Part shown: in pieces, positions 1 to 64,000 of the stretch
Layout: each line of letters starts with the position of its first letter
Position numbering within the stretch: position 1 is the first letter of the stretch
Virus record (IMG/VR): IMGVR_UViG_3300029928_000010
Reading direction: 5' to 3' (one strand)
Length of the DNA stretch: 64,000 nucleotides
From: a virus
Program-made: the position numbers and the translations under genes
Notes under the pieces: model-generated
Seen by the model: only the letters and a program-made list of their open reading frames with translations
What the model was told of the DNA's origin: nothing
The model's database searches: none

Positions 1-1035
1 GTCTGTAATCATGATCGTCTTTGCAGCACCAGTCGCATCGTCGCCTTGAACGCTAATATCTTCTCCGTCTCCAGTGAGAGTGAGGATTGGGAAGGCAAAC
101 GCCTTGTTGTTCTCGCAGAGATAAGAGAAAGCCTCCTCGTAGTCCTCGATGTTCTTTTGAACCATAAACCAACAAGGTCCGTTCTCACATCGTGCATAAG
201 CGACAGGAACTTCCTGGAATCCGTGCTCCTTGCTCTCGACCAAGGTGTAGTCGTCGATTCCGAATATTTTTCCTATCTTCACGAGGATTTCCTGCATTTT
301 TCCGTTCTTCGCTCCCCTCTTGAAGCGATAGAACATCCTATCATCCCAAGCCTCGACCCATTCAGTTTTCTCGTTACCCTCGTCATCGTAGTCGTAATAC
401 TTGCGTGCGAAGCAGACCAAGTCGCCTGTCAACGAGTCAAACTGAGGATACAGAATATCTCCATTGTCGTATGAAAGCGTTCGTGTGCAAAACTCGTTCT
501 TCTCATTGAAGAATCCGACGATGGCGCATTCTGCGACCTTCAAGTATGCGCTCACTGCCTCGAAGAAGCGAATCTCCATGTCGTGCATGAGCCATCCCTT
601 CTTGAACCTGTTGAGCAGCTTTTGGTTGTCGTCAGCCTTATTCTCGTCATCATAGTCGTCTCCATCTGCAAGCTCGAACTGAACGTCGTTTCCTGTCAGG
701 TGCAGCAAATGCTTGGTGTGGATGAGTTGCTGAAAAGCGAAAGCCGTGCGCTGAATCTTCTGACAGTACCACTTGCCGTTATCTGGATTCTGTTTCCAGA
801 TGTCCGGGTATTCGGCTTCGTCCATTATCCTATGCGCCGACGGATAGAACTCGCGCAGAAAGTCCGCCTGCGTCTTGATGCGGCGATACATTGTGTCCTC
901 CGGCATATTGCCGTCATATTTGTCCGAAACGACATCGCTGACGGAAAAATGCTTCATATAGCCTTGCGAGGTCAGCTCGTAGAATGGCTTTCTTACGAGC
1001 AGCTCTCTTACATTGTTTACCTTGCTAACATCCAT
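1..1035 (-). CDS. Phage portal protein, first 345 codons; the 3' end runs off the window.
   Basis: Manual translation of the minus strand from the ATG at 1035-1033 gives MDVSKVNNVRELLVRKPFYELTSQGYMKHFSV... The frame has no in-frame stop down to position 1. The start overlaps the terL stop by 19 nt. The three plus-strand ORFs at 46-1089 have antisense-like composition. A position just downstream of terL fits a portal. The portal assignment itself rests only on position and size. Confidence 0.5.
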   Translation of the reverse strand, partial: MDVSKVNNVRELLVRKPFYELTSQGYMKHFSVSDVVSDKYDGNMPEDTMYRRIKTQADFLREFYPSAHRIMDEAEYPDIWKQNPDNGKWYCQKIQRTAFAFQQLIHTKHLLHLTGNDVQFELADGDDYDDENKADDNQKLLNRFKKGWLMHDMEIRFFEAVSAYLKVAECAIVGFFNEKNEFCTRTLSYDNGDILYPQFDSLTGDLVCFARKYYDYDDEGNEKTEWVEAWDDRMFYRFKRGAKNGKMQEILVKIGKIFGIDDYTLVESKEHGFQEVPVAYARCENGPCWFMVQKNIEDYEEAFSYLCENNKAFAFPILTLTGDGEDISVQGDDATGAAKTIMITD

Positions 1036-3314
1036 AATCCTTTTACCTTTTTATGTTTCTTTTTTGTTAAACTGAATATCATCACATAGAACCAAGACTC
1101 AAAGAAGTCAGGAGAGTGACCAACGTACTTCTTTGCGATTTTCTTAGGCAATAGCTTGAATCCCCTATCGTCGCTGTTCTCGTCTCGCCTAAGCATCTTT
1201 CGCTCCTTCTGAAGTATCTGTCTGAGCGGAACCTTGTCGAAGCCGTTGCCGGAGTACTTGCGCTCCAGGAGCTGATGGTCGATGGAAATCTTTTTCTCCT
1301 TAATCATCTTGTAGAACAGCCAAGCGCACTGCGACTTCAAGTCCTTATAGAGATACTTGATACCCTCTTCTTCCTGGTGGTTTGCAGGAATAGGAGCGGC
1401 TTGGTTGTTGAACGGAACTGCGTCCTTGAAGAATCCCTTGAAGTACTGTCCGATGCCCTGCATATCGTAGGTAAAGTTGGATTCCTCTACTCCCCACTCC
1501 CTCAGCTTGGCTTGAACAACTGAAACGAGTGTCTTAGGGTCGAGCCTCAATACCACCAAGTCCTTGCAGTGCCATCCCTCCCAGAGCCACATCACGAAGT
1601 TATCGCCTCCTGTGAAAGCAACGTCGGCGGATGCCCTACGCTTTCCGTCTCCTTCCTGTATGGAATTGTCGTATATCTCGTCGAGGTCTTCCATCTTGAT
1701 CATGTCGTCGCCGGCAGCCTTCCAGTTCCAGTTGGCCTCCAGGTCTCGCATACGCTGTTCCTCGTCCTGCTGTGCAAGATTGGCGATGTATGAGGCATCG
1801 GTGGAAATGAGCTTGATATTCTCGGAAACGTCCGCACGAATGAACGTGGCAGACTTGATGAACATATCTAGATTCGTGTATCCAAGCTCGGCGTAGCTGT
1901 CCTTCCATAGCGAGTCGATGATGCCCTTGCATTGCTCATAGACCTCCTCTCTCGTGTCGCCCCAGTAGATTGAGTCGGGCGTATCTCCGTCCATGAAGCA
2001 ATACCTTATCACGCCGTCTCGCTCTGGGATGATATAACCATCCTCGTTGACCCACCAGTCGATAAACTTGCGAACCCATGATTCTGGGTCTGGGTTACAA
2101 GTTATCCAGAAACGGTTTCTGATATGAGCTGCATTTCGGTTGTTGGTCAAGAGATACTTGAACTTCTTGTATGGGCATTGTGTACCCTCGTCGATGCAGA
2201 TGTAAGCATATTGACGACCTTGGAACCTGTCCTTGAAATCTGGTTGATAAGCACCAGCGTAATATGAAAACTTCAGCCATCCTCCATTGTTGAAGTTCCA
2301 AGTCATATCATTCTGAGACTTGTTGTATGTTCCGAACTGAGAGTATAGTTTGTATGAGTCTGTGATTAGAGACTGCAAGTCATCCTTCTCCTTTCGCACA
2401 ATGACCGCATGAAAGTCAGGATTTTTAATGTCTTTCAAGGCTTCCATGAGTGAGGAGAACGACTTGCTGTTGTGGGTAACAACGAAATCATCTATTACGA
2501 AAAGTGAGTCTGGGTTTTCAACGGCTATGCAGCAACAGTTTCTTTTTCCTATAGGCTTGCAGCTTACAATCCTACGATGTAAGTCCTTATGCCAATAGTT
2601 GAACTTAACTTGCCATTTTCCACTCAATGTTCTAGACATATAGCATACAGAGCCGAGACTATCAACAAGATACTTGAAGTCAATAGCTTTCTTTCTAGAC
2701 TTATATGTCTTTCTCCAAAAGTATCCGTCATATTTACCTTGTGTATTGATAATACTTTCGAGTTTGTTTTGTCTCTCTGAAACAGATGCAAAACCTAATT
2801 CCTCATCAAACTCTACAGGTTTAACACAAGGAACCATAATTTCGTAACCATCTTCAAGATAGCTACTAATCTCACAGGCGAGATGAGGTATATACCTATC
2901 GGTTCTGTCAATTCCGACATTCCATATATGGTCGTCAGAACAAATAACCTTTGCTCCATCAAAAAAGGTTACTTCATAACACTCTCTACCTGGATAGCAC
3001 GACAATCCAAGTACCTTGTGACCAACACCATCTGAGCCAACAACAATATCGCCGTATTCTAAGTCTTTGATTTTTGTGAATCCACTTGGCGTAAGCACTT
3101 TTGTGTTTTCTTCGAGCGGACCACCTCGCGAACCTCCAACTATCTTGATGTCAGCGTCTATTGATAGCATACGCTCCTGTCCGCCACGTTGAGCTATAAT
3201 CTTCAACTTGTCGGGGTGTTTCTTGTCCGCGTCTCTTAGCGACTGGATATACTCTTGAGTGTAAATTGGCTCTCCGTTATCCAGTTTTAATCCTGAAAAT
3301 ACATCTTTAACCAT
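1017..3314 (-). CDS. terL: Terminase large subunit, intein-containing precursor
   Basis: 765-aa ORF. The Walker A P-loop GGSRGG / SKS is interrupted by a Hint domain. The C-terminal half has terminase nuclease-like composition. It is adjacent to the portal gene and divergent from the head gene operon. Confidence 0.8.
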   Translation of the reverse strand: MVKDVFSGLKLDNGEPIYTQEYIQSLRDADKKHPDKLKIIAQRGGQERMLSIDADIKIVGGSRGGPLEENTKVLTPSGFTKIKDLEYGDIVVGSDGVGHKVLGLSCYPGRECYEVTFFDGAKVICSDDHIWNVGIDRTDRYIPHLACEISSYLEDGYEIMVPCVKPVEFDEELGFASVSERQNKLESIINTQGKYDGYFWRKTYKSRKKAIDFKYLVDSLGSVCYMSRTLSGKWQVKFNYWHKDLHRRIVSCKPIGKRNCCCIAVENPDSLFVIDDFVVTHNSKSFSSLMEALKDIKNPDFHAVIVRKEKDDLQSLITDSYKLYSQFGTYNKSQNDMTWNFNNGGWLKFSYYAGAYQPDFKDRFQGRQYAYICIDEGTQCPYKKFKYLLTNNRNAAHIRNRFWITCNPDPESWVRKFIDWWVNEDGYIIPERDGVIRYCFMDGDTPDSIYWGDTREEVYEQCKGIIDSLWKDSYAELGYTNLDMFIKSATFIRADVSENIKLISTDASYIANLAQQDEEQRMRDLEANWNWKAAGDDMIKMEDLDEIYDNSIQEGDGKRRASADVAFTGGDNFVMWLWEGWHCKDLVVLRLDPKTLVSVVQAKLREWGVEESNFTYDMQGIGQYFKGFFKDAVPFNNQAAPIPANHQEEEGIKYLYKDLKSQCAWLFYKMIKEKKISIDHQLLERKYSGNGFDKVPLRQILQKERKMLRRDENSDDRGFKLLPKKIAKKYVGHSPDFFESWFYVMIFSLTKKKHKKVKGLWMLAR
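2469..3119 (-). other. Intein (Hint domain, 217 aa) inserted in the TerL P-loop
   Basis: TerL residues 66-282. Block A is PLEENTKVLTPSGFTKIKDLEYGDIVVGSDG. Block B is CSDDHIW. Blocks F/G are NCCCIAVENPDSLFVIDDFVVTHN, followed by a +1 Ser. After excision the exteins rejoin as GGSRGG-SKSFSS. Confidence 0.6.
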
Positions 3315-3339
3315 AAATTTTGTATATTTTCTGCAAATT

Positions 3340-3400
3340 TATACATTTTTTCTTGGATAATTGCATAATTATGCGTATATTTGCGCTCAAATAAGTATAT
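3340..3400. promoter_or_regulatory. Divergent promoter region between terL (minus) and the head operon (plus)
   Basis: Bacteroides -7 motif TAnnTTTG on the plus strand (gtaTATTTGcg, about 3377). TAaaTTTG on the minus strand near 3330-3345. AT-rich 145-bp gap. Coordinates are approximate. Confidence 0.35.
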
Positions 3401-3458
3401 TTATACATTTTTATAGCGGAAGCACCGCATAAGGATAACAATTTTAATCAAAAACAAC

Positions 3459-4154
3459 ATGACAAGAGAAGAACTCTTAGATTTGGTGAACGGAAAGGTT
3501 GACACAACCAAGTTCAATTCACTCAGCCAGAAGACCATCAATGAGGAACTTGATGATGTTTTGGAAGATTTCGGTGACGACGATGACGCAAACGACAAAA
3601 TTGTCACCAAGTTGGCTAACCGCTTGAAGCGCATGGACGGAAACCTTCACAAAAATGTCTCATCCGAGATCAAGAAGGCGAAGGAGGAAGCCGAGCGCAA
3701 GAAGAAGGAAGAGGAAGATCGTAAGCGTGCAGAGCAACACAAGGACGGCGACGAAGATGATGACAAGTATCAAAAGCTGCTTGACAAAATCGAATCCCTC
3801 GAAAAAGCCAACGCAGAACGAGACAAGAAGGCGGCGAGGAACGCAACCATCGAGTCCGTAAAGGCAGGTTTGAAGGATAAGTTCGACAAGGCAAACCTTG
3901 AGGTAAAGAACTATTTCCTGAAAGCAGCCCTCTCCAAACTGGAGATTCCAGACGAAGATGTTGACATCGACGACTTGGTATCGAAGGCGGAGAAAATCTA
4001 CACCGCCGAGTACAAGGAGGCCACAGGCGAGAAGGGCATCCCAAAGAAGGGACAGCCAAGCACAGGTGGCGGTAGCTCGGAAGAGGACAAGATTCTCGAC
4101 GAGATTGCGAAGCGTCGCAAGGAAAGGTACGGCGACGGCGGTGCGAAGAAATAA
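3459..4154 (+). CDS. Putative head scaffolding protein
   Basis: 231 aa, highly charged (E/K/D-rich), predicted coiled coil. First gene of the head operon, immediately upstream of the capsid genes. Confidence 0.45.
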   Translation: MTREELLDLVNGKVDTTKFNSLSQKTINEELDDVLEDFGDDDDANDKIVTKLANRLKRMDGNLHKNVSSEIKKAKEEAERKKKEEEDRKRAEQHKDGDEDDDKYQKLLDKIESLEKANAERDKKAARNATIESVKAGLKDKFDKANLEVKNYFLKAALSKLEIPDEDVDIDDLVSKAEKIYTAEYKEATGEKGIPKKGQPSTGGGSSEEDKILDEIAKRRKERYGDGGAKK

Positions 4155-4184
4155 GGATAACATTATTAAAAAGGTAAAAAGATT

Positions 4185-4961
4185 ATGATGGATAACACTT
4201 CTATTTCCTACCTGAGCCAGTTGGCGACCACTGGTATGGTCAGCCATAGCGCGACCATCATCCAGTCGGAGGGTTCTGTTGGTGGTACCAGGTATGTGTT
4301 CGAGCAGCTTGAGGCTCTCATCAAGAACGCTTTTGTTCACCCACCTATCGGTGGTAAGCTCGTTAATCCATTCAAGGGCCCTGCTAAGATTTACGCAGGC
4401 GACTTGATCGAGCACGACCTCGGTTTCTCAGCAGGTGACGATGGCCCTGGCGCAACCATTAAGATTTTGAAGGCTTACGCAGTTGCAAAGGCCGCTACAA
4501 ACACAGACACCACGATCTACATCGTTCGCAACGGTTTTGTTCATGTTCCGTTTGTCGGAGACAACATCATGGTTGGCCAGAAAACTTTCGCAACCAAATC
4601 TGTTGGTGTTACAGTAACCGCTGTTGAGGCTACAACCGACGCAACTGCTGGAGACGTATGGAAGCTCACATTATCAAAGACCCTCGGTGTCGCTTTGAAG
4701 GTTGACGATGTTCTCGTCGAGGCAGCATCAGCAGGCGATGGCGTTCTTCCTATGGTGACGAACCCTAACTGCTTTGCTCCTTGCGACAACGACCTTCCGT
4801 TCTATGACGCAGGCGGTGATAAGTATCACAAGCCACGCACGAACATCAACTTCTGCATGTTGAACCCGGACTGCGTGATGTGGCTCAACCGCATGGGCCC
4901 TGTGCCTCCTGCTGTAAAGGCAATGAACAAGTCTTTGTATCCGGAGTTCTGGCACATCTAA
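4185..4961 (+). CDS. Putative head protein (decoration or minor capsid)
   Basis: 258-aa ORF between the scaffold and capsid genes. A/T/V-rich, consistent with beta-strand-rich composition. Confidence 0.3.
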   Translation: MMDNTSISYLSQLATTGMVSHSATIIQSEGSVGGTRYVFEQLEALIKNAFVHPPIGGKLVNPFKGPAKIYAGDLIEHDLGFSAGDDGPGATIKILKAYAVAKAATNTDTTIYIVRNGFVHVPFVGDNIMVGQKTFATKSVGVTVTAVEATTDATAGDVWKLTLSKTLGVALKVDDVLVEAASAGDGVLPMVTNPNCFAPCDNDLPFYDAGGDKYHKPRTNINFCMLNPDCVMWLNRMGPVPPAVKAMNKSLYPEFWHI

Positions 4962-4996
4962 CCTATTGTCTAACGTAAAAAGATTGATTCAGGATT

Positions 4997-6187
4997 ATGG
5001 CAAAAATTGATTTTGGTACCGAGTTGCTTGCGAAGTTCTTCTCCGGCAGAGGCAACAACGAGTTCCTCCAGAAGTTCATCAACAGGGACGGAGTTCTTCG
5101 TTGCAACAACGGTTGGTACTTGACACAGGGTAACATTGATCCAAATCTCACCCCTATATCTGCGAACGGTGACGCGACCTTCAAGGTACGCTTGCGTACT
5201 TTGAGTCCTGCGACATTGATGAACCTCCGTGCTCCTCTTGGTGAGGGCTACCAGAAGGACAACGAGGGTATCGAGTGGTACACCGCTTCCATCCCAGACT
5301 TCGCAGCTGACGGATTCCGTGAGACTGCGGTAGAGCGTTTCCATAAGATGGAGCACCTTCGTGAGGTGTTCGGTAGCGACGCTGAGGCTGTCGATAACTA
5401 TCTCGACAAGATCCAGAACCTCTACGACTCACTCGACATGACCATGACTTATATGTCTGCGCAGCTCAGTTCTACTGGCTTTATCGACTATGACAAGATT
5501 GGCCGTGGTATCCACGAGGCGTTGTATGACGCAAAGGTTCCAAAGGAGAACTTCAAGAAGGGCGGTGCTCTTGAATGGAGCAACGCTAAGTGCGACCTGT
5601 TGGAGCAGATGCGTAAGTTCGAGGAGAATTGGCGCAATGAGCACATCGAGTTCAAGGACATCCCTCTCGTATGGCAGATGACCAAGGATGACTACTTCAA
5701 TGTATTCTTGAAGAACAAGCAGATTGCCGAGTTGTATCAGAGCTGGGCGAAGGCGAACTACATCGCATTCTTGCAGAACTATGGTCCTAACCAGCAGATG
5801 TTCTTGCAGTCTGTGACAGACCTCCGTGGCTTGTCAAGCATCGAGATTGTTGACGAGGTTGAGCACAACATGAAGTTCGGCGGCAGTGTCGAGGCTTTGC
5901 GTGGCTGGAAGAATGGTACAGTCGTTCTCCGTCCTGCCGGCAAGTGCTTGCGTTTCATGCGTAAGGAGATTCTTGACAAGCGTATCTTTGAGACTCTCGG
6001 CAACAAGTTAGTTGATGTATCTTGGGCTACTACAAACAATGGTCTCGGCTTGCTCCGCAACATGACAACCGCAAACGGATTGTACCAGGAGTTCAAGACA
6101 GACTTATTCCTCGCTTCCATTCCTGCCATGCTCGATTCTCCATACCGTTGGATTATCGACATCACCAAGAAGGACGGCGACGAATAA
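4997..6187 (+). CDS. Putative major capsid protein
   Basis: 396 aa. Position after the scaffold gene and size are typical of an HK97-fold or E-like major capsid protein. Confidence 0.45.
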   Translation: MAKIDFGTELLAKFFSGRGNNEFLQKFINRDGVLRCNNGWYLTQGNIDPNLTPISANGDATFKVRLRTLSPATLMNLRAPLGEGYQKDNEGIEWYTASIPDFAADGFRETAVERFHKMEHLREVFGSDAEAVDNYLDKIQNLYDSLDMTMTYMSAQLSSTGFIDYDKIGRGIHEALYDAKVPKENFKKGGALEWSNAKCDLLEQMRKFEENWRNEHIEFKDIPLVWQMTKDDYFNVFLKNKQIAELYQSWAKANYIAFLQNYGPNQQMFLQSVTDLRGLSSIEIVDEVEHNMKFGGSVEALRGWKNGTVVLRPAGKCLRFMRKEILDKRIFETLGNKLVDVSWATTNNGLGLLRNMTTANGLYQEFKTDLFLASIPAMLDSPYRWIIDITKKDGDE

Positions 6188-6211
6188 TAGTGAAAAACGT
6201 AACTTGATTGT

Positions 6212-6649
6212 ATGACTATGGATTCAGAGATGGGAATTTACACTGTGAACGACTACCTTATTAATAAGGTGAAGTTCGAGATGCCGAGGGAGGCACTGAA
6301 AGCCATCATGGTGGACAGGGAGCTTGAGGACGGCATCGACCTCGCATCGTGCGACAAGGATAAGGTGCGCCTGGCGTACGCCGACATGCTGAAATGGTTC
6401 GTGCTCGGTGCGAGCAAGGTGAACAACACCTCTGACTCCGACAACGGCTGGACTCATTCGGGAGGCGGCTACGACATGAGCGACGAGGACAGGAGCGAGC
6501 TGAAGGCAGAGGCCAACGCCATCTACAAGGAGCTCGAACCAAGCTCGATGCTAAAGAAGAAGTCCACCTTCCGGATTGTCTCCCACGGAGTGAAGCGAGC
6601 TAACTTCACCCCATGGGGACAGCCATTGCCACATATCATCGGAGGATAG
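6212..6649 (+). CDS. Hypothetical head-tail joining protein
   Basis: 145-aa ORF in the neck-gene position. Confidence 0.3.
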   Translation: MTMDSEMGIYTVNDYLINKVKFEMPREALKAIMVDRELEDGIDLASCDKDKVRLAYADMLKWFVLGASKVNNTSDSDNGWTHSGGGYDMSDEDRSELKAEANAIYKELEPSSMLKKKSTFRIVSHGVKRANFTPWGQPLPHIIGG

Positions 6650-6652
6650 GAC

Positions 6653-7033
6653 ATGGAAAAGCCTTACATTAACAACCCACGCTACCCTCACACCGTAAGG
6701 ATTGTGAGGAAGGTGACGGGAAAGTCTGACGAGGACGATCCGTTTGCTGACGATGACGATGTGCCAGTTGGCGAGGACAAGGAGATTGTAATCTATGCGG
6801 GTATTGGTCGCTGCTACACCGACACCACCACCGAGGGAGACAAGAAGGTTGACGAGAACAAGAGGAAGGCATCAATTCCTGTCAGATATGACGAATGGGA
6901 TGCCGGAAGATGTCCTCTTGACGGAGATACCATCTACTCCACCGTCGGCAACAATACCGAAATCGGAATGGTGAAGGACTGCGAGCCAGACAACAACAGG
7001 ACATTGGTTTACTGGGATTTCACAAGGGTATAG
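6653..7033 (+). CDS. Hypothetical neck/head-completion protein
   Basis: 126-aa ORF, 4-nt gap from the upstream gene. Confidence 0.3.
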   Translation: MEKPYINNPRYPHTVRIVRKVTGKSDEDDPFADDDDVPVGEDKEIVIYAGIGRCYTDTTTEGDKKVDENKRKASIPVRYDEWDAGRCPLDGDTIYSTVGNNTEIGMVKDCEPDNNRTLVYWDFTRV

Positions 7034-7036
7034 CGT

Positions 7037-7642
7037 ATGGCAAGAAGAGAAACTTTAGGTTTGCAGTTTAGAGACGTGATAGGTCCGAAAATACATCTAT
7101 ACACAAGGGCTAAACTCCTTGAAGTTTTCAGGTCTGTCGCAAAGGAGTTATGTGACTCGTTTATTAGCGTGGCCACAAATGTAGGGATGTCGTTTATCAC
7201 AGGTAACGCTTATAGGTCGTTTACTGTCGGTATATTTGAAAACGGAAAGCTGTTGGAGTATATCACGACAGAAGACGACAACCCGACAATGAAAACACTT
7301 CGCAAGGGACAGGCTTACCCTCTATCCCATTACTACGACGGAACACCAGTTGGCGTTGGCGCTTATCCGAGATACGTCGGAGAAGTAGGAAGCGGAGGAC
7401 AATGGGGTCCTACTCTTGGTCCTTACAGAATCAAGAAGATGAGACCAAACAGCAGAGCCGAGTGGAACATGTTGGTCATTATTCCTGTTGAGTATGCGCC
7501 GTATTTGCATTTGAACCATATTCATGGTGTTATGACGCAGCTACAAGATCTTCTTCCAGGCATGTTCTTTGGAACTATAGCTAAGGTGAAGACCGAAGCG
7601 ACCGACGTTAAGAACATCTCGAAGTTTAAGAAATATACATAA
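7037..7642 (+). CDS. Hypothetical neck/tail-completion protein
   Basis: 201-aa ORF, tightly packed in the head-tail module. Confidence 0.3.
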   Translation: MARRETLGLQFRDVIGPKIHLYTRAKLLEVFRSVAKELCDSFISVATNVGMSFITGNAYRSFTVGIFENGKLLEYITTEDDNPTMKTLRKGQAYPLSHYYDGTPVGVGAYPRYVGEVGSGGQWGPTLGPYRIKKMRPNSRAEWNMLVIIPVEYAPYLHLNHIHGVMTQLQDLLPGMFFGTIAKVKTEATDVKNISKFKKYT

Positions 7643-7646
7643 TGGT

Positions 7647-8054
7647 ATGGTAGATTTAAAAAGCATATATTATGATTTGGGAAACGCAGTCAAGGGGGTG
7701 TGCGACAAAATATATCCTCGAAACAGGCCAAAGTCTGTAGAAGACAGACCTAATAGTTATATCGTCGTAAAACTACCATCTGTAATTATCAACAACGAGA
7801 TAAACTCCGACGGCAGCTACAACGACTACACGACCACGGCACAGATAGAGATATACGTTCGGGATAAAGTCTCGGCAAAGAATCCGAACACGTTCGATGT
7901 CGCTGCCGTGGACGAGAAGGTCAGAGCTGTGCTCGAAAAGTTCCCTATCTCCACGGACAACATCTTGGTGTCGAACCCTCGTGTTACGCTGCAAACCGAC
8001 GATGGCGATGGATTCTCCGTTACGATCATACAAGGAAGGTTACGTACAAAGTGA
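7647..8054 (+). CDS. Hypothetical tail-completion protein
   Basis: 135-aa ORF directly upstream of the major tail protein gene. Confidence 0.3.
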   Translation: MVDLKSIYYDLGNAVKGVCDKIYPRNRPKSVEDRPNSYIVVKLPSVIINNEINSDGSYNDYTTTAQIEIYVRDKVSAKNPNTFDVAAVDEKVRAVLEKFPISTDNILVSNPRVTLQTDDGDGFSVTIIQGRLRTK

Positions 8055-8096
8055 TAATTAATTCATTCAGGACAACAATTTTAAAATTTTAAGATT

Positions 8097-8855
8097 ATGG
8101 TTACTATTGACAAATTGAAGGAAGTGTTCTGTGGTCCTAAGTCTTTGCTCTTCTCAAAGGCGTTGGTTGACCTTGCGCAGAGCAATCTTGCGCTTACCGT
8201 TGACATGGAGCTTCCTGTTGAGGTTGACTCCCTGAAGGCTACGATGGAAGACCCAACCATCAACCACTACAAGGTCATCGGTCTCTCTGGCGACTGGGCA
8301 ACCACCGCAGAGCTGGGCGACTTCAACGTCGAGTTCGTTGTTCCATCAAAGGCGAAGGACTTGCTGGAGGCTATGTTCGGCGAGGACGCTGTGAAGGATT
8401 TGACAGCTACTTTGTCCGGAACTGGCGACAGCCAGCTTGACACCCAGTACACAGGCGTTGCGGTAGAGACTAAGCTCTACAAGATGCGTGGCACCATCGT
8501 CATCGTTGACGAGGAGAAGAAGAACCTCATGGTTGTCACCAACCTCTCCCTGTATGCAACAATGCAGTGGGATGATACTGGCACAAAACCAGTTGCCTTC
8601 AAGTTCTCAGGTTCTGTCGAGGGTGCAGGCAAAAAGAGTGTCGCTTGGCTCACCAAGGGCGACGGCGTTTACAAGTTGTCATACAAGACAGATGCCGCTA
8701 CTACTCGTAAGCAGGTGCCTGCCGAGAAGCGTAAACTCGGTCTCGTAATTTCTTATACTCCAACAAGCGGCGGTGCTGTTAAGGAGCAGTACCAGGACTC
8801 TCGTACCGACGACACCGAGTGGGTTAAGGACGACAACTGGGTATCAGTTAAGTAA
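8097..8855 (+). CDS. Major tail protein
   Basis: 252 aa, followed by a strong terminator and then the chaperone and tape-measure genes. This is the canonical siphovirus order. Confidence 0.55.
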   Translation: MVTIDKLKEVFCGPKSLLFSKALVDLAQSNLALTVDMELPVEVDSLKATMEDPTINHYKVIGLSGDWATTAELGDFNVEFVVPSKAKDLLEAMFGEDAVKDLTATLSGTGDSQLDTQYTGVAVETKLYKMRGTIVIVDEEKKNLMVVTNLSLYATMQWDDTGTKPVAFKFSGSVEGAGKKSVAWLTKGDGVYKLSYKTDAATTRKQVPAEKRKLGLVISYTPTSGGAVKEQYQDSRTDDTEWVKDDNWVSVK

Positions 8856-8900
8856 ATCGACTTCTTTAGGTAAAAGGATTCAGGATAACAAACCGTTGGG

Positions 8901-8945
8901 CGGCAGGCTAAGTAACAGCCGTGCCGCCCTTCTTTATTTATAATC
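8901..8945 (+). terminator. Rho-independent terminator after the major tail protein gene
   Basis: Stem gggcggca...tgccgccc followed by ttctttattta. Confidence 0.55.
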
Positions 8946-8954
8946 ATACAATTT

Positions 8955-9413
8955 ATGGCAGAGGAAAAGAAAATAGAGCAGCCGCAGGTGGACTTGCAGG
9001 AGATGCTTGACAGCGTTCTGAGGGACGAGCCTACCGAGTTCGTGTTCATGGGAAAGAAGCACAAGCTCGGCTGGCTTCGCAAGGGAACTATGACAAAGTG
9101 CTCGCACATACAGCTAAAGGAGAAGAATGAGTGGAAGCGCAACGTGAAGATGTGCGTGTGCATCCTGCTCAACAATATCTGGAAGATTCGCTTCTTTTAC
9201 GCAATCTACTGGAGGTGGCTCTATTACGTCAAGGACATCGACGTAACGGAGGTGCTTCGTGTGCTCGATGTTTCTAAAAAAAAAATTCCATCGACCGCAT
9301 TCTCATTGGCTACCATATTAGCGACAGGGATGACGGACGTGATGATGACGATGACGAGGAGCGAAGTAAAAGCTACCCAAGCAGGACAAGCTGGGGAGCA
9401 GCCTTCTCGTTAG
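8955..9413 (+). CDS. Tail assembly chaperone (G-like, zero-frame product)
   Basis: 152-aa ORF directly upstream of the tape measure gene. It contains the slippery A10 run at 9276-9285. Confidence 0.6.
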   Translation: MAEEKKIEQPQVDLQEMLDSVLRDEPTEFVFMGKKHKLGWLRKGTMTKCSHIQLKEKNEWKRNVKMCVCILLNNIWKIRFFYAIYWRWLYYVKDIDVTEVLRVLDVSKKKIPSTAFSLATILATGMTDVMMTMTRSEVKATQAGQAGEQPSR

Positions 9414-9679
9414 CGGAGAAGTTCGGATTCCTTTTCGCAAGGAGATACGGGATAGCCGCCTACGACTACTGGTGGGGGTATTCTTCGGCGCAGATAGACC
9501 TGATGGTTGCGGACCAGCCTCTCGTTGTCTATCCTAAGACGAAGAGCGACGGACCGAAGAAACATACGCTAAAGCAAATGGACGACCTCTACGACAAGTG
9601 GGCGGAGCAAAAGAAGAAAGAAGGTAGTCTTGTCGGGAAGAAGGTTTCTCTCGCCGAGTACCTTAACGGTAATAGTTAA
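8955..9679 (+). CDS. Tail assembly chaperone -1 frameshift fusion product (GT-like)
   Basis: The -1 frame is open from 9278 (KKNSIDRILIGYHISDRDD...DYWWGYSSAQIDLMVADQPLVVYPK...) to the stop at 9677-9679. It is entered from the zero frame at tct-aaa-aaa-aaa-att. Confidence 0.55.
9276..9285 (+). promoter_or_regulatory. Programmed -1 ribosomal frameshift slippery site (A10)
   Basis: Ten consecutive A inside the chaperone ORF. The zero-frame product stops 128 nt later. The -1 frame has a stop at 9275-9277 immediately before the A run, then stays open for 134 codons. Confidence 0.55.
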
Positions 9680-9699
9680 ATCTTAAAAATATACAGGAT

Positions 9700-12600
9700 A
9701 TGGCAGACGGAAATTTGGGAAGCCTTTGGTTCCAACTCGGTTTAAAGGATAACACCTCGAAGGAGTTACAGAAGATCATCGACAAGTTAAAGACTGGAGA
9801 TGACGCTGCCAATGCACTCCTTCGTGCATTACAAGGATTTGGAACGAAGAAATCCGGTTTTAAGGAACAGGCTGAAAAAGCAAAAGAGTTCTCGGATGTT
9901 CTTTTGGAGTTAAACAGAAGAATATCAAAACTAAGGAAAAACGATAAGGGAGATGAAGCAAAAGACTTGCAGAACGCAGTTAAGAACGCCCTCTCATATC
10001 TGGATATGCTGCAAAAAATCAATATAGAACGCAGTAAAATATCCGAGCTACGTTCATTGAATCCAAATGTTGACACTTCGAAACTTCGGGAAGCCGAAGT
10101 CATGCTTGAAAATGTTAATAGCCAGCTTCTTAGGTTGCAAGGAAAGCCACAAGGAGGAGGTGGAGGTGGCGTTGACCAGGCAAACGTGCTGCAAGATTAT
10201 TCCAAAGTCTTGCAGATGACTCTTCGTGATGTTAAGCAGATAACAGACCAATTCAAGAAGGAAAACCCGCTTTCCGCTTTTTCTGGTGGTGCAGCAAAGG
10301 TTGAGGCAGACATCGCAAGGGTAACGGAGAAACTTGCAAAAATGCGTGACCTTATGAGTGAGGGTGTAACGAAAGGATACAATACAAGTATGCTCGGAGG
10401 AAGCCTTACGGAGCTTGATAAGGTCTTGTCGCGTTTACAGGCAGCGTCAGGAAACAAGTCGATTCTTACCGATGCCGCCCAGATGAAGAATCTCCTTTCT
10501 GACGTTGCTGTAGAAATGACTAAAGCAACATCTGCCACACAAGCCTATGGTCGCGAGAAGGGAAAGGTTATTGCCATAGAAAGGGAGTTCGCCGCAGCAG
10601 CCAAGTTGAGTGCAAAAGACAACGAGGCAGAACTAAAGGCTCAATCCGATTACATAAAGAGATACATGGCTCTCGTCGAGAAGAAGAGAGAAATGGCGGA
10701 GAAAGGTGGTATAACACTGTTTCAAAAGAATGACCAAGGGCTAAAGAACATTACGGCAGAGATAGATGTACTTCTTGACAAACTATCAAAAGTCAGGGAA
10801 GATATAACATTGTATCAGCACGCTATCGGTAACGGAACAAAGGAGTCGATTGCGTTCGGCCAACAAGGATTGAAGGAGGCAAACGCTGAGGCAGAGAAGT
10901 TGATGAGCACTATTACCGCCCTCCAAAACGTTTACGACACCCTTAGGGTTAGCCAAGCCAATGTAAAGGACTTGATTGGACAGACTCCTCAGATGCAGAG
11001 GCAAAATGACATTCAGAAAAGAATGTCCGAGTATTATTCAAATCTCGAAAAAACGTCGGCAAAGGAGGCTGCGCAAGCAACACGAGATGCAGCAAAGGCG
11101 AAGCGTGAGGATGCGCAGGCAGATAAGCAGCGTCAAAAGGAAATCGAAATATCAACACAGCGTATCAACTCATTGTCTGACGCTCTCGATAGATTGAAGT
11201 CTGCCAGGTTTACGGCAAAGATGCTCGGTATCGACACAAATGAGATAGATCAACAGATATATAAAGTCATCGACTCAATCAACTTGCTTGACACGGTAAG
11301 AAAAAGACTGGAAAGCGGAGACAAGACAGTCATAGGTACTATCGGGCAGATAGGAAACGGCAGGGAGGTACAACTCGCAAACCGTGTAGCGTCAGAATAC
11401 GAACGGTCTAACAAGGAGGTGCAGAAAAGCATAGAACTTGAGCAAAAACGCCAGGCTGAGATTGCGAAGAGTGCGGCGAAAGCTCGTAACGACTTGGCGG
11501 CTGCTTTCGCAGGAGCAAATGCAGAGGCAAAGAAGATGCAGTCCATCGTAAGCGACATCAAGTCTTTGTTCCTGCAAGGAGGCATTGTATTCGGCGCACA
11601 GCAGTTCTTTAACTCAATCGTGCAGACTGGTGGTGAGATTGTTCAGCAACACGTGGCGTTACGTTCCATTCTTGGTGACGTGCAGAAGGCAGACGAATTG
11701 TTTGCCCAAACTCAGCAGCTCGCCTTGCAGTCTCCATTCAAGTTCGGAGAGTTAAACCGAGACGTTAAGCAACTTGCCGCATTTGGCGTGGAAGCCAACG
11801 ACTTATATGACACAACGAAGCGTCTCGCCGATATTGCGTCAGGCCTCGGTGTATCCTTCGAGCGACTTGGCTTGGCTTACGGACAAGTGAAGGCTCGTTC
11901 TTGGCTTGATGGTAAGGAATTGCGCCAGTTCGCATACGCTGGTCTTCCTCTATTGCAGAAAATTACCGACCTTTACAACCAGGAAGGAAAGAACGGAAGG
12001 AACAACTACACCCAGGCTGACGTCAAAAAGATGATTTCTGGCAGACAGGTTAGTTTCGAGGACGTGCAGAAGGTGCTGTGGAATATGACCAACGAGGGCG
12101 GCCAGTTCTATAACATGCAGCTCGTGTTGTCAGAAACTTTGCTTGGTCGTTGGAACAAGCTCATCGACGCATGGGACATCATGCTCGGTAAGTTCGCAGA
12201 AGGAAAGAACGTTGTTGGCGGCACTTTCTCGTTCATTATCAATCGAGTAACAGACTTGGTTCTAGCTTTAGACAAGCTCTCTCCTGCCCTCTTATCATTC
12301 GGAGCTGTGTTCGCTGCGAAAAAACTCGTTGGCTTTGGATCATCGAAGTTAGGACTTGGTTCGCTTTCAAAGAATTACAACGACCAAGTGAACGCTCAGT
12401 TGAAGGCTTACGCTATCGAGCAACAACAGATTGTTGTGGAGGGAAAAATTACGCAGCAAAAGGCATTGCAGAACGTGTATCAGAGGGCGGCTTCGCTTAC
12501 AGAAAAAGAGTCTCTTGTCTCCGGGTACAACAGAGCCGCATTGGAGGGAAGAATGTCGATTCTGCAAATGCAAAGAGCTGTCAAGGAAGGATTGGTCTCA

Positions 12601-15600
12601 AAGGAGATAATACAGCAGCTTGCATTGATGGGGCAGATTACAGCCAAGCAAGAGCAAATCATCCTGAATGGAGGAAGAATATCCGCTGTATGGAGCATGA
12701 CGACATCAAAGGTCGGTGGCTTTATCAACGCTATTGGTGGTTGGTGGGGAATCGGAATTACTGCCGTCACCTCTCTCCTGATGGGATACAATCAATGGTC
12801 TGACAGAGTAAAGGAAGACGAGAAGACCATGGTTGATGGGGCAAGGCAGAAATCAAAGAGCTATGGAGACTTTTTATCCGGACTTGGACCTAAGAGCGAC
12901 TCGAATATGTCTTCTCAGGTTGATTCAATGAAGGAAATCCTAAAGAGTTCTGACGATTACACCGATTCCATCAAAGAGCAAGTCGAGAACGCTGATAGCC
13001 TGTCCAAGCAGTATGACATCCTAAAAAAGAAGATAGAGTCAGTTAAGGATACGAACGACAAGATGGCCGGCAAGTATGGAGCCGTCGTCAATAATGCGAC
13101 TTACGCAACCGGACTTACAAATGACAACCTGTTTAACGCTCTTGGTATAGATACGCCGGAGTGGTTGCAGTGGCTGAATGGACTCACAAACGACGATATT
13201 ACGAAGAATGTAGAGGAAGCTCAAAATTCATTGTCTAAGTTCCAAGTAATGTTTGATGAGCTTGACTCTAAGACCAAGGTGGAAATGGAGGACTTCATCA
13301 AGTCTCTAATGAAGAACAACCAAGAACTTGCGAATCAGATAAAGGGGCTTCCTCTCGCCGAACAGATCAGAATGCTTGCTGCAATAGGTGGTGACGATTG
13401 GGATAAGTTTGTCGATAAGTTTGTCAATGGAAGTAAGGAAACTGAAAATTGGTTGAAGGAACTTGCTTCAAGAGCTAAAGAATCCAGCGACGATGTATCT
13501 GAAATAATGTACGATGATGTTCCGAAGGGGCTCGAATCTATAAGAAAGCAGCTCGGTATGTCGCAAGACCAGTTCAAGGAATGGGCTAAGAAAAATCCGG
13601 AGATTTTTGCGAACATGATGGACAAGATGGCACAGAAGGCGAATATTACAAGCAAGACCATTTTGTATTATTTCCATTCAGCTATAAGCAAACTCATGGA
13701 TATGGACTTCTGGCCTGGAGATACCGATGGAAAGAAGAAGGGTAAGCCAACGTATAATTCAGGTGTGAACACATTCTTCGCATATACTATCAGAAAGAGG
13801 CTCTTCAAGAACGGAACCGTAACAGGAACGAAAAAGAAAGGAAAGTTCTGGGCCTCGGAGATTGACAATGCGTTAAGGTCAGTCCAAGACCAATCTTCTT
13901 ATACGACTGGTGAAAATATACAGAAGGAGTTGAAGAGCGCAAGGAACGAGCTTGATGTTTTGAACACTGGGAAGGTTAACAAGAAATCATCGGAATACAG
14001 GAACGCCAAGCATAAATACGACATGTGGAAGGCGATTGCCGATGCTGGACACATCTCCAACGATGTTGGTAAGAACAAGGTGACGGGCAACTTTGGAAAA
14101 GACCACAACAAAGGTGGTCGCAAGGAGGATACCGAGCTAAAGAACCTCCAGGAGCGTCTGAATAGCTTGAAGTCGGCAAGGCAGATGTATCAAAAGTATC
14201 AGACCATCATGTCTGATGACGAGGCAAAGGAGAAGACTCTAAAGTTGTTCCCGGAAGTAACTGGATTGAATCTCAACGACTACCAAAAGGCGGTTAGAGA
14301 ATTACTCAAAGGCTTCAAGATAAACACATCGGAGCGAAAGAAATTCCAGACTTCCATATATCGTGAGGTCGCAGAGTGGATTTTCTCCGAGAAAGACAAG
14401 AAAGCGTTCGACGAGAAGGCTGCAACCTTCAACGAAGAGATGAACAAACTTTCCGAAAGGTGGGATTTGTACAAAACTCTGCTCGAAAAAACAGGGAATA
14501 AGAACTTCGCCGAGTCTTCATGGATTGATGCTTTCCAGATGGACGAGAAGACGAAATCCTTGATGGACGAGTGGTATGCCCATTATGGAGAGGTTTTCAA
14601 TCTGGAGGATTCTCTTAAACTTACTGATGGACAGGCAAAGGAAAGGTTCAAAAAAGCGGACCAGTACAACGAGTGGAAGAAAATTGTTGATCTCCTTCGC
14701 GGGAATTACGTCAAGTCATTGCAGGATGGAGCGGAAGCAATATCGCAAACAATGGCTATTGCGCAGAAGTTGGATGTTATCGCTAACAAGTACAACGAGA
14801 AACGCAAGAATGCTGGTGATGATCAAGGACTGATTGATAGGTACAACTATCTTGAAAAACAGGAGAAGTCTGGAGTTCTATTCGACCAGTTGAAGAGCGA
14901 GATAAACTGGGATGGCGTTTTCGGGAATCTTGATAACTACACAAAAAAGGAACTTCGCAAGATTCGCAAGCAGATTCGCGACCTTGTTGCTGGAGGTATT
15001 CTTGATGGTATGTCAACTACTGACTTGAAGTCTTTCTATGACGGAATGGAAAAATTGAACCAGGCAATCGACGGACAGGGATTCAGCGGATTGTCAGATT
15101 TGATTAGAGAAATGGTCGATGCTTCGCAGAAGTATGACGATTCCGTAAAGGAATACAACGAGGCTGTAGAAAAATACGGCAAGAATAGCTGGCAGGCAGA
15201 GGCAGCTCGCAAGAAAATGCAAGAAGCAGAGGACAGGAAACGCAGGGCGAATGGTAGTGTAAGGACAAAGAGGGAAACCCGATTGAGCAATATCTTGACA
15301 GTAGTAGATATGTTCAAGACGCTTGGCATGAGCAACGGAAGCGGTTCTACATTTCTGTCAAACGCTGGCGGATGGACGGAATCTCTCATGAAGATGTTTG
15401 GAGGAGACAAGGCGCAAAAGAACTCTCAAAAAATAGGAAGCATTGTCGGCATGTTCGCTGGGCTGACCGAGGCTATAAACGAGAAAGGCTTTGGTGGATT
15501 CCTGTCCGATGCGTTTGAGGATATAGGTGGTGCAACGAACTCCATCTTTAAGGATTTGTTCGGTTTAAACCTTGGGATAAAGGGGGCTGACTACTCCGAC

Positions 15601-16716
15601 TATAATAAGGCAAAAGCTGAGTACGAAAATCTCGTAAACATTTGGGACACCCTTATATCCAAGAAGAAGACATATATGTCAGAACATTGGGGAACGGAAG
15701 CCCAGAATGCTTCAAAAGAAGCTATGGCTTTGTTAAAGTCAGAGATTGAACAAGCCAAGGTAATCGCTAAGAACAGGCTTGGATCTGGGGCTTCCATTGG
15801 TTCTCACTCTATCAGCTACCGAATGTGGAAGGGCTCTTACGACTACAATGGTACAAATTGGAGAGACGTAGCGGGAGAGATCTCGTCAAAGTATGGCGTG
15901 CAGTTCAACGGAATGGAAGACATGCTCAACATGGCGCCAAAGGTGCTTGAAGGAATAAAGACTGATTTTTCAGGTCTTTGGGCCAATATGGATAGTGACT
16001 TCCGTGATTACCTCGACAAGTTGATTGAATACGGCGATCAAGTTGACGAGATGGAGGAGAGTCTAACTGAGAAGCTGACAGGAAACAAGTTCTCGGACTT
16101 GGTGTCTTCCTGGGGCGATGCAATGTCTTCGATGGCAAACTCTTCGGACAACCTGGTGGACCACTTCGAGGATAACTTGAAGAAAATTATCCTAAACTCC
16201 ATGATAGAGGATATGTACAAAGACGATATAAATGCAATCCTCGCAAAGGCAAAAAAATATGGAGATAAAGATTTGTCCGATAACATCATGCAAGATGGGA
16301 AAATCGTATCGACATTCACAGGAGAGGAATATTCGGATGTTATGTCGGATGTAGATGATGTCGCAAAACGAATCGAGGCAACTCGTGACTTCTTGAAGAA
16401 AACCTACGAATGGTCGGATAGTAGCAGCTCTTCCTCGACGAACTCTGTTAAGGGTATTACGGAAGAAACCGCTGATATTATCGTGTCGTATATTTCGGCT
16501 ATGCGTCTTGATTTATCAGTCAATAGATCGGAGCTCAAAACTCTGTCAGACTTCATACAAGCCAAGATTCCAGAGCTGAGTGTCATTGCTCAGTCTCAAC
16601 TTACCCAGTTGAGTCAGATTTCGCAGAACACCTTGCGCAATGCGGATTCAGCAGAGCGCATTGAGTCAATGCTTAATTCTGTCATAAATGGCGTAAAAAG
16701 AGTAAGAGTTGTATAA
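9700..16716 (+). CDS. Tail tape measure protein
   Basis: 2338 aa. Contains the conserved tape-measure core (GELNRDVKQLAAFGVEANDLYDTTKRLADIASGLGVSFERLGLAYGQVKA...), long coiled-coil regions and a Gly run. Confidence 0.85.
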   Translation: MADGNLGSLWFQLGLKDNTSKELQKIIDKLKTGDDAANALLRALQGFGTKKSGFKEQAEKAKEFSDVLLELNRRISKLRKNDKGDEAKDLQNAVKNALSYLDMLQKINIERSKISELRSLNPNVDTSKLREAEVMLENVNSQLLRLQGKPQGGGGGGVDQANVLQDYSKVLQMTLRDVKQITDQFKKENPLSAFSGGAAKVEADIARVTEKLAKMRDLMSEGVTKGYNTSMLGGSLTELDKVLSRLQAASGNKSILTDAAQMKNLLSDVAVEMTKATSATQAYGREKGKVIAIEREFAAAAKLSAKDNEAELKAQSDYIKRYMALVEKKREMAEKGGITLFQKNDQGLKNITAEIDVLLDKLSKVREDITLYQHAIGNGTKESIAFGQQGLKEANAEAEKLMSTITALQNVYDTLRVSQANVKDLIGQTPQMQRQNDIQKRMSEYYSNLEKTSAKEAAQATRDAAKAKREDAQADKQRQKEIEISTQRINSLSDALDRLKSARFTAKMLGIDTNEIDQQIYKVIDSINLLDTVRKRLESGDKTVIGTIGQIGNGREVQLANRVASEYERSNKEVQKSIELEQKRQAEIAKSAAKARNDLAAAFAGANAEAKKMQSIVSDIKSLFLQGGIVFGAQQFFNSIVQTGGEIVQQHVALRSILGDVQKADELFAQTQQLALQSPFKFGELNRDVKQLAAFGVEANDLYDTTKRLADIASGLGVSFERLGLAYGQVKARSWLDGKELRQFAYAGLPLLQKITDLYNQEGKNGRNNYTQADVKKMISGRQVSFEDVQKVLWNMTNEGGQFYNMQLVLSETLLGRWNKLIDAWDIMLGKFAEGKNVVGGTFSFIINRVTDLVLALDKLSPALLSFGAVFAAKKLVGFGSSKLGLGSLSKNYNDQVNAQLKAYAIEQQQIVVEGKITQQKALQNVYQRAASLTEKESLVSGYNRAALEGRMSILQMQRAVKEGLVSKEIIQQLALMGQITAKQEQIILNGGRISAVWSMTTSKVGGFINAIGGWWGIGITAVTSLLMGYNQWSDRVKEDEKTMVDGARQKSKSYGDFLSGLGPKSDSNMSSQVDSMKEILKSSDDYTDSIKEQVENADSLSKQYDILKKKIESVKDTNDKMAGKYGAVVNNATYATGLTNDNLFNALGIDTPEWLQWLNGLTNDDITKNVEEAQNSLSKFQVMFDELDSKTKVEMEDFIKSLMKNNQELANQIKGLPLAEQIRMLAAIGGDDWDKFVDKFVNGSKETENWLKELASRAKESSDDVSEIMYDDVPKGLESIRKQLGMSQDQFKEWAKKNPEIFANMMDKMAQKANITSKTILYYFHSAISKLMDMDFWPGDTDGKKKGKPTYNSGVNTFFAYTIRKRLFKNGTVTGTKKKGKFWASEIDNALRSVQDQSSYTTGENIQKELKSARNELDVLNTGKVNKKSSEYRNAKHKYDMWKAIADAGHISNDVGKNKVTGNFGKDHNKGGRKEDTELKNLQERLNSLKSARQMYQKYQTIMSDDEAKEKTLKLFPEVTGLNLNDYQKAVRELLKGFKINTSERKKFQTSIYREVAEWIFSEKDKKAFDEKAATFNEEMNKLSERWDLYKTLLEKTGNKNFAESSWIDAFQMDEKTKSLMDEWYAHYGEVFNLEDSLKLTDGQAKERFKKADQYNEWKKIVDLLRGNYVKSLQDGAEAISQTMAIAQKLDVIANKYNEKRKNAGDDQGLIDRYNYLEKQEKSGVLFDQLKSEINWDGVFGNLDNYTKKELRKIRKQIRDLVAGGILDGMSTTDLKSFYDGMEKLNQAIDGQGFSGLSDLIREMVDASQKYDDSVKEYNEAVEKYGKNSWQAEAARKKMQEAEDRKRRANGSVRTKRETRLSNILTVVDMFKTLGMSNGSGSTFLSNAGGWTESLMKMFGGDKAQKNSQKIGSIVGMFAGLTEAINEKGFGGFLSDAFEDIGGATNSIFKDLFGLNLGIKGADYSDYNKAKAEYENLVNIWDTLISKKKTYMSEHWGTEAQNASKEAMALLKSEIEQAKVIAKNRLGSGASIGSHSISYRMWKGSYDYNGTNWRDVAGEISSKYGVQFNGMEDMLNMAPKVLEGIKTDFSGLWANMDSDFRDYLDKLIEYGDQVDEMEESLTEKLTGNKFSDLVSSWGDAMSSMANSSDNLVDHFEDNLKKIILNSMIEDMYKDDINAILAKAKKYGDKDLSDNIMQDGKIVSTFTGEEYSDVMSDVDDVAKRIEATRDFLKKTYEWSDSSSSSSTNSVKGITEETADIIVSYISAMRLDLSVNRSELKTLSDFIQAKIPELSVIAQSQLTQLSQISQNTLRNADSAERIESMLNSVINGVKRVRVV

Positions 16717-16729
16717 TTTAAGCATATTT

Positions 16730-16796
16730 ATGCAAATATAATTGCATATTTATTCAGAAAGTTGTATATTTGCAGCATAAATAGTTTGATTAAGGT
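16730..16796 (+). promoter_or_regulatory. Intergenic promoter-like region
   Basis: A TATATTTG -7 motif about 16771-16780, in the 80-bp gap after the tape measure gene. Confidence 0.3.
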
Positions 16797-17285
16797 ATGC
16801 AGGACAAGTATTTCAGGATTTACATGCAAAGGGAGGTTGATGATGCCGAGGTAATCGACACCATCACCTCCTTCGGTATGTACGTGAGCGAGAGTCCATT
16901 CAAGCCTTGCTCGGAAGTCAAGGAGCCTACGAAGAGGTCTTGGTACGACGAGCACGGAGACGACGAGTATATCAGCTCTGACGGACTATATATGGCATCC
17001 TACGAGAACAAGGTGAAGTTTTTATTCAAGGGGGACGCGTTCGGTGCGAATGAGAAGTGCAAGTCTTTCATCGAGTACCTGAGAGGCGGGATGATGAAGA
17101 TGTACTGCGAGTTCAATCGAATAGGCAGACAGCACGTAAGACTAAAAAGCATAGACCCCGACCTGTATCGAGACCCGGACAACGACGATATTCTTGCGTT
17201 GTCAGTCACCTTAAAGTTCAACGACCCGGTGACAGACGTAAAGCCTGTCAAGGATTCAAAAGGAAACGTAACGAATTTAATTTAG
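16797..17285 (+). CDS. Putative distal tail protein
   Basis: 162-aa ORF directly after the tape measure gene. Confidence 0.35.
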   Translation: MQDKYFRIYMQREVDDAEVIDTITSFGMYVSESPFKPCSEVKEPTKRSWYDEHGDDEYISSDGLYMASYENKVKFLFKGDAFGANEKCKSFIEYLRGGMMKMYCEFNRIGRQHVRLKSIDPDLYRDPDNDDILALSVTLKFNDPVTDVKPVKDSKGNVTNLI

Positions 17286-17294
17286 CTACATAGC

Positions 17295-20200
17295 ATGAGC
17301 ACTTGGAACATATATCATAAGGATGGCTCTAAGCTGACCGACGTCAACGGCGAGCAGATAATCGTTCACGGATTGGAGTATTCCGATTCGTGGATGGGCG
17401 AATGCTATGTGACCATCAACTTCAAGAACAACGCCCCGATAGACTTCCGGATTGGCGACTATCTTGTCTATCGTGGCGAGCGTTTCGAGCTAAACTACGA
17501 ACCGGGAAAAGACAAGCAGGCAAGGAAGGACACCTACGGAGAAGGATTCGTCTATGACAGCGTGAAGTTCAACGCCATGCAGGATGAACTTTCGAGGGCA
17601 GAGTTCCTGGACGTTGTTCTTCACGACAACGAGCTTCATTATACAGCTCTTCCGAAATTCAGTTTCTACGTTGAGACCTTGGACGACTTGCTCGACAGAA
17701 TCCAGGCGAGCCTCAACGAACAGATTGGCGAGGGCAAGTGGAAGATATTCTCTCGCTGCATGGAACGCTCAGTGCAGCGCGGCGTTACTGAGGCAGAATG
17801 GAACGCCGCTTATGGAGAGAATACCACTAACAATGTAATCGACTCTAAGTCCATCACCATCGACTCGAAGAAATGCTGGGAGGCGTTGGCTTTGGTGAAC
17901 AGCAAGTGGGACGTGAACTTCATCGTTCGAGGCAGAAACATCTACGTTGGTACTGCGGGAGTTGTCGCAAGCCACATATTTAAGTATGGCCTTGGAGAAG
18001 GTCTCTACGAGATTGAGCAGAATGCCGACTCGGACCAGGAAATCATCACAAGACTCAGGGCTTATGGCTCCGAGAAGAACCTACCTTCGCATTACTATGC
18101 GGACTTGGGTATTAAGTACTTTGCTAACATAACCAAAGTCAATGCGGCAGAGAACGAGAAGTATCACAATGTTGACTTGCTGTTGGATCTTGACTATATC
18201 GAAACCTACTTCAAGACACCAAGGAAATTTGTTGTCAATGGAGAAACGAACGAACAGGCCAATGGCTTTGTCCTGCAAGTTACGTTTGATTTCAAGACTA
18301 TCATAACAGGATATGTATCGAAAGACTATAACACCGGGAAATGCAGGTTCTATTCCGAGCTGAAAGGTAGTCAGACTGACGATGGAGACGAGGAGTCGCA
18401 GGAAAAACTCGATTCTTTTATCTCACAAGCGAAGGAAGGAAACACCTTGTTATATATATCTTCTGGTATTAACAGCAAAACAATCCCGTCGGCGAACAAG
18501 GAATATGCAAAGAACCTTCCGAACAACATGTCCATCAACAGGCTTATGTTGCCAGGATTCCCTCATCTGTCATTACAGGAGTACTATGACTCATTGTCCG
18601 AGACCGAGAAGAAGTACGTGAATCCGTCCGGTCGTGAGCATAAGTTCTCAACGGATCCTCACAGACCGTATATCGACTCCATCAACATCGACAAGATTGG
18701 TCTCCGTTCAGAGTCTCAGTTCTTCGACCAAGATGACAAGACGAACGGAATCGTAGATATATACCCTACCATCGAGGAGATGGTAATCAACGATGTTCGT
18801 ATCGACGAAATCAACGAGGGTGTTGCGCCTGATGATGATGGAAGATTCGAGGATGGGCAGACTCCGAAGGTTGACATTTATCTCAGTCCATCCATCGACT
18901 TCGATATAAACGACTTAAAGGATTCGGACTTTGCCATTTCTATGAAGGATGGCTATTGCGGCGGACGAACATTCAATGTAGCGTCATATACAAAGGTTGA
19001 TGGAAGATGGAGGCTTACCATCGAACGCGTTAAGGACGATGCACTGGACTTGTATTTCCCATATAAGGGCTATCCTATCAATAAAGGAGACCATTTTGTG
19101 TTGACAGGCATCACCCTACCCGACTCCTATGTGAAAGCAGCGTCGTTGAAGCTCTTGAAGTATGCCATTGCCTTGCTTGACAAGAACGACTATACCCGCT
19201 ACGTCTATCAGCCAAAGGTCGATGAGATTTTCATGGCAAGGCAGAATGACCAAGCGATTGCCGACAAGACAGGAACCATTAAGAGCCTGTACCAAACATT
19301 GAAGGCGGGCGACCTGATGGACTTCGAGGACACGGATCTCCACATTGACGGGCAGATAACCATCGACCAGCTCACGATCAAGGAGGAAGATGGCAAGATA
19401 CCAACCTACGAGATTACGCTCCGAGAGGATAAGGAAGTTGGAACTATACAGAAGATCCAACAACAAATCTCGTCTCTTGAGAGCGGGAATGGAGGAACTG
19501 GAGGCGGGTTGACTACGGCACAGGTCAAGAGTCAAGTTGCGGCGGAAGGAAGTAAGCACTTCCTCTCCAAGCAGTCCGACGATACAGCACAGGGGCTGAT
19601 AACCTTCCTAAAGGGCTTGAAGCTTGGCAGTGACTATTCCGTAGGCTCTGACGGAAAGGCAATCTTGTCGGAGGTGTTGCTGAACGTCCTTAGAAGCATT
19701 GACTTCAACGATGCCGAGCAGACAGGATTCGCATTCGAGCGTCGGGCGGACGGAAAGTACAAGCTCTCAATCACAGACCTCATTGTTTGGGGCAAAGCGA
19801 TATTCAACACCTTGCAGATAAGGGAGCTGTCATACGTCGGCGGAAACATCGTCCTCTCCCCTTCCGCAAGCAAGATTACATCTGTCAAGGAAGTATACGA
19901 CGAGGAGACGAACGAGCTGACAGGATGGAAATGCTACCTCTTGGCTGACGATGGTACTACGGCGACATTCAACACTTGGAAAAAGCTAGACCAATGCCGA
20001 TGCAAGACGTTCAACATTCAGTCTGGTGTATACGAAAACGTCTCAAACAAGGACTACTGGAGGCTTGTCACAGATGTCTCTACCGAGAACGAGGCTATCA
20101 CGGACGAGCAAGGGAACGAGCTGTACGACGGTAAGAAGTTCGCTTGGATAGAGATAGCCAAGGACAACTGCATGGAAGGCTCTGACATTCCGTCCGCAGG

Positions 20201-20921
20201 GGACACCATCGTACTGATGGGCAACAGAAAGGACACGGACAGGCAGAACCTACTGATGATGGAGACCGAGGGGGACAACGCTCCTAGCATTACGATGTAC
20301 CGAGGCATCAACAGCTATTCCCTCACTGGAAAGTCAATCTTCGACGTCGGCTACAACGGAGTGAACATCGTCTCGAAGTACTTCAACCTAACCGCTTCCT
20401 CGGGAGAGAAGGTATATACTCCTGTGTATCGTGGCATCTGGAACGAGAGCACGGCATACGATTACTACGACCAAGTGAGCTACGAGGGAACGATGTGGCT
20501 CTGTATCGTGAGCAATGGGGAGACAACGACGGAAGAGCCTAGCGAGGATAGCGCATACTGGCAGCCAATGACAGAGATACAACGCAGGAAGCTGGTGATA
20601 GAGATGAATGGGCAGGACACGCTCGATTGGGGTGAGAACATAGATGTGACTTGTAGGGTCATGCGTGCCGACACCGAGATTGACACATCGACAGGTTGGG
20701 ATTGGAGCGTGGAGCGGAACAGCGGCAACAAGATAGAGGATGCCGCTTGGGGCGCTTTGCCTAAGGCACAGGATTTCAAAGGTTCTATCAACCTATCCTT
20801 CTCGGAGAGCGAGAACGACCTTGGAGAGGAAAATAAGGATGTGTACGGAGTGGTGTTCACGTTTAAGGCTTGGAAAATCGGAAACAAAGCTAAGACTCTC
20901 TTTGCCACGCTGAGTGTATAA
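17295..20921 (+). CDS. Putative tail tip / tail-associated protein
   Basis: 1208-aa ORF in the expected tail-tip position. Confidence 0.45.
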   Translation: MSTWNIYHKDGSKLTDVNGEQIIVHGLEYSDSWMGECYVTINFKNNAPIDFRIGDYLVYRGERFELNYEPGKDKQARKDTYGEGFVYDSVKFNAMQDELSRAEFLDVVLHDNELHYTALPKFSFYVETLDDLLDRIQASLNEQIGEGKWKIFSRCMERSVQRGVTEAEWNAAYGENTTNNVIDSKSITIDSKKCWEALALVNSKWDVNFIVRGRNIYVGTAGVVASHIFKYGLGEGLYEIEQNADSDQEIITRLRAYGSEKNLPSHYYADLGIKYFANITKVNAAENEKYHNVDLLLDLDYIETYFKTPRKFVVNGETNEQANGFVLQVTFDFKTIITGYVSKDYNTGKCRFYSELKGSQTDDGDEESQEKLDSFISQAKEGNTLLYISSGINSKTIPSANKEYAKNLPNNMSINRLMLPGFPHLSLQEYYDSLSETEKKYVNPSGREHKFSTDPHRPYIDSINIDKIGLRSESQFFDQDDKTNGIVDIYPTIEEMVINDVRIDEINEGVAPDDDGRFEDGQTPKVDIYLSPSIDFDINDLKDSDFAISMKDGYCGGRTFNVASYTKVDGRWRLTIERVKDDALDLYFPYKGYPINKGDHFVLTGITLPDSYVKAASLKLLKYAIALLDKNDYTRYVYQPKVDEIFMARQNDQAIADKTGTIKSLYQTLKAGDLMDFEDTDLHIDGQITIDQLTIKEEDGKIPTYEITLREDKEVGTIQKIQQQISSLESGNGGTGGGLTTAQVKSQVAAEGSKHFLSKQSDDTAQGLITFLKGLKLGSDYSVGSDGKAILSEVLLNVLRSIDFNDAEQTGFAFERRADGKYKLSITDLIVWGKAIFNTLQIRELSYVGGNIVLSPSASKITSVKEVYDEETNELTGWKCYLLADDGTTATFNTWKKLDQCRCKTFNIQSGVYENVSNKDYWRLVTDVSTENEAITDEQGNELYDGKKFAWIEIAKDNCMEGSDIPSAGDTIVLMGNRKDTDRQNLLMMETEGDNAPSITMYRGINSYSLTGKSIFDVGYNGVNIVSKYFNLTASSGEKVYTPVYRGIWNESTAYDYYDQVSYEGTMWLCIVSNGETTTEEPSEDSAYWQPMTEIQRRKLVIEMNGQDTLDWGENIDVTCRVMRADTEIDTSTGWDWSVERNSGNKIEDAAWGALPKAQDFKGSINLSFSESENDLGEENKDVYGVVFTFKAWKIGNKAKTLFATLSV

Positions 20922-20975
20922 AAAAATGAGTTTATTAAACATTAAATATTAACGTTAATAGTAATTTCATAGATT

Positions 20976-22301
20976 ATGGCAACAAACAAAAATCTAGGTA
21001 CGGCTGATGCTGTATCGACCGTTCAGCAGACGGACTGCATTCTTGCCGAGGTTGGCGGAAGCGTGAGACGATTGGAAATAAAGAACCTCTCGAAGAGCCT
21101 CAACCTCTCATTGTCCACCCCAGAGGTGTATGCCTATGGTATCGAGTTCGATGTTACGGTATCTTCTACCGCAGCTACTCGCATCGGAAACATGAGCTTA
21201 CATCGCACTCTTCCAGTGCAGACATTGATGAAGGGCTGTCTCCTTGATGATGATGGAAACGTGGTGGACTACCTCGACCCTACGGACTGGACTTCGCAGA
21301 CAAGAGACGGAAGCCGTGGGCAGGTGATGGTGGAGCTTCCAGAGTACTACGAGAAGTTCGAGACCGAAGGCAACAAGCGCAGGGTGTGGATGAGCCTAGA
21401 GCCTCTGACTGGCTTCCACAAAGTACCAAAACGCTACGTGAGCGCATATCAAGCATTCCTTAAGGATGGTAAGTTATGTTCCATCGCAAACACCTTGGCT
21501 TCGTCGAACATTAATCGTACGCAGTTCCGCAATTATGCAAGGGCGAGAAAGAGCGGTAGCACGGAGTGGAACTGCATGATGTACGACGTTCAGCGTGAGC
21601 TCTATTGGCTCTTCGCCGTGGAGTACGCTCAGTTGTCTTGCCAGACCGCATACAACGCTGCGCTTACTTCCGAGGGCTACCATCAAGGTGGACTCGGCGC
21701 AGGCGTGTCATCCGTTAATTGGGATACATGGAGTAAATATAACGGCAATGTGGCTTTCGTAACCAACGGTGTAACAGACACTCTTGGCAACCGAACAGGC
21801 ATTGTTACTTTCGACACTGGTACTAAGAACGCTGTCACCCTTGGCAAGGTTAGTGTATCTCGTTATCGTGGAATTGAGAATCCTTTCGCTCATTTGTGGC
21901 AATGGACGGACGGCATCAACATCTCTGTTGAGTCGGGTGATAGCGGAGCAAGCAAGGTATATATCTGTCGTGACCCTAAGAAGTTCAACGACAGCAAGGC
22001 TGATGCAGAAGGGTATACTTATGTCGGCAACGAGGCAAGAACGGAAGGTTTCGTCAAGGAAATAACCTTCGGTGAGTATGGAGACATTACAGCAAAGGCT
22101 GTAGGTGCAAGTGATAATAGCTATCATGCAGATTATCACTACACAAACATACCTACCTCTGGTTCTACCTTGCGTGGCGTGTTGTTCGGGGGTGCTGCGG
22201 CTAGCGGCTCGCGATGCGGTTTCGTGTCTTCGTACTCGGCTAGCGCTCCCTCGGATGCGAATGCGTCCTTCGCCTCTCGCCTTTGCTTCCAATCAGCGTA
22301 A
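20976..22301 (+). CDS. DGR variable (target) protein, likely a tail receptor-binding protein
   Basis: 441 aa. The C-terminal 40 residues are encoded by the VR (…LRGVLFGGAAASGSRCGFVSSYSASAPSDANASFASRLCF), cognate to the TR 668 bp downstream. Confidence 0.8.
   Translation: MATNKNLGTADAVSTVQQTDCILAEVGGSVRRLEIKNLSKSLNLSLSTPEVYAYGIEFDVTVSSTAATRIGNMSLHRTLPVQTLMKGCLLDDDGNVVDYLDPTDWTSQTRDGSRGQVMVELPEYYEKFETEGNKRRVWMSLEPLTGFHKVPKRYVSAYQAFLKDGKLCSIANTLASSNINRTQFRNYARARKSGSTEWNCMMYDVQRELYWLFAVEYAQLSCQTAYNAALTSEGYHQGGLGAGVSSVNWDTWSKYNGNVAFVTNGVTDTLGNRTGIVTFDTGTKNAVTLGKVSVSRYRGIENPFAHLWQWTDGINISVESGDSGASKVYICRDPKKFNDSKADAEGYTYVGNEARTEGFVKEITFGEYGDITAKAVGASDNSYHADYHYTNIPTSGSTLRGVLFGGAAASGSRCGFVSSYSASAPSDANASFASRLCFQSA
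22173..22290 (+). repeat. DGR variable repeat (VR)
   Basis: 118 bp aligned to the TR at 22841-22958. The 16 mismatches all correspond to adenines in the TR. Confidence 0.85.
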
Positions 22302-22328
22302 GTCGAAGCGACACGCAGCGTAACACGT

Positions 22329-22362
22329 CCCTATACCGCCCGATATTTATGGCGGTATAGGG
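22329..22362 (+). promoter_or_regulatory. Hairpin downstream of the VR (candidate DGR target-recognition stem-loop)
   Basis: Perfect 12-bp inverted repeat ccctataccgcc / ggcggtataggg with a 10-nt loop, 39 bp after the VR end. Confidence 0.5.
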
Positions 22363-22430
22363 GGTAAGCTAAGAGCAAGCAATAATGCGATAAGTAAAGT
22401 AATTTTGATAACAATTAAAACAAATAAATA

Positions 22431-22814
22431 ATGGACAATAGCAATATGAACAATAATCAGGGCAATGGCGAAAAGTCTGACGATGGAAGCCTTGCATTTT
22501 TGAACATTCCGAGAGACGAGAATAGTCGTTCTTTCAACTGCAAGGACGTGAGCCAGAGTAAATTAGTGAATACCTCATTTTGGCTGATTGATTTTTTGGA
22601 GGACGTTCCAACAAGATTTTCCAAGCAGAAAGGCAAGAAAGGTCAGACGCTTGTTATGGTGAAGAAGGAATTGAGCGACCCAGACAGCGAGGCGATGAAA
22701 TTCTTCACAGGCTCTACTGATATTCTCTATATCTTGCAAGAAATCAAGAAAAGGAATGCCTTTCCTCGAAAGGCTACGTTGAGATGCCAAGGAAATAGAT
22801 ATTTCTTGGAATGA
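22431..22814 (+). CDS. Candidate DGR accessory protein (Avd position)
   Basis: 127-aa ORF between the VR and TR, co-directional, and of Avd size. The sequence itself is not recognisably Avd-like. Confidence 0.3.
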   Translation: MDNSNMNNNQGNGEKSDDGSLAFLNIPRDENSRSFNCKDVSQSKLVNTSFWLIDFLEDVPTRFSKQKGKKGQTLVMVKKELSDPDSEAMKFFTGSTDILYILQEIKKRNAFPRKATLRCQGNRYFLE

Positions 22815-22840
22815 CAAAGAATTTAAGGTTGGCAACTTTC

Positions 22841-22958
22841 CGTGGCGTGTTGTTCGGGGGTACTGCGGATAACGGCTCGAAATGCGGTTTCGTGTATTCG
22901 AACTCGAATAACGCTCCCTCGGATGCGAATGCGAACATCGCCTCTCACCTATACTTCC
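22841..22958 (+). repeat. DGR template repeat (TR)
   Basis: 118 bp, the A-containing invariant partner of the VR. AAC/AAT codons fall at the mutable positions. The 64-aa ORF reported here is the TR itself, not a gene. Confidence 0.85.
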
Positions 22959-23114
22959 TAGGGAAAATATTAAAATGTGGAAGTTGCGACCGCACCTCTT
23001 GGTGAAAAATATAGGAACTCAGAAATGTGTCGGTAGGTGTCGGATTATACGCCGACAGTCGAAGGCTCGGAGTAAGGAAGCAAAGAATATTCATTTAATC
23101 AATAACATACAGGC

Positions 23115-24134
23115 ATGAGACGATACGGCTATCTTTACGACAAGATAATCTCCATGGATAATCTGAGGATTGCGGACATGAATGCTCGCAAGGGAAAGGC
23201 TAAATCTTATGGAGTAAAGCAATTCGACAAGGATAGGGAAGGTAAATTATTCGCCCTGCACCATATGCTAAAGGATAAGGCTTACAAGACATCGAAGTAC
23301 GATATATTCATTATCCATGAACCAAAGGAACGGGTGATTTACCGCCTACCCTATTATCCAGACCGCATCGTTCACCATGCCATTATGAATGTGCTTGAAC
23401 CGATATGGCGCAGCGTGTTTACGTGCAATACCTATAGCTGCATCAAGGGCAGGGGAATACATGGGTGTGCAAAGCGAGTGAAGGAGATAATAAGAAAATA
23501 TGACGGTAAGGAACATCTCTATTGCTTAAAGATAGACATTGTTAAGTATTACCCAAATATCAACCACGATGTGATGAAGGCGATAATAAGGAGGAAGATA
23601 AAGGATGAGGATACATTAGGCTTGTTAGACGAGATAATAGACTCGGCTGATGGGCTTCCGATAGGCAACTATATCAGTCAGTACCTAGCCAACCTCTATC
23701 TCGCATACTTCATGCACTGGGTGAACGAAGGGCTGATGATTGACGCAACGGAATACGCCGATGATATTGTATTTTTCTCTGATAGCAAGGATAGGCTGCG
23801 TGAGGTCTTTGTCAAGATAAAAGAAAAATTGGAGGGAGAGCTTAGACTGACCATCAAGCGCAACTGGCAGATATTCCCGATAGCTACTAATAGGTACACC
23901 AACGATGGAAGGGCATTGGATTATGTTGGTTATCAATTCTTCCGTCAGCAGACGTTGGTACGAAAGAGCATAAAGAAGAGACTCTGCAAGGAAGCCAAGA
24001 AAGCCATCGGCAAGGACGTTAAGGAAAAAGAGCTGAAAATGCGGCTTAGTTCTTGGCTTGGATGGACAGAGCATTGTAACGGACGGCACTTACTCCACAA
24101 GATAGGAATATACGACAACATAAAGACATTATAG
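23115..24134 (+). CDS. DGR reverse transcriptase
   Basis: 339 aa. YADD catalytic motif (ATEYADDIVFF) and the DGR-RT hallmark LPIGNYISQYLANLYL (IGxxxSQ). Lies directly downstream of the TR. Confidence 0.85.
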   Translation: MRRYGYLYDKIISMDNLRIADMNARKGKAKSYGVKQFDKDREGKLFALHHMLKDKAYKTSKYDIFIIHEPKERVIYRLPYYPDRIVHHAIMNVLEPIWRSVFTCNTYSCIKGRGIHGCAKRVKEIIRKYDGKEHLYCLKIDIVKYYPNINHDVMKAIIRRKIKDEDTLGLLDEIIDSADGLPIGNYISQYLANLYLAYFMHWVNEGLMIDATEYADDIVFFSDSKDRLREVFVKIKEKLEGELRLTIKRNWQIFPIATNRYTNDGRALDYVGYQFFRQQTLVRKSIKKRLCKEAKKAIGKDVKEKELKMRLSSWLGWTEHCNGRHLLHKIGIYDNIKTL

Positions 24135-24156
24135 TGATTTTTTAAATATAGATATT

Positions 24157-24552
24157 ATGAAGGTAATTTATGACAATCAGCCTACAGTATTGGAGGCAGT
24201 GGGAAACGGTAGCCATCGCTACCACTATGACATCAGAGAGGTTGAGGTTGCATCATCTACAGATGGTGATGGCTACAAGAATGCGACGAATAGCCAACAG
24301 TACGAATGCCAGGAGGTAGTCGTTTGGGAACCTCTGACATCCAATCGCATCACCGAGGCTGTTATCGCCGAGAAGTGGGATGATAACCGTGAGCAGAAGT
24401 TCATCAACGAGTATAATGCTGTACAGCTCGGCATTATCACCGACAAGGACGAGGTAAAGGCTCGCACACAGGCGTACAAGGATTTCTTAACGGAGAGATT
24501 GCGCTTGAAAACTATGGTTGACAACGACTGCAAGCTACTTGGCATCGAGTAA
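24157..24552 (+). CDS. Hypothetical protein
   Basis: 131-aa ORF. Confidence 0.4.
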   Translation: MKVIYDNQPTVLEAVGNGSHRYHYDIREVEVASSTDGDGYKNATNSQQYECQEVVVWEPLTSNRITEAVIAEKWDDNREQKFINEYNAVQLGIITDKDEVKARTQAYKDFLTERLRLKTMVDNDCKLLGIE

Positions 24553-24607
24553 CAGAACATCTCTAGTGAACGTTTTTTAAAAAATCTTTAAAAAATTCTA
24601 GTAGTTT

Positions 24608-25813
24608 ATGAGAACGGAAAAGAAATTCATGCACCGCAGATACGAGCCGCTTGTTACGGCTTGTACCTTGTCGTGTATCACGCCAGAGTCTACGCCGACG
24701 CAAATTTTCAGCGGTGGAGACTATCAGCCAAACCGAGAGGGAGCGAGCGGTGTGCCTTGCGGCATCTGCCCTGCGGTATCGGCTAACGCAAAGGACGGCA
24801 GCTGGCAGGGAAAGTCAAGAAGTAACTCGCATTTGGCTCAGATGCAATGGTATGTCAATGGGCAGAAGATAGAAACCTTGGCTGACTGGAAAGATAAGTA
24901 CTCCATCATACAGGCAGGCGACAACAAAGGTACTTTGCTCATCAAGCGCAACATAGGATTGAACGAGAGGGTGAGCCTGCGATTCGAAGGAAAGATTCTC
25001 GACTTTCGTAACAACGACCTTGTGCCTGCCAACAGCGATGAGCTTACCCTTTATACGGTGGAGGCGGCTGAGGATGCTTGGAGTGTTGAGACGGAATATC
25101 CACTGAACTTGCTTTACTCCACAATCGACGACAATATGCTATTGCACGATTATCAGGTGTCTCATGGAATTGCAACAACTCTCACTTCTCAGCAAATTAA
25201 CAACGGAGAGCAATATATGCGAACCGCAAAGATTAGCGTAAAGAAGGGCAAGACTTTGCAGAAGAGTGGCTACACATTGGAACTTTACCGCACTGACGGA
25301 GAGGAAGAGAAGAAGATGATGGTAGGAAACGAGCTTGTGGCTTTCTCCCTCACCAGCATGACCCTCGACCTGAGAGTCATAGAGGATGGTGCTACTTACA
25401 TGCTTAAAGTGTTGGTGAACGGAAAGGTGCAATGCCTAAAGACAATCTGCACCGTAGCAAGACTTCATAAGGCTATATCCGTAAAGCCAGCGGTGGAGAG
25501 CGACATCTACCCATCGACGGAGGTCTTGTTTCAACGTGCGATAGTGAAGTGCAAAGACCACGATGTGCCTTGTGCCGAGAACACCATCAAGATGCAGTTA
25601 CTTGGAAGCACAGCTTATGAGCAGGACGTTAATCTCGGCGAGGGACGTGAGGTAGCCTTTAGACTGTCCGACCTTATTATGGGCGACACACAGAAAGATA
25701 ATTACGTTGAAACTTGCTTCGAGTACGACTACAAGGAGCAGTATAAGGTTGCGACAGATGCAAGCGGTAACACTTACACTGATGAGAACGGCAATCCGTT
25801 CATCTTTAACTAA
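24608..25813 (+). CDS. Hypothetical tail fiber-associated protein (start uncertain)
   Basis: 401-aa ORF. The N-terminal ~80 residues are odd; an internal start at MQWYVNGQK is possible. Confidence 0.4.
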   Translation: MRTEKKFMHRRYEPLVTACTLSCITPESTPTQIFSGGDYQPNREGASGVPCGICPAVSANAKDGSWQGKSRSNSHLAQMQWYVNGQKIETLADWKDKYSIIQAGDNKGTLLIKRNIGLNERVSLRFEGKILDFRNNDLVPANSDELTLYTVEAAEDAWSVETEYPLNLLYSTIDDNMLLHDYQVSHGIATTLTSQQINNGEQYMRTAKISVKKGKTLQKSGYTLELYRTDGEEEKKMMVGNELVAFSLTSMTLDLRVIEDGATYMLKVLVNGKVQCLKTICTVARLHKAISVKPAVESDIYPSTEVLFQRAIVKCKDHDVPCAENTIKMQLLGSTAYEQDVNLGEGREVAFRLSDLIMGDTQKDNYVETCFEYDYKEQYKVATDASGNTYTDENGNPFIFN

Positions 25814-25826
25814 GGAGGCAAACGAT

Positions 25827-26063
25827 ATGAGATACGTATTGGCTATGGCAGAGAAGGCGGAGCTTGTTGGCTTTGACCGAGAGACGCACAACCTCGTCGG
25901 TGTCAACGGAAGCGACAATATGATGGTTATCACGGCAAAGGGAATGATGTCGTGTGCTAAGTTGACAGGCGACGAGAAACAACGTCTTAAGCAGCTCGGA
26001 GGCATTGCTTTTGAGAATCAGAGAGAGTTGGAAACTTATTTAAGAAACTTTAATATTAAATAG
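25827..26063 (+). CDS. Hypothetical protein
   Basis: AGGAGG precedes the ATG at 25827 (MRYVLAMAEK...). This is the 3' part of the longer overlapping ORF 25707-26063. Confidence 0.4.
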   Translation: MRYVLAMAEKAELVGFDRETHNLVGVNGSDNMMVITAKGMMSCAKLTGDEKQRLKQLGGIAFENQRELETYLRNFNIK

Positions 26064-26065
26064 AT

Positions 26066-27088
26066 ATGACAGATTTACTATCAGGCAGTATTACCCTTAA
26101 GCGACTAAAGAAGGGTGTGAACGTAGTGTTGAGCATTGAGACAGAGAATGCTGCTCTTTATCAAGGATGGAATCCCACGGACGGAACGCCTAAACCGAAC
26201 TTTAAGGATGAGGCAAACCAACCAATCCTTGTTCCTAAGGCTGTTGGTGGCAACGGACAGACAGCAAGCATAACTAACGGAACTTGGTACTATAATGGAA
26301 CGATACTTGTGGTTACAGGAACTGCCGACAAGAATGGATTTTGCAAGTGTTCGGATGCTCGCTTCGCAATTAACCCTAGCAATTACAAACTTCGTATCGT
26401 AGACAACATAGCTTCGAAAGATAACACAAGTAACGACTTGTTTAGATTCGTTGCCTCAGGCGAGGTGCAAAAAACATCTTACGAAACGGAGGCTACAGCG
26501 GAGCTGCATCTACAAGAGATAGGCACTAGTGCGGCTGCTCTCTACGTTGGCGGTAAGTGTACGTTGTCTAAGGCAGAGCCAACTACAGAATTAACCGCTT
26601 ACCTCTTTGTCAGCGGAGAGTTGAAGGATTCTGGATATAGCTACAAGTGGTATACTGAGGGCGGAAAGGTATTGCAGGACAGTACAAGCCGCAAGTATAC
26701 AGCCAAGAGGGACGATGTTACAGCAATCGGTGGTATATATTGCTCCGCCTACCTTACAAGCGATAACCAAAAGACTATCATCACTACAGACTTCCATAAG
26801 ATGACCGACCTCGGTGACGAGTACGAGCTTACCGCAACTGTCGACAAGGAATGGGATGGAACGAATGCGCAGACAGTAACTGCACACCTATTTAAGTTTG
26901 AGAACGGAAAGAAAGGAACTGAGGTTACAATAACGCCGTCGAAGGTTACTCATGTGTTCGCAAGCTCAGAGAATAACAAAGACCTTGGGACAAAGATAGG
27001 AAATCCTGTAGAGGTCGGTACTGACATTTGGGGGAAGATAACCAACGATAGCGAGGACGTTGTTGATTTTATCAGCTACGAGGTTTAA
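26066..27088 (+). CDS. Putative tail fiber protein
   Basis: 340 aa. Shares an N-terminal SITLKRLKKG-like motif with the next gene. Confidence 0.4.
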   Translation: MTDLLSGSITLKRLKKGVNVVLSIETENAALYQGWNPTDGTPKPNFKDEANQPILVPKAVGGNGQTASITNGTWYYNGTILVVTGTADKNGFCKCSDARFAINPSNYKLRIVDNIASKDNTSNDLFRFVASGEVQKTSYETEATAELHLQEIGTSAAALYVGGKCTLSKAEPTTELTAYLFVSGELKDSGYSYKWYTEGGKVLQDSTSRKYTAKRDDVTAIGGIYCSAYLTSDNQKTIITTDFHKMTDLGDEYELTATVDKEWDGTNAQTVTAHLFKFENGKKGTEVTITPSKVTHVFASSENNKDLGTKIGNPVEVGTDIWGKITNDSEDVVDFISYEV

Positions 27089-27097
27089 TAATTAAAA

Positions 27098-29473
27098 TTG
27101 GGGGTATATATGTTGTCTTCATCTATCACATTGCATCGCAAGGCGAAAGACGGACAGAAAGGAAACGATGGCATCGGTGTGAAGAACGCCGATGTCATGT
27201 TTGCCGTGTCTATGAACAATAAGAGCGATGCTTCTAAGATTTCCGATTCTGACTGGAAAACGAACTTCAGCGACTTAACGTTGAAGGAAAATGGGTATGT
27301 ATGGGCTTGCACAAAGATAACCTATACTTCGGGTAATGCAATATACACAGGAAAGTACTGCCTCGGTGGATGCTACGACTTCGCAGAGGTGACGGAGGTA
27401 TATGCGCTGAGTGACAACGGAACTGACGCTCCTGCTGATGGTATGTCTAATTGGAATTTGACATACTCTGCGCAGAAGGGCAAGTACCTTTGGACGTGCG
27501 AGAGAGTGAGATACAATCAAAGCAGCTCGAACTATGCGTACCTCAACAAGAAGTGCATTACCTATTTTGCGAAGGATGGTGTCAACGGAACTAGCTTTAC
27601 ACCTAGAGGTACGGCACTTGCACATTATACCAACTATGCGGCATACAAGGCAGATGGCGGCAACGGAAAAGACGAGGATGTATTTCTTATAGACACATCG
27701 AAGGGAGAGGATATTAATATAAGTGAGCCTTATATCATATCATTTGATTCATCGGGTAATGAATGCTACGACAAGGCTGACGTGGGCGATGCCTACCGAA
27801 TAGGAACGAACCTTTGGGTGAACAACGGAAGTAAGTGGGTAGACTTTGGTGACATACAAGGTCCGAAGGGCGAGAACGGAGAGGATGCGCTGAATATCTT
27901 GGTTACTCCTCAGACCGTCAATTTTGAGGTTGACGAGAACGGAAATTTCGTCAAAGAAAATCAAGGTATATACGTCATTGTATTTAGGGGAACGCAAGTG
28001 CTGCACTATCCTTCCGACTACACAATATCTGTAGGCAATGAAACGAACGGCAATTTCGATGTCGGTAGCAACAACAAAAACTTCCTCAACTTAAGCGGGT
28101 CTGCCGATAACACAACCCCTAAACTGGTATTGTACGCTGATGGAATAACAAGAAAGGAATATGAGTTCGGCGATACTTATAATAAGGGTCAAAAGGTTTC
28201 ATATCCTGCAAGTTCCGCCTGCGTATTGTTAGGAATACGCTGCGACGGAAAGGTATTCAACAAGACAATCAACATCAACGTGAGCTTCACGAAGATGTAC
28301 GGAAACACCGCCTGGAACGTCAAAGGTTTCGAAAGCACCTATGGCAAGTTCGTGAGCGATACGAACGGAAAGCTGACGCAACATGAGAGCTCAATCAAGC
28401 AGAATGCAGATAGCATAAACACTCTTGTAACAAAAACAGACGGACTTCAATCAACGACTTCATCTCTCCAAGAAACGAGCGATAGCATCTCTGCAAGAGT
28501 TGATGCGGTTGACGTTCAAGGGAAACAAACGCAAGCCGAACTCGATATGTGCGTGGAGAAGCAGGACGATGGCTCGTATCGCAGCAAAATGAAGTTGTAT
28601 GCAGATGATGTAGAGTTTACCGCAGACCACTATATGAAGATAAAGAGCGGACAGCTCGAAATAGAAGCCGAAAACGCATCTTTATCTAAGGACGGAACAC
28701 TTAAGACCAAGAACTCCGAGTTCGAGAACGTCAAGGTAAGTGGTTCTATGCGTTCAGATTATTCGGTTGTGAAGAGCGGAATGGAAGAATTGAATGTGGA
28801 TAACATCTGCATTCAGAGCGAAGAATGGTTTAGCTTCTTTCAGTTGAAATGGACTTCCGACCAGATAGGACGGACGATGAGGATAGCTAATTACACGGAT
28901 AATGGTGCGATATTTTCAACTCCATCATCCGATAAGTACTTTATAACAAATGGTCAACATGTAAGCGATATTGTTGTAGCTCCTCATCGTTGTCTCGTGC
29001 TTCATGGATTTGGCTTTAATGATAATCTTATCGCATGGTGCGTGGAAAACAGTTACTCTTATCTAAGCTCGCTTCCTCAGTATGGAATGAAGTATCTCGC
29101 AAAAGGTTTTGTAATATATAACAGCAATACAAACATAGAAATACGACAGAAAACGATAGGTGGAAGCATAAGCGTATTAAGGCTAGGCACAGGGTTGTAT
29201 CGTCTTTTGTTGCCTATGTCATGGAGCGGAGCGTATGCTACAAGCGGAGAATTGTTGGTATACCAGGTAGGTGTTATGCTAACAGGCTTCGGTTATTCAA
29301 AGGATGATGGCAAAAAAGCTAGTCCTATCAAGGCTACCGTGAAGGAAATCGGATGGACTAACATTGTTGGCTCCCAGATTTATATTGATGTATGGACTAG
29401 TGATGACGCATCGGTAAACGATGGAGATTTTCAGTTTTTGATATATAATCTAAACACCAACTTTGATGATTAA
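27098..29473 (+). CDS. Putative tail fiber / receptor-binding protein
   Basis: 791-aa ORF. N-terminal motif SSITLHRKAKDG is similar to the upstream fiber gene. Confidence 0.45.
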   Translation: MGVYMLSSSITLHRKAKDGQKGNDGIGVKNADVMFAVSMNNKSDASKISDSDWKTNFSDLTLKENGYVWACTKITYTSGNAIYTGKYCLGGCYDFAEVTEVYALSDNGTDAPADGMSNWNLTYSAQKGKYLWTCERVRYNQSSSNYAYLNKKCITYFAKDGVNGTSFTPRGTALAHYTNYAAYKADGGNGKDEDVFLIDTSKGEDINISEPYIISFDSSGNECYDKADVGDAYRIGTNLWVNNGSKWVDFGDIQGPKGENGEDALNILVTPQTVNFEVDENGNFVKENQGIYVIVFRGTQVLHYPSDYTISVGNETNGNFDVGSNNKNFLNLSGSADNTTPKLVLYADGITRKEYEFGDTYNKGQKVSYPASSACVLLGIRCDGKVFNKTININVSFTKMYGNTAWNVKGFESTYGKFVSDTNGKLTQHESSIKQNADSINTLVTKTDGLQSTTSSLQETSDSISARVDAVDVQGKQTQAELDMCVEKQDDGSYRSKMKLYADDVEFTADHYMKIKSGQLEIEAENASLSKDGTLKTKNSEFENVKVSGSMRSDYSVVKSGMEELNVDNICIQSEEWFSFFQLKWTSDQIGRTMRIANYTDNGAIFSTPSSDKYFITNGQHVSDIVVAPHRCLVLHGFGFNDNLIAWCVENSYSYLSSLPQYGMKYLAKGFVIYNSNTNIEIRQKTIGGSISVLRLGTGLYRLLLPMSWSGAYATSGELLVYQVGVMLTGFGYSKDDGKKASPIKATVKEIGWTNIVGSQIYIDVWTSDDASVNDGDFQFLIYNLNTNFDD

Positions 29474-29499
29474 CGCTTGCTGATTATCGACTTGGCAGT

Positions 29500-29640
29500 G
29501 ATGCCAGGTCGTCAATCTTGTGTTTCATTTCCATCAATGAAACAGTTTCTTTCATAGGAATGAAACTAAGTTTTTACGCATTGACGCATGATTTACGGAA
29601 AATGCTCTTATCTTTGCGGAATTATTTTAAACGTTAAAAG
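29500..29640 (+). promoter_or_regulatory. Promoter/operator-like region
   Basis: TATCTTTG -7 motif at about 29609-29616, 27 nt before the ATG at 29643. It is preceded by palindromes tgtttcat...atgaaaca and tttcat...atgaaa. Confidence 0.3.
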
Positions 29641-29642
29641 TT

Positions 29643-30149
29643 ATGGATGATGATAAGCAAGTCGAAGTTCAACGGCTAATAAAGGACATCGACATCACCG
29701 AGCTTATGGGCTTGATGATGCGGAGCGGAAATCGGTATTCAAGAAGGATATTGAAGTTCTTTCGTGGCTTCTGTAAATGGATGCCGATAATGCTAATGTT
29801 GTTTCACGCATACGGAATATGGGAGTTCGGGCAGCACCCAAGGGAGATGTTTGTGCCTTATTGGGAGAATATGCCTTGCTATGCCTTCATCTACTTTATG
29901 CTGTATGTTTTCCCGATTGTGATTATCTTTGCGAGCAGGTTTTTCTATCTCTGTTGGAGATACAGAATACCTTTCTTCTATTTCTTCGGAATGAACGCCG
30001 TGCATATCGTCGGTTGGAGCTGGTACACGACAAATGATATGGTTGAGTCTTGTTATACGATAATGTTGCTGACGGCTATGTTCTATCTGTATGGTTTTAT
30101 TGAGTTGTTTCTTACTAAGAGCAAGATTGGCAAGAAAATATGCTCATAA
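29643..30149 (+). CDS. Hypothetical multi-pass membrane protein
   Basis: 168 aa with about 4 hydrophobic segments. Confidence 0.4.
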   Translation: MDDDKQVEVQRLIKDIDITELMGLMMRSGNRYSRRILKFFRGFCKWMPIMLMLFHAYGIWEFGQHPREMFVPYWENMPCYAFIYFMLYVFPIVIIFASRFFYLCWRYRIPFFYFFGMNAVHIVGWSWYTTNDMVESCYTIMLLTAMFYLYGFIELFLTKSKIGKKICS

Positions 30150-30188
30150 TGTATGATTTTGTGAGAATTTCGTAAAAATCAATATAAT

Positions 30189-30530
30189 ATGAAGAAAGCA
30201 TTGAATTACGAGGTCTTGGGAATGGCTTTAAAATCTTTGAGCGATGCTTGTTTCAAGGCAGCGGAGCAAGAGAGAAACGGAGAACCTGTGACCGCTTGCG
30301 GAATGAGCGACGACGACTTGGATAATCTCTGTGAGCAGATTCCATTTATGCTTAATCCTATGATGAGCACGGAGGAGGTCAAGGAGAAGCTACACGTGTC
30401 GGACGCTACGTTGAACAGAATGGTGAACCGTGGTGATATTCCCAACGGCGAATGCAAGAAACGTGGTCATACGAGGTACTGGAATAAATGGGACATTCTA
30501 CATTTCTTGAAGAAAAAGAGGGGCAAGTGA
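30189..30530 (+). CDS. AlpA/excisionase-type HTH DNA-binding protein
   Basis: 113 aa. HTH segment EVKEKLHVSDATLNRMVNRGDIP. Confidence 0.4.
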   Translation: MKKALNYEVLGMALKSLSDACFKAAEQERNGEPVTACGMSDDDLDNLCEQIPFMLNPMMSTEEVKEKLHVSDATLNRMVNRGDIPNGECKKRGHTRYWNKWDILHFLKKKRGK

Positions 30531-30732
30531 TTGTTCCTCTTTTTTTTGTTTCAAGTTTTACAAACATTGGAAAGAATGACATTACCTCGTATCACCTTAA
30601 ATCTTTGATAATCAACCATTAAAAGAAATCGTGAGCGAGTTATGGCCTATCTCGCACATTCATCGTACCTTTGCATCCGTAGTACTACAATAGTGTTAGA
30701 TAACTTTAAGGATAACTTAAAAAGATTGTTTT

Positions 30733-31425
30733 ATGGAAATGACAGATGCAAAAGTCGTGGAGAAGAGAATCTACGAGGAAGGAAAGAAGCACGACTATGC
30801 TTCAAAGGCTACTGGAAACGCAGGGCTTACATTAGGCATCATCGGCACAGCACTCGGTGCTGGTGCTTGGTTACTCGGTAACAACAGAAGCGTTTTCGGC
30901 TCTCTCGGTGGCAGCAATATGCCAGAGAACGTGAACATTAACGCATACGGATATGGAATGAGCGGAAACGCCAACCAGCCATCCGCATTGCAAGTGTTGG
31001 AGAAGGAGAATAGCGACGAGGTTAAGCTGCTTACCGATATGTTCGGCTTGAAGCTCGACACAGCCTACAAGTTCTATCAGATGCGTGAGGTTGATACAGC
31101 GGAGAAGTTTAGCCTCTACAAGGGCTATATGGATGCTGTGAACGCTGAGAACCGAAGAAGCGTTGAGGCAGAATTTGGTCTCTACAAGAACGGTAGAGAC
31201 ATGAATGACGCTACGAATGCCAAGATTGCGGCACTCGAAGCAAAGATTGCCGTGATGGAGGCTCTTGCTCCTTACAAGGAGAAGATTCTGTTGCAAGCTA
31301 TGGACTTAAAGACAGCCTACGACATCAAGGGTCAGTTGGTATTGCCATCCACACCTACGGTCACAGGCTATGGCAGCTATTGTTGCTGCAACCGCTCGAC
31401 TGCTACGACAACTCCCACTACCTAA
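30733..31425 (+). CDS. Hypothetical protein with one TM segment
   Basis: 230 aa. TM segment GLTLGIIGTALGAGAWLLG. Cys-rich C-terminus. Confidence 0.4.
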   Translation: MEMTDAKVVEKRIYEEGKKHDYASKATGNAGLTLGIIGTALGAGAWLLGNNRSVFGSLGGSNMPENVNINAYGYGMSGNANQPSALQVLEKENSDEVKLLTDMFGLKLDTAYKFYQMREVDTAEKFSLYKGYMDAVNAENRRSVEAEFGLYKNGRDMNDATNAKIAALEAKIAVMEALAPYKEKILLQAMDLKTAYDIKGQLVLPSTPTVTGYGSYCCCNRSTATTTPTT

Positions 31426-31547
31426 CAGAAAGGTAACAAGGAAGTCCGTAAGAAAGGCTAAGAAAAGATGAGTTGGTGAGGGGTGTTTGCCTCTCTAAGG
31501 TGGATGCCCTATCACCTCTCTATAATATATCACCAACTTAAAGATAT

Positions 31548-32042
31548 TTGAATATGATGAATTTCAACAGCCCACTGCTCGACATGGGCAACAATCAACA
31601 ACAACCGCAAATGATGGATGCTGAGTTGCAGAAGATATACGAGGCTATCCAACAGAAGCGAGCGTCCATCAATATGCAAGCGCAACAGTCCTCTACTCCA
31701 CTATGGGACGAGATAGATAAGATTGAGGATGGGCTTACTGGCGCACAACGTCAGTACTTGATGCAAAATCAAGAGTACGTGGATAGCTTGCAGTACGTCA
31801 CGAAGCTCATACAGGATGAGGAGCTGCGCATCATTCGCCCTCGTATTGAGAACACCCAACAAGGGCAGGACGCATTGAAGAAGCATCTTTCACTTATGCA
31901 GCACCTAAAGAAGGAGGCTACACAAGTCGAGGAGCAGAAGAATGCACTACGTGATGAATACTTTGAACACTATGCCGACAAGATGAACTATGCCGAGTTT
32001 ATCGCCATGAAGCAAGGAAAGAAAGGAGGGTCTAAGAAATGA
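31548..32042 (+). CDS. Hypothetical protein
   Basis: 164-aa ORF, Q-rich N-terminus. Confidence 0.4.
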   Translation: MNMMNFNSPLLDMGNNQQQPQMMDAELQKIYEAIQQKRASINMQAQQSSTPLWDEIDKIEDGLTGAQRQYLMQNQEYVDSLQYVTKLIQDEELRIIRPRIENTQQGQDALKKHLSLMQHLKKEATQVEEQKNALRDEYFEHYADKMNYAEFIAMKQGKKGGSKK

Positions 32043-32470
32043 ATGTACCAGAGTTAAAAGAGAAACTGCTTGCATCAATAGACCTTTGGGTGGATGCAAG
32101 GATTGACGATATGGTTAAGGGCAACCCAATGATGGCTGTACCTTCGACATACATAAAGCGAGCCGCACATAACGTGATTGCTCACAACAAGGACAAATGG
32201 GGCAAGAGCATAGACAACGCTACCCTATTCATCGCCGACGAGAACGGAGACGTGAACGCCGGCACCATCTTTGATGATATGATGCAGATGCTCAAATCCG
32301 TGCAAGACTATCACTTTGATGTTGGTTTCATTCACGGACATATCGACGATGGCATCATAAGCATTGATATGCCCGACAATATTCTGACGGTGATATTCCT
32401 CGGAAACAAGCGAAGCATTAGTATTACTCCAGATGATTTCTTGGAGTTAAAGGCATTGATAACAGAATAG
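32039..32470 (+). CDS. Hypothetical protein
   Basis: 143-aa ORF, 4-nt overlap with the upstream gene. Confidence 0.4.
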   Translation: MNVPELKEKLLASIDLWVDARIDDMVKGNPMMAVPSTYIKRAAHNVIAHNKDKWGKSIDNATLFIADENGDVNAGTIFDDMMQMLKSVQDYHFDVGFIHGHIDDGIISIDMPDNILTVIFLGNKRSISITPDDFLELKALITE

Positions 32471-32492
32471 TATTACTTTAACGATTAATAAG

Positions 32493-32921
32493 ATGAAAAA
32501 GGTTTTTGAAAGAGTTTTGGCTTGCGATGATATACAAGCGGTAAAGAACGTTGTGTCCATCATGGCAGAGTCATGTGATATTGGAATGAATGACTCCTGC
32601 GCCCTGGAAATGATGAAACAGGTTCAGGGAGAAATCGGTGCGTGCCACTACGACGAGGAAATGGCAAAGATGCACCTTTGTTTGATAGGTCAGCTTCACA
32701 CAGCAGACGTAGCGAAGGACTACTGGCACGAGGTTGATAACGACAAGATAACCATACCCGACTGGCTCGTTCTTTGGGGAGAAATGGTTAAGCGAAACGA
32801 TGCGAAAATCAAGAAATGGTTTCCAAAGTGCTCCACTCTTGACTATGAGAAGAAGATTCTCGATGAGTGTGTTTCATTCCTCGGAAGCGGTCAGATGCCT
32901 TTTTATGACCTAAAAGTGTAA
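32493..32921 (+). CDS. Hypothetical protein
   Basis: 142-aa ORF. Confidence 0.4.
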   Translation: MKKVFERVLACDDIQAVKNVVSIMAESCDIGMNDSCALEMMKQVQGEIGACHYDEEMAKMHLCLIGQLHTADVAKDYWHEVDNDKITIPDWLVLWGEMVKRNDAKIKKWFPKCSTLDYEKKILDECVSFLGSGQMPFYDLKV

Positions 32922-33028
32922 TTTATTTGTCGTTGTCTTGTGAGTCTCGATTTATTTTGCTATCTTTGCGGAGTAAACCGAGACTTATTGTATTATTGAT
33001 TTAGGATAACAAATTCAGGATAACGACA

Positions 33029-33592
33029 ATGATTCAGACAACGACAGATGTAGTAGGCAACACTGGAACAAGGTTTCTAGGTGGTCTTTTAAGCGCAGAG
33101 ATGATAGCGGTATTCTACGATATGCGGTGGATGCTGTTATTGATAGCTTTGTGCGTGATTGCTGACTTTCGGTATGGTTGGGGCGAAAGCTCACGGCGAT
33201 ATTCAGAAGCAGAGAAAGCAGGTGATAAACTCTTGATGGTTCAATATAAGTGGCGAACGTCTAGGGCTGTCCGACGTACTATCAACAAACTCATTGACTA
33301 CGTTGTGTGGACTGTGGTAGGAATGGCAATAGGTATGGCTATTTTAGAACCTATAGGCGTTAATCATATCTTCGGTGGTGTAGTAGCAACTGCGATTGCA
33401 GTAACTTGCGAGGCAAAGAGTTTCTTCGGGCATTTCTTCTATTTACACGGAGTAAACGTAGAGCAGAAGACAATCACAGGATTCATTAAGGCTATTATCG
33501 TGGCTCTTGCCAAGTCCAAGAATGAGACTTTTGGCGAGGCTTTAGAGGATGGCTTAAATAAAGAAAGCGAGGCGCAAGATGGCAAATCATAA
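33029..33592 (+). CDS. Putative holin (multi-TM)
   Basis: 187 aa with 3-4 TM segments. Overlaps the endolysin gene start by 14 nt. Confidence 0.45.
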   Translation: MIQTTTDVVGNTGTRFLGGLLSAEMIAVFYDMRWMLLLIALCVIADFRYGWGESSRRYSEAEKAGDKLLMVQYKWRTSRAVRRTINKLIDYVVWTVVGMAIGMAILEPIGVNHIFGGVVATAIAVTCEAKSFFGHFFYLHGVNVEQKTITGFIKAIIVALAKSKNETFGEALEDGLNKESEAQDGKS

Positions 33593-34112
33593 GATTTTAT
33601 CTCCATTCATTCTTTCCCATGAAGGAGGTTTTATCAACCACCCTAAAGACCCTGGAGGCGCAACAATGAAAGGTGTCACGCTTGCAACCTTCCGCTCGGT
33701 ATATGGCAAGAAAAAGACAGTGAGAGACTTGAAGAAGATAACCACGGAACAGTGGAACAACATCTTTAAAAAATACTATTGGGACAAGTGCAAGGCTGAC
33801 TTGATAGACAACCAGAGCGTTGCCAATATGCTTGTTGATTTCTCTTGGAATAGCGGTGTTAGCACGGCGGTCTCTGTCATTCAGAAGATTGTCGGCGTAG
33901 CAGCCGATGGAATTATGGGCAGGGTAACAATCGGTGCTATCAATGGATATTACAAGGGTAGTCAATTCGTGTTCGATACGTTGAAAGATAATCGCAAGAA
34001 TTACCTCAAAGGTTTGAAGAACTGGGAAACGTTCAAGAACGGATGGACTACAAGGGTAGAGTCTATCAAGTATGGCTCACTCACGTATTCGGGTAAAACT
34101 ATAAAATGTTGA
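33579..34112 (+). CDS. Endolysin, GH108-family lysozyme with PG-binding C-terminus
   Basis: N-terminal signature LSHEGGFINHPKDPGGATMKGVT, the EGG…DxGGxTxxG motif typical of GH108. Confidence 0.7.
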   Translation: MANHKILSPFILSHEGGFINHPKDPGGATMKGVTLATFRSVYGKKKTVRDLKKITTEQWNNIFKKYYWDKCKADLIDNQSVANMLVDFSWNSGVSTAVSVIQKIVGVAADGIMGRVTIGAINGYYKGSQFVFDTLKDNRKNYLKGLKNWETFKNGWTTRVESIKYGSLTYSGKTIKC

Positions 34113-34116
34113 AGTT

Positions 34117-34563
34117 ATGAGAATGTTCAATTTAGATTTGTGGAAATGGTTATTGATATGCGTCGTTTCCTTCCTATGTCTCTCTTTCTTCTGTAGATGC
34201 ACTACGACAAAGTATGTGCCAGTCACAGAGTACAGGGACAGGATTGTAAACAAGACGGACTCTTTCTTAAAGACTGATTCCGTTTATGTTCACGACAGCG
34301 TATCGGTTTACATACGAGGCGATACTGTCTATAAAGATAAGTTTCGACTCCAGTACAAAGACCGATACATCGTAAGAAATAAGTCGGACACTTTGATTGT
34401 GCGTGATTCGATACCATATAGAGTGAACATCATAAAAGAAAAGCAATTATCTTCAACCGATAAGACCTTCATAGGTTTGGGTAAGATATTCTCCGTAATA
34501 ATTTTCATAGGAGTGCTTGCCTTCATCGGTTGGATATACTGGAGATTGAAATTACACAAATGA
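34117..34563 (+). CDS. Spanin-like lysis protein
   Basis: 148 aa. N-terminal signal/lipobox-like region (LSFFCRC) and a C-terminal TM segment. Last gene of the lysis cassette. Confidence 0.4.
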   Translation: MRMFNLDLWKWLLICVVSFLCLSFFCRCTTTKYVPVTEYRDRIVNKTDSFLKTDSVYVHDSVSVYIRGDTVYKDKFRLQYKDRYIVRNKSDTLIVRDSIPYRVNIIKEKQLSSTDKTFIGLGKIFSVIIFIGVLAFIGWIYWRLKLHK

Positions 34564-34633
34564 TGATACTGGTAAATGCTTTTTCATTTTTATTATTTTG
34601 TTAAGTTTTTGTTGATTAGTTAGTTGTGAAAAC

Positions 34634-34672
34634 AAAAAGGGGCGACCGTCCGAGAAGGATAGCCGCCCCTAA
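34634..34672. terminator. Bidirectional terminator between the late (plus) and early (minus) operons
   Basis: Stem aggggcg...cgcccct flanked by an A run upstream and AT-rich sequence downstream. The lysis and early operons converge here. Confidence 0.45.
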
Positions 34673-34694
34673 TTATATATAATGCACAGAAATA

Positions 34695-35330
34695 TTATTC
34701 TTCGTCCGCTTGCTCGAACTTGATGCCATACTTGTCGACGTAGTATTGCTCGTTTGGTCTTCGCTTGGTCTGTGAGTCGTAGTAAAGGATTGCGCTGTCC
34801 CTATCAAAGAAGTAGTTGTATTTCTTCGACAAAGTCCACATTGCTTTATATATCCTTTCCGGTATAACCTTAACTTTGAACTTTGTCTGTTGTGGTAAAC
34901 CACTCAACACTCTCCACTCCTCCATTCTCCTTGTTCGAGAACGTTTCTTGTGAATAGCCTTATAATCTAGCTGTCTTCTTGCATAATCCAATCTCCAGGA
35001 AGTCTTATCTTGAAGCCTCATAATGGTTTCTTGCGTATGATGCACCCCAAGCCTTCGTGCCCAACGAGCAACGGTAGTCTTGCCTATTCCCAACTCCTTA
35101 GCTATCTCTGAAGAAGACATCGTAGGGTACATATTTACTATTTGTTCCTCGATTCCGTCTCGCTTCTTCGTTAGCTCACTCTTTATCTCACCTCCGTTTT
35201 TTCGGACTATTCGATAGACTGTTCCCAATGATATTCCGCAGTGTTCAGCAACCTTTGTCCGTGGTCTGTCGTTAATGTGAGCTATCACATAGTCCTCGAT
35301 TTCCTTTGGTGTCTTTTGAAATGCAGGCAT
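34695..35330 (-). CDS. Double-HTH DNA-binding protein
   Basis: 211 aa with two HTH-like segments (TKVAEHCGISLGTVYRIV; SSEIAKELGIGKTTVARWARRLG). Last gene of the early operon. Could be a regulator or a small-terminase-like protein. Confidence 0.4.
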   Translation of the reverse strand: MPAFQKTPKEIEDYVIAHINDRPRTKVAEHCGISLGTVYRIVRKNGGEIKSELTKKRDGIEEQIVNMYPTMSSSEIAKELGIGKTTVARWARRLGVHHTQETIMRLQDKTSWRLDYARRQLDYKAIHKKRSRTRRMEEWRVLSGLPQQTKFKVKVIPERIYKAMWTLSKKYNYFFDRDSAILYYDSQTKRRPNEQYYVDKYGIKFEQADEE

Positions 35331-35704
35331 TATCGAAAATCGCCATTACCATCAATCTTACCTCTCTGCTGACGAGAGGCGAGCTTGTCAAGGTTCTCCT
35401 GGCAGATACTGTTACTATCCCACCCCATTGCGAAAACAAGTCCATTAAGCTGCCAGAAGCAATCGCCAAGCTCGGCTCTGATAGCAGTAATCTCCTCCTC
35501 TGATACATCGTTGTTGAAATAAACTTGGTTGTTATTAATGAAAGCCTTTCCCTTGCGAATGAGCTTACCTATCTTGGATGTAAACTCGCCAAGTTCACCC
35601 ATAAGGTTGAGAGTCATGTAGCTAAAGTTGTCGCAAGTCGGCATACAAGTTTTCATCGCCAACTTCTGATACTCATTAAGAGTCATTTCTTTCTTATTCT
35701 CCAT
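35330..35704 (-). CDS. MazG-like nucleotide pyrophosphohydrolase
   Basis: 124 aa. Motifs EYQKLAMKT, NLMGELGEFTSKIGKLIRKG and AELGDCFWQLNGL. Confidence 0.55.
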   Translation of the reverse strand: MENKKEMTLNEYQKLAMKTCMPTCDNFSYMTLNLMGELGEFTSKIGKLIRKGKAFINNNQVYFNNDVSEEEITAIRAELGDCFWQLNGLVFAMGWDSNSICQENLDKLASRQQRGKIDGNGDFR

Positions 35705-35724
35705 TTCTTATTATGATTTAAAAA

Positions 35725-36003
35725 TTACTTTTTATTTCCATACTGTCCGTGCAGGAATTTGAGCACATTGATTGTTGCTAATTCATTCATTAGCTTCTGC
35801 TCGTCGAATATAGTCGTTACGGTTGCCTCGTCTCTGTTGAGGTCGTACAGCAATCCATCTGTTGGCTGATTAACAATATCCTCTAATTTCATCTTCACGA
35901 CACCCTCGCAAGTGTTAAACAACACGCAACCTTCATCGAAAGCCTTGCGCTGTGCTTCGATTATATCTTTCTTTTCCATATTACTTTGTTTTATGTTCGT
36001 CAA
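35725..36003 (-). CDS. Hypothetical protein
   Basis: 92-aa ORF in the early operon. Confidence 0.35.
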   Translation of the reverse strand: MTNIKQSNMEKKDIIEAQRKAFDEGCVLFNTCEGVVKMKLEDIVNQPTDGLLYDLNRDEATVTTIFDEQKLMNELATINVLKFLHGQYGNKK

Positions 36004-36220
36004 ACGAAAGATACTTCATCTTTGCGAATCGGTATGATTGCCAAATTCTCGCTACTGTTCTCACTCTTGGAGTGAAGTCAGAAATACAGCCATTATAGGT
36101 ATCAAACCCAAGGATGATGTATTTCTTTTCCAAGTACCCTGCCACATAAGCACCAATATCCTTTCCTTTGTAAAGAACTGGCTCACCAATATGTACCCTA
36201 CAAAATTCTTCGTTTGTCAT
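35981..36220 (-). CDS. Hypothetical protein
   Basis: 79-aa ORF. Confidence 0.35.
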   Translation of the reverse strand: MTNEEFCRVHIGEPVLYKGKDIGAYVAGYLEKKYIILGFDTYNGCISDFTPRVRTVARIWQSYRFAKMKYLSFDEHKTK

Positions 36221-36223
36221 ATA

Positions 36224-36598
36224 TTATTTGAACTTAATAACAAAAAAATCCTTATCCAACCACTTGTCTGGGCAAAGCCCTTTCTTAGGCTTTCCGATGG
36301 TGATACTAACGATTTCCTTCTCGATATACGGCTCACCACCCTTTGGGTAGCCGTTGGTGAAGCGGACATGGGTAAACTTATCGTCACATAAGTCATTGTC
36401 TATTCTTTGCAAAGTTGCCTTCATGCAGTTAACGCAACTAGATGGTCGTCCATCGCACTTCTTCTTAAAGTGATTTGGGAACAAACGAACCATCCAATAG
36501 TCTTTTATCTCCCTATATTCCTCGGTCTTTTCTCCCGAAGCTACCTTCTCGTACCACTCCTTAGTGAGTGATAGGTTTAATACTTTCTTTTCTTTCAT
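36224..36598 (-). CDS. Hypothetical protein
   Basis: 124-aa ORF. A 56-aa minus-strand ORF upstream (stop at 36595) overlaps its ATG. Confidence 0.4.
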   Translation of the reverse strand: MKEKKVLNLSLTKEWYEKVASGEKTEEYREIKDYWMVRLFPNHFKKKCDGRPSSCVNCMKATLQRIDNDLCDDKFTHVRFTNGYPKGGEPYIEKEIVSITIGKPKKGLCPDKWLDKDFFVIKFK

Positions 36599-36768
36599 AC
36601 ACTCAATGCTTTATCTAGTTCCTTAATCGCCTTGCGCCTGTCGGCGTTTCCTATTCGCTTCCACCACAAGGTATCTTGATACTTTCGTTTCTTGCCACTC
36701 AGCCCGAGCTGATTGACACGAAACCAATAGTTAATCTTGCCGAAAATGCTATCTCGCCTAACCATAAG

Positions 36769-37110
36769 CTAATCGTATTTTGATTTGTCTTTAACGAACT
36801 CACCATCCTTGAAGTCATACCACTCGTACTGATTATCATCGTTGTATGCGTTCTTGTCATAGTGAGAGATAACTAATTGTAGCTTCACCTCCTTCTTGCC
36901 TTTTGCAAGTTCGGCGGCGTGGATGAAAATTCCGTTGCGGTCGTTGATGAATATCTGCTTCATACGACCTCCTTCTTTCTCGTCACGCCACCATAGGTTT
37001 CCGTGATATTCTGTAAACGGTCTCATTTCCTGCCTCTCTTTCTTATTATACTTATCGCCTTGGTGATGCGGTGGTCGCATTGCACTGGGTACATGATGCA
37101 CTTGACCCAC
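36769..37110 (-). CDS. Hypothetical protein (start may be internal)
   Basis: 113-aa ORF. Confidence 0.3.
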   Translation of the reverse strand: MGQVHHVPSAMRPPHHQGDKYNKKERQEMRPFTEYHGNLWWRDEKEGGRMKQIFINDRNGIFIHAAELAKGKKEVKLQLVISHYDKNAYNDDNQYEWYDFKDGEFVKDKSKYD

Positions 37111-37335
37111 CAGTATTCAGATGTTGTCTTATGATGCTTGTGAAATGGTGAGTTGCGAAGAATTTTTCTTGCTAGTCTGATTTTCATATTTTTACAATTA
37201 AGAATACCATACTTCTTTTGGTAGCATATAATAGCTCATTTGAGTATAGAACTCTTCTGCTATAATATCTAATGCGTTTGGAAGTCTTGCATCAATAAAG
37301 CCATAACCGTTATACGTTTCTTCCATATTGTTTAA

Positions 37336-37536
37336 TTATTTTATTTCTACAGGAGAACTATTAAAGGTCAGTTCTCTTCCTATTAGCTTTTTGATGCTGC
37401 CATAAGGAAGTATCATACATTCTCCCCACCATTCACCATGCTTCTCACATCGTTTTGGCTTGTAATAGAACATCTTTTCTATACCATTATAATCAACGGC
37501 AAGCCATCTGTTAAATATTATTCCTCTTTTATCCAT
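37336..37536 (-). CDS. Hypothetical protein
   Basis: 66 aa. Confidence 0.3.
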   Translation of the reverse strand: MDKRGIIFNRWLAVDYNGIEKMFYYKPKRCEKHGEWWGECMILPYGSIKKLIGRELTFNSSPVEIK

Positions 37537-37538
37537 AA

Positions 37539-37784
37539 CTATTCCTTCAATAGATTAAAGTCTGCAACACTATGATAGAAGTCACCATCCGAATAAATAG
37601 AACATGAATAGATTTTACCATCTACATTGACTTCAAAATAGCCGTTGCCCTCATAGGTGATTTCAACTTCTTTTGGTAGGATGTTCTCTTTAAACCATTC
37701 TGTACCTTCATACTTATCCATTGGTTCATGTGTTTCAAAATATATACATTCACAATTCTTTATATCTTCGATGCCCATATTCAA
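37539..37784 (-). CDS. Hypothetical protein
   Basis: 81 aa, 2-nt gap to its neighbour. Confidence 0.35.
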   Translation of the reverse strand: MNMGIEDIKNCECIYFETHEPMDKYEGTEWFKENILPKEVEITYEGNGYFEVNVDGKIYSCSIYSDGDFYHSVADFNLLKE

Positions 37785-38113
37785 TCCTCCTTTTCCTTTA
37801 GTATCATTTGCACTTGCTCATACATCGAGCCATCCCATCCTTCATCAATGGTATCATCGTCATGCTGGTGGTGTTGCCATACATAATCGCTTATACAACT
37901 TCTAAAATAATCGCCACTCGTTCCCTCGCAACTATTATCATCATAGAAACCCTCATACCCAAGGAGTTCTTGACATTCCTTGTGCATTAACAAGACACTT
38001 CTGTATTGAGGTACAAACTGACGAATGTAATTTGTACCCACCTCTATCTTGCATCCACACATACAGCAAGTATGAGGTGTACGAGCCTTTAGTTCTTTAT
38101 CAATCCAGTCCAT
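37781..38113 (-). CDS. Hypothetical Cys-rich (zinc-finger-like) protein
   Basis: 110 aa. CCMCGC…C…HKEC pattern. Confidence 0.35.
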   Translation of the reverse strand: MDWIDKELKARTPHTCCMCGCKIEVGTNYIRQFVPQYRSVLLMHKECQELLGYEGFYDDNSCEGTSGDYFRSCISDYVWQHHQHDDDTIDEGWDGSMYEQVQMILKEKED

Positions 38114-38115
38114 AC

Positions 38116-38517
38116 TTAACCCTCGCTTTCTGCTTTTATGCCTACAGCACTACCATCGTCAAAAAAGGTAAACTTCTCTAAAAGAAAATCAAACCCACAA
38201 TTACCTCCATTAACAACACAACAACTATTCGAAACTGCCGTTATCAGGATATTATCCTTGGTGGCTTTTGACTTCAACCACCCAAACGGTTGATGCTTCA
38301 ACATTTCCTGCCAACACTCCTCTGCGTTAACAAAGGGTCTGTAGGTAGGTTCTGGCTTGATACGGTAGTCATTGACATTAACAAAGGCATTCTCAGCATA
38401 AAAGCCATCCTCTGTTGTAATGTCTTTCCAAACTCCATTATCTCTGTATTGTATCACTCTGCCTTCTGCAAACGCTTGCAAGACAGGAAATAACTTAGCT
38501 ACTTCTTCACGTGTCAT
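38116..38517 (-). CDS. Hypothetical protein
   Basis: 133 aa. Confidence 0.35.
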   Translation of the reverse strand: MTREEVAKLFPVLQAFAEGRVIQYRDNGVWKDITTEDGFYAENAFVNVNDYRIKPEPTYRPFVNAEECWQEMLKHQPFGWLKSKATKDNILITAVSNSCCVVNGGNCGFDFLLEKFTFFDDGSAVGIKAESEG

Positions 38518-38518
38518 A

Positions 38519-38722
38519 TTACTCTTTGTTTAATTGTTCATAAAATATATCGAATGCTTTCTGAGCATCCTCCTTACTTTCATAGGTATTATGAGTTTCG
38601 CCTATTGTAGTAAGGACAATTATGCCCTTACCTCTGAGTGTAATACTGATTACTTTATCCTTCATCAGTATGATGTTTCCTGCTTTGATTGCATCCATAC
38701 TAATCTCCCTCCAACTCTTCAA
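38519..38722 (-). CDS. Hypothetical protein
   Basis: 67 aa. Confidence 0.3.
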   Translation of the reverse strand: MKSWREISMDAIKAGNIILMKDKVISITLRGKGIIVLTTIGETHNTYESKEDAQKAFDIFYEQLNKE

Positions 38723-38855
38723 GTGCTTCGTTTAATAAATCTTTAGTCATATCAATGTTTGTATTGTCTGAATCAGTAATACCAACTGTTGCATCAAGAT
38801 AGTTTAATGACTCTTCTATCTTTTGTTTTGCTTTTTCCTTGTTCGTCATTTTTAT

Positions 38856-39056
38856 TTATAAATTAAAATAAAATTTAATTATAACATAGGATATTGCCAT
38901 AAGAACTACCCCTATAAAGAATAACCCAAACATTATTCCTTCATTAAATGCAAAAATAATGCTTATCGATGAAATTAACAGCACTCCAATAGTTGCTAAT
39001 GAAGCTGCTATGTATTGCATTATCTTATCTTTCAATTCTTCTGTCATATTCTTCAA
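38856..39056 (-). CDS. Small membrane protein
   Basis: 66 aa with two TM segments. Confidence 0.35.
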   Translation of the reverse strand: MKNMTEELKDKIMQYIAASLATIGVLLISSISIIFAFNEGIMFGLFFIGVVLMAISYVIIKFYFNL

Positions 39057-39097
39057 TCTTTACCCTCTCCCTGCTGTCACCAAGGAGAGGTGGTTAG

Positions 39098-39343
39098 TTA
39101 ATCATTCTTGATGCAACGGTTCTCAAACATCTTGTAAGCATCAAGATAGAACTCATCCTTAACCTTGTTGTATGTAACCTCATAGTACATACCATCAGGA
39201 AGTGTTGTTGACAGAAGCCACTTAGCATTACCCAAGATGTAGCACTGCCATACTACAAACACATTAAACACTTGCTTAGGGTCACTCTTATCCAAGTGCT
39301 CCTCAGCGTACTTTCTTACAAATTCAATTACTTTTTTATTCAT
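39098..39343 (-). CDS. Hypothetical protein
   Basis: 81 aa. Confidence 0.35.
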   Translation of the reverse strand: MNKKVIEFVRKYAEEHLDKSDPKQVFNVFVVWQCYILGNAKWLLSTTLPDGMYYEVTYNKVKDEFYLDAYKMFENRCIKND

Positions 39344-39369
39344 ATTCTTACTATTTAGCCCGAAGGCTG

Positions 39370-39786
39370 TTAAACAATCATATTACTTTCAAGCCCTAAT
39401 CCGAAGAGAAGGTGCTGGAGCTGATGCAAATACTTAATGCCTGGCAGTATCTCCTCCCCACATGCGAAGACAGAAAAGCCCTTGCATTGAGGATAATAGT
39501 GTAAGTCTAGTGATACTCTATCATTGCTGAACACATACCACTCGAAGCCATCCTCATCTCTGTGGCATTCTGTGAACTCCCATCCGTTTGCTTCAAGAAT
39601 CTCTGGAGTGAGAGGTATGCCATCTATCTCTTCTTTCAAGGAAGCTGCCCAAACACGGTTTTCTCCACCTTTTTCAAGAACTCTTACATAAATATCATCA
39701 GTACTTCTAGCGTACGACTCCACCATTGCACGCTCACCTCCAAAATATATCAAATCACCAGGGATATACAATGTACTCATAATCAA
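39370..39786 (-). CDS. Hypothetical protein
   Basis: 138 aa. Confidence 0.35.
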   Translation of the reverse strand: MIMSTLYIPGDLIYFGGERAMVESYARSTDDIYVRVLEKGGENRVWAASLKEEIDGIPLTPEILEANGWEFTECHRDEDGFEWYVFSNDRVSLDLHYYPQCKGFSVFACGEEILPGIKYLHQLQHLLFGLGLESNMIV

Positions 39787-40154
39787 TCCTCCACTTTATC
39801 ATAGTCCTTCACCTCTCGGATGAACTTATATACATTGATTCCGCAGTCTATCACCTTCATGTTGTTCTTTACTGCATCGGCGATGAGGTGCTGATTATTC
39901 TCGCTGAAACCGCAGACGATGGTGCCATCTTGCGTATAGAGATAGCTGTTACGAAACTCTCTGGCACAGGGGCAGAGATGGATTCCTGCATCCTTGATTT
40001 GCTTGCGCACATCGGGGTTGTTGATGCGGATGAAGGTGAACTTTCCTTTCTGCTCGTAGTACTTGCGGTAACGGATGCGGTCGTATATGATTACGCCGAT
40101 GCTTGCTGTGATGGATGCTATTGCTAGCAGAGCCAAGAATGTTTCTGTTGTCAT
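39783..40154 (-). CDS. Membrane-anchored hypothetical protein (start shortened from the ORF track)
   Basis: The internal Met (MTTETFLALLAIASITASIGVIIY...) starts 7 nt after the upstream stop at 40162. The longer ORF to 40352 would overlap its neighbour by 190 nt. Confidence 0.35.
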   Translation of the reverse strand: MTTETFLALLAIASITASIGVIIYDRIRYRKYYEQKGKFTFIRINNPDVRKQIKDAGIHLCPCAREFRNSYLYTQDGTIVCGFSENNQHLIADAVKNNMKVIDCGINVYKFIREVKDYDKVED

Positions 40155-40161
40155 AGTCTTG

Positions 40162-40833
40162 TTACTTGTTTGATGGTTTATTTTTGATGATTCCTCGCTC
40201 GTCTCGCTCTGGGTATAGCTCTTCGTTGACATCATGGAGCTTGACGGATGCGAGTTTGTGAGTGGCAGGATCGAGACCTGCTTTCTCGCAGTAGATGTTC
40301 CAAGCTTCCAAGCCATGGGGCTTCTTGGCTTCCTCGGCTTTCTTGCGCTCACTCTCTTGCTTCATGTGTTCCTCTTCCCTCTTTCCACGTGCTACAAGAA
40401 GGTCTTTCTCATAGTCGATGAGGGCTTTCATGATGTCTTGCGGATTGATGACGCTCGTCTCACGGTCGTGGTTGTAGTGAGTCAGTTTGCCATACGTGCC
40501 ACTAGCAAAGGCGATGAAGGCGTAATCGAGTTCGGCAGGAGTCCAATAGAAGAACTTGGTGCAGATTCTGGTGGCTAGCACCTGTATCTGGTATTCGGTG
40601 GCGATGTCGAATGCCCCAAGATAGGTGAAGAGTTCTATCAATCGTCCCTTGACCCATCCGATGAGCGGTTTCAAGCCTCGCTCCTTCTGCAAGGTTAGCA
40701 TACTCTTAGGATTGCGACTGACCGCCTCACTGATGGACATGGGACGAATGTAACCAGGCTTATCTTGGATTACTGGTATCAGTGAGGATTCTCGCTGCTT
40801 TTGAAGCAAGGCTGATAGTTCGTTGTTGCTCAT
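40162..40833 (-). CDS. Hypothetical protein
   Basis: 223-aa ORF. The start may be an internal Met, since there is a 74-nt overlap with the upstream gene. Confidence 0.35.
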   Translation of the reverse strand: MSNNELSALLQKQRESSLIPVIQDKPGYIRPMSISEAVSRNPKSMLTLQKERGLKPLIGWVKGRLIELFTYLGAFDIATEYQIQVLATRICTKFFYWTPAELDYAFIAFASGTYGKLTHYNHDRETSVINPQDIMKALIDYEKDLLVARGKREEEHMKQESERKKAEEAKKPHGLEAWNIYCEKAGLDPATHKLASVKLHDVNEELYPERDERGIIKNKPSNK

Positions 40834-41230
40834 AATTTGTCTTGTTTATGATTTCATCGTTCCAACACTCGCCGTTGAGGTAAGTGAGGGGGTCTTTCTG
40901 AAATTGCTTTTCTTCGATGGATGCCACATAGGAAGGTGTGGCTTTCATACATTCTATCTTATCAAAGTCGGATAGTTTGTTCCACTTGGCTTCGGCTTTC
41001 TTGCGACCACGTTTCTTGTTGTAGGCGTTCCACCATTCATCGAAAGTCGGGATGGTTAACATAGGGCAAAGTTTTTCACCATGCACCATCATTGGCTCAA
41101 ACATATTGCTTTCCTTGTAGTAGCGACCTGTGAGAGCGTAGCGTGCTCCTTGGATGAAAGCTTCTTGCTGTAGCTCGTTGTCGGGGGCAAATTTCTTTGC
41201 CTCGGCATTGATTTCTGCTAATGTTTTCAT
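40760..41230 (-). CDS. Hypothetical protein
   Basis: 156 aa. Confidence 0.35.
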   Translation of the reverse strand: MKTLAEINAEAKKFAPDNELQQEAFIQGARYALTGRYYKESNMFEPMMVHGEKLCPMLTIPTFDEWWNAYNKKRGRKKAEAKWNKLSDFDKIECMKATPSYVASIEEKQFQKDPLTYLNGECWNDEIINKTNYEQQRTISLASKAARILTDTSNPR

Positions 41231-41255
41231 AAGCTTCTATATTTTTTAGTTGTTA

Positions 41256-41687
41256 CTAAACCCAACCGCTGCCTGAGCTTTCCAGCTCTCGCTTGCAGTA
41301 GTCGATGCTGATTTTATCCTCTTGCTCTGGTATCGGCGTTCCGTTCATCGAAGCGTAGTCGAGGAAGTTTCGGATAACCGATGATGCCTCGGCGGTAGTG
41401 AGGGCAGAGAGAGGCTTGAACTTATCATTGCCTTGTTTGTCTTTCTCGCCTGTATAAAATGGCACTGGGCATACGTGCAGTTGGAGATTGCGCAAGGTGC
41501 TATAGAAGGTCTCTCCGTTCTTCATCGCCCAATAGGAAATCATGAAGTGGATGTAACGCTGCTGATTGTCGGTCTGGACTGGATGGAACTTCTTAATCTC
41601 TAGCTTGTACTTGCATTCCTTGGCTTTCTCTACTTCCTTGACTATCTTCAAGTAATCACGAGGATCATTGGGATTATATACACTCAT
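41256..41687 (-). CDS. Hypothetical protein
   Basis: 143 aa. Confidence 0.35.
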   Translation of the reverse strand: MSVYNPNDPRDYLKIVKEVEKAKECKYKLEIKKFHPVQTDNQQRYIHFMISYWAMKNGETFYSTLRNLQLHVCPVPFYTGEKDKQGNDKFKPLSALTTAEASSVIRNFLDYASMNGTPIPEQEDKISIDYCKRELESSGSGWV

Positions 41688-41704
41688 AACTTAAATCAAA
41701 TGTT

Positions 41705-42433
41705 TTAGAATAGTGGGACTTCCATGCCTTTTCGGGCGTAATACGTTGGCTTACCTGTGAGTCGCTGAATGCCTTTTTCGGCAATCTTTGGGTCGAGGTG
41801 TCGGGCTGAGCCGTGGATGAGGACGATTTGGTGGGCTGTGCGCCATGCCTCACACTGCTCTAGCCATGCGATGCAATGACCCATGCTCATGTGGGATAGG
41901 CGAACTCGGTCGGCTTGGCTGCGTGGGGTCTTACCCTCTTGGACCGCCTTATCCAACAGCTCGTCAGAATAGTTGCACTCGGCAAGAAAGATGTTGACAC
42001 CCTTGATTATAAAGTCGAGGTTGTAGCAATCGGTGGCGAAGAAGATGGTGCCAACCTCTGGGTGATAGATGAGATAACCGAAGTTTGGCACATCGTGCTT
42101 GACATCGAAAGGGGTTACTCGGAACTTACTGTTGCAGCCAAAGTGGTAGGTCCGACCTGCGTCCATGATGCAAACTTGGTCTTTGTAATGATTAGAGACA
42201 TCTACATTAGAGAAGACTCTTAAACCTGCCTTGACGTATTCGGGGATATACTTGGCATGGTCGCCGTGAACGTGGGACACAATTACACCTCTTATTTTGC
42301 TCGTATTGTAGCCGATGGCTTTCTTAACCTCTCTGAGCGGCACGCCCGCTTCGAGCAGCAGGATTGCTCCTGAATCTGCTCGAAGGGCGTATGAATTGCC
42401 TTTAGAGGATGAGCCTATGATGATTAAATCCAT
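41705..42433 (-). CDS. Metallo-beta-lactamase-fold hydrolase
   Basis: 242 aa. HxHxDH motif (SHVHGDHAKY), downstream His/Asp residues. Confidence 0.55.
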   Translation of the reverse strand: MDLIIIGSSSKGNSYALRADSGAILLLEAGVPLREVKKAIGYNTSKIRGVIVSHVHGDHAKYIPEYVKAGLRVFSNVDVSNHYKDQVCIMDAGRTYHFGCNSKFRVTPFDVKHDVPNFGYLIYHPEVGTIFFATDCYNLDFIIKGVNIFLAECNYSDELLDKAVQEGKTPRSQADRVRLSHMSMGHCIAWLEQCEAWRTAHQIVLIHGSARHLDPKIAEKGIQRLTGKPTYYARKGMEVPLF

Positions 42434-42442
42434 TGCTCTAGT

Positions 42443-43417
42443 TTATTTGAAAGGGTTGTCGGATGGCTTCGCTGGCTCAGCGGAAGCATTGACCGTATTT
42501 TCTGGAGAAGGAGGCAAGTTTGGTGCCTCGGTATTGTTAGATGGCTGAGAAGGATTGATTTCTCCTGTCTCGGCATCGACAATGAGGACTTCCTTTGCCT
42601 CGGCAAACTCTGCGTCTCGCTGCTGCAAGGCGGTAGGCTTCTCATCGGCATTGATAATCTGCTCGGCATCAACGGAGAGTTCTCCCCACTTGGTGAGAAG
42701 CTGACGGAGCACGGTCTTCTCTGCCATGTCTTGGAATCCTGCGTACCAGCCCAAGCCTCCACCTTCGCCATTGACAGACTGCTTGATGGCTACCTCCTTC
42801 AAACCTTGCCAAGTAATCTTGTTGTTGAACTTGACCGTTGGCGAGAAGGTCTTGGCGAACTTGCAAACATCGTCTAGGCTCATATACATTATCTTCTCGA
42901 AGCCCGATGTTTCCTTGAAGTAGGCGAAGTAGCCAACTGGTACATCTGATGTCTTGGTTCCGCTCACATCGAGTGCGCCCGTAATCTTGTCGAAGCCCTT
43001 GAACTCGCCTTCGTAGATGGTACCCTTGTTGATGTTGGTGTATTTGTTGGTGCGAAGGGCGAGGTTAACGTAACCTCTTGTACCGATAACGAGGGTTGGG
43101 GTCGGAACGAGCTGACCTGTTGCCTTGTCTTTGTTCTTGAAGACGATGATGTAAGCCTGTCCTAGCTGCTTATTGATAGGCAAGCGCAAACCTGCTGCCT
43201 TGACCGCCTCGCTCATGAGGGCGTTGGGGTCGCATTGCATCAGCTGAGGGTCGGAGGTGAAGAGTTCCATCAAGCTTGTGGTGAATGCTCCTTTGTTCTC
43301 CTTCATCGTATTCTCCAAGAGGGTCTGGTAATAACTATTGTTCATCACCGCTTGGAAGTTCTTTACTGCAAGAGCCTTCTGGGAAGGCTGCTTTACTGCT
43401 ACTGCTGTATCTGCCAT
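42443..43417 (-). CDS. recT: RecT-family single-strand annealing recombinase
   Basis: 324 aa. Core QAYIIVFKNKDKATGQLVPTPTLVIGTRGYVNLALRT… is characteristic of RecT/Red-beta. Acidic low-complexity C-terminus. Confidence 0.6.
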   Translation of the reverse strand: MADTAVAVKQPSQKALAVKNFQAVMNNSYYQTLLENTMKENKGAFTTSLMELFTSDPQLMQCDPNALMSEAVKAAGLRLPINKQLGQAYIIVFKNKDKATGQLVPTPTLVIGTRGYVNLALRTNKYTNINKGTIYEGEFKGFDKITGALDVSGTKTSDVPVGYFAYFKETSGFEKIMYMSLDDVCKFAKTFSPTVKFNNKITWQGLKEVAIKQSVNGEGGGLGWYAGFQDMAEKTVLRQLLTKWGELSVDAEQIINADEKPTALQQRDAEFAEAKEVLIVDAETGEINPSQPSNNTEAPNLPPSPENTVNASAEPAKPSDNPFK

Positions 43418-43419
43418 GA

Positions 43420-43677
43420 TTATTTCTCCTCTTCTTTAGTTGGTTTATCGTTTGACATCTGCTTGCTGATTCCAAGAAGTGCGAGCGTAGCCATCGCTGC
43501 TCCCATTTCTGGAATTTCATTAATTGTACTTTCAGATAACTCCACGCTATCATGTTCGTTAAGCCAAGCCTTTACTTCGCTTGAAGGTGTATTGTCTTTC
43601 ATACCTCCACCTAATGCTAGCATTCCCTTGATGAGGTCTTTATCGACCTCGATTGTCAACTTTAATGTATCTGCCAT
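43420..43677 (-). CDS. Hypothetical protein
   Basis: 85 aa. Confidence 0.35.
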   Translation of the reverse strand: MADTLKLTIEVDKDLIKGMLALGGGMKDNTPSSEVKAWLNEHDSVELSESTINEIPEMGAAMATLALLGISKQMSNDKPTKEEEK

Positions 43678-43705
43678 ATTACTTACTACCTACAATAGTA
43701 GGAAT

Positions 43706-43915
43706 TTATTTAGTTAAATATTTGATTAATTCTTCTTTTGTCTTGAAACATTCGCTTTCCTTCTTTGTCGGGAAGACAGCGAACTTGTATTGTATGCTAG
43801 ATGGTGACTCGCCCATCTGTTGGAAGAATACTCCCACGATGTTGGCACGGTGGATTTTATATCCATCCAACAGATAGACGGCATCACCTATGTTATATTT
43901 GGTATTAATTTGCAT
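43706..43915 (-). CDS. Hypothetical protein
   Basis: 69 aa. Confidence 0.3.
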   Translation of the reverse strand: MQINTKYNIGDAVYLLDGYKIHRANIVGVFFQQMGESPSSIQYKFAVFPTKKESECFKTKEELIKYLTK

Positions 43916-43925
43916 AAGAACGAAC

Positions 43926-45953
43926 TTACTCCATTACTGCTTTGGCTGGTGTCTCAATCTTCAACTTCTCGTCTCGACTTACGTAGAGGCGTATCTGCTG
44001 ATAGCCATCCTTGGCGATTGGATGAAGGTTGCTCTCACATTCATCGAGTATCATCGGCACGGACACATCGTAGAACTGGGCGATGGTATAGGCGATGTCG
44101 ATTCCTGCATTGACTTTGGCTGCACCATTGAGACGGCTGTAAGGCACGCCATCGTGGTAGCACTCACAGAATGGCTTCTTGTCGCCATCAAGGTTTGTCT
44201 TGAACAAACTCCACTGCACGAAACGGAAGTGCTTGTTTACCTCCTCTTCGAGGAGTGAGCAAGAATGCTGATAGTAGTCGGTGGCGATGTCTAGCTTCTC
44301 GTCCAACTCGTCCAACTGATTCTGATAGGTCTCTTTGTTTTTCTTGCACTCTTCGATGAGGGAAGTAACCTTGTCGTACTGCTCCTTGTTTAAGTATCGA
44401 AGCTGGAGGGAAGAGCATTTTTCGTTGAGCGTCTGGCTTTTCTCTTTCAGTTCGGCGAGCATCTTCTGCTGTTCCTCATCCTCGGCTACAGGCTTGCTGA
44501 GTTCTTCCTGCAATCGGCGTGCTTCCTCGTTGGCTTGCTTGTAGTTGTCGTTGGCTGCAAGGATTTCAGAGGAAGACGGAGGATTTTCAGCTTCCACCTC
44601 TGCAAGATGCTTCTCTGCCTCTTTGAGTGCCTTGTGGGCTTCGATGAGCTGATTCGTGGTCGTGGTGCGGTCTTCATTCAACTGCTCCAAGAGGGCTTGA
44701 TGCTTGGTGATGTCGCTCTTGATATTGCCAGCCAAGGCTACCAAGTTCTTCAATCGCTTTGCCTTGCGCTCGTTGAAGCGGTCTTCGGAATCTCGCTTCA
44801 TCTTCAAGACTTTCTCAGGTTGGAGAGGTTGACCGCAATGTGGGCAGAAGGAATCTTCATCATTCCACTCCCACTGCTCGGCTGACGCTTCATCGTATAG
44901 CTTTGCGCCGTCCTTCTTTTGTCTTTCTAGGTCTTCCAACTGCTGCTTGATGTGAAGTTCGGTGTCGGTGAATCCGTCCATCTTGGCTTGGAGTTCATCG
45001 ACCATCGCCTGTGCCTTAGATTGGGCGGTTCGGGCGGTGATGAGGTCTGACCCATGCTTTACCTCTTCCTCGCCAGACTGCTTGCGTGCGCCTCGCTCCA
45101 TTTGCTCTATTCGCTTTAGCTGGAAGTTGAGCTTCTCACGAATGGCGTTGTTGCGAACCAAGTCTGCCCCTCCTGTCTTGATCGTGGTTACCTGAGCATC
45201 GACTTCATCGAGTTGCTTCTTGGCTTCGGCTAGGCTGCTTGCCAAGGCTTCCCAGTCTTCGGCTTCGGGAAGGGTCTTGTTTAACTCCTGCAAGCGGATT
45301 GGTACTTCATCAAGCTGCTTCTGAATCTCGGAACGCTTGTACTTGATATGGTGTACGAGGGTTTCGATGTCTTGCTTCTTCAAGGCTTCGAGGACGAAAT
45401 CGTACTTGGCATCACCCTCGGTGATGGCATCGGCAGTAATCTCGGGAACGAGCATCTGCAAGAACTTGCGCTGCTCTGCCCATGGACGAGATACGAAATC
45501 GGTGGCTGAGGAGCACAAGCGGAAGGTAACTTCTGGGCAAATGCTATCCACACATTTCTTGAACTCGCTTGCGGTGCAGACCTCATCGTTGATGAAGTAC
45601 TTATAGGTGTTGGTACACTTGTCACCTTTCCACGAATCGGTCAATGTGCGCTTGAAGGTGAAATCATCGTGCTCGCCTGGAATATCGTCAGGCTCGATGC
45701 AGCGGAGGGACAACTCTACGCTGTGCTCGATTTCGGGGATGATGTTGTGGTCTCGGTCGAATGTCTTGATGTCAAGGGCATTGCCTTTGAGGTCGGTGCC
45801 GAAGAGGACGTAGGTGAGGGCATTGGCGATGGTCGATTTGCCCAATCCGTTCTTTCCAGATATAATCGTGAGGTCTTCGCCGAAGTTTATCTCTAGCTCT
45901 CGGATTCCACAAAAGTTGAGAAGCTTAATCTTCTCGAATAGGATTTTCTTCAT
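43926..45953 (-). CDS. SbcC/Rad50-like SMC ATPase
   Basis: 675 aa. N-terminal Walker A GKNGLGKST. Long coiled coil with a central CxxC zinc hook (FCPHCGQP). C-terminal signature/Walker B region (…ILDECESNLH). Confidence 0.6.
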   Translation of the reverse strand: MKKILFEKIKLLNFCGIRELEINFGEDLTIISGKNGLGKSTIANALTYVLFGTDLKGNALDIKTFDRDHNIIPEIEHSVELSLRCIEPDDIPGEHDDFTFKRTLTDSWKGDKCTNTYKYFINDEVCTASEFKKCVDSICPEVTFRLCSSATDFVSRPWAEQRKFLQMLVPEITADAITEGDAKYDFVLEALKKQDIETLVHHIKYKRSEIQKQLDEVPIRLQELNKTLPEAEDWEALASSLAEAKKQLDEVDAQVTTIKTGGADLVRNNAIREKLNFQLKRIEQMERGARKQSGEEEVKHGSDLITARTAQSKAQAMVDELQAKMDGFTDTELHIKQQLEDLERQKKDGAKLYDEASAEQWEWNDEDSFCPHCGQPLQPEKVLKMKRDSEDRFNERKAKRLKNLVALAGNIKSDITKHQALLEQLNEDRTTTTNQLIEAHKALKEAEKHLAEVEAENPPSSSEILAANDNYKQANEEARRLQEELSKPVAEDEEQQKMLAELKEKSQTLNEKCSSLQLRYLNKEQYDKVTSLIEECKKNKETYQNQLDELDEKLDIATDYYQHSCSLLEEEVNKHFRFVQWSLFKTNLDGDKKPFCECYHDGVPYSRLNGAAKVNAGIDIAYTIAQFYDVSVPMILDECESNLHPIAKDGYQQIRLYVSRDEKLKIETPAKAVME

Positions 45954-46245
45954 TGTTGTTATTGTTTTGGGTTTCTAAATTCTGTTTCTCTTCCAACTCT
46001 GCATTGTACTGCATAAAGGCATTGGCGGTAGCAGCCACAAACTCTTCGCTATGACGCATGGCTGAGAGGATAAGGCTCTCCATGTCTTCCTGCGGTGCGT
46101 GTATGTAAGAGTATGCTCGCTGCTCTTGCTGGTCGCCCATAAGCATGATGCAGCGGAAATGCTTTGCGTTGTCGCCTACCTTATCCACCTTGTCAAGGAT
46201 ATGCTTGATTTGGCGGAAGAAGTTTTGCTTGATGTTCTTTTTCAT
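45925..46245 (-). CDS. Hypothetical protein
   Basis: 106 aa. Confidence 0.35.
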   Translation of the reverse strand: MKKNIKQNFFRQIKHILDKVDKVGDNAKHFRCIMLMGDQQEQRAYSYIHAPQEDMESLILSAMRHSEEFVAATANAFMQYNAELEEKQNLETQNNNNNEENPIRED

Positions 46246-46260
46246 CTTGATTATTTTTAT

Positions 46261-47064
46261 TTAGTCTTTTGTTTCTTTTGGCTTATATCCCAGTCTATCA
46301 AGCATCTTTCTAATGTAATCAAGACCTTTTTGATAAACCAAAGTTTTTATGAAGATTCTAATCTCCGAACCGCAGTTTTTCTTGGTCTCTATGGTTCTAA
46401 AATATCCTGCATCTATATACTTTTGATAAGGAAGGTTATTCGGCAACAAGACCTTTTGCTCTCTAAGTATTGCAAACAACTTATTTCGTCCAATTGATAC
46501 GTAATTTAAGGTATTTGCAACAGCCTTCATTTCAATAGCATCTTTACTTTCCGCAACAGAATCAAAGAACTCAACTTTTGGGGCATCAACTATGGCTTTC
46601 GCTTCAAGTTGTTTAATTCGCTCTTCTCTTCTTTTGAGAGTAGCCTGTGCAACAAGTAATGCCCTTGCCATCAAATCTTCTTCGGTTTCATCGTCCCTCA
46701 TTACCATATATCCGCCATCTTGGCGAATGCTTGGCAGTATCTCTGATGTTACCCATCTTTTAAACTCTTTGGCTTGCGGTAATTTACTTCCGAAAATCAG
46801 AGCATAAAGACCAGATTCATTAACGAAAGTCATTTCTACCGTCTGGATTGCATCTGTTCCGTCTGCTTTCTTTCCTGTAACTACCCCTATGCCCTGTTTT
46901 AGGGCATCCCCCTCGTCAACGTGAGCTGACACTGCATTTTGAGGTTTTGCGTACCCTAATGCCTTACAAACATCACTTGCACAGAACAGAGGAGCTTTTT
47001 CCGTTCCTTCAATTCGTATAGTACCGAATAAAGGATTAATTTTCTTCAAATGAATGTCGTTCAT
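46261..47064 (-). CDS. Phage antirepressor (Bro-N plus KilA-C type)
   Basis: 267 aa. N-terminal Bro-N-like FGTIRIEG…PLFCASDVCKALGY. Confidence 0.5.
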   Translation of the reverse strand: MNDIHLKKINPLFGTIRIEGTEKAPLFCASDVCKALGYAKPQNAVSAHVDEGDALKQGIGVVTGKKADGTDAIQTVEMTFVNESGLYALIFGSKLPQAKEFKRWVTSEILPSIRQDGGYMVMRDDETEEDLMARALLVAQATLKRREERIKQLEAKAIVDAPKVEFFDSVAESKDAIEMKAVANTLNYVSIGRNKLFAILREQKVLLPNNLPYQKYIDAGYFRTIETKKNCGSEIRIFIKTLVYQKGLDYIRKMLDRLGYKPKETKD

Positions 47065-47534
47065 AAGCTATCTTTTAGTTTCTTTACTTCTTCCTCATAA
47101 TGCTTGATGAGCATCTGCAATTCAAACAGAGACCATTTCTTTGTTTCAAATCTACGAGATTCTAACAAATCAACTTGCTGTTCTCCGTATTTTTTAACCA
47201 TCCACTTTCTGTACTCTAGCATATTTCCGTCTAAGTACCGATTACAGTACCTACAGCCTATGTGGCAATTCGTTTCCGACCATCGCAAAGCCATACAAGA
47301 CCTTTTTATGTAATGCGCACAGTCAGCTTGCTCGAATGGTTTCACCTTTCCGCAAGTTGGGCATCTAAAATACTCAAAATTATATTCCTTGCTATCACGA
47401 AGACGTATAAATTCCGAGAACACAGAATCAAGTTTGCGAATAAGCGTAGGCTTGCTAAGTCCTGCTCTGGCTGCTTTCTTCTCCCAAGGAGCTTTCTCTT
47501 TCTTATCTTTCTTTGGTTTCTTCTTCCAAAACAT
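47061..47534 (-). CDS. NinG/Rap-like recombination protein
   Basis: 157 aa. FSEFIRLRD…CPTCGK…DCAHYI…C…C pattern typical of the lambda NinG family. Confidence 0.45.
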   Translation of the reverse strand: MFWKKKPKKDKKEKAPWEKKAARAGLSKPTLIRKLDSVFSEFIRLRDSKEYNFEYFRCPTCGKVKPFEQADCAHYIKRSCMALRWSETNCHIGCRYCNRYLDGNMLEYRKWMVKKYGEQQVDLLESRRFETKKWSLFELQMLIKHYEEEVKKLKDSL

Positions 47535-47536
47535 AT

Positions 47537-47731
47537 CTATTCTTCTTTTTGGATTTCACTACTTCGGATTGCCTTCCTTATGCTGTTAATCTTAGAGTTG
47601 AGGATGGAGATCCGTCTATAACATAGCTCGAAGTGCTCTAGTGGACACCAAGGGTTTCTTTCGAGCTGCTTGTATATGTCGTACACCCTTTGCCGATATG
47701 AGGCTAGGGTGGTCTTTGTTAAGTCTATCAT
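47537..47731 (-). CDS. Hypothetical small protein
   Basis: 64 aa. First gene of the leftward early operon. Confidence 0.35.
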   Translation of the reverse strand: MIDLTKTTLASYRQRVYDIYKQLERNPWCPLEHFELCYRRISILNSKINSIRKAIRSSEIQKEE

Positions 47732-47762
47732 ATTGTATAATTGTTTACAGATTTATTTAAAT

Positions 47763-47790
47763 CCTGCCTATCCTCACGGACTGGCAGGGA
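47763..47790. promoter_or_regulatory. Hairpin A: 7-bp stem tcctgcc/ggcagga, 14-nt loop TATCCTCACGGACT
   Basis: Read directly from the sequence. Partner hairpin at 48581-48608 has a different stem but a near-identical loop. Confidence 0.5.
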
Positions 47791-47862
47791 GTTGCTTTTT
47801 CAAATTCAAAATTATGAATTGCTGTGCCGCTGCACATAGCTTCTATGCGTGTAATGAGATAG

Positions 47863-47972
47863 TCCTCGCAGTTGGACTTGAACCAACGACCAAGTTGCAC
47901 GGTTTGATAAGAATGCGTTAAGGATTTACACCTCTGTTACGTGCTTGCTCTAACCAACTGAGCTATGCGAGG
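47863..47972 (-). tRNA. tRNA-like element with a 31-nt insertion in the anticodon region (possible pseudo-tRNA or intron-containing tRNA)
   Basis: Minus-strand acceptor CCTCGCA/TGCGAGG. U8A9. D-arm GCTC-AGTTGGTTA-GAGC. T-arm GTTGG-TTCAAGT-CCAAC. The anticodon stem GCACG/CGTGC encloses 38 nt instead of 7. No CCA is encoded. Confidence 0.35.
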
Positions 47973-48030
47973 AATGTTGAGGGCATCGTGCGCAACCACG
48001 AATTTAAGAGCCATGCTCACCCTCCTTTAT

Positions 48031-48104
48031 CTACAATAGTAGAAATTTTCAGAAAATGCAAAAGTAGTATATCAGTTATCTACTATAGTAGAAATTTTGA
48101 TTAT
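48031..48104. repeat. Two direct copies (about 22/24 identical) of a palindromic CTAC(A/T)ATAGTAG-AAATTTT site; a third copy lies at 43688-43713
   Basis: atctacaatagtagaaattttcag (48031) and atctactatagtagaaattttgat (48081), compared with acctacaatagtaggaatttatttag (43688). Confidence 0.5.
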
Positions 48105-48387
48105 GGCTAAACAATCAACATTCACTCTACTTGCACTCTGCATTTCTGAATATATTGTAAGGACTTAATAACTTCTCTTTTTTCCAATGTGTCAAAGAAC
48201 ACTGCTATTGCTAGCTTAGATTGTTACTGATGCACTATATATAATAAGGTGTAAGGTAAAAGGTGTTGGTAGAATGTTCGCCCACAACATTTCCTTATGA
48301 TTTAGGGTTTCCCCATGGACTTTATCGCAGCTTTTGTCACCCCAACCGAACGAGATATTATAATAACAATTCACCAATAACGAATAG

Positions 48388-48459
48388 TGGGAAGTAGAGG
48401 AGTTGAACCTCTGTAGCTTAGCGAACCGCACAGCATCCTAACCGTTAGATGAACTTCCC
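48388..48459 (-). tRNA. tRNA-like element with aberrant anticodon arm
   Basis: Minus-strand acceptor GGGAAGT/ACTTCCC. T-arm AGAGG-TTCAACT-CCTCT. D-arm ATC-TAACGGTTAG-GAT. The expected 17-nt anticodon arm CTGTGCGGTTCGCTAAG does not pair canonically. Confidence 0.3.
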
Positions 48460-48580
48460 GATAACTCTCCTATCTGTCACAGACGAGAGAGTGATATGAA
48501 TCAACGTAAGCACCGCTGTGCCATTAAATCTATAGAAATACTTATATATTTTACTAACATTCATGTAGTTTCTTTTCAAG

Positions 48581-48608
48581 ACCTCTCCCATCCTCACGGA
48601 CAGGAGAG
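48581..48608. promoter_or_regulatory. Hairpin B: 7-bp stem cctctcc/ggagagg, 14-nt loop CATCCTCACGGACA
   Basis: The loop matches hairpin A at 13 of 14 positions. The stems differ but each pairs with itself (covariation). Lies 60 nt downstream of the Cro-like gene on the minus-strand transcript. Confidence 0.5.
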
Positions 48609-48666
48609 GGATAACGCTTTAATATGAATTTTACCTAAAAGCTAACATATAGCTTTTCACCTTATT

Positions 48667-48870
48667 TTATCTAACTAATTTCTGCTCTTTAACCTTGACA
48701 CCCCCAAAGCGATTGAGGGCTACGTTTCTGATGTCGCCAGCCTTCTTGCTATTGGTTCGGAAGGATAATGCATTGTACACTGCCGCTTGACCACAGCCGA
48801 TAACTGCCATTATTTTAGAAATTTTGTCTCTTTCGACTAAAATTCTTTCTGTTTTTACTATTTTATTCAT
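48667..48870 (-). CDS. Cro-like small HTH regulator
   Basis: 67 aa. HTH-like ISKIMAVIGCGQAAVYNALS. Divergent from the XRE repressor gene. Heads the leftward early operon. Confidence 0.4.
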   Translation of the reverse strand: MNKIVKTERILVERDKISKIMAVIGCGQAAVYNALSFRTNSKKAGDIRNVALNRFGGVKVKEQKLVR

Positions 48871-48879
48871 AACTTTTTA

Positions 48880-49026
48880 TTATATTTGCACACGAAATAA
48901 TATTATCAGATGGTTACGAGAACCATTTACGAGTGCAAAGATACATATTTGTAGGCAAACGCCCAAGTTTGTAGGCATTCTTTTATAATTACTTAGTATA
49001 TTTACACATTTATAAACACTAGCGTT
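48880..49026. promoter_or_regulatory. Lysis/lysogeny switch region: back-to-back promoters and direct-repeat operators
   Basis: Minus-strand -7 TATCTTTG at about 48938-48945 (within cgagtgcaaagata). Plus-strand cAtaTTTG at about 48944-48951 and TATATTTG at about 48884. Direct repeats (a/g)TTTGTAGGCA at 48947-48957 and 48967-48977. Inverted repeat tggtt-acgag-aacca at about 48911-48925. Confidence 0.4.
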
Positions 49027-49419
49027 ATGGAAGGACTAAAGGAACGTATCAATGAGATAAAGGACTATTACAGACTGTCTAACAGAGGGTTTGCTGCTGC
49101 TCTAGGCACAAAACCTGCTGCAACCAACAACTATCTCAACGGAACAAAAGAGCCATCACTAGATTTCGTGGATGCAATTTTGTCTAAGTACGTGGACATT
49201 TCTGCGGAATGGCTCTTGCGTGGCAAAGGAAGTATGTTTTGCGATGACAAGCCAACAGACGAGGAAGTAACTAAAGAATTGGCTGATGCCAAGGTGAAGA
49301 TGCTTGTAAAGGATGGGATCATCAAGGAACTAAAAGATTTGATTCTCGAAAAGAACAGTGGTAAGAAGACGAGCAAGGACGAGATTGTCACACAGAAGTG
49401 GGAAGAAAAGTTCGGATAA
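49027..49419 (+). CDS. XRE-family HTH repressor (CI-like)
   Basis: 130 aa. HTH LSNRGFAAALGTKPAATNNYLNG. ISAEWLLRGKGSM motif common in Bacteroidetes XRE regulators. Confidence 0.5.
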   Translation: MEGLKERINEIKDYYRLSNRGFAAALGTKPAATNNYLNGTKEPSLDFVDAILSKYVDISAEWLLRGKGSMFCDDKPTDEEVTKELADAKVKMLVKDGIIKELKDLILEKNSGKKTSKDEIVTQKWEEKFG

Positions 49420-49440
49420 TACCACTTGTACCAAACAAAA

Positions 49441-49472
49441 AAGGAGGGCACTAGGCTCTCCTTTTTTATTCA
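49441..49472. terminator. Bidirectional rho-independent terminator
   Basis: aaaaaaggagggcactaggctctcc followed by ttttttatt. Ends the repressor gene and the convergent minus-strand operon. Confidence 0.5.
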
Positions 49473-49816
49473 AAATGAAACTTTGACGGATTATAAGGTA
49501 TGTCTGGGATTTTCCCTCGAAAATACTGCTCCTTCTCTTTGAGTTCAGCAAGCATTTCTTCCTCATCCTTTCTGCGAGTCAGCCACGACGACATTCTCTC
49601 GTTGAGCATTCTCTTATATTCAGCGGCACACTTATATGTGGCTTTGACCTTCCATTTTGTGCTTCTCCCTTGGATAGACCAAGAATGGACCTCTCGGACA
49701 TTGTATCTTCCATCTGTATTTGTTGTATGTTGCTGTACGCTATGAGTTATACCACACTTTGCTGCCTTCTTTAGCTTGCGAGGAATGCGCTGTTTATATT
49801 TCTTATATAGCTTCAT
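49466..49816 (-). CDS. Hypothetical basic protein
   Basis: 116 aa. Confidence 0.35.
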   Translation of the reverse strand: MKLYKKYKQRIPRKLKKAAKCGITHSVQQHTTNTDGRYNVREVHSWSIQGRSTKWKVKATYKCAAEYKRMLNERMSSWLTRRKDEEEMLAELKEKEQYFRGKIPDIPYNPSKFHFE

Positions 49817-50196
49817 CGCTCACCTCCTTTCGGCAATAAATCTTTGATGTAAGCCCATCTTTGGATTATCTCTGATGGAGAAATAGGTTTCCAACCACTT
49901 CTAGCGAGTTTGTTTCTATCGCTCACGCTGGCGGCTCTATAATATATAGGTGGATTTCTCACGGCATTAGGGACAAACTCAAACAGAACGTGCTCGGTTA
50001 AGTCTGGCTTTTCCGTTTTTGCATCGTGCCATACTTGGCTAAGGTCGGTGTATTCGACTTCCTCCTCTAGGATAGACTTCGTTTTGGCATGAGTAAGATG
50101 TGGCGAATAGCACTCGGTATCAACCGATACCAAATCGCTGACCTCGCCCAATCGTTCTGCGCTCTTTTGACGGATATAAATCTTCTTTGGTATCAT
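49813..50196 (-). CDS. Hypothetical protein
   Basis: 127 aa, 4-nt overlap. Confidence 0.35.
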   Translation of the reverse strand: MIPKKIYIRQKSAERLGEVSDLVSVDTECYSPHLTHAKTKSILEEEVEYTDLSQVWHDAKTEKPDLTEHVLFEFVPNAVRNPPIYYRAASVSDRNKLARSGWKPISPSEIIQRWAYIKDLLPKGGER

Positions 50197-50197
50197 T

Positions 50198-50497
50198 CTA
50201 GACCTCCTTTCTTACGTATTCAATATCCTTGTATGATATTCGCTCCTTGCTCCACGTTACCTCGTCAAGTTCATTGAAGTCGGCACCATCGGGTGTGTCT
50301 TCTCCAATTACCAAGAAGATACGATCAGGAACGTTCTCCATTTCGTTCTCTCCCTCAAACTCTCGAATGGTGGCGTCTAGGAGGTCGTATATTTTTTCGA
50401 CATCACCTTCAAACAGGAGTGGTTTTACCTTGCCATTCCAATTCTTAAGTTTCTTCCTAGCCTCCTTCCATGCTTCGTAAGTCTCTTGTGTAATCAT
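50198..50497 (-). CDS. Hypothetical acidic protein
   Basis: 99 aa. Confidence 0.35.
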   Translation of the reverse strand: MITQETYEAWKEARKKLKNWNGKVKPLLFEGDVEKIYDLLDATIREFEGENEMENVPDRIFLVIGEDTPDGADFNELDEVTWSKERISYKDIEYVRKEV

Positions 50498-50508
50498 AAG
50501 CTATAATA

Positions 50509-50778
50509 TTAAAACTTTATATTTTCCTTCCACCACTCTAGCGTAGTCGGAAACTTCGGTTTCGTCTTTTTGTAATGTCTAAAACGCATAATCTTCCAAT
50601 ATGCATTGATGAAATTTTTGCAAGGTTTACCTGTGTCAAAGCAACTAAAATTACATCGGATATTACGTTTGCTATCATACATCATGATGTACACATAGCA
50701 ATTATCCGACCACGATTCTTTCTTGTAATGCTTTTCTTCCCTCTTGCCCATACTGCTATATCTTTTTGTTTGTTGCAA
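50509..50778 (-). CDS. Hypothetical Cys-rich protein
   Basis: 89 aa. Confidence 0.3.
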   Translation of the reverse strand: MQQTKRYSSMGKREEKHYKKESWSDNCYVYIMMYDSKRNIRCNFSCFDTGKPCKNFINAYWKIMRFRHYKKTKPKFPTTLEWWKENIKF

Positions 50779-51400
50779 TCTCGGATATACGTCTTACCTT
50801 CTCTATAGTCTTTCTTGGAGGGAAAAAACGATTCTCTAATTCGCTTGCGGCTATATCTGACAAAGAGAGGATTCTGTTCAAGCACAGAGTGAGTTGATTG
50901 CGCTTTCTCTCGCTCTCAGCGAACTTACCTTTATACTCGTCACGTAACTTTGCATTCTCTTCTTCCAATTTCTTCTTGTTGGATTCTTCGAGTTCCTCTT
51001 TCTTCTTGTCGAGTTCCTTGCTTTTCTTTTGGAAGTCGGCATCAAGAAGACTATACTTCTCTAAATATTTCTCGTAAGCGGCTTTATTAGCCTTGATGCT
51101 ATCCTCAACCTCCTTACGCATTTGGTTCTCCACCTTCAAACGGACATCTTCGAAGTTGATGTAGGATTCAGAGGATTCTACTGTTCGTCTTCTTATCTTT
51201 GGTTCGTGTTCAAAACCATTTCGCTCTAATCTGGAAATAATGTCCTCACACTCCACCACAGTCTCCTTTCGAAGAATAACCTTGGCATCATTCTTCAAAG
51301 ATTCGTTGAGTTTCTTCAACTCCTTAACCTGCTCTTCCAACTCCTTGTTACGATTGCGGATTGCATCGTACTCTGACAAATCTACATTTACTACTGCCAT
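50756..51400 (-). CDS. Coiled-coil protein
   Basis: 214 aa, E/K-rich heptad-like composition. Confidence 0.4.
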   Translation of the reverse strand: MAVVNVDLSEYDAIRNRNKELEEQVKELKKLNESLKNDAKVILRKETVVECEDIISRLERNGFEHEPKIRRRTVESSESYINFEDVRLKVENQMRKEVEDSIKANKAAYEKYLEKYSLLDADFQKKSKELDKKKEELEESNKKKLEEENAKLRDEYKGKFAESERKRNQLTLCLNRILSLSDIAASELENRFFPPRKTIEKVRRISEIATNKKI

Positions 51401-51523
51401 AATCTCAATCTGTTACTAGTTTGTTTATGTATTTTCGCCACTCATAGTAGGAAAGTGGCATTCCTTTTCCGTAACCTATCTTGTATCGTTTGTAGCTTTT
51501 GTATGCTTTCAGCTTAATCTGCT

Positions 51524-51847
51524 CTAGTTCGTCCATAGGCTACGACTTTTCTTGATTCGCTCCTTGGCTTCCTTTATAAAAGGATGATTCCCACTAATAC
51601 CACATTCTTTTTTGAATCTCTTCAACTCATTGAGGTTTCTGCACTCGTCAGGTGACTGAATTGCAAACACATACTTTTGCTGCATACGGAAGAAATGAAG
51701 CCCAGAAAGCTTTGTCGTATCAGTTATTAAACTATGCCACTTCTCTCTTTCATTGCGGTCTGTACGATATTCATACCTTGCTCTATCTGTCAGCATACTA
51801 CAAACGAGCATATCGAAAGTTCTCTTCTTCTTTTTCATAAAAATCAA
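51524..51847 (-). CDS. Hypothetical protein
   Basis: 107 aa. Confidence 0.35.
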   Translation of the reverse strand: MIFMKKKKRTFDMLVCSMLTDRARYEYRTDRNEREKWHSLITDTTKLSGLHFFRMQQKYVFAIQSPDECRNLNELKRFKKECGISGNHPFIKEAKERIKKSRSLWTN

Positions 51848-51881
51848 GTTAAGCCCCCCTCCGAAGAGAGGGCGGTTAATT

Positions 51882-52670
51882 TTACTTTACCATCATTATT
51901 TGTGGTACATTACCATATACGGGCAACTTCCCATCCCATTTCTCAATCCACATCTTTTGCAAGATTGCAGGGGTGAGCGATGCGGTCTTCAACTCGTTGG
52001 CTTCACGTTCTGCCTTGGCTTGCACAAGCATCTTTTCGGCTTCGGCTTTCTTGACGGCAACCTCATTGAGTGCTCTCTGTGCTTCTTGGATTGCCTTGTT
52101 CTTCTGATTGACGGCTTCGACAATAGAACTTGGGTACTTCAAGCCAGAAGTAAGCTGCTCTAGATGGAAGTGTTCCTTGGCAAGAGCCTTGCTAAGTTGG
52201 GCTTCGATTGCTTTCTCCACCAAATCACGATTGCTTACGATTTGGTCGGTGGTATATTTGTTCAGCTGAATGCGGAAGGCATCCTTCACGTAGTTGAACA
52301 AAGTACCATTGATGATGTCCTTCAACTCCTTACGGTACTTCTTGAATACCTTTGGTGCATTTCCATCCACCATTTTGAGCGACACGGTAGGGTCAACAGT
52401 AAACTCTGAACCATCCTTGGCATTGATGGTGAAAGGTGGATAGTCGATGGTCTGCACGAATGTTGGGTACTCGTAAACCTCTTCCGTGAAAGGATTGTAC
52501 CAAACACGACCTGTGACAAGGCTCACATCATCCACACCTTTGTCAGAGCCATAAAGGTTGACCAAGATACCCTCAGAACCTGCATCTACACGCTCGCTGC
52601 ATGAAGTGGTTGAAAACAATGCTGCTCCAAGCAGCGTTACCAAAAACAAACGATTAATTTTTCTGTTCAT
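51882..52670 (-). CDS. SPFH/band-7 domain lipoprotein
   Basis: 262 aa. Signal peptide with lipobox LFSTTSCS. C-terminal A/E/K-rich coiled region typical of prohibitin/stomatin-like proteins. Confidence 0.5.
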   Translation of the reverse strand: MNRKINRLFLVTLLGAALFSTTSCSERVDAGSEGILVNLYGSDKGVDDVSLVTGRVWYNPFTEEVYEYPTFVQTIDYPPFTINAKDGSEFTVDPTVSLKMVDGNAPKVFKKYRKELKDIINGTLFNYVKDAFRIQLNKYTTDQIVSNRDLVEKAIEAQLSKALAKEHFHLEQLTSGLKYPSSIVEAVNQKNKAIQEAQRALNEVAVKKAEAEKMLVQAKAEREANELKTASLTPAILQKMWIEKWDGKLPVYGNVPQIMMVK

Positions 52671-52863
52671 CTTTCTTGTTATTTTTGAATGTTAAACAAT
52701 TTGTTGCGATTGAGAACAATATCCATAGGGTGAACGCTATCACTCCAATAATGTTCAAGGTGGTGTCTGCCTTGCTGACAGCCCTAAGACTTAGGCTAAG
52801 AATCATAAGCGTTGAGAGTAGCCAAACAACAAACAACATCACTTTCCATTTGATTTTCTTCAT
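52654..52863 (-). CDS. Small two-TM membrane protein (possible SPFH partner)
   Basis: 69 aa, two hydrophobic helices. 17-nt overlap with the SPFH gene. Confidence 0.4.
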   Translation of the reverse strand: MKKIKWKVMLFVVWLLSTLMILSLSLRAVSKADTTLNIIGVIAFTLWILFSIATNCLTFKNNKKDEQKN

Positions 52864-52877
52864 AATTCAAAGTATTT

Positions 52878-53588
52878 TTATAATTGTTTCTTCTTTAGTC
52901 TTTCGTAAACCTCTAGAATCTCCTTATCGGATAGAGGTTCTTCGTCTAGTCTATACTGGAAGAACTTGACCTTTGTGATAGCAGACACCGCATATTTCTG
53001 CGCAAGCTTCGCTATCCCATTGAGCGTGCCGGTCTTCTTGTAAACATCAACGACATCACGGATATACTTGATGAATTGTTGCTTCTGATACTCTGCTACG
53101 TTGACAGGTGCTTGTTGAGAGCGAGTAATAACAATCTTTTCATCGCTACCTTGGTTAAGACAATCCTCGCCACGTTTTGAGATGTTCATGCAATCACAGA
53201 ACTCATCTGCCCTTGTATATGCGCTACAGAGTGCGCCACGGAGAGAATCAAGCATATTCTTAAGTTTGATGTTCTCATCGGCAAGTCTATTCAACTTAAC
53301 AGCCTTCTCCTTGATGTACTCTTGGCTATTATTGAAGGCTGCTTGCAGCTTTTCGTACCTATTTTTTAAATTATCGAACTTGGCACGGATTTTTTCTCCG
53401 TTCCACTTCTTCGGCAAGATTTCCTTTCTCTCGGAATAGGTTGCAAGCATATTCTTGTACAAGGTTTCTTGCTTATCCAACTTGGACTTCAACTCCTCGT
53501 TCTCTTTTTTGAGGGAGTCACGTTCCGCCTTGACCTTATCGTAGTTCTTCAAGACGATGTTCAACTCCTCTTCCTTTGTTCTTTCCAT
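52878..53588 (-). CDS. Coiled-coil protein
   Basis: 236 aa. N-terminal coiled coil, Cys-containing middle region. Confidence 0.4.
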   Translation of the reverse strand: MERTKEEELNIVLKNYDKVKAERDSLKKENEELKSKLDKQETLYKNMLATYSERKEILPKKWNGEKIRAKFDNLKNRYEKLQAAFNNSQEYIKEKAVKLNRLADENIKLKNMLDSLRGALCSAYTRADEFCDCMNISKRGEDCLNQGSDEKIVITRSQQAPVNVAEYQKQQFIKYIRDVVDVYKKTGTLNGIAKLAQKYAVSAITKVKFFQYRLDEEPLSDKEILEVYERLKKKQL

Positions 53589-53601
53589 AAACTCTATAAG
53601 T

Positions 53602-53808
53602 TTAATAGGATTTTCTATGTTTTCTTAAGACCGAGCCATTATAGGCAGCAGCGAGTGCTTGCCAACTTTTAGGTTTTTTGCCTTTTTTAGTCAAGAAATG
53701 CGCTCTGAACATTTCCATCCAAACTTCTTCTCTGTAATCTTTCCAACCTTTGTAGTCGCAATAGTCGTTGAACTCCTTGCGCGTAGGTATATAATTTAAT
53801 TTATTCAT
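53602..53808 (-). CDS. Small basic protein
   Basis: 68 aa. First gene of the operon. Confidence 0.35.
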   Translation of the reverse strand: MNKLNYIPTRKEFNDYCDYKGWKDYREEVWMEMFRAHFLTKKGKKPKSWQALAAAYNGSVLRKHRKSY

Positions 53809-53859
53809 AACGATATATTTTTTTTATTTTTAAACCTGCCAACTTAGATTCGCACGTGG

Positions 53860-54258
53860 GTATAAAGTCCCCTTTAGCGAAAGTGCAAGAATTTCCGTCT
53901 TACCAATCGCCGCAGGGTTCTCTCTTTCTGCCGAACTTGAGTTCATGCTTTCGAGGGATGCGCAACCAAAGCATGGCGCAACACTTCACTGATTCAAGAT
54001 GCTTCTTGGTGCAAGTCTCAGCTAGACTTCTCTGCTATCGCACTGTCCCCCACCTTTCGGTGCCCGCTTATGCAGCCTTGGTTGCAGAGTTTTAGATGAT
54101 AGCCAAAATGACTATGGTGTAACTATCAAATATCATTATCCCAACAAAGGGAATGCAAAAATCCCCAAAGTTGTGTTGTGACCAACTAAGGGGATTCATA
54201 TATATATCGTTACCTATTGAAGGCTACAATAATTTTCAATATCTTCTTGTGTCAATCA
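53860..54258 (-). ncRNA. Long leader / candidate structured RNA upstream of the moron operon
   Basis: About 450 nt of non-coding sequence between the minus-strand TACTTTTG promoter motif (about 54262-54280) and the ATG at 53808. GC-richer than its surroundings, with GNRA-like cgaaag loops. The only ORF here (53856-54095, plus strand) has non-protein-like composition. Confidence 0.2.
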
Positions 54259-54559
54259 CAACTTGACGAGTGCAAAAGTAATACGATTTTCGGTAACCTC
54301 CAAATTGCTTTAAGGTCAGTTAAGATTTAGAAAAGGTCTAAATATCAAAGAAAAGTACCCAAAAATTTGTGTTATAAAAAAGTTATCATTATCTTTGCAG
54401 TGAAAAAGGAAATTACTGAATTGCAGCTTGTTAGAAAATTTCAAGTATGACCCCTAAGGGTGTACTACTATAGCAAAAGAATGACGCTTTAAAATGAATT
54501 TTTCTAAAAGGAATATAGCTGTAATCATCTAGTTAATAGATAGTTACAGCTACATTTGT

Positions 54560-54733
54560 TTTCACGAGTTGATAACATATTGATAACATCGAAAGAAATA
54601 ACGTTACGATAACGTTATACGTTGGTATCTTTACAACTTGTTGATAACCAAACATTTCAGCTTTTCCCAACAAATGTTAAACAAAAGTGTGTTATGACTA
54701 TGTTATCAACCACTTGTAAAGATGTTATCACAA
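54560..54733. repeat. Array of TTGATAACA / TGTTATCAA motifs upstream of int
   Basis: Direct ttgataacat-a-ttgataacat at about 54563-54584. gataacgttatacg palindrome at about 54603. gttgataacc at 54641. Inverted atgttatcaa at 54692 and 54722. Confidence 0.5.
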
Positions 54734-54734
54734 A

Positions 54735-55871
54735 ATGGGGAAAATTAATTTAAGTATTATTCACAATCGGTTGAAGCGTGGAACGGCTCAAAAGCCTGTT
54801 TCGGTGGAATTAAGGTTCACTTGTGGGGGTAAGCGTAAGTATATCTCCACTGGGGTGAAAGTATGCCCTTCGCAATGGTCTGAGGGTAGTAAGCATGTTA
54901 TCAGATGCAAGGATGCCGAGGTTTTCAACAAGCAAATTGATGCCTTCGTGGATAGAGCAAACGAGGTTATCGCCAAGATGATTGCCAAAGGCTCTACAGA
55001 CCTAGAGGAGATTCCTGCACTGATGGATGGCTGCTCCAATAAGTTTGCTGACTTCATCACCTACTGCGAGGAACGTACCAAGCAACGCAAAGTGAGCGAC
55101 CACACCAAGCGAAGATACAAGGTCTTCACCGACTTCTTGAAGAAATGGGGAAAGATTAAGGAGTTCTCCGATGTCAACGTATCTAACGTGCGTGCTCTGG
55201 ACGAATACTTGCACTCCAAGGGATTAGAACAGAGTACTGTCTATTGCTACCACAAGTATCTTAAGCTATTCGTGCGTGATGCGTGCATTGATGAGCTTGT
55301 GGAGAAGAATCCGTATAACTACCTACCTTTCAAGATTGGCAAAGGAGACAAGGAATTTGTGGATTGTCTGCCTATCGAAAAGTTCGAGAGTATCAAGCGA
55401 TTGCACCTAGAAGTGGACTATCTCGTCAAGGCTAGGGATTTGTTCTTGATGCAGTGTTACACTGGGTTGGCTTACTCCGACCTTATGGCTTTCGATTTCA
55501 GCGAGTGCGAGGAATCGGGCGGCAAATACTATTACCACGGCAAGCGAGTGAAGACTGACACGGATTTCACCTTCCAGCTATTGGGCGGTGCGGTTGCCAT
55601 CCTAAAGAAGTACGACTTTCGATTGCCCTCTATCAGCAATCAGAAGTACAACGAGTATCTGAAAGCTATCGGTGCCATTGTTGGTGTGCCCAAGCTGCAT
55701 AGTCACATGGGCAGGGCTACGGCTGCTACGCTCTTCCTCTCGTTCGGGATGCCCATCAACGTGGTGGCAAAGGTGCTCGGGCATACCAACATCAGGCAGA
55801 CACAAAGATACGCTCGTACGCTCAATCGTGATGTTTATTCGGCATTTGATAACATCGAAGGCAAGATTTGA
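54735..55871 (+). CDS. int: Tyrosine integrase/recombinase (Bacteroides type)
   Basis: 378 aa. C-terminal catalytic region with HxxR (HSHMGRAT) and TQRYAR containing the nucleophilic Tyr. N-terminal SAM-like DNA-binding region. Confidence 0.85.
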   Translation: MGKINLSIIHNRLKRGTAQKPVSVELRFTCGGKRKYISTGVKVCPSQWSEGSKHVIRCKDAEVFNKQIDAFVDRANEVIAKMIAKGSTDLEEIPALMDGCSNKFADFITYCEERTKQRKVSDHTKRRYKVFTDFLKKWGKIKEFSDVNVSNVRALDEYLHSKGLEQSTVYCYHKYLKLFVRDACIDELVEKNPYNYLPFKIGKGDKEFVDCLPIEKFESIKRLHLEVDYLVKARDLFLMQCYTGLAYSDLMAFDFSECEESGGKYYYHGKRVKTDTDFTFQLLGGAVAILKKYDFRLPSISNQKYNEYLKAIGAIVGVPKLHSHMGRATAATLFLSFGMPINVVAKVLGHTNIRQTQRYARTLNRDVYSAFDNIEGKI

Positions 55872-55930
55872 TAACATATCTGATAACATAACGCTAGATA
55901 ACTAGCTTATTCTATGCGTGTTATCAAGAA
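55866..55930. repeat. Array of TTGATAACA motifs downstream of int
   Basis: ttgataacat-atc-tgataacat-aacgc-tagataact, then the inverted gtgttatcaag at about 55918. Confidence 0.5.
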
Positions 55931-55957
55931 CTGACAAAAACGACTAAAGGGTAGCCA

Positions 55958-56374
55958 TCACTGACTACCCTTTTCTTCTTGTTGTTGGTCTCGCTCTCGT
56001 TTCTCCCTTATGGCTTGTCTTATCCACTCGGGTCTCTTGTTGCCCATAGCGTCTAGGAAATCATACATTTCCTCGTTAACGTGGATTACCACTCGGTTTA
56101 CTAGGGCTTCCTTGCCCTTGCCTTTCCATCCTGCTCCCTCTCTGTAACCTCCCCACCCTGGGTGCAGGTTCTTCGCTTGCACCACCTTGCCTTTTCTCGT
56201 AAGGTTAAGGCGGAAGATAAGCTTCTGACCATTGTACACCTCGGCATACTGGGCATCGGGTGTTGTCTGTAGCGCATTTTCGGCTACTGCCTTTATCTGC
56301 TCTTTCTTGTCGCTCAACATTTCCGTCTCGTCCAAGATGCACAAATCATCATATACTACGATTCTCGCTCTCAT
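55958..56374 (-). CDS. Hypothetical protein
   Basis: 138 aa. Confidence 0.35.
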   Translation of the reverse strand: MRARIVVYDDLCILDETEMLSDKKEQIKAVAENALQTTPDAQYAEVYNGQKLIFRLNLTRKGKVVQAKNLHPGWGGYREGAGWKGKGKEALVNRVVIHVNEEMYDFLDAMGNKRPEWIRQAIREKRERDQQQEEKGSQ

Positions 56375-56481
56375 AGCTTTCAGAAAATTGTGGGGAGTCG
56401 GTTACACTCCCCATTACCTTTTAACTCAATATTCCTACAATAATGCTGAAAAAGAAGATTATCAGCACAAACCATTCCTGC

Positions 56482-56757
56482 TTACTCATTATTGTTACCT
56501 CCTTCCTGCTCAGTCAGTGAAACAATATCGTTAACGCTCTCGTCCTCGGTGAAGAAAGAAACCGACATATCCTCGTTGAGATAAGCCATTGCCACAACTT
56601 CTTTATGCGAGTTCTTGATGATACAAACATCACCCCTTATCTCGCTCTGTCCCTTTAGGTAGCGGATTGCGGTCTCCTTGATTGCCAAAGGATTCAACTT
56701 CTTCGTTGTCACGTCTCCACTCATTGGGAAGACAAACTTAAACTCTTGCTTCTTCAT
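56482..56757 (-). CDS. Hypothetical protein
   Basis: 91 aa. Confidence 0.3.
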   Translation of the reverse strand: MKKQEFKFVFPMSGDVTTKKLNPLAIKETAIRYLKGQSEIRGDVCIIKNSHKEVVAMAYLNEDMSVSFFTEDESVNDIVSLTEQEGGNNNE

Positions 56758-57128
56758 ACTGCATCCTCCATTGGTTTATATCTGAATATAAAATCAACTG
56801 CTAGGTTGTCGTGGTCAACTTCGACATAAGCATAGCGGTTGAAGTCTTTCTTGTCACTCTCCTCGAAGTCTAGCGTACCATCTTGAAGCAACTTTCTATA
56901 AAGAACGTTTACCCACTCCTTTCTTGGTATTTTCTTTTTCCCTTTCTCACGAACAAAAACAGACACCATAAAAGTGAAAAACTTGACTTCGCAAAGTGCA
57001 TCATCAATGTAGCCACAATATCGCCCCTGCTCATCACTGGCACACTGGGAGAAGTGTTCTCCGAGCAAGCGAGAGACGATGAGCTTCTTATCGTCCTCGC
57101 TGAAATCGTAATTAACTATTCTACTCAT
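56754..57128 (-). CDS. Hypothetical protein
   Basis: 124 aa. Confidence 0.35.
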   Translation of the reverse strand: MSRIVNYDFSEDDKKLIVSRLLGEHFSQCASDEQGRYCGYIDDALCEVKFFTFMVSVFVREKGKKKIPRKEWVNVLYRKLLQDGTLDFEESDKKDFNRYAYVEVDHDNLAVDFIFRYKPMEDAV

Positions 57129-57402
57129 ATCTTTTCTTTACTTTAGAATCATCGCCCAAACCTTTTGCCAGTATCACACCTGTTTCGATTCCTTGAAGAT
57201 AGGTTTCTGCATCCTCGAAATTCATGTAGGTGCAAGAACTCAATCCGTCCTCGAAGATGTCAACACACTCGGATTCGTACCCCTCAGTGCTCTCTATCTC
57301 GAAGCATTCTCTTGAAAGGTGCTCGTTGATGTTGTTGACAAGTGCATTCAGATAGTCAATATCTCGCTTGTCCGCACCCATATTCTCGTTGTAATCAATC
57401 AT
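57121..57402 (-). CDS. Hypothetical acidic protein
   Basis: 93 aa. Confidence 0.35.
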   Translation of the reverse strand: MIDYNENMGADKRDIDYLNALVNNINEHLSRECFEIESTEGYESECVDIFEDGLSSCTYMNFEDAETYLQGIETGVILAKGLGDDSKVKKRYE

Positions 57403-57733
57403 GATCCACCTCCTTTTCTGTAATCAACAACTCCTCGAACACTGGGAAGTCGGTTACTTGGATTCCCCAGTTCTCGATATTGTTCTCTCCGTACTCCTCA
57501 ACGTCCTCGCCCTCGTACTCGTCGGCATAGAAAGCTTTGATGCTCTCTTTCTCCTCTGCCATCTTCTCCTTGGCTGCGGTCTTGGTGGAATACACTCCCA
57601 CAACCTCGAACGTGTCTTGGTCTTGGTTGTCTCGACCTTGCTTGGTCAACACAAATACTTTCATTGTTCTCATTGTTGCTTGTCTCCTATGTTTGATTAA
57701 TAAAATATCAACTGGCTCTGCAAGTCTTCGCAA
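57395..57733 (-). CDS. Hypothetical protein
   Basis: 112 aa. Confidence 0.35.
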   Translation of the reverse strand: MRRLAEPVDILLIKHRRQATMRTMKVFVLTKQGRDNQDQDTFEVVGVYSTKTAAKEKMAEEKESIKAFYADEYEGEDVEEYGENNIENWGIQVTDFPVFEELLITEKEVDHD

Positions 57734-58126
57734 TACTGCTCTGCGTATGCTCTTGCATCACTCTCACTTGCGCCGCTATTCATTGCAGCGTAATAGGCAT
57801 CGTTGTAGATGTCGTGTATTACTTCACTCATTGTGTAAATCCTTTCTTTAAATCGTTAAACTTATTCTTATCTTGGTGGGCTGCCAGTCTCTGCCACTGG
57901 CTCGGTGGCTGTCTTGCGATTCCACTAGCCCTATATTAAGCAACAACAATTATTTCTATCTGATAGGCTGCAATACTCTAGCCTTTGGAACGTTCTTGCC
58001 ATTCAGTAAGTAATTCACTCTGTGCGGCTCTCTCTGCTTCACAAACGTCTCCTTGACCAAATATCTGCGGTTCAAGTGGTCTGCGATGGTCGCTCCCTTG
58101 AAACATTTCTCCAGTATTATCATAAC

Positions 58127-58768
58127 TTAGCCCTCCATCAAATGTTTAACAAGTTCATCCTTGGTGGCGAAGATTTCGTCAAAGCCATAAGCGATGTACT
58201 GGTTGCCTACGTTCAACAACACTTGGTTGTCGTTTAGTGCTCGCTTTAGCTTGTCCTCTAGTATTCCTCTATTATCAAAACAATAATAGTTGGTGAAATT
58301 AGGGTTGATGCCACTGGCTACAATGTGGAATACATCTTCACCTAAATCTCTAGACTTGTAATCAGCGAAGAATTTGTTATTGTCCGCTGAGCGTGTCAAA
58401 GTCAAGTGAACAATCTTACCTTCAATAATCTTGTTATTTCTCATTGCGTACACTTTCTGACCGATATAAAAGTCGGTCTGCAAGGTTATAGCTGCCCTTG
58501 GCACAACTTGTACTTTGTCCGTGTCTAGCCAAAAACCTGCAACCAAAGTATTTCCATGTGCTATGTCTTGGGCGATTCTGTCAAACACCTCCTTGTCGGT
58601 TGGCTCTCTATCGAAATACTCTCCGTTCTCGTCCTCTTCCTCAATATCGTAAGTGTATTCGTATCCGTCCTTGTCTGTGATAACAAGTCCGCATGCTTGC
58701 GCCTTTACCACATCTTGGATGGTTGTTACCTCGAAACCTACAAAATTTCCTACTGCTATTGTATTCAT
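58127..58768 (-). CDS. Hypothetical protein
   Basis: 213 aa. Confidence 0.4.
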   Translation of the reverse strand: MNTIAVGNFVGFEVTTIQDVVKAQACGLVITDKDGYEYTYDIEEEDENGEYFDREPTDKEVFDRIAQDIAHGNTLVAGFWLDTDKVQVVPRAAITLQTDFYIGQKVYAMRNNKIIEGKIVHLTLTRSADNNKFFADYKSRDLGEDVFHIVASGINPNFTNYYCFDNRGILEDKLKRALNDNQVLLNVGNQYIAYGFDEIFATKDELVKHLMEG

Positions 58769-58798
58769 ATCTTATTCTCCTATAATTTAAATTGTTCG

Positions 58799-58990
58799 TT
58801 ACTTGCTATTGTTCATTGGTTTGATTTCTCCGTGCTTGACTGCATCCTCGTAAAACTCTTGTGTTAGAAGATTCTGTGAGCCATAATAGCGGAAAATCGT
58901 GTCTAGCGCTTGCTCTGTTGGCATTCCTAGTAATACACCTTTCAAGTATCGGTGTATTGCTAGCTGCGTTTTCTTATCTTCTGTTCCCAT
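58799..58990 (-). CDS. Hypothetical protein
   Basis: 63 aa. Confidence 0.3.
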   Translation of the reverse strand: MGTEDKKTQLAIHRYLKGVLLGMPTEQALDTIFRYYGSQNLLTQEFYEDAVKHGEIKPMNNSK

Positions 58991-59315
58991 AATTCACTCT
59001 TGCGTTATAAGTTCTTCCGATGATGTTATCTACCAGTGCTTGGCGCTCATAGTCGGTGCAGTCCGCAAAATCCGTCTGCTCCTCATAGAAACGTGCTGCG
59101 CTCTTCAATTCGTGAAGGCTCGCTTTGGTGAAGTCCTTGGCTGGGTTCAACTGGCGAAGACTCTCGCAAGTCTTGCAATACTCGATGAAGTCAACCAACT
59201 CCTTGCGCTCCGTCTCACGTGCGTGTGCGTGCGCATAACTGGCGATTGTTACCAAAGGTAGGATGGCTATTGCCATCACTACCAAAACTTTCTTAATGCT
59301 CTTTCTCATGCCCAT
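58974..59315 (-). CDS. Secreted small protein
   Basis: 113 aa. N-terminal signal peptide MGMRKSIKKVLVVMAIAILPLVTIASYAHA. Confidence 0.4.
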   Translation of the reverse strand: MGMRKSIKKVLVVMAIAILPLVTIASYAHAHARETERKELVDFIEYCKTCESLRQLNPAKDFTKASLHELKSAARFYEEQTDFADCTDYERQALVDNIIGRTYNARVNYGNRR

Positions 59316-59614
59316 TTAATTGTTGCTGATATTATTGAATTCATTTCTAACTTAACGACTAGATTGTTGTCGTGAGCGAGTTCTTTTACGAAATCTTTCA
59401 ATCTCTTTTCCATTTCTCGCTTGTTGACATATCCCGAGAATAAGATATAAATCTGTCTCTCGTTCCAATAGTACTTTGCATTGGCAATAGTATTATTGAT
59501 GTACCCGACAACTTCTGTTTTGTTCTTTTCCTTGGCGGTGTATTTTCCGCCATCATACAGAAGACTTGCCATTTGGTCGAAGTCTAGGAAATTACCTACA
59601 TAATTTATCTTCAT
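59306..59614 (-). CDS. Hypothetical protein
   Basis: 102 aa. Confidence 0.35.
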   Translation of the reverse strand: MKINYVGNFLDFDQMASLLYDGGKYTAKEKNKTEVVGYINNTIANAKYYWNERQIYILFSGYVNKREMEKRLKDFVKELAHDNNLVVKLEMNSIISATIKWA

Positions 59615-59618
59615 TGTC

Positions 59619-59804
59619 TTACGAATTAATCTTTTTATCTAGTCTCTTTAATACCTTGTCGGTGTCCTTGCTGAAGCTAATACTGGCTTCAATAACTATC
59701 TTGTCTCCTATTGCCTTGCGATAACTATTTGTTGTTACCGCTGCAAGAAGTTCGGATAGTACGTTAAACTCCTTGTCTGTTAGTTCAATCTTAATTTTCT
59801 CCAT
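59619..59804 (-). CDS. Hypothetical protein
   Basis: 61 aa. Confidence 0.3.
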   Translation of the reverse strand: MEKIKIELTDKEFNVLSELLAAVTTNSYRKAIGDKIVIEASISFSKDTDKVLKRLDKKINS

Positions 59805-60117
59805 ATGGCATTAATTTTATGTCTATATTGTAAGGAAGTGTGTGCATTGGCTTATCCTCCTCGTTGGTGTACTTGAAGAAGTTCTTCGATTGGTCTCCTC
59901 CAAATTTATTAATGGTGGATTCTATCGTACCTTTGCATATCTGATGCGTTAACTCAACACTCCAATAATGGTAAATCGAAGAAAGTTGAAACTCCATCTT
60001 GTCTAGTCTAGCCAGTGCAATAAGCCCGAAATCGGGATTTACGAACAACATGTTTTGACCTACGAAAATAGCGTCTATTCTGTTGGTTGCGTCCTTTGTT
60101 ACTCTAATTACTTTCAT
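59791..60117 (-). CDS. Hypothetical protein
   Basis: 108 aa. Confidence 0.35.
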   Translation of the reverse strand: MKVIRVTKDATNRIDAIFVGQNMLFVNPDFGLIALARLDKMEFQLSSIYHYWSVELTHQICKGTIESTINKFGGDQSKNFFKYTNEEDKPMHTLPYNIDIKLMPYGEN

Positions 60118-60130
60118 TGTCCTATTATGT

Positions 60131-60406
60131 TTAAATGTTCATATACTCTTCCTTGGTGTGGTGTCCATTAAACCAAATGTCGTTTGATTCCTTTACGTTA
60201 CCTCTCCATCTGTCTACGTTGTGTAACTTATAGATGTTATCAACATATCTATCGAATATGGATTTAACCTTATTAACCTTTTCGAGTACCTTGTTTCTAA
60301 CCTCTTTGCTTGGTCTTCCGTCCTTCCATGAATCGCACATCAGATAATTCATGATGTATGTTAACTGCTTGTACAACTCATAAGGCGATTTTTTCTTATT
60401 CTTCAT
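60131..60406 (-). CDS. Hypothetical protein
   Basis: 91 aa. Confidence 0.35.
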   Translation of the reverse strand: MKNKKKSPYELYKQLTYIMNYLMCDSWKDGRPSKEVRNKVLEKVNKVKSIFDRYVDNIYKLHNVDRWRGNVKESNDIWFNGHHTKEEYMNI

Positions 60407-60423
60407 TGTCTTGTATTGTTTGC

Positions 60424-60470
60424 GTGGGGAGTGCGCTTGCGCACTGGGGGCGCTGCCCCCTTATCTCCCC
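60424..60470. repeat. GC-rich palindromic repeat unit, copy 1
   Basis: agtgcgcttgcgcact (7-bp stem), then ctgggggcgctgcccccttatctcccca. Shares a 28-bp exact core with copy 3. Confidence 0.55.
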
Positions 60471-60573
60471 ACTGGTTATTTACTCATCGGGTAAATGTTT
60501 ACCCTTTTCAATTGCCATTCTAAAGATAAATCCAATAATGGCTCCAAGTACATAAGGTGTTATATCTAGCATA

Positions 60574-60798
60574 TCACTTGCCCTCCATCATCATTCGTTT
60601 GACTTCCTCGTAAGACTGGTTAACCAACATCTTGCGAGTTCCCTTGCTCTCTATTGGGTTTATGAATACTAGCATACATTCACCCTCAAATGGGTATAAG
60701 TAAGCTAGATTACTGGTGTTCACAAGTCCTGTGATTCCACCGCTTGTAAGTTCGATAAACATATTCTGTTCCTTTCTTTTAAATTGTTCTGTATCCAC
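60574..60798 (-). CDS. Hypothetical protein
   Basis: 74 aa. Confidence 0.3.
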   Translation of the reverse strand: MDTEQFKRKEQNMFIELTSGGITGLVNTSNLAYLYPFEGECMLVFINPIESKGTRKMLVNQSYEEVKRMMMEGK

Positions 60799-60979
60799 TA
60801 ACTAACACTTTGTTGTACAAGTCGTAAATCTCATCGAAAACCTTTTGTGTTTGGATATGTATCTCACATTTACCCAAAAAGCCTTCCGTCTCGGATGTCT
60901 TCAAAGACTTTGTGGCGATACCCTCCAAGATGTCACGTAGTAGAAAATACTCGCTATCTGTTAGCTTGATATTCTTCAT
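60779..60979 (-). CDS. Hypothetical protein
   Basis: 66 aa. Confidence 0.3.
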   Translation of the reverse strand: MKNIKLTDSEYFLLRDILEGIATKSLKTSETEGFLGKCEIHIQTQKVFDEIYDLYNKVLVSGYRTI

Positions 60980-61067
60980 TGTTGTTCCTTTCTTTTAATT
61001 GTTATTACTAGTGCGGTCTCACGGCTTGAACGTGAAGTGCTCCTCTATTCGCTGACCGCTCCTTGAT

Positions 61068-61313
61068 TTACATCTTGCAAAAGTTGAAGATTCTAACAAA
61101 CTGGTATAAGGTTTCTCTGTCGCAAAGGTGGTACAAGTCCTCAAAGATAAACTCCTTGCACTCTCTTGTGCCCTCTCTGTAGGTCTCCTGCATCTGCTTT
61201 GCGGTTGCGTTGCCACAATCTAGCCAGTACAAGAAGATAGCCCCTAATGATTCGTAGTCGTTACTCTCATCATAGAATTTCTTCTGCTGCTCATAAGTCT
61301 TGTTCTTTCTCAT
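61068..61313 (-). CDS. Hypothetical protein
   Basis: 81 aa. Confidence 0.35.
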   Translation of the reverse strand: MRKNKTYEQQKKFYDESNDYESLGAIFLYWLDCGNATAKQMQETYREGTRECKEFIFEDLYHLCDRETLYQFVRIFNFCKM

Positions 61314-61316
61314 TGT

Positions 61317-61580
61317 CTATTTAACTTTAATGTACATAATTCTATAATAAACGTCTCGTCCCTCCTTAGAAGATTCTGTATGAGAATAGCGCTCCCAAGT
61401 ATGGTAGTACTTTCCGTTATGTCGTGTTCGTCCTATCCATCTGTAACCGATTTGTTTATTAAGTTTCTTCGAATACTGGATTCTCTCCTTAGTGAAAGTT
61501 GCGGGAGAATAATGCTCCTCAACAACTTTCTTTCCCTCGTTTGTGCTCCACAAAGTTTGGTATAATATCTTGTACCCCAT
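61317..61580 (-). CDS. Hypothetical protein
   Basis: 87 aa. Confidence 0.35.
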   Translation of the reverse strand: MGYKILYQTLWSTNEGKKVVEEHYSPATFTKERIQYSKKLNKQIGYRWIGRTRHNGKYYHTWERYSHTESSKEGRDVYYRIMYIKVK

Positions 61581-61595
61581 TGTCTTAACCTCCTA

Positions 61596-61781
61596 TTAAT
61601 TAATACTTCCGTCCTCATATACTTCGATGTTCCAGTTGTCTGCAACATCTTCAAGTGCATCCGCCATCTTGTCGGATTCCATAACGTTGGATAACTCTTC
61701 TAGAAGAGCGTCCGCTCCTTGTACTCCCTTAAGGTTCTGCAATAATGTGTAAACCTCTCTCCAATCTCTTAAAACTGCCAT
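61596..61781 (-). CDS. Hypothetical protein
   Basis: 61 aa. Confidence 0.3.
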   Translation of the reverse strand: MAVLRDWREVYTLLQNLKGVQGADALLEELSNVMESDKMADALEDVADNWNIEVYEDGSIN

Positions 61782-61986
61782 ATTATTAACCTCCTATATT
61801 AATAGTTTAACTTATTCTTTAATGCTCTTATCTCTTTGATGAGGGAATTAGCGAAATGCTCGGGATATGCTCCCATTTTCTCGTATCTTTGAATTGTTGG
61901 TATTCTATCGTCTAAAGCGATGGTGATTATCTGTACCTCATCACTTGTAAGTGTTATTGTTTTCTCCATTGTCTTGTGTCCGTTAG

Positions 61987-62036
61987 GCTCGGGGGAGGGC
62001 GAAGCCCCGGGGGCTTGCCCCCTTATCTCCCGAGGG
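61987..62036. repeat. GC-rich palindromic repeat unit, copy 2
   Basis: ctcggg…gggggcttgcccccttatctcccgag. Outer stem ctcggg/cccgag, inner hairpin ggggc-tt-gcccc, and the shared tail cccccttatctccc. Confidence 0.5.
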
Positions 62037-62539
62037 TGTTACTCACTCATTTCATATACCCAAAATGTAGCTATTCTTTTCTCACCTTGTGCGATATTCG
62101 ATAGCTTTGCAAAATTGCCTGCATCCTCCTTGTTATCGAATTGTCCCGATACATCAGTACTCTTTGTTACATTGTACTGCTTGATAACTAAATACTTCTT
62201 CATGTTGTTGTTGCTTTAATAATTAAACATCTAGTTAAAAAGGTGCAGGTGTACGTTTGCTCCCAACGTCTGCAAGCTATATGCAGCCTAGCTCCCTCTC
62301 TTAACGTTCGTGGGTCAACGTGTTTCGATATTTAACCACTCTAACACGAGTGTGTGTTTACTTCCGCCCTAGAAGAGTGTTTGAGACTTCTTTGTCTGTG
62401 CGCCTTTGGCAGTTCTGCGCTAACTGGGTTGCATTTTCCTTTGATGTTTTAGAAGTTCTATCTCTTCCCCATTTCCCGACTAAGCTGTTACTTTATAGAG
62501 GTAGTTAAACGTGATTGGGCTAAACGTGCCATCGTTCCT

Positions 62540-62790
62540 CTTTGAAATCTCGTTGTAACTTGATTTCGAGTGCAAAGATAGCGCATTTCTGCGAAAGTTG
62601 TATCAAAATATCGAAATATCTTGCTTATTTTTACGCTATTTAACTAAAAACTAGCGCAAATATACGAAAGTCTTAAAAGAATTAACAAATAAATAGCGTA
62701 ATTATACGTTATCAAAAATAAAAAAGTTTGGTAATTTTGCGCTAGTTTGAAAGAAATTTTGTATCTTTGCAACCTAAAATATATAAAATA
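62540..62790. promoter_or_regulatory. Divergent promoter region of the second cluster
   Basis: Minus-strand -7 TATCTTTGcactcg at about 62561-62575. Plus-strand TATCTTTG at about 62762-62769, 21 nt before the ATG at 62790. Confidence 0.35.
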
Positions 62791-63092
62791 TGATAGAATT
62801 AAGAGTAAAAGAGTGCTGCAAGGCACACAACATATTGATGTCAGAATTGGCTACCCGAATGGGCTATGAGCAAGTAACCAGTCTTAACCAGTTGTTGAGA
62901 CGAAGAAAGATTGGGCTTGACAAGTTGGAGCAAATGGCAGATATAATCGGCTGCAAGGTGTCTGAATTGTTCGAGGAGGAGAGCAAAGAAGACTTTGCCG
63001 CATATATCCGCTACAAAGGTATTCATTATACCGCTGATAACATTGAAGAGTTTATGAAACAAGTTGACGAAATAAAAACTATAATGAAATGA
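62790..63092 (+). CDS. XRE-family HTH regulator
   Basis: 100 aa. HTH HNILMSELATRMGYEQVTSLNQLLRRRK. LDKLEQMADIIGCKVSELFEE motif. Confidence 0.5.
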   Translation: MIELRVKECCKAHNILMSELATRMGYEQVTSLNQLLRRRKIGLDKLEQMADIIGCKVSELFEEESKEDFAAYIRYKGIHYTADNIEEFMKQVDEIKTIMK

Positions 63093-63394
63093 AGAAGTTG
63101 AAAGATATAATATTAGGCTTGCTCGGTGCTTGCTTTGTTGGTGTTGTACTGGTGTATTCATTCAAGCATACTTTCTTTCATAGCGTAAATGAAGACGTTG
63201 AGCGAAAGGCAGAAGAACAGAAAGAAGAGTATCATAGAGAGTACGAAGAAATGGAAGTTTGGGCAGATTCGGAAACGAATTACTATCACTTTGACTATTA
63301 CTGCAAAGGGGTTCACGAAGATATGACCGACAAGATGCCATTGTATAAGGCAGAACAACAAGGGTTCGAACCTTGCCACTTCTGTACAGAGTGA
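63089..63394 (+). CDS. Membrane-anchored Cys/His protein
   Basis: 101 aa. N-terminal TM segment, C-terminal CKGVH…CHFC. Confidence 0.4.
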   Translation: MKKLKDIILGLLGACFVGVVLVYSFKHTFFHSVNEDVERKAEEQKEEYHREYEEMEVWADSETNYYHFDYYCKGVHEDMTDKMPLYKAEQQGFEPCHFCTE

Positions 63395-63465
63395 GGGCGC
63401 CAGCCCCTCGGGCGTGGGGAGCGGCGCCAGCCGCTGGGGGCGCTGCCCCCTTATCTCCCCAAGGT
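63395..63465. repeat. GC-rich palindromic repeat unit, copy 3, with an internal tandem duplication
   Basis: gagggcgccagcccctcggg / gagcggcgccagccgctgggg tandem sub-repeats, then the shared core ctgggggcgctgcccccttatctcccca. Confidence 0.55.
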
Positions 63466-63659
63466 TCTCTTCCCTCTCTCCCCTGAATATACCTCCATAC
63501 ACTCCAAGATACATTTCATCGTACTTCCATCGGAGCTACATCGGACTTGTATCGGACTTATCCAAGAAGAGCGCATTATGACTTCATATCCCCTAGAAAT
63601 ATCCTCTCTAGACCATTGTTTCTAGATTGGCGAAGAATCCAGCACAAAACAGAGAAAAG

Positions 63660-63790
63660 CCCCGAAAACGGCTGAAATTGGCTCTAGATGGGCTAAAAAT
63701 GGGCTTAAACTGGCTCAAAACTCTCGAATTTGGGAGAAATCTCAGGGAATCGGGCGAAAATCGCAAAAATCGCTGAAAATGACTTGACTT
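63660..63790. repeat. Short tandem degenerate repeats (iteron-like)
   Basis: ggctgaaattgg / ggctaaaaatgg / ggcttaaactgg, then gcgaaaatcgc / aaaaatcgc / tgaaaatgac. Confidence 0.4.
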
Positions 63791-64000
63791 CGAGTGCAAC
63801 AAGCCCAAGAATGGGAGGAACACAAGGTTAAATCTTCTTAACGAATGCCTTATGCGTGCGTGCGTACCTATTAATGCAACTAGCCGAAATCGAGGTAAAT
63901 GAGCACAAAAGGGCAAATTATCATTTATCTTTACACTTTTGTTTTATATAGTCTCGGGAATGACTGAGACTAAACATCTAATAATTAAGTACTTGTATTT

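Follow-up and report, generated by a model that had tools for sequence, protein, structure and literature searches.

A probable class 3 intein with an N-terminal proline in the Walker A loop of a Prevotellaceae temperate-phage terminase

Class 3 inteins in phage terminases

The founding member of class 3, which begins with Pro1, is the 'DnaB' intein of mycobacteriophage Bethlehem (MP-Be DnaB; Tori et al. 2010, PMC2807308). The N-terminus of this intein was checked by protein sequencing, and it splices efficiently in a reaction that needs Cys320, His65 and Trp67 (PMC2807308). Members of the class are marked by a block B His and Trp (B:10 and B:12), a Cys at F:4 and Thr-His-Asn at G:5-7 (PMC2807308, PMC5050341), and they have been found in phage terminase large subunits (TerL), mostly in P-loops (PMC2807308). 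The prototype corresponds to Bethlehem TerL1-c of Kelley et al. 2016, for which both splicing and endonuclease activity were demonstrated (PMC5050341).

The prototype was absent from the annotated DnaB-like gene region of the Bethlehem genome and was found in gp11, the terminase. Located by its published flanks (VSQDQ and TKNTF), it is 341 aa long, with Ser62, His65, Trp67, Cys320 and Asn341 as published; its ORF lies just upstream of the portal gene, and the spliced product carries a TerL_nuclease domain. The Bethlehem 'DnaB' intein, too, resides in a phage large terminase. Class 3 inteins are common in phage TerL: a 2025 survey of actinobacteriophages recorded 287 class 3 inteins and 293 inteins in TerL, both classes counted, and inteins in the TerL of gut crAss-like phages have been noted previously.

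The intein considered here was recognized in a 64,000-nucleotide stretch of viral DNA (IMG/VR record IMGVR_UViG_3300029928_000010; the window). It is very likely a class 3 intein, and as an in-frame insertion it interrupts Walker A in the TerL of a Prevotellaceae temperate phage. It represents a further example and no new mechanism, because Pro1 and the internal-Cys signature already belong to class 3 as described.

Terminase gene and intein boundaries

The host gene and its parts are arranged as follows.

1017..3314, minus strand: TerL precursor ORF, 765 aa with the intein included (ORF list, Pfam)
3120..3314, minus strand: N-extein, residues 1-65 (translation), joined to SKS in intein-free alleles
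3120-3137, minus strand: GGSRGG, the end of the N-extein and first part of Walker A
2469..3119, minus strand: probable class 3 intein, 217 aa, Pro1 to Asn217 (intein-free homologues, PDB matches, AlphaFold2, Foldseek)
1017..2468, minus strand: C-extein (translation), reading GGSRGGSKSF across the site in intein-free alleles
2466-2468, minus strand: Ser+1, the first C-extein residue and predicted nucleophile
2460-2468, minus strand: SKS, the remainder of Walker A

The precursor matches Terminase_6N (PF03237) over residues 284-539 (Pfam, E 1e-13), the TerL is 59% identical to the annotated TerL of LoVEphage, and an SPP1-type portal gene lies directly downstream on contigs with the identical precursor. 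An N-terminal ATPase domain, a Walker A loop and an adjoining portal gene together identify a Terminase_6-type TerL. Its surroundings are prophage-like and include an integrase; the gene belongs to a temperate gut phage of Prevotellaceae (Segatella/Leyella) that is related to LoVEphage.

Precursor residues 66-282 correspond exactly to 2469..3119 and read PLEENTKVLTPSG ... CSDDHIWNV ... NCCCIAVENP ... DFVVTHN between the flanks GGSRGG and SKS. The preliminary description had proposed that Walker A is split into GGSRGG, 217 aa and SKS, with VVTHN followed by Ser at the C-terminal junction; its coordinates and all of the motifs it quoted are correct, and the C-terminal junction is as it appears in the translation and in empty alleles. 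As that description had recommended, we looked for intein-free terL alleles. A search with the in-silico spliced TerL returned 1,465 homologues, and in the best 120 of these the insert was absent from 50, which are 535-556 aa long, read GGSRGG(S/G)KSF and share 80-95% extein identity with the TerL studied. The other 70 of the best 120 carry an insert at exactly the same point; with the TerL studied, this makes 71 insert-bearing alleles, all of which start with Pro-Leu, hold P...HN between GG and SKS, and keep the frame intact. The boundaries, Pro1 to Asn217 with Ser+1, are unambiguous because intein-free alleles read GGSRGG directly joined to SKS, and they cannot slide because the residues differ across both junctions (Gly/Pro and Asn/Ser). 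Pro at position 1, originally placed by block alignment, is thus proven by the intein-free alleles, which fix the insertion point exactly. Bacterial genomes, including prophages of Segatella copri and Leyella stercorea, alternate likewise: empty alleles occur in Segatella copri HDD04 and in other genomes, the 217-aa intein is found in a Segatella copri MAG and in the isolate Leyella stercorea MSK.21.24, and a 369-aa intein is present on a contig binned as Barnesiella.

Precise removal of this in-frame insertion restores the host protein. The rejoined loop, GSRGGSKS, has Ser at the usual Walker A Gly position before Lys, and the cultured intein-free Bacteroides phage LoVEphage has GGCRGGSKT; Ser in place of the Walker A Gly is the native state of this TerL family. 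Failure of the exteins to rejoin into a working loop had been named as a ground for abandoning the intein assignment. This is not the case, because the rejoined loop is the family's native state, equal to that of cultured intein-free LoVEphage-type phages. The sequence predicted across the junction of the rejoined TerL is ...VGGSRGGSKSFSSL...

Catalytic residues, fold and inserted domain

Four splicing blocks can be placed on the intein.

3081..3119, minus strand: block A, PLEENTKVLTPSG, with the Pro1 codon at 3117-3119; aligns with Bethlehem PLALNTEVPTPSG and with C1 and A1 of the gp41-1 and Msm DnaB1 inteins
2916..2957, minus strand: block B, GAKVICSDDHIWNV, with Ser61 (B:7), His64 (B:10, 2928-2930) and Trp66 (B:12, 2922-2924)
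2511..2555, minus strand: block F, PIGKRNCCCIAVENP, with Cys197 (F:4, 2529-2531), the predicted branch nucleophile
2469..2489, minus strand: block G, DFVVTHN, with Thr215 (G:5), His216 and Asn217, matching THN 339-341 of the prototype

The Cys, Ser or Thr nucleophile is absent from position 1, which is Pro; Trp B:12 lies two residues past the block B His, Cys occupies F:4, Thr at G:5 is followed by His-Asn, and the +1 residue is Ser. Ser61, His64 and Trp66 correspond to Ser62, His65 and Trp67 of the Bethlehem intein, and Cys197 aligns with its Cys320 and with Cys118 of the Msm DnaB1 intein. An alignment of TerL-family inteins only 32-70% identical to the copy studied (A2) leaves P1, L2, G13, I17, G55, S61, D63, H64, W66, G191, C195, C197, F207, T215, H216 and N217 invariant. 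With two further inteins included, one with Ala1 from Parabacteroides phage PF672P1 and one with an apparent Arg1 from Dulem virus 38 (alignment A1), H64, W66, C197, T215, H216 and N217 are still invariant.

The WCT signature of class 3 that had been claimed for this element therefore holds across diverged relatives: His64 and Trp66, two residues apart as described, are invariant in both alignments, and Thr215 of THN is invariant in every alignment. The Cys residues of NCCCIAV had been cited together, and they fare differently. Cys197 is the catalytic F:4 residue, and the middle Cys, at position 196, varies (C/Y/R). Cys195 is invariant in the TerL intein family, but among 180 wider relatives only 40 have Cys there.

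The fold was examined by several routes. With phmmer against the PDB, inteins were the sole significant matches (E 4.5e-10 to 1.3e-7, position 1 in register), namely two gp41-1 intein chains and three class 3 Msm/Mch DnaB1 chains (6BS8, 6RIX/6RIY). The intein, modelled alone without exteins by AlphaFold2 from 21 family members (alignment A2), gave a mean pLDDT of 95.3. In Foldseek searches of the PDB with this model, the best matches were 6riy, 6bs8 and 6rix (TMt 0.78-0.88, probability 1.00), the top 50 matches were all inteins or Hint domains, and PI-SceI-type inteins covered the inserted domain as well as the Hint part (TMq 0.70-0.74). A Hint/intein fold with blocks A, B, F and G is supported by all three methods; Hint models reached only sub-threshold scores when the intein alone was compared with Pfam and NCBIfam (Pfam E 0.08-0.17). 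A profile scan of all six frames found no second intein in the window.

A word-indexed protein search with the intein alone gave one match; 1.84 billion representative proteins were then searched exhaustively with a profile, which yielded 17,737 relatives at E<=0.001. The best 150 proteins of this search contain 216 full-length intein copies, in 198 of which W, C and T are all present. Block A is well anchored in 180 copies. Their position 1, extrapolated from the profile alignment, is Ala in 106, Pro in 32 (about 18%), Ser in 9, Gly in 9 and Met in 8. At +1 the same 180 have Thr (107), Ser (64) or Cys (9), so that Thr or Ser accounts for 171. The earlier remark that a Pro1 intein would be unusual was thus overstated: the class 3 prototype has Pro1, and these 32 of 180 WCT relatives appear to have it as well.

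BLASTP against the Bethlehem intein gave 43% identity over residues 1-68 (E 9e-14; PLEENTKVLTPSGF against PLALNTEVPTPSGW), and every catalytic position, from Pro1 through His, Trp and Cys to THN, lines up in the alignment. The two inteins share Pro1, Ser B:7, His B:10, Trp B:12, Cys F:4, THN, a hydroxyl residue at +1 and residence in a phage TerL. They differ in that the Bethlehem intein, at 341 aa, has a LAGLIDADG endonuclease both complete and active, lies outside the P-loop of a Terminase_1-type TerL and is flanked by Gln -1 and Thr +1, whereas the intein studied has 217 aa with an apparently dead half-endonuclease, lies inside Walker A of a Terminase_6-type TerL and is flanked by Gly -1 and Ser +1. 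The M. smegmatis and M. chimaera DnaB1 mini-inteins (6BS8, 6RIX, 6RIY) align at WCT, with RCVEVDNP in block F closely resembling CCIAVENP here, but they have Ala1, lack the inserted domain and occupy the classic insertion point of a bacterial helicase. Inteins of the Parabacteroides phage PF672P1 type share the Terminase_6-type TerL, the GGxxGG loop, WCT and a Bacteroidota phage host; they are mostly Ala1 and follow Lys at the GK/S-T site (e.g. GGSRGGGK/A.../S), whereas the intein studied lies two residues upstream of that site, before the Ser that replaces the Walker A Gly.

Between blocks B and F the intein carries an inserted domain with two motif remnants.

2586..2888, minus strand: inserted domain, intein residues 78-178 (101 aa), a degenerate second LAGLIDADG half-domain
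2733-2762, minus strand: motif remnant LESIINTQGK
2649-2681, minus strand: motif remnant DFKYLVDSLGS

In the AlphaFold2 model this domain forms a compact helix-strand fold. Pfam gave no match to the inserted domain of the 217-aa intein. By BLASTP, intein residues 110-217 match the 369-aa intein of homologue P0030 (E 5e-14), with residues 110-163 falling on its second LAGLIDADG half-domain, a region assigned to PF14528/PF05204 (PF14528 E 9e-11). The first LAGLIDADG half-domain is missing from the 217-aa intein, and the acidic catalytic residues are lost because GLMDTDG has become SIINTQG. In an active LAGLIDADG homing endonuclease, two motifs, or one in a dimer, each supply a catalytic acidic residue; with only the second half present and its acidic residues gone, such an activity was rejected for the 217-aa copy. 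Judged by its motifs, the inserted domain is a catalytically dead half-LAGLIDADG remnant, and the 217-aa copy is probably unable to home on its own. Across 29 distinct 217-aa variants the length is constant and neither stops nor frameshifts occur, and identity is 58% in the inserted domain and 66-79% in the Hint parts. The inserted domain is probably kept as a structural part of the fold.

Splicing route, alternatives and significance

The analysis establishes where the intein starts and ends, which catalytic residues are conserved and what fold they sit in, and it shows homology to a tested prototype; from these we infer splicing and its route. A single 765-aa chain would be made as precursor. 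Once the Hint domain has folded, the Cys197 thiol is predicted to attack the Gly(-1)-Pro1 amide with the aid of His64 and Trp66, and by analogy with the Bethlehem class 3 pathway (PMC2807308) a branched thioester on Cys197 would result. The N-extein would then be handed to the Ser+1 hydroxyl, giving an oxyester and not a thioester, as is normal for class 3. Cyclization of Asn217 would free the intein, and an O-to-N shift would leave GGSRGG-SKS, the native ATP-binding loop. The element is probably a genuine and active class 3 intein, its activity being suggested by conservation of the residues involved and by its position in an essential P-loop.

Other accounts of the element can be set against this one. 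The only argument for a class 1 intein, with a Cys, Ser or Thr close by as its real N-terminus and Pro1 owed to a misplaced boundary, is the prior that most inteins begin with Cys or Ser. The empty alleles refute it: they read GGSRGG/SKS, neither junction slides (G/P, N/S), and Pro1 aligns with position 1 of the gp41-1, Msm DnaB1 and Bethlehem inteins. A better boundary with Cys, Ser or Ala at position 1, which the preliminary description had offered as a possible refutation, is ruled out by the same alleles, and we assign this account virtually no probability. A KlbA-like route, with direct attack of Ser+1 on the Gly-Pro amide and no block F branch, is very improbable. The lack of a position 1 nucleophile is indeed a feature shared with class 2. 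That class consists of archaeal KlbA inteins with Ala1 and Cys+1 and without the WCT triplet (PMC2807308), whereas the intein studied has Pro1, Ser+1 and an invariant WCT, and the block F Cys is required in its nearest tested homologue (PMC2807308).

The remaining account is decay: in a defective prophage, the insert would no longer splice, and the terminase would be a pseudogene or would keep the insert when mature. In its favour, decay of the endonuclease domain is evident, the ORF of one related record (P0121) is truncated to 268 aa, and the context is prophage-like, with an integrase. Against this, the splicing residues are all invariant down to 32% identity, the frame is intact in all 71 alleles, the identity that the inserted domain keeps (58%, with 66-79% in the Hint parts) indicates purifying selection, and a 217-aa domain within Walker A is expected to abolish ATP binding. 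Furthermore, the exact 765-aa precursor is present on 24 independent metagenomic contigs from different samples, which argues that a viable phage or prophage carries the allele and hence that it splices. We therefore consider decay highly unlikely and favour an active class 3 intein. Its 217-aa form most likely persists because a working terminase returns only by precise deletion.

Five states occur at this one site in exteins 83-96% identical to the TerL studied: empty, mini-inteins of 137-139 aa, inteins of 217 aa, inteins of 222-226 aa, and inteins of 362-369 aa that retain both LAGLIDADG motifs. Similarity in the extein is decoupled from similarity in the intein. Homologue P0002 is 96.5% identical in the extein and 45% in the intein, for P0030 the values are 94% and 40%, and the exteins of empty alleles reach about 94%. 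The intein has a GC3 of 0.34, compared with 0.62 for the C-extein, and its low value fits a foreign origin. The uncoupled similarity and the GC3 contrast together suggest that inteins were gained, lost or replaced here more than once, in keeping with the homing-cycle model, and the states of the site match the stages that such a cycle should show. Use of the intein is further indicated by the size of the clusters to which intein-bearing alleles belong, with hundreds to thousands of members, and by the constant length and intact frame of the 217-aa variants.

A literature search of limited coverage found no paper on this particular TerL intein family. Mild novelties of modest weight are the insertion point and the host, a lineage of Prevotellaceae prophages with LoVEphage as a relative. 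Insertion occurs two residues upstream of the classic Lys/Thr P-loop site and recurs elsewhere, for example as ASRGR/A.../SKSY in P0141. There is a small chance that the Gly/Ser insertion point and the invariant Cys195-x-Cys197 mark a distinct class 3 sublineage with conditional splicing, for example through a zinc or oxidation block; splicing of the mycobacterial DnaB1 class 3 intein is reportedly blocked, reversibly, by zinc or oxidation. If this were true, it would amount to a post-translational switch on DNA packaging for a prophage in an anaerobic gut host.

The current view of splicing mechanisms is unchanged by these results. Standard pipelines report Terminase_6N only: the Hint models of Pfam stay below threshold, and the intein goes unrecognized. 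Database entries consequently give the wrong TerL size for a group of Prevotellaceae prophages that is abundant in the human gut. The compact Pro1 class 3 mini-inteins (137-139 aa) are candidate protein-engineering tools. With empty, full-endonuclease, half-decayed and mini-intein alleles in near-identical exteins, the locus constitutes a natural series suited to study of the homing cycle.

The Ser+1 site and related TerL alleles

The Ser+1 codon differs between one intein-bearing and one intein-free allele. In the intein-bearing allele of the window, where SKS lies at 2460-2468 on the minus strand, it is AGC; in a 94% identical intein-free allele (L004, 3196-3204) it is TCT, and a switch between these serine codon families requires more than one base change. 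In another intein-free locus (L013, CAVJZZ010000056.1), the P-loop near locus position 2983 reads GGSRGG/AKSF, with Ala replacing the Ser+1 nucleophile. No intein inserted in an Ala+1 allele could excise itself by splicing, so L013 might be refractory to invasion.

A truncated relative, P0121, is a 268-aa ORF on an ENA contig in which the end of the N-extein, a 217-aa intein and SKSFSSLMEVLKDIKNPDF are followed by unrelated sequence and a stop. It represents an allele with a frameshift or else an artefact of assembly.

Class 3 inteins in other phage records

The class 3 prototype, the MP-Be DnaB intein of mycobacteriophage Bethlehem, was found in gp11 (AY500153.1 7260-9971, L009), an ORF upstream of the portal gene in which a TerL_nuclease domain is present. 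It does not lie in a DnaB gene, and the annotated DnaB-like gene of Bethlehem (gp62, 273 aa) carries no intein. Unannotated class 3 inteins are also present in two annotated phage records: Parabacteroides phage PF672P1 (L002) has an Ala1 intein at GGGK/T of a "hypothetical protein" that is TerL, and Dulem virus 38 (L003) has an apparent Arg1 intein at GGGK/S of an "AAA domain protein".

Other elements and lifestyle of the window phage

A diversity-generating retroelement (DGR) occupies 20976-24134 on the plus strand, with the following components:

22167-22290, plus strand: variable repeat, at the 3′ end of ORF 20976-22301
22835-22958, plus strand: template repeat, 85% identical to the variable repeat
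22988-23087, plus strand: Rfam RT-17 RNA (56 bits), 3′ of the template repeat
23115-24134, plus strand: reverse transcriptase ORF (RVT_1, E 2e-14)

The two repeats differ predominantly at template adenines, which account for 16 of the 18 mismatches.

The window also carries a tRNA-like gene:

47863-47972, minus strand: 110 nt, Rfam tRNA model, 46 bits

Against that model, 51 nt take the place of an anticodon arm for which 15 are expected. ARAGORN made no call at default settings; with its intron option on, it called a tRNA-Leu(CAA) whose anticodon loop is interrupted by a 31-nt insert.

Three further genes bear on phage lifestyle:

42443-43417, minus strand: RecT recombinase
43926-45953, minus strand: SMC/AAA-type ATPase
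54735-55871, plus strand: tyrosine integrase

TerL genes 86-94% identical to that of the window occur in bacterial genomes, among them the complete chromosome of Segatella copri HDD04 and the assembly of Leyella stercorea MSK.21.24. Taken with the recombinase, ATPase and integrase genes, their presence indicates that the window phage is a temperate Prevotellaceae prophage.

Follow-up and report, generated by a model that had tools for sequence, protein, structure and literature searches.

A cassette within a 64,000-nucleotide viral sequence (IMG/VR record IMGVR_UViG_3300029928_000010; this entire stretch is hereinafter the window) represents an active diversity-generating retroelement (DGR) carried by a tailed, temperate phage that infects gut Bacteroidales; the helper that works with the reverse transcriptase (RT) is likely a small protein, denoted ACC here, which is not Avd. 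The sequence evidence supports a complete DGR cassette that consists of a target gene with a 3' VR, a small ORF, a TR, a structured spacer RNA and the RT gene, all on the plus strand. An earlier note on this DNA had described a complete DGR acting on the C-terminus of a phage tail protein and had pointed out that the class is not new; both statements hold, given the full cassette, the match of the target to phrog_5302 and the affiliation with DGRs of a known kind.

The VR (22173-22290) and the TR (22841-22958, starting 27 nt past the ACC stop codon) both span 118 bp, and an ungapped comparison exactly reproduces the coordinates and the 16 mismatches listed in the earlier note, along with its claim that the mismatches are restricted to TR adenines. 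The TR base is adenine in 16 of the 16 cases, and the corresponding VR bases are G (7), C (5) and T (4); the hypergeometric probability that all mismatches fall on adenines by chance is about 1e-14. Of the 23 adenines in the TR, 16 are replaced in the VR, which agrees with its own TR at each of the 95 non-adenine positions. The TR adenines belong to the codons AAC (four), AAT (two), AAA, ACT, GAT (two), TAT and ATC, with CAC/CTA/TAC at the 3' end; as previously noted, AAC/AAT codons are prominent, with six such codons, and codon positions 1 and 2 account for 15 of the 16 changes. The adenines in GGATGCGAAT (codons 427 and 429) are indeed unchanged, yet these codons are variable in the population. 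When the VR/TR alignment is extended at either end, non-adenine mismatches appear, so the boundaries given above are right. There is no second VR on either strand of the whole window. VR/TR differences confined to TR adenines are also seen in more than 100 related loci.

The hypervariable core of the VR (about 22194-22269) corresponds to codons 407-432 of the target gene and is followed by a GC-rich block (22270-22290) that encodes S-R-L-C-F, is fixed throughout the family and resembles an IMH; between the end of the VR and the target stop codon there are 11 nt. Across 42 compared loci, a shared GC-rich stretch precedes sites at which the VR is invariant (CGCCTTTGC) but the TRs carry adenine variants, and the VR/TR homology stops 5 nt beyond these sites. 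The last three VR mismatches of the window (22279, 22283 and 22285) are invariant in the same 42 loci, which points to an IMH-like boundary or a selected scaffold and not to free diversification. More specifically, the invariant 3' sites could reflect an IMH/IMH* boundary or, alternatively, purifying selection that acts on R-L-C. The suggestion that the boundaries of this element are atypical has to be abandoned because the S-R-L-C 3' end is the pattern already described for CLec3, or lineage 3 (Wu 2018; Morozova 2020).

Comparison with near-identical relatives shows that this DGR is active in nature and diversifies at adenine sites. The L011 contig is 99.74% identical to the window over 13.3 kb, and 17 of the 34 differing sites are located inside the VR, each at a TR-adenine site. 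Fifteen distinct proteins with at least 97% identity vary at exactly 12 TR-adenine codons within 407-432. The possibility that the window copy is decaying or currently inactive, so that the VR/TR differences are historical, has to be considered given that the TRs of the window and L011 differ at 22863 and 22868, where the window has lost two adenines, and that the family includes deletion chimeras and RT-less remnants. We regard such decay as highly improbable: all ORFs are intact, the catalytic motifs of the RT are present, the spacer RNA scores well in a family-specific model (see below), and the VR obeys the TR of the window at every non-adenine position. Furthermore, completely different VRs are found in relatives that are only about 0.1% divergent outside the VR.

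The target gene (20976-22301, plus strand) encodes a 441-aa phage tail protein (phrog_5302, 'tail protein', E 5e-113) with the VR at the C-terminus; it shares 34% identity with the target of the DGR in Bacteroides phage Versailles and has more than 2900 homolog clusters, some of which include thousands of distinct members. The cassette is located 3' of the tape-measure gene and a gene for a 1208-aa tail protein, and 5' of fiber-like genes, in accord with the placement between tail and fiber genes reported earlier, and the target may function in receptor binding. The VR portion of the protein shows a CLec3-like sequence pattern with the S-R-L-C end by which this class is defined, suggestive of a C-type-lectin fold. 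The target matches no solved structure in the PDB and no Pfam family in sequence or profile searches, and its AlphaFold model (pLDDT 53 overall and below 30 over the VR) is too poor to be used for fold assignment. A depositor's note that bears on the C-type-lectin fold is attached to a crAss target and concerns that target alone.

Several features around the cassette deserve mention. A GC-rich hairpin with a 12-bp stem and a 10-nt loop (22329-22362, plus strand; DNA fold z-score -5) lies 38 nt 3' of the VR, and among 28 related loci, about 19 have comparable hairpins of different sequence. It is a candidate target-recognition hairpin or insulator; a canonical terminator is ruled out by the lack of a T tract on the plus strand, and a universal DGR element by the presence of such hairpins in only about two thirds of the loci. 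A Bacteroides-type promoter motif (TAnnTTTG, 22400-22407) can be discerned upstream of ACC, but the relatives do not conserve it. Downstream of the RT gene, in all loci, there is ORF131 (24157-24552, plus strand; phrog_11557), which encodes an acidic protein of 131 aa (pI 4.8) that has no match in Pfam and, in particular, no detectable DUF4376. A role of ORF131 as a DGR accessory is ruled out by L132, where it stays beside the target while ACC, TR and RT are missing; it probably belongs to the tail module rather than to the DGR.

The 339-aa ORF at 23115-24134 (plus strand), previously proposed to be a DGR RT, matches RVT_1 (2.4e-14) and phrog_1423 (7.5e-105). Its best solved relative is 8ub7 (E 3.4e-36, compared to 4.5e-12 for group II intron RTs), which we take to be the BPP-1 bRT as judged from the protein sequence, the name of the entry itself being merely 'Reverse transcriptase'. 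In the alignment with this protein, IGNYISQ corresponds to IGSLTSQ (IGxxxSQ) and YADD to YMDD (Y[AM]DD); together, the motifs and the best PDB match point to an RT of the DGR clade. Among deposited phages, the nearest RTs are those of crAss-like DGRs, with 47-51% identity.

The segment that separates the TR from the RT gene (22988-23087, plus strand) contains a structured RNA that matches the complete Rfam model RF03020, 'RT-17' (positions 1-95 of 95), with a score of 56 bits against the gathering score of 40.4. Three helices were delineated: P1 (22993-22996 with 23001-23004), P2 (23026-23030 with 23065-23069) and P3 (23036-23037 with 23059-23060), all on the plus strand. In the alignment of this RNA, 97.5% of the cells are paired and 9 of the 10 pairs show compensatory changes; none of 500 shuffles reaches the observed values, and slid registers yield at most 53% pairing. 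Our own covariance model detects a single copy of the RNA in each locus, directly preceding the RT gene, and the window copy scores 73 bits. The structure emerged only through comparative analysis: folding the whole TR-spacer RNA from the single sequence was no better than folding shuffles. Neither Rfam nor Weinberg et al. 2017 assign a function to RT-17 beyond occurrence 'near RT genes'.

The small ORF between the VR and the TR, ACC (22431-22814, plus strand), encodes a 127-aa protein at the position of avd. The earlier note had considered the accessory gene atypical, and this is borne out: ACC is not Avd and, as discussed below, belongs to a domain family whose members are fused to the RT in Hankyphage-type phages. 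The identity with Avd is ruled out because ACC does not match PF05635 or TIGR02436 and its model (pLDDT 80.7, with the core above 90) is beta-rich (6 strands plus 2 to 3 short helices) and does not form a four-helix bundle; ten other small ORFs of the window do not match Avd either. ACC matches phrog_19665 (E 5e-33), for which no function is given in PHROGs; there is no match to Pfam or NCBIfam at E 0.01 or better, and none of the 638 homolog clusters is annotated. Its pI is 8.9 (9.2 for the core). In size (127 aa) and basic pI, ACC resembles Avd. The conserved domain spans about 105-110 residues, includes the motifs K-F-F-T-x-S and F-P, and has a core with 39 invariant residues across 41 sequences. 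When the ACC model was used in a structure search of BFVD, the best matches were proteins annotated as RTs. A confident assignment to the OB fold (a single-strand nucleic-acid-binding type) was considered and is weakly supported.

Judged by gene neighborhoods, ACC is a member of a compact family that lacks annotation and whose occurrence follows that of DGR RTs. We denote as type I the loci in which ACC is free between the VR and the TR, and as type II those in which an ACC paralog is free after the RT. Every untruncated locus among the 36 GTDB loci found via ACC contains the target, ACC, TR and RT, and shows adenine-only VR/TR differences. Of the 67 IMG/VR loci found via the target alone, 64 encode both ACC and RT, one encodes an RT without ACC, two encode neither, and in none does ACC occur in the absence of an RT (Fisher P 0.0014, a value that is uncorrected for shared ancestry). 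Part of this co-occurrence reflects common descent because the targets in all type I loci are homologous. The losses follow the same units: L132 is an 'empty site' that lacks exactly ACC-TR-RT, and in L053, the RT is lost and ACC is truncated at that point.

The homologous targets in every type I locus, with ACC immediately 3' of the tail-protein gene, are also what would be expected if ACC were a tail-fiber chaperone, or another partner of the target in structure or assembly, located near the DGR only as a follower of the receptor-binding gene. Fiber chaperones often occupy such a position, and no nucleic-acid-binding motif has been proven in ACC. Nevertheless, this role appears quite improbable because the RT-less targets in L132 and L076 lack ACC, whereas ORF131 stays with the target; there is no ACC beside the crAss and Versailles targets; and in type II cassettes, the TR, the RT and ORF131 stand between the target and the ACC paralog. 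In Hankyphage and BKO1-TP3, moreover, the domain is covalently joined to the RT, and the targets are unrelated giant proteins.

This fusion was detected at the RT C-terminus of Hankyphage (residues 330-433, E 3e-19) and BKO1-TP3 (residues 387-496, E 2e-25) with a profile (ACC') that also recovers the window ACC (E 1.9e-12), and the LoVEphage RT possesses a C-terminal ACC-type domain as well. Residues K90, T93 and P112 are invariant in the free, relocated and fused forms. Among deposited phages, megablast with the cassette and tblastn with the type I ACC retrieved nothing, and Hankyphage was reached only with the type II paralog as the query.

ACC could also ride with the TR-RT unit outside the retrohoming machinery; it might, for instance, regulate DGR expression, belong to the counter-defence or moron genes, or be a selfish passenger. 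The varying position of ACC and the lack of a function in PHROGs are compatible with such a role, as is the fact that the DGRs of crAss, Versailles and L074 function, or are at any rate maintained, without ACC. We consider this unlikely, albeit less so than a chaperone role, given that the recurrent fusion with the RT polypeptide speaks for joint action in the same complex, that the core is strongly conserved, and that there is no match to defence models. In addition, in all type I loci, a distance of 20-60 nt separates the ACC stop codon from the start of the TR, as in avd-TR-RT operons. The lack of detectable ACC in crAss-like DGRs, in Versailles (which has a related RT and a homologous target) and in L074 (which has a related RT and an RT-17-like RNA) implies that ACC is dispensable in some relatives or else is replaced by something unseen.

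Among the known systems, BPP-1 (mtd-VR / avd / TR / Sp RNA / brt) shares the gene order of the window cassette, the adenine-specific VR/TR differences and the use of a phage tail protein as the target. Both also have a conserved RNA that lies between TR and RT; however, in BPP-1, the motif placed in this spacer is RT-10 (Weinberg 2017), not RT-17. The accessory protein of BPP-1 is Avd, which ACC is not, and the extended IMH/IMH* pair is absent in the window, where there is only the short fixed S-R-L-C block. Like the phage analysed here, Hankyphage (Bacteroides phage p00), BKO1-TP3 and LoVEphage are temperate phages of Bacteroides whose DGR targets a tail protein, but in these phages, the ACC-type domain constitutes the C-terminal ~105 residues of the RT instead of a separate gene. 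Their RTs are only about 27% identical to that of the window, the Hankyphage target exceeds 2200 aa compared to 441 aa, and a covariance-model search did not detect an RT-17-like RNA in this group. As in the window, the RT gene is followed by a gene for a small acidic protein; in Hankyphage, this protein has 161 aa (pI 5.0) and contains DUF4376, which is not detectable in ORF131. The crAss-like DGRs (LMMB, cr52_1) have the RTs closest to that of the window, Avd is absent on both sides of this comparison, and cr52_1 also has an RT-17-like RNA; however, these DGRs have neither an ACC gene nor the domain, whereas the window contains a conserved ORF between the VR and the TR and thus is not 'accessory-less'.

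A large lineage of gut-phage DGRs lacking Avd has been described as 'lineage 3 / CLec3', with the architecture target-TR-RT and no avd, and an 'Avd-independent' mechanism has been inferred for it (Wu et al. 2018). That work also lists the minor candidate accessory genes PAG1-4 and CH1, the latter encoding proteins of 160-169 aa with a pI of 4.7 in avd-less DGRs. This description fits the post-RT protein of Hankyphage; ORF131, compared with the same description, is similar to CH1 only in position and charge. In the literature covered here, the ACC-type accessory domain appears to be undescribed so far.

Under the scenario that we favor, in which ACC takes the place of Avd, a single transcript would span ACC, the TR and the RT-17 spacer RNA, and ACC, a roughly 110-residue beta-rich domain, would act together with the RT. 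The resulting cDNA would take the place of VR codons 407-432 in the tail protein gene, so that the 12 codons could yield up to about 2e11 variants, while the GC-rich S-R-L-C 3' block would be held constant. ACC is presumably co-transcribed with the TR and the spacer RNA and may be required for retrohoming; by analogy with Avd, it could stabilise the RT or, alternatively, bind the template RNA or the cDNA. A broader proposition, to which we assign somewhat less than an even chance, is that the 'Avd-less' DGRs of gut Bacteroidales phages have their missing cofactor in the ACC domain. This domain would then be a partner of the RT that bears no relationship to Avd, present in some phages as a gene of its own and in others as the C-terminal domain of the RT, and it would be required for the handling of the template RNA or for cDNA priming and homing.

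No natural protein diversifiers more powerful than DGRs are known. They are densest in the human gut, and their mechanism is understood almost solely from BPP-1, where Avd is essential. The locus analysed here bears on the working of the 'Avd-less' gut DGRs and supplies testable parts for this phage lineage: the ACC domain, which, in the free or RT-fused form, extends to the globally abundant Hankyphage; the RT-17 spacer RNA, a defined element without a previously assigned role; and the adenine map, which separates the truly diversified TR adenines from the fixed ones. Should ACC not be the cofactor, the locus would still be a clean, well-bounded example of an ordinary phage DGR. If it is the cofactor, DGRs would have acquired a cofactor on at least two occasions, in forms both split and fused; the RT, ACC and the RT-17 RNA could be combined into minimal Bacteroides DGR systems for engineering, and ACC could serve as a marker in DGR-finding pipelines.

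The variable repeat (VR, 22173-22290) and the template repeat (TR, 22841-22958) of the diversity-generating retroelement (DGR) form an ungapped alignment of 118 bp with 16 mismatches, which reproduces the positions, length and mismatch count first stated in the earlier note. The confinement of the mismatches to TR adenines holds as well: all 16 have A in the TR and G (7), C (5) or T (4) in the VR, that is, 16 of the 23 TR adenines are changed compared to none of the 95 other TR bases (hypergeometric P = 1e-14). The adenine-bearing TR codons are mostly AAC or AAT, again as had been noted, and 15 of the 16 changes fall in position 1 or 2 of the codons of the target gene (20976-22301). The G+C content is 64% in the VR, 54% in the TR and 44% in the phage, a trend that the replacement of adenines leaves in base composition. 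With adenines masked, no second VR turned up on either strand of the window. A 64-aa 'shadow' ORF (22811-23005) crosses the TR in the VR reading frame and probably merely reflects the copying of coding sequence by the TR; its ATG overlaps the stop codon of the upstream accessory gene (ATGA), which would allow translational coupling. A hairpin at 22329-22362 is significant by itself in folding, and hairpins that differ from it in sequence recur in about two thirds of the related loci; missing from about one third, it is not a universal element, nor is it a terminator of the canonical type.

The target, a 441-aa protein with the VR at its C-terminus, matches phrog_5302 'tail protein' (E = 5e-113). 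Its gene follows those for a 2338-aa tape-measure protein and a 1208-aa tail protein and precedes fiber-like ORFs, in line with its earlier placement between tail and fiber genes. The window also codes for a terminase, major capsid protein, RecT, an SbcC-like protein, an anti-repressor and an integrase, so it is a temperate tailed phage. The tape-measure ORF (9700-16716) is very long, and the 1208-aa protein contains a weak CBM_5_12-like segment (residues 1049-1090) below the Pfam cut-off. The AlphaFold model of the target (pLDDT 53 overall, below 30 over the VR) is too poor for fold reading, and the target has no sequence or profile match to a solved structure or Pfam family that would speak for a C-type-lectin fold; only a CLec3-like sequence pattern and the depositor's note on a crAss target suggest that it may adopt one. 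The target is homologous to that of the Versailles DGR, which shows relatedness of such targets only. Read with genetic code 11, the annotated target CDS of crAss phage cr52_1 (L001:2495-3736) is interrupted by two in-frame stops, which fits reports that some crAss-like phages recode stop codons.

An 84.5 kb metagenomic contig (L011, ERZ26859172) is 99.74% identical to the window at 19562-32814; 17 of the 34 differences lie inside the 118-bp VR, all at sites with adenine in one or both TRs. The target protein cluster includes 87 distinct sequences at ≥97% identity. The adenine-site-restricted population variation that the earlier note proposed to look for was found on comparison of 15 distinct sequences from this set: the hypervariable codons (407, 409, 410, 413, 418, 420, 422, 423, 427, 429, 431 and 432), each with 4-9 different residues, coincide exactly with the 12 TR-adenine codons that precede S-R-L-C. 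By calculation, the TR of the window allows about 2e11 proteins at these codons. This is a genuine, complete DGR that is active in nature. The TR, supposedly invariant, differs between the window and L011 at two hypervariable adenine positions, 22863 (C in the window, A in L011) and 22868 (G in the window, A in L011); thus, of the 17 substitutions outside the VR, two land in the 118-bp TR (binomial P ~0.01). Because the residues seen in the population at codons 407 and 409 require an L011-type TR, the window TR has lost two adenines, which may be due to chance, to conversion of the TR by the VR or to mutagenised cDNA that homed astray into the TR.

In-register alignment of the VR and TR of 42 related loci separated about 24 truly diversified TR-adenine columns, with all four bases in the VR and ~55% changed, from a second class in which a TR adenine is always matched by one and the same VR base. 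Three columns of this fixed class, at -100, -82 and -71 from the VR 3' anchor, correspond to the first base of conserved Gly codons (VR, CGG; some TRs, CAG). The VR has G there in 14 of 14, 16 of 16 and 23 of 23 cases, despite A in the TR of many relatives (G in the window TR), so TRs tolerate adenines that break the scaffold, and the majority of homing products made there should be non-functional. The rest of the fixed class is a 3' block that in the VR always reads CGCCTTTGC (R-L-C) and in TRs CACCTATAC, CGCCAATGA and similar; the last three window mismatches (22279, 22283 and 22285) are of the fixed class, and target codons 435-437 do not vary in the population. Either cDNA transfer ends upstream, at an IMH/IMH*-like boundary after the shared GC-rich ATCGGCTCTC, or selection keeps only R-L-C. 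The S-R-L-C ending is the CLec3, or lineage-3, pattern (Wu et al. 2018; crAss LMMB paper); thus, the boundaries of the DGR, previously considered atypical, are typical of the lineage.

The assignment of the 339-aa ORF (23115-24134) as the reverse transcriptase (RT) is borne out by profile matches to RVT_1 (2.4e-14) and phrog_1423 (7.5e-105). Its closest solved structure is 8ub7 (E = 3.4e-36; group II intron RTs, 4.5e-12), labeled 'Reverse transcriptase' in the database and, judging by its sequence, presumably the bRT of Bordetella phage BPP-1; the IGNYISQ and YADD motifs align with IGSLTSQ and YMDD of this protein. Among deposited phages, the closest RTs are those of crAss-like DGRs (47-51% identity), and no DNA-level match to the cassette was found.

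Single-sequence folding of the TR-to-RT spacer gave no structure signal. When the spacers from 24 loci were aligned, conserved blocks and three helices emerged, with 97.5% of the cells paired and compensatory changes in 9 of the 10 pairs; none of 500 shuffles attained these values, and slid registers were at most 53% paired. The spacer (22988-23087) matches Rfam RF03020 'RT-17 RNA' over its full length with 56 bits (gathering score 40.4). The RT-1 to RT-19 motifs were found near RT genes, with RT-10 located in the TR-to-RT spacer of BPP-1 and a DGR role of the other motifs proposed as speculation only (Weinberg et al. 2017); RT-17 occupies the place equivalent to that of RT-10, here in a DGR whose activity is demonstrable. 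Our spacer alignment was turned into a covariance model, which, applied to relatives that include many loci outside that alignment, found the motif once per locus, directly upstream of the RT, in every RT-containing relative. An RT-17-like RNA is present in crAss cr52_1 (L001:3921-4004, 41 bits) and in the IMG/VR locus L074 (5499-5601), both without the accessory gene, and was not detected by this model in Hankyphage or BKO1-TP3 (L136 and L138), where the accessory domain is fused to the RT, or in RT-less loci. Thus, the RNA type tracks the RT lineage rather than the presence of the accessory gene.

The accessory gene (ACC, 22431-22814; 127 aa, pI 8.9) lies in the avd position, its stop codon 27 nt before the start of the TR. 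The protein is not an Avd: it has no Pfam or NCBIfam match, and its confident AlphaFold model (pLDDT 80.7, core above 90) shows no helical bundle but six strands and short helices, so the earlier note rightly regarded it as atypical. No Avd was found among the ten other small ORFs of the window, and ACC has no profile match among solved structures. The family is compact and unannotated, with 638 clusters at 90% identity and 119 representatives at 50% among 1.84 billion proteins, and phrog_19665, 'unknown function', as the sole label. The top BFVD structural matches of the ACC model, proteins of 324-602 aa, carry reverse-transcriptase annotations (E = 2e-7, TM 0.62, 24% identity), most likely because the domain is fused to RTs.

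Four lines of evidence address whether ACC is a part of the DGR or only lies beside the tail gene. Among the 42 loci found via ACC in GTDB genomes, mostly Bacteroidales (including isolates of Phocaeicola coprocola, Mediterranea, Muribaculaceae, Barnesiella and B. faecichinchillae), all those uncut by contig ends contain target, ACC, TR, RT and adenine-only VR/TR differences, with the TR 20-60 nt after the ACC stop. The search with the target alone yielded 80 IMG/VR loci, 67 with enough downstream sequence to judge: 64 have ACC and RT, one (L074) RT without ACC, two neither, and none ACC without RT (Fisher P = 0.0014, relatedness ignored). One IMG/VR phage (L132, 3815-5693) is a clean natural 'empty site', in which a target homolog ending in GSRLCFLPK is followed by 61 bp, a homolog of ORF131 and a fiber gene, without ACC, TR or RT; hence ACC-TR-RT is a unit present or absent together (mobile or losable), and ORF131 probably belongs to the tail module. 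All relatives keep ORF131 (24157-24552), an acidic protein (pI 4.8), behind the RT. The gene in this position in Hankyphage encodes a 161-aa DUF4376 protein (pI 5.0) that fits the 'CH1' class of Wu et al. 2018 and has no detectable homology to ORF131. In a Bacteroidales MAG (L053:4995-6425), 89-aa and 185-aa ORFs stand in place of TR and RT, ACC is truncated, and the target and the ORF131 homolog are kept; given the HNH/NUMOD-like N-terminus of the 185-aa ORF (GYEGLYEVSNNG), this looks like a DGR destroyed by insertion of an HNH-type homing endonuclease. Four proteins in public databases (P0163, P0175, P0202 and P0182) are in-frame chimeras, with the N-terminal part of ACC joined to differing points of the RT, no TR, and microhomology (PD, D) at two junctions; they may have arisen by true deletion within the cassette or as artefacts of assembly.

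In about nine cassettes, the TR directly follows the target, and a distant paralog of ACC (ACC', ~105 aa) comes after the RT and ORF131; the position relative to the target shifts and the linkage to the RT stays. A search with ACC' finds Hankyphage p00, BKO1-TP3, LoVEphage and other Bacteroides temperate phages, with the match inside the RT gene. The window ACC matches the ACC' profile with E = 1.9e-12. In the 434-aa RT of Hankyphage, residues 1-322 align to the window RT and 330-433 match this profile over its full length (E = 3e-19); the 496-aa RT of BKO1-TP3 has an ACC-type domain at 387-496 (E = 2e-25), and a 194-aa ORF of LoVEphage consists of RT thumb then ACC. The free, relocated and fused forms share, without exception, K90, T93 and P112 (motifs K-F-F-T-x-S and F-P). 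A domain that is separate in one genome and fused in another is a classical sign of acting together; ACC, separate here and part of the RT polypeptide in Hankyphage-type phages, thus probably acts together with the RT.

The phage DGR as a class is already known, as the earlier note acknowledged. Wu et al. 2018 name Avd, HRDC, MSL and CH1 as accessory genes, with PAG1-4 as minor candidates, and conclude that lineage 3 (CLec3, target-TR-RT), which lacks avd, must use an Avd-independent mechanism, in agreement with the crAss LMMB paper. The Hankyphage papers mention or color a small ORF as 'Avd' by pI and size only and contain nothing on the C-terminal RT domain. The literature searched has nothing on an OB-like or other new DGR accessory protein. 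Without a Pfam family, ACC is invisible to Pfam-based neighborhood surveys. No ACC is detectable in crAss-like DGRs, Versailles or L074; either some DGRs can do without it, or an undetected component takes over from it in them. Altogether, ACC belongs to an RT-associated domain family that has apparently not been described before and that Hankyphage has as a fusion. Our best guess is that ACC would be an RT-bound, nucleic-acid-handling cofactor playing the part of Avd; it is basic, of the size of Avd and encoded where avd would be, and it probably shares a transcript with the TR.

Follow-up and report, generated by a model that had tools for sequence, protein, structure and literature searches.

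Probable terminator- or attenuator-type RNA hairpins with a shared GUGA cap in the early operon of a Bacteroidales-type temperate phage

Introduction

The intrinsic terminators tR1 and tR2 of phage lambda lie inside its early operon and are leaky or overridden. The boxB element of the nut sites, by comparison, is a phage-specific hairpin with a 5-bp stem and a pentaloop, which is paired with boxA and is not followed by a U-tract. Among bacteria, the TRIT elements of Mycobacterium, described with the RNIE terminator models, are reportedly a sequence-conserved terminator family. The hairpin top C-GUGA-G is one of the specially stable tetraloops in the bonus list of the Turner nearest-neighbour rules. 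Finally, conserved loops on covarying stems are characteristic of the guanidine-II (mini-ykkC) riboswitch, in which two hairpins with ACGR loops are located tens of nucleotides apart in the 5' UTR and engage in loop-loop pairing.

The hairpins described here belong to a Bacteroidales-type temperate phage and were studied within a 64-kb window, i.e., the whole stretch of viral DNA that was analysed. Like tR1 and tR2, they comprise a hairpin soon after cro and further ones before nin-like genes, all on the sense strand, with U-tracts in orthologues and with downstream genes that need read-through. Unlike tR1 and tR2, these putative terminators carry a sequence-conserved apical module (hereafter, the cap), one copy abuts a tRNA-like gene, the U-tracts in the window are weak, and no antitermination system was found among the early ORFs with Pfam and PHROGs. 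As at the nut sites of lambda and P22, cro is followed by an RNA hairpin whose loop is of GNRA type and conserved in sequence, whereas the stems of 10-12 bp, the tetraloop, the U-tracts, the lack of boxA and the occurrence of the cap after host genes set the locus apart. Similar to TRIT, intrinsic-terminator hairpins of conserved sequence appear across many genes, but only the apical 12-14 nt are conserved here, the lower stem is free, and the carriers are Bacteroidales and their phages. The top of the cap is exactly C-GUGA-G, although stability alone fails to predict its U-A pair, G.U pair and 1x1 mismatch. Guanidine-II elements likewise contain more than one hairpin with a conserved loop and a covarying stem, whereas the copies described here are 90-800 nt apart, have a closed GNRA cap and follow genes.

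Results

Two capped hairpins in the leftward early operon

A short intergenic region separates the divergent repressor and cro-like genes of the window, and the early operon extends leftward from the latter. Its relevant features are as follows:

49027-49419, plus strand: HTH repressor gene (Pfam HTH_19/HTH_3), divergent from the cro-like ORF
48667-48870, minus strand: cro-like ORF of 67 aa, which opens the leftward early transcript and whose homologues define the 71 related loci considered below
48580-48611, minus strand: hairpin B (position class 1, after cro); covariance model 40.1 bits, E 3e-9
47760-47791, minus strand: hairpin A (position class 3, before the 64-aa ORF); covariance model 39.1 bits, E 5e-9
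47537-47731, minus strand: 64-aa ORF directly downstream of hairpin A
47061-47534: NinG-like gene, after the 64-aa ORF
46261-47064: antirepressor gene (Bro/KilAC), after the NinG-like gene

A sequence-only reading of this DNA had described two hairpins, one just after the Cro-like gene and one just before the first early gene. Both are present at these places, and the placement is borne out by the ORF coordinates: approximately 55 nt separate the cro-like stop codon from the start of hairpin B, and hairpin A stops approximately 30 nt short of the ATG with which the 64-aa ORF begins. Hairpin B has the make-up CCUCUCC-U-GUCC-GUGA-GGAU-G-GGAGAGG, with 12 continuous pairs and the tail UCUUGAAAAG, and hairpin A the make-up CCUGCC-A-GUCC-GUGA-GGAU-A-GGCAGG, with the tail AUUUAAAUAAAU. 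Several details of that reading need correction. The right arm of hairpin A, given as ggcagga, is actually ggcaggG; the loops, given as identical at 13 of 14 positions, agree at 12, their first and last bases being different; and the 14-nt segment, taken for an open loop, is itself paired in the minus-strand RNA, where it forms a GUCC/GGAU helix (G.U, U-A, C-G, C-G) topped by a GUGA tetraloop. The composite stems comprise 10-12 pairs with this 4-nt loop. The 1x1 position between the cap and the variable stem is paired in B, as U.G, and mismatched in A, as A.A; the lower stem of A consists of six Watson-Crick pairs plus a T.G on the plus strand, equivalent to a C.A mismatch on the minus strand.

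The exact 12-mer common to A and B, GTCCGTGAGGAT, has two occurrences in the window (47770-47781 and 48590-48601, both on the minus strand) and none in 100 dinucleotide-preserving shuffles of it. The fold energy of the sense (minus) RNA is -21.2 kcal/mol for hairpin B, versus -15.4 kcal/mol for the antisense RNA; the respective values for hairpin A are -15.8 and -14.8 kcal/mol. The z-scores of about -5.5 mark both as stable G+C-rich hairpins with a short loop, the sense strand being favoured. In the plus-strand version the wobble pairs turn into A.C mismatches and the loop into UCAC; the conservation of the G.U and U.G pairs therefore points to an RNA structure of the sense strand.

No Rfam family matched the hairpins in a search over 47500-49100 with E-values up to 10. 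The motif as a string, queried on both strands as DNA and as RNA, yielded only unrelated primer matches in the literature and no paper naming it, and keyword searches on Bacteroides terminators and tetraloops returned nothing relevant. BLAST comparison of this region and of three other hairpin contexts with annotated phages gave no useful annotation.

Several other elements were noticed in the window. Downstream of the repressor gene, between its end and a convergent ORF, a 15-pair hairpin at 49434-49470, preceded by A-runs and followed by T-runs, looks like a bidirectional terminator. Two 14-bp palindromes, at 48030-48043 (TCTACAATAGTAGA) and 48079-48092 (TCTACTATAGTAGA), are 49 bp apart; between them, upstream of a tRNA-like gene, lies a Bacteroidetes-type -7 box (TACTTTTG, minus strand), and a similar sequence, tttctactattgtagat, was found in the related locus L462. 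Judging by sequence, this pair of palindromes with the -7 box (48030-48092) may represent an operator-controlled internal promoter. The plus-strand segment 48235-48302 is conserved with the related contigs L076 and L106; in relatives it belongs to an ORF of 57-106 aa (…KGAGRMLDHNISFWF…) antisense to the early transcript, and in the window a stop codon interrupts the reading frame. A small gene that has decayed and a conserved stretch of RNA are the two readings of this segment. Far from the early operon, at 22988-24134 (plus strand), a reverse-transcriptase ORF (23115-24134; Pfam RVT_1) is immediately preceded by an Rfam RT-17 RNA (56 bits); the two probably belong to a retroelement, diversity-generating or of another type, among the structural genes.

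Conservation and covariation among related phages

We retrieved 71 related loci with an alignment of three cro-like proteins. All of them carry one to four copies of the hairpin at matching positions, with two to four copies in 68 loci. The viral contigs L076, L106 and L067 are syntenic with the region and have hairpins with different stems at the same three positions; their inner helices exhibit compensatory changes (GUUC-GUGA-GAAU, GUGC-GUGA-GCAU and CUGC-GUGA-GCAG). A covariance model (R1) produced 196 matches in the 71 loci, all of them in the same orientation as the cro-like gene, and an independent pattern scan of the same loci found 167 sense and 4 antisense occurrences.

The loop is GUGA in 184 of 186 hairpins of the cro family. 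In an alignment of 41 distinct sequences, which was fitted to the model so that the counts lean towards structure, both partners vary in 8 of 11 pairs, and pairing holds in 93.6% of cells, compared with 79.1% in shuffles. Three pairs are nearly invariant across the same rows, namely, the G.U wobble (38/41), the U-A pair (41/41) and the closing C-G pair (40/41). The sequence-only reading had viewed the hairpins as a selected structure on the minus-strand early transcript and had named conservation in related phages as the test. The covarying stems, the exclusive sense orientation and the retention in every cro-family locus uphold the claim.

By contrast, no canonical copies occur in 80 phage loci (611 kb) that share only NinG with the window, so the hairpins are not tied to NinG-type operons generally. 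Within the terminator-like hairpins of these loci, GUGA is among the commoner loops (3/28), alongside GUUA and GUCA.

A third copy and two tRNA-like genes between the hairpins

Hairpins A and B form direct repeats around approximately 790 bp of non-coding DNA that holds tRNA-like genes. A covariance model built from the cap-bearing hairpins and then run on the window revealed a third, degenerate copy in this interval, and two tRNA-like genes were found there that the earlier reading had not mentioned:

48462-48494, minus strand: third, degenerate hairpin copy (class 2); covariance model 18.7 bits, E 0.006
48389-48459, minus strand: tRNA-like RNA 1, with acceptor, D and T arms and an aberrant anticodon arm; weak Rfam match, 21.8 bits
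47863-47972, minus strand: tRNA-like RNA 2, in which about 51 nt replace or extend the anticodon arm; Rfam tRNA, 46 bits

The third copy (ACUCUCU-C-GUCUG-UGA-CAGAU-A-GGAGAGU) is located 2-4 nt upstream of tRNA-like RNA 1, which has a cloverleaf-like fold (z -2.8). The acceptor, D and T arms of tRNA-like RNA 2 are normal, and its replacement of about 51 nt holds the conserved core GUGUAAAUCCUUAAC.CAUUCUUAUCAA. This RNA is kept in L106, L067, L076 and L483, where its acceptor stems covary. ARAGORN called no tRNA in the window, tRNA-like RNA 2 included.

The class 2 slot of relatives contains a GUGC-GUGA-GCAU or GUUC-GUGA-GAAU hairpin, with a tRNA or tRNA-like gene starting 4-5 nt further on; the tRNAs in this slot have anticodon loops of 8 or 6 nt. 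For L462 (2863-2971) and L478 (2867-2976), ARAGORN reported 'tRNA-???' with an anticodon of either 4 nt (gatg) or 2 nt.

Related modules exist elsewhere: combinations of a hairpin and a tRNA-like element are also found in unrelated phages, and a Firmicute has an array of four such units. In the unrelated loci L199, L020/L061, L026 and L028, a GNRA-capped hairpin is followed after 4-7 nt by a minihelix composed of acceptor and T arm, in some cases ending in ACCA. The tandem array of four hairpin-minihelix units lies at 3330-3915 of L235, an Acutalibacteraceae genome. The Rfam matches of the minihelices in such modules (L235, L199 and others) are to the two ends of the tmRNA model.

Sequences downstream of the hairpins

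Read as U-tracts, the tails in the window are UCUUGAAA for hairpin B and AUUUAAAU for hairpin A, with three to four U in the first 8 nt, and a simple terminator scan of the window called neither hairpin. Orthologues have better tails. Most class 3 orthologues of hairpin A (L421, L422 and L430 among them), as well as the class 4 copies located between later genes, are followed by a UUUUU tail, either UUUUUCUU, the one found after most class 3 orthologues, or UUUUUAAAAA, and the next start codon lies 15-30 nt past these tail-bearing copies. A contig that shares the exact stem of hairpin B has the tail UUUUCUUUUGG. Orthologues with UUUUUCUU or UUUUCUUUUGG are classed as terminator-like by the scan; the hairpin A orthologue of L430, for instance, has 11 pairs and the tail TTTTTCTTAA. 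In relatives, the middle (class 2) copy lacks a U-tract throughout, its place being taken by the tRNA or tRNA-like gene.

Of 74 distinct hairpins that bear the exact cap, 40 are followed by an 8-nt stretch with five or more U. A same-strand stop codon is located within 120 nt upstream of 36 of these hairpins (median 60 nt), and 11 are located near a convergent stop codon.

Distribution of the cap outside this phage family

The pattern CCNGTCCGTGAGGATNGG is present at no fewer than 119 viral loci, and among the matches listed its viral carriers include crAss-sized contigs and contigs of 140-157 kb. The canonical cap yielded at least 120 matches, including at least 111 hairpins with five or more further pairs and at least 27 distinct stems. 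It is several-fold commoner than single-change variants of equal or greater stability, for which the counts are complete:

control cap with G-C for G.U: 25 matches, 7 hairpins, 6 distinct stems
control cap with A-U for G.U: 29 matches, 7 hairpins, 7 distinct stems
control cap with GAAA for GUGA: 45 matches, 13 hairpins, 10 distinct stems

This preference for the G.U pair and the GUGA loop over close variants is beyond what stability alone explains.

Matches in bacterial genomes are bimodal: those in high-G+C taxa have unpaired flanks, as chance predicts, and those that form hairpins are mostly from Bacteroidales. On Bacteroidales chromosomes, the cap with a U-tract is located 26-39 nt past the stop codons of rplQ (L17), tsf (EF-Ts), the PPDK gene and argS (ArgRS). 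Hairpin-forming matches outside this order were seen in Microbacterium, Oscillospirales and Verrucomicrobia and may be background, given a database of 596 Gb. Many unrelated hairpins of other gut phages carry the cap, which, with at least 27 different stems in crAss-sized and other phage contigs, is bound to no single phage lineage or protein.

The window also contains hairpins that resemble the capped ones. A related hairpin at 34638-34670, GUCC-GAGAA-GGAU, which the covariance model also detected, has its pentaloop on the plus strand and a U-tract on the minus strand. Terminator-like hairpins with a GUGA loop closed by A-U are located at 30510-30547 (plus), 29488-29511 (plus) and 55946-55973 (minus).

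Discussion

We consider hairpins A and B to be, more likely than not, intrinsic terminators or attenuators, or else stem-loops at RNA 3' ends, within the leftward early operon. Their structure, strand, conservation and covariation, the U-tracts of their orthologues and the recurrence of the cap at the terminators of housekeeping genes in the host are direct observations; termination itself, and its efficiency in this phage, where the U-tracts are degenerate, we infer. Each hairpin combines a free G+C-rich lower stem with a common apical module, which consists of the 1x1 position, the G.U wobble, the U-A pair, a variable pair, the C-G pair and the GUGA tetraloop. Because C-GUGA-G is specially stable, this top would be expected to nucleate folding quickly as the RNA emerges. 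In the proposed scheme, hairpin B would end or attenuate the cro transcript, the middle copy sits just 5' of a tRNA-like gene, and hairpin A would end or attenuate transcripts carrying the second tRNA-like RNA, upstream of the 64-aa ORF, ninG and the antirepressor gene. Three to four hairpins would thereby punctuate the early operon across this phage family. Since the next gene begins 15-30 nt past several of the hairpins, there is no room for a promoter, and termination should therefore be partial or overridden, as expected of attenuators such as lambda tR1 and tR2. This spacing at the same time weighs against the terminator reading, as efficient termination would silence the downstream genes. 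The poor U-tracts of the window, with neither hairpin called by the simple scan, also speak against it, and pure stability leaves the choice of G.U over G-C or A-U, and of GUGA over GAAA, unaccounted for.

The terminator reading fits least well for the class 2 copy, after which comes a tRNA-like gene rather than a U-tract, suggesting a role in processing or stability at least there. The hairpins could indeed serve to protect 3' ends after endonucleolytic cleavage, with RNase P cutting at the tRNA-like genes 2-7 nt further on ('tRNA punctuation'). As the principal explanation this is improbable, although it is a serious partial rival, above all for the middle copy, and is compatible with termination. 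The constant tRNA or tRNA-like gene 4-5 nt past the class 2 hairpin, the recurrence of the hairpin-plus-tRNA-like module in the unrelated L199, L020, L026 and L028 and as an array in L235, and the location of other copies between cistrons where a promoter would not fit are all in its favour; however, most members, including most orthologues of hairpin A, have canonical U-tracts, most follow stop codons, and A and B themselves have no tRNA-like gene after them. A proposal that is somewhat less probable still joins both aspects: the apical module would be more than a stable cap, namely a specific element recognised by a factor of the host or the phage, which would govern termination, read-through or RNA stability at several points along the early operon, and together with the tRNA-like genes it would constitute a punctuation system shaping early transcripts. 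As to what keeps the G.U pair and the mismatch, recognition by a factor is one possibility; another, likewise conjectural, is that they are kept for strand-specific RNA hairpins that make poor DNA palindromes.

The sequence-only reading had compared the hairpins to lambda nut/boxB sites, an analogy that fails for four reasons: the form differs, boxA is missing, there are U-tracts, and terminators of host housekeeping genes bear the same cap. Stems of 10-12 bp with a GUGA tetraloop do not match a 5-bp stem with a GNRA-like pentaloop, and the only boxA-like 8-mer (one mismatch, at 48012) is more than 200 nt from either of them and at chance level. The location after cro fits lambda tR1 better than nutR. 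Nor is the cap restricted to phage operons that use an antiterminator: it also follows rplQ, tsf, PPDK and argS, where a phage-specific antiterminator site would make no sense, and it occurs in unrelated phages. That the cap is bound by an RNA-binding regulator of phage or host origin, such as an N-like antiterminator or a protein that modulates termination at the early-operon hairpins, hence appears quite unlikely, even though its conservation goes beyond pairing (the GUGA loop, the G.U and the U-A) while the stems diverge, it outnumbers its single-change variants several-fold, and three to four copies are arranged along one operon. Besides the differences in form, the U-tracts and the host and unrelated phage occurrences, this regulator-site reading is opposed by the early ORFs, among which no N-like or other RNA-binding protein was matched by Pfam or PHROGs, some of them corresponding to small proteins of unknown function. 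An element acting at the level of DNA, as a boundary for recombination or cassette exchange around a mobile tRNA module or as a cruciform or single-stranded DNA site, is highly improbable. The two direct repeats flanking the non-coding segment with the tRNA-like genes would suit it, but with its G.U pairs the structure is specific to one strand and less stable as DNA, and single copies follow host genes. Moreover, all 71 relatives possess the intervening segment and none has a single hybrid hairpin, on which ground a cassette or recombination site was rejected.

Some further identities were also dismissed. The apex of SRP RNA helix 8 and the sarcin-ricin loop do not agree with an inner helix that covaries as ordinary Watson-Crick pairs, and Rfam gave no match. 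A guanidine-II/mini-ykkC element is contradicted by the GUGA rather than ACGR loop, by the spacing of 90-800 nt and by the same negative Rfam search. For REP- or MITE-type palindromes, the stems differ too much among copies and loci, only the apical 12-14 nt being common.

The hairpins reveal no new kind of regulatory site. If they are terminators or attenuators, as we favour, the early operon has a lambda-like layout with several terminators after cro and before the nin-like genes, which implies a mechanism of read-through or antitermination in Bacteroidales phages, and little is known of how these control transcription. The recurring cap, with its wobble and mismatch, offers a cheap sequence handle for the terminators of Bacteroidales and their phages, and it raises the small question of what, besides stability, is selected in terminator hairpins.
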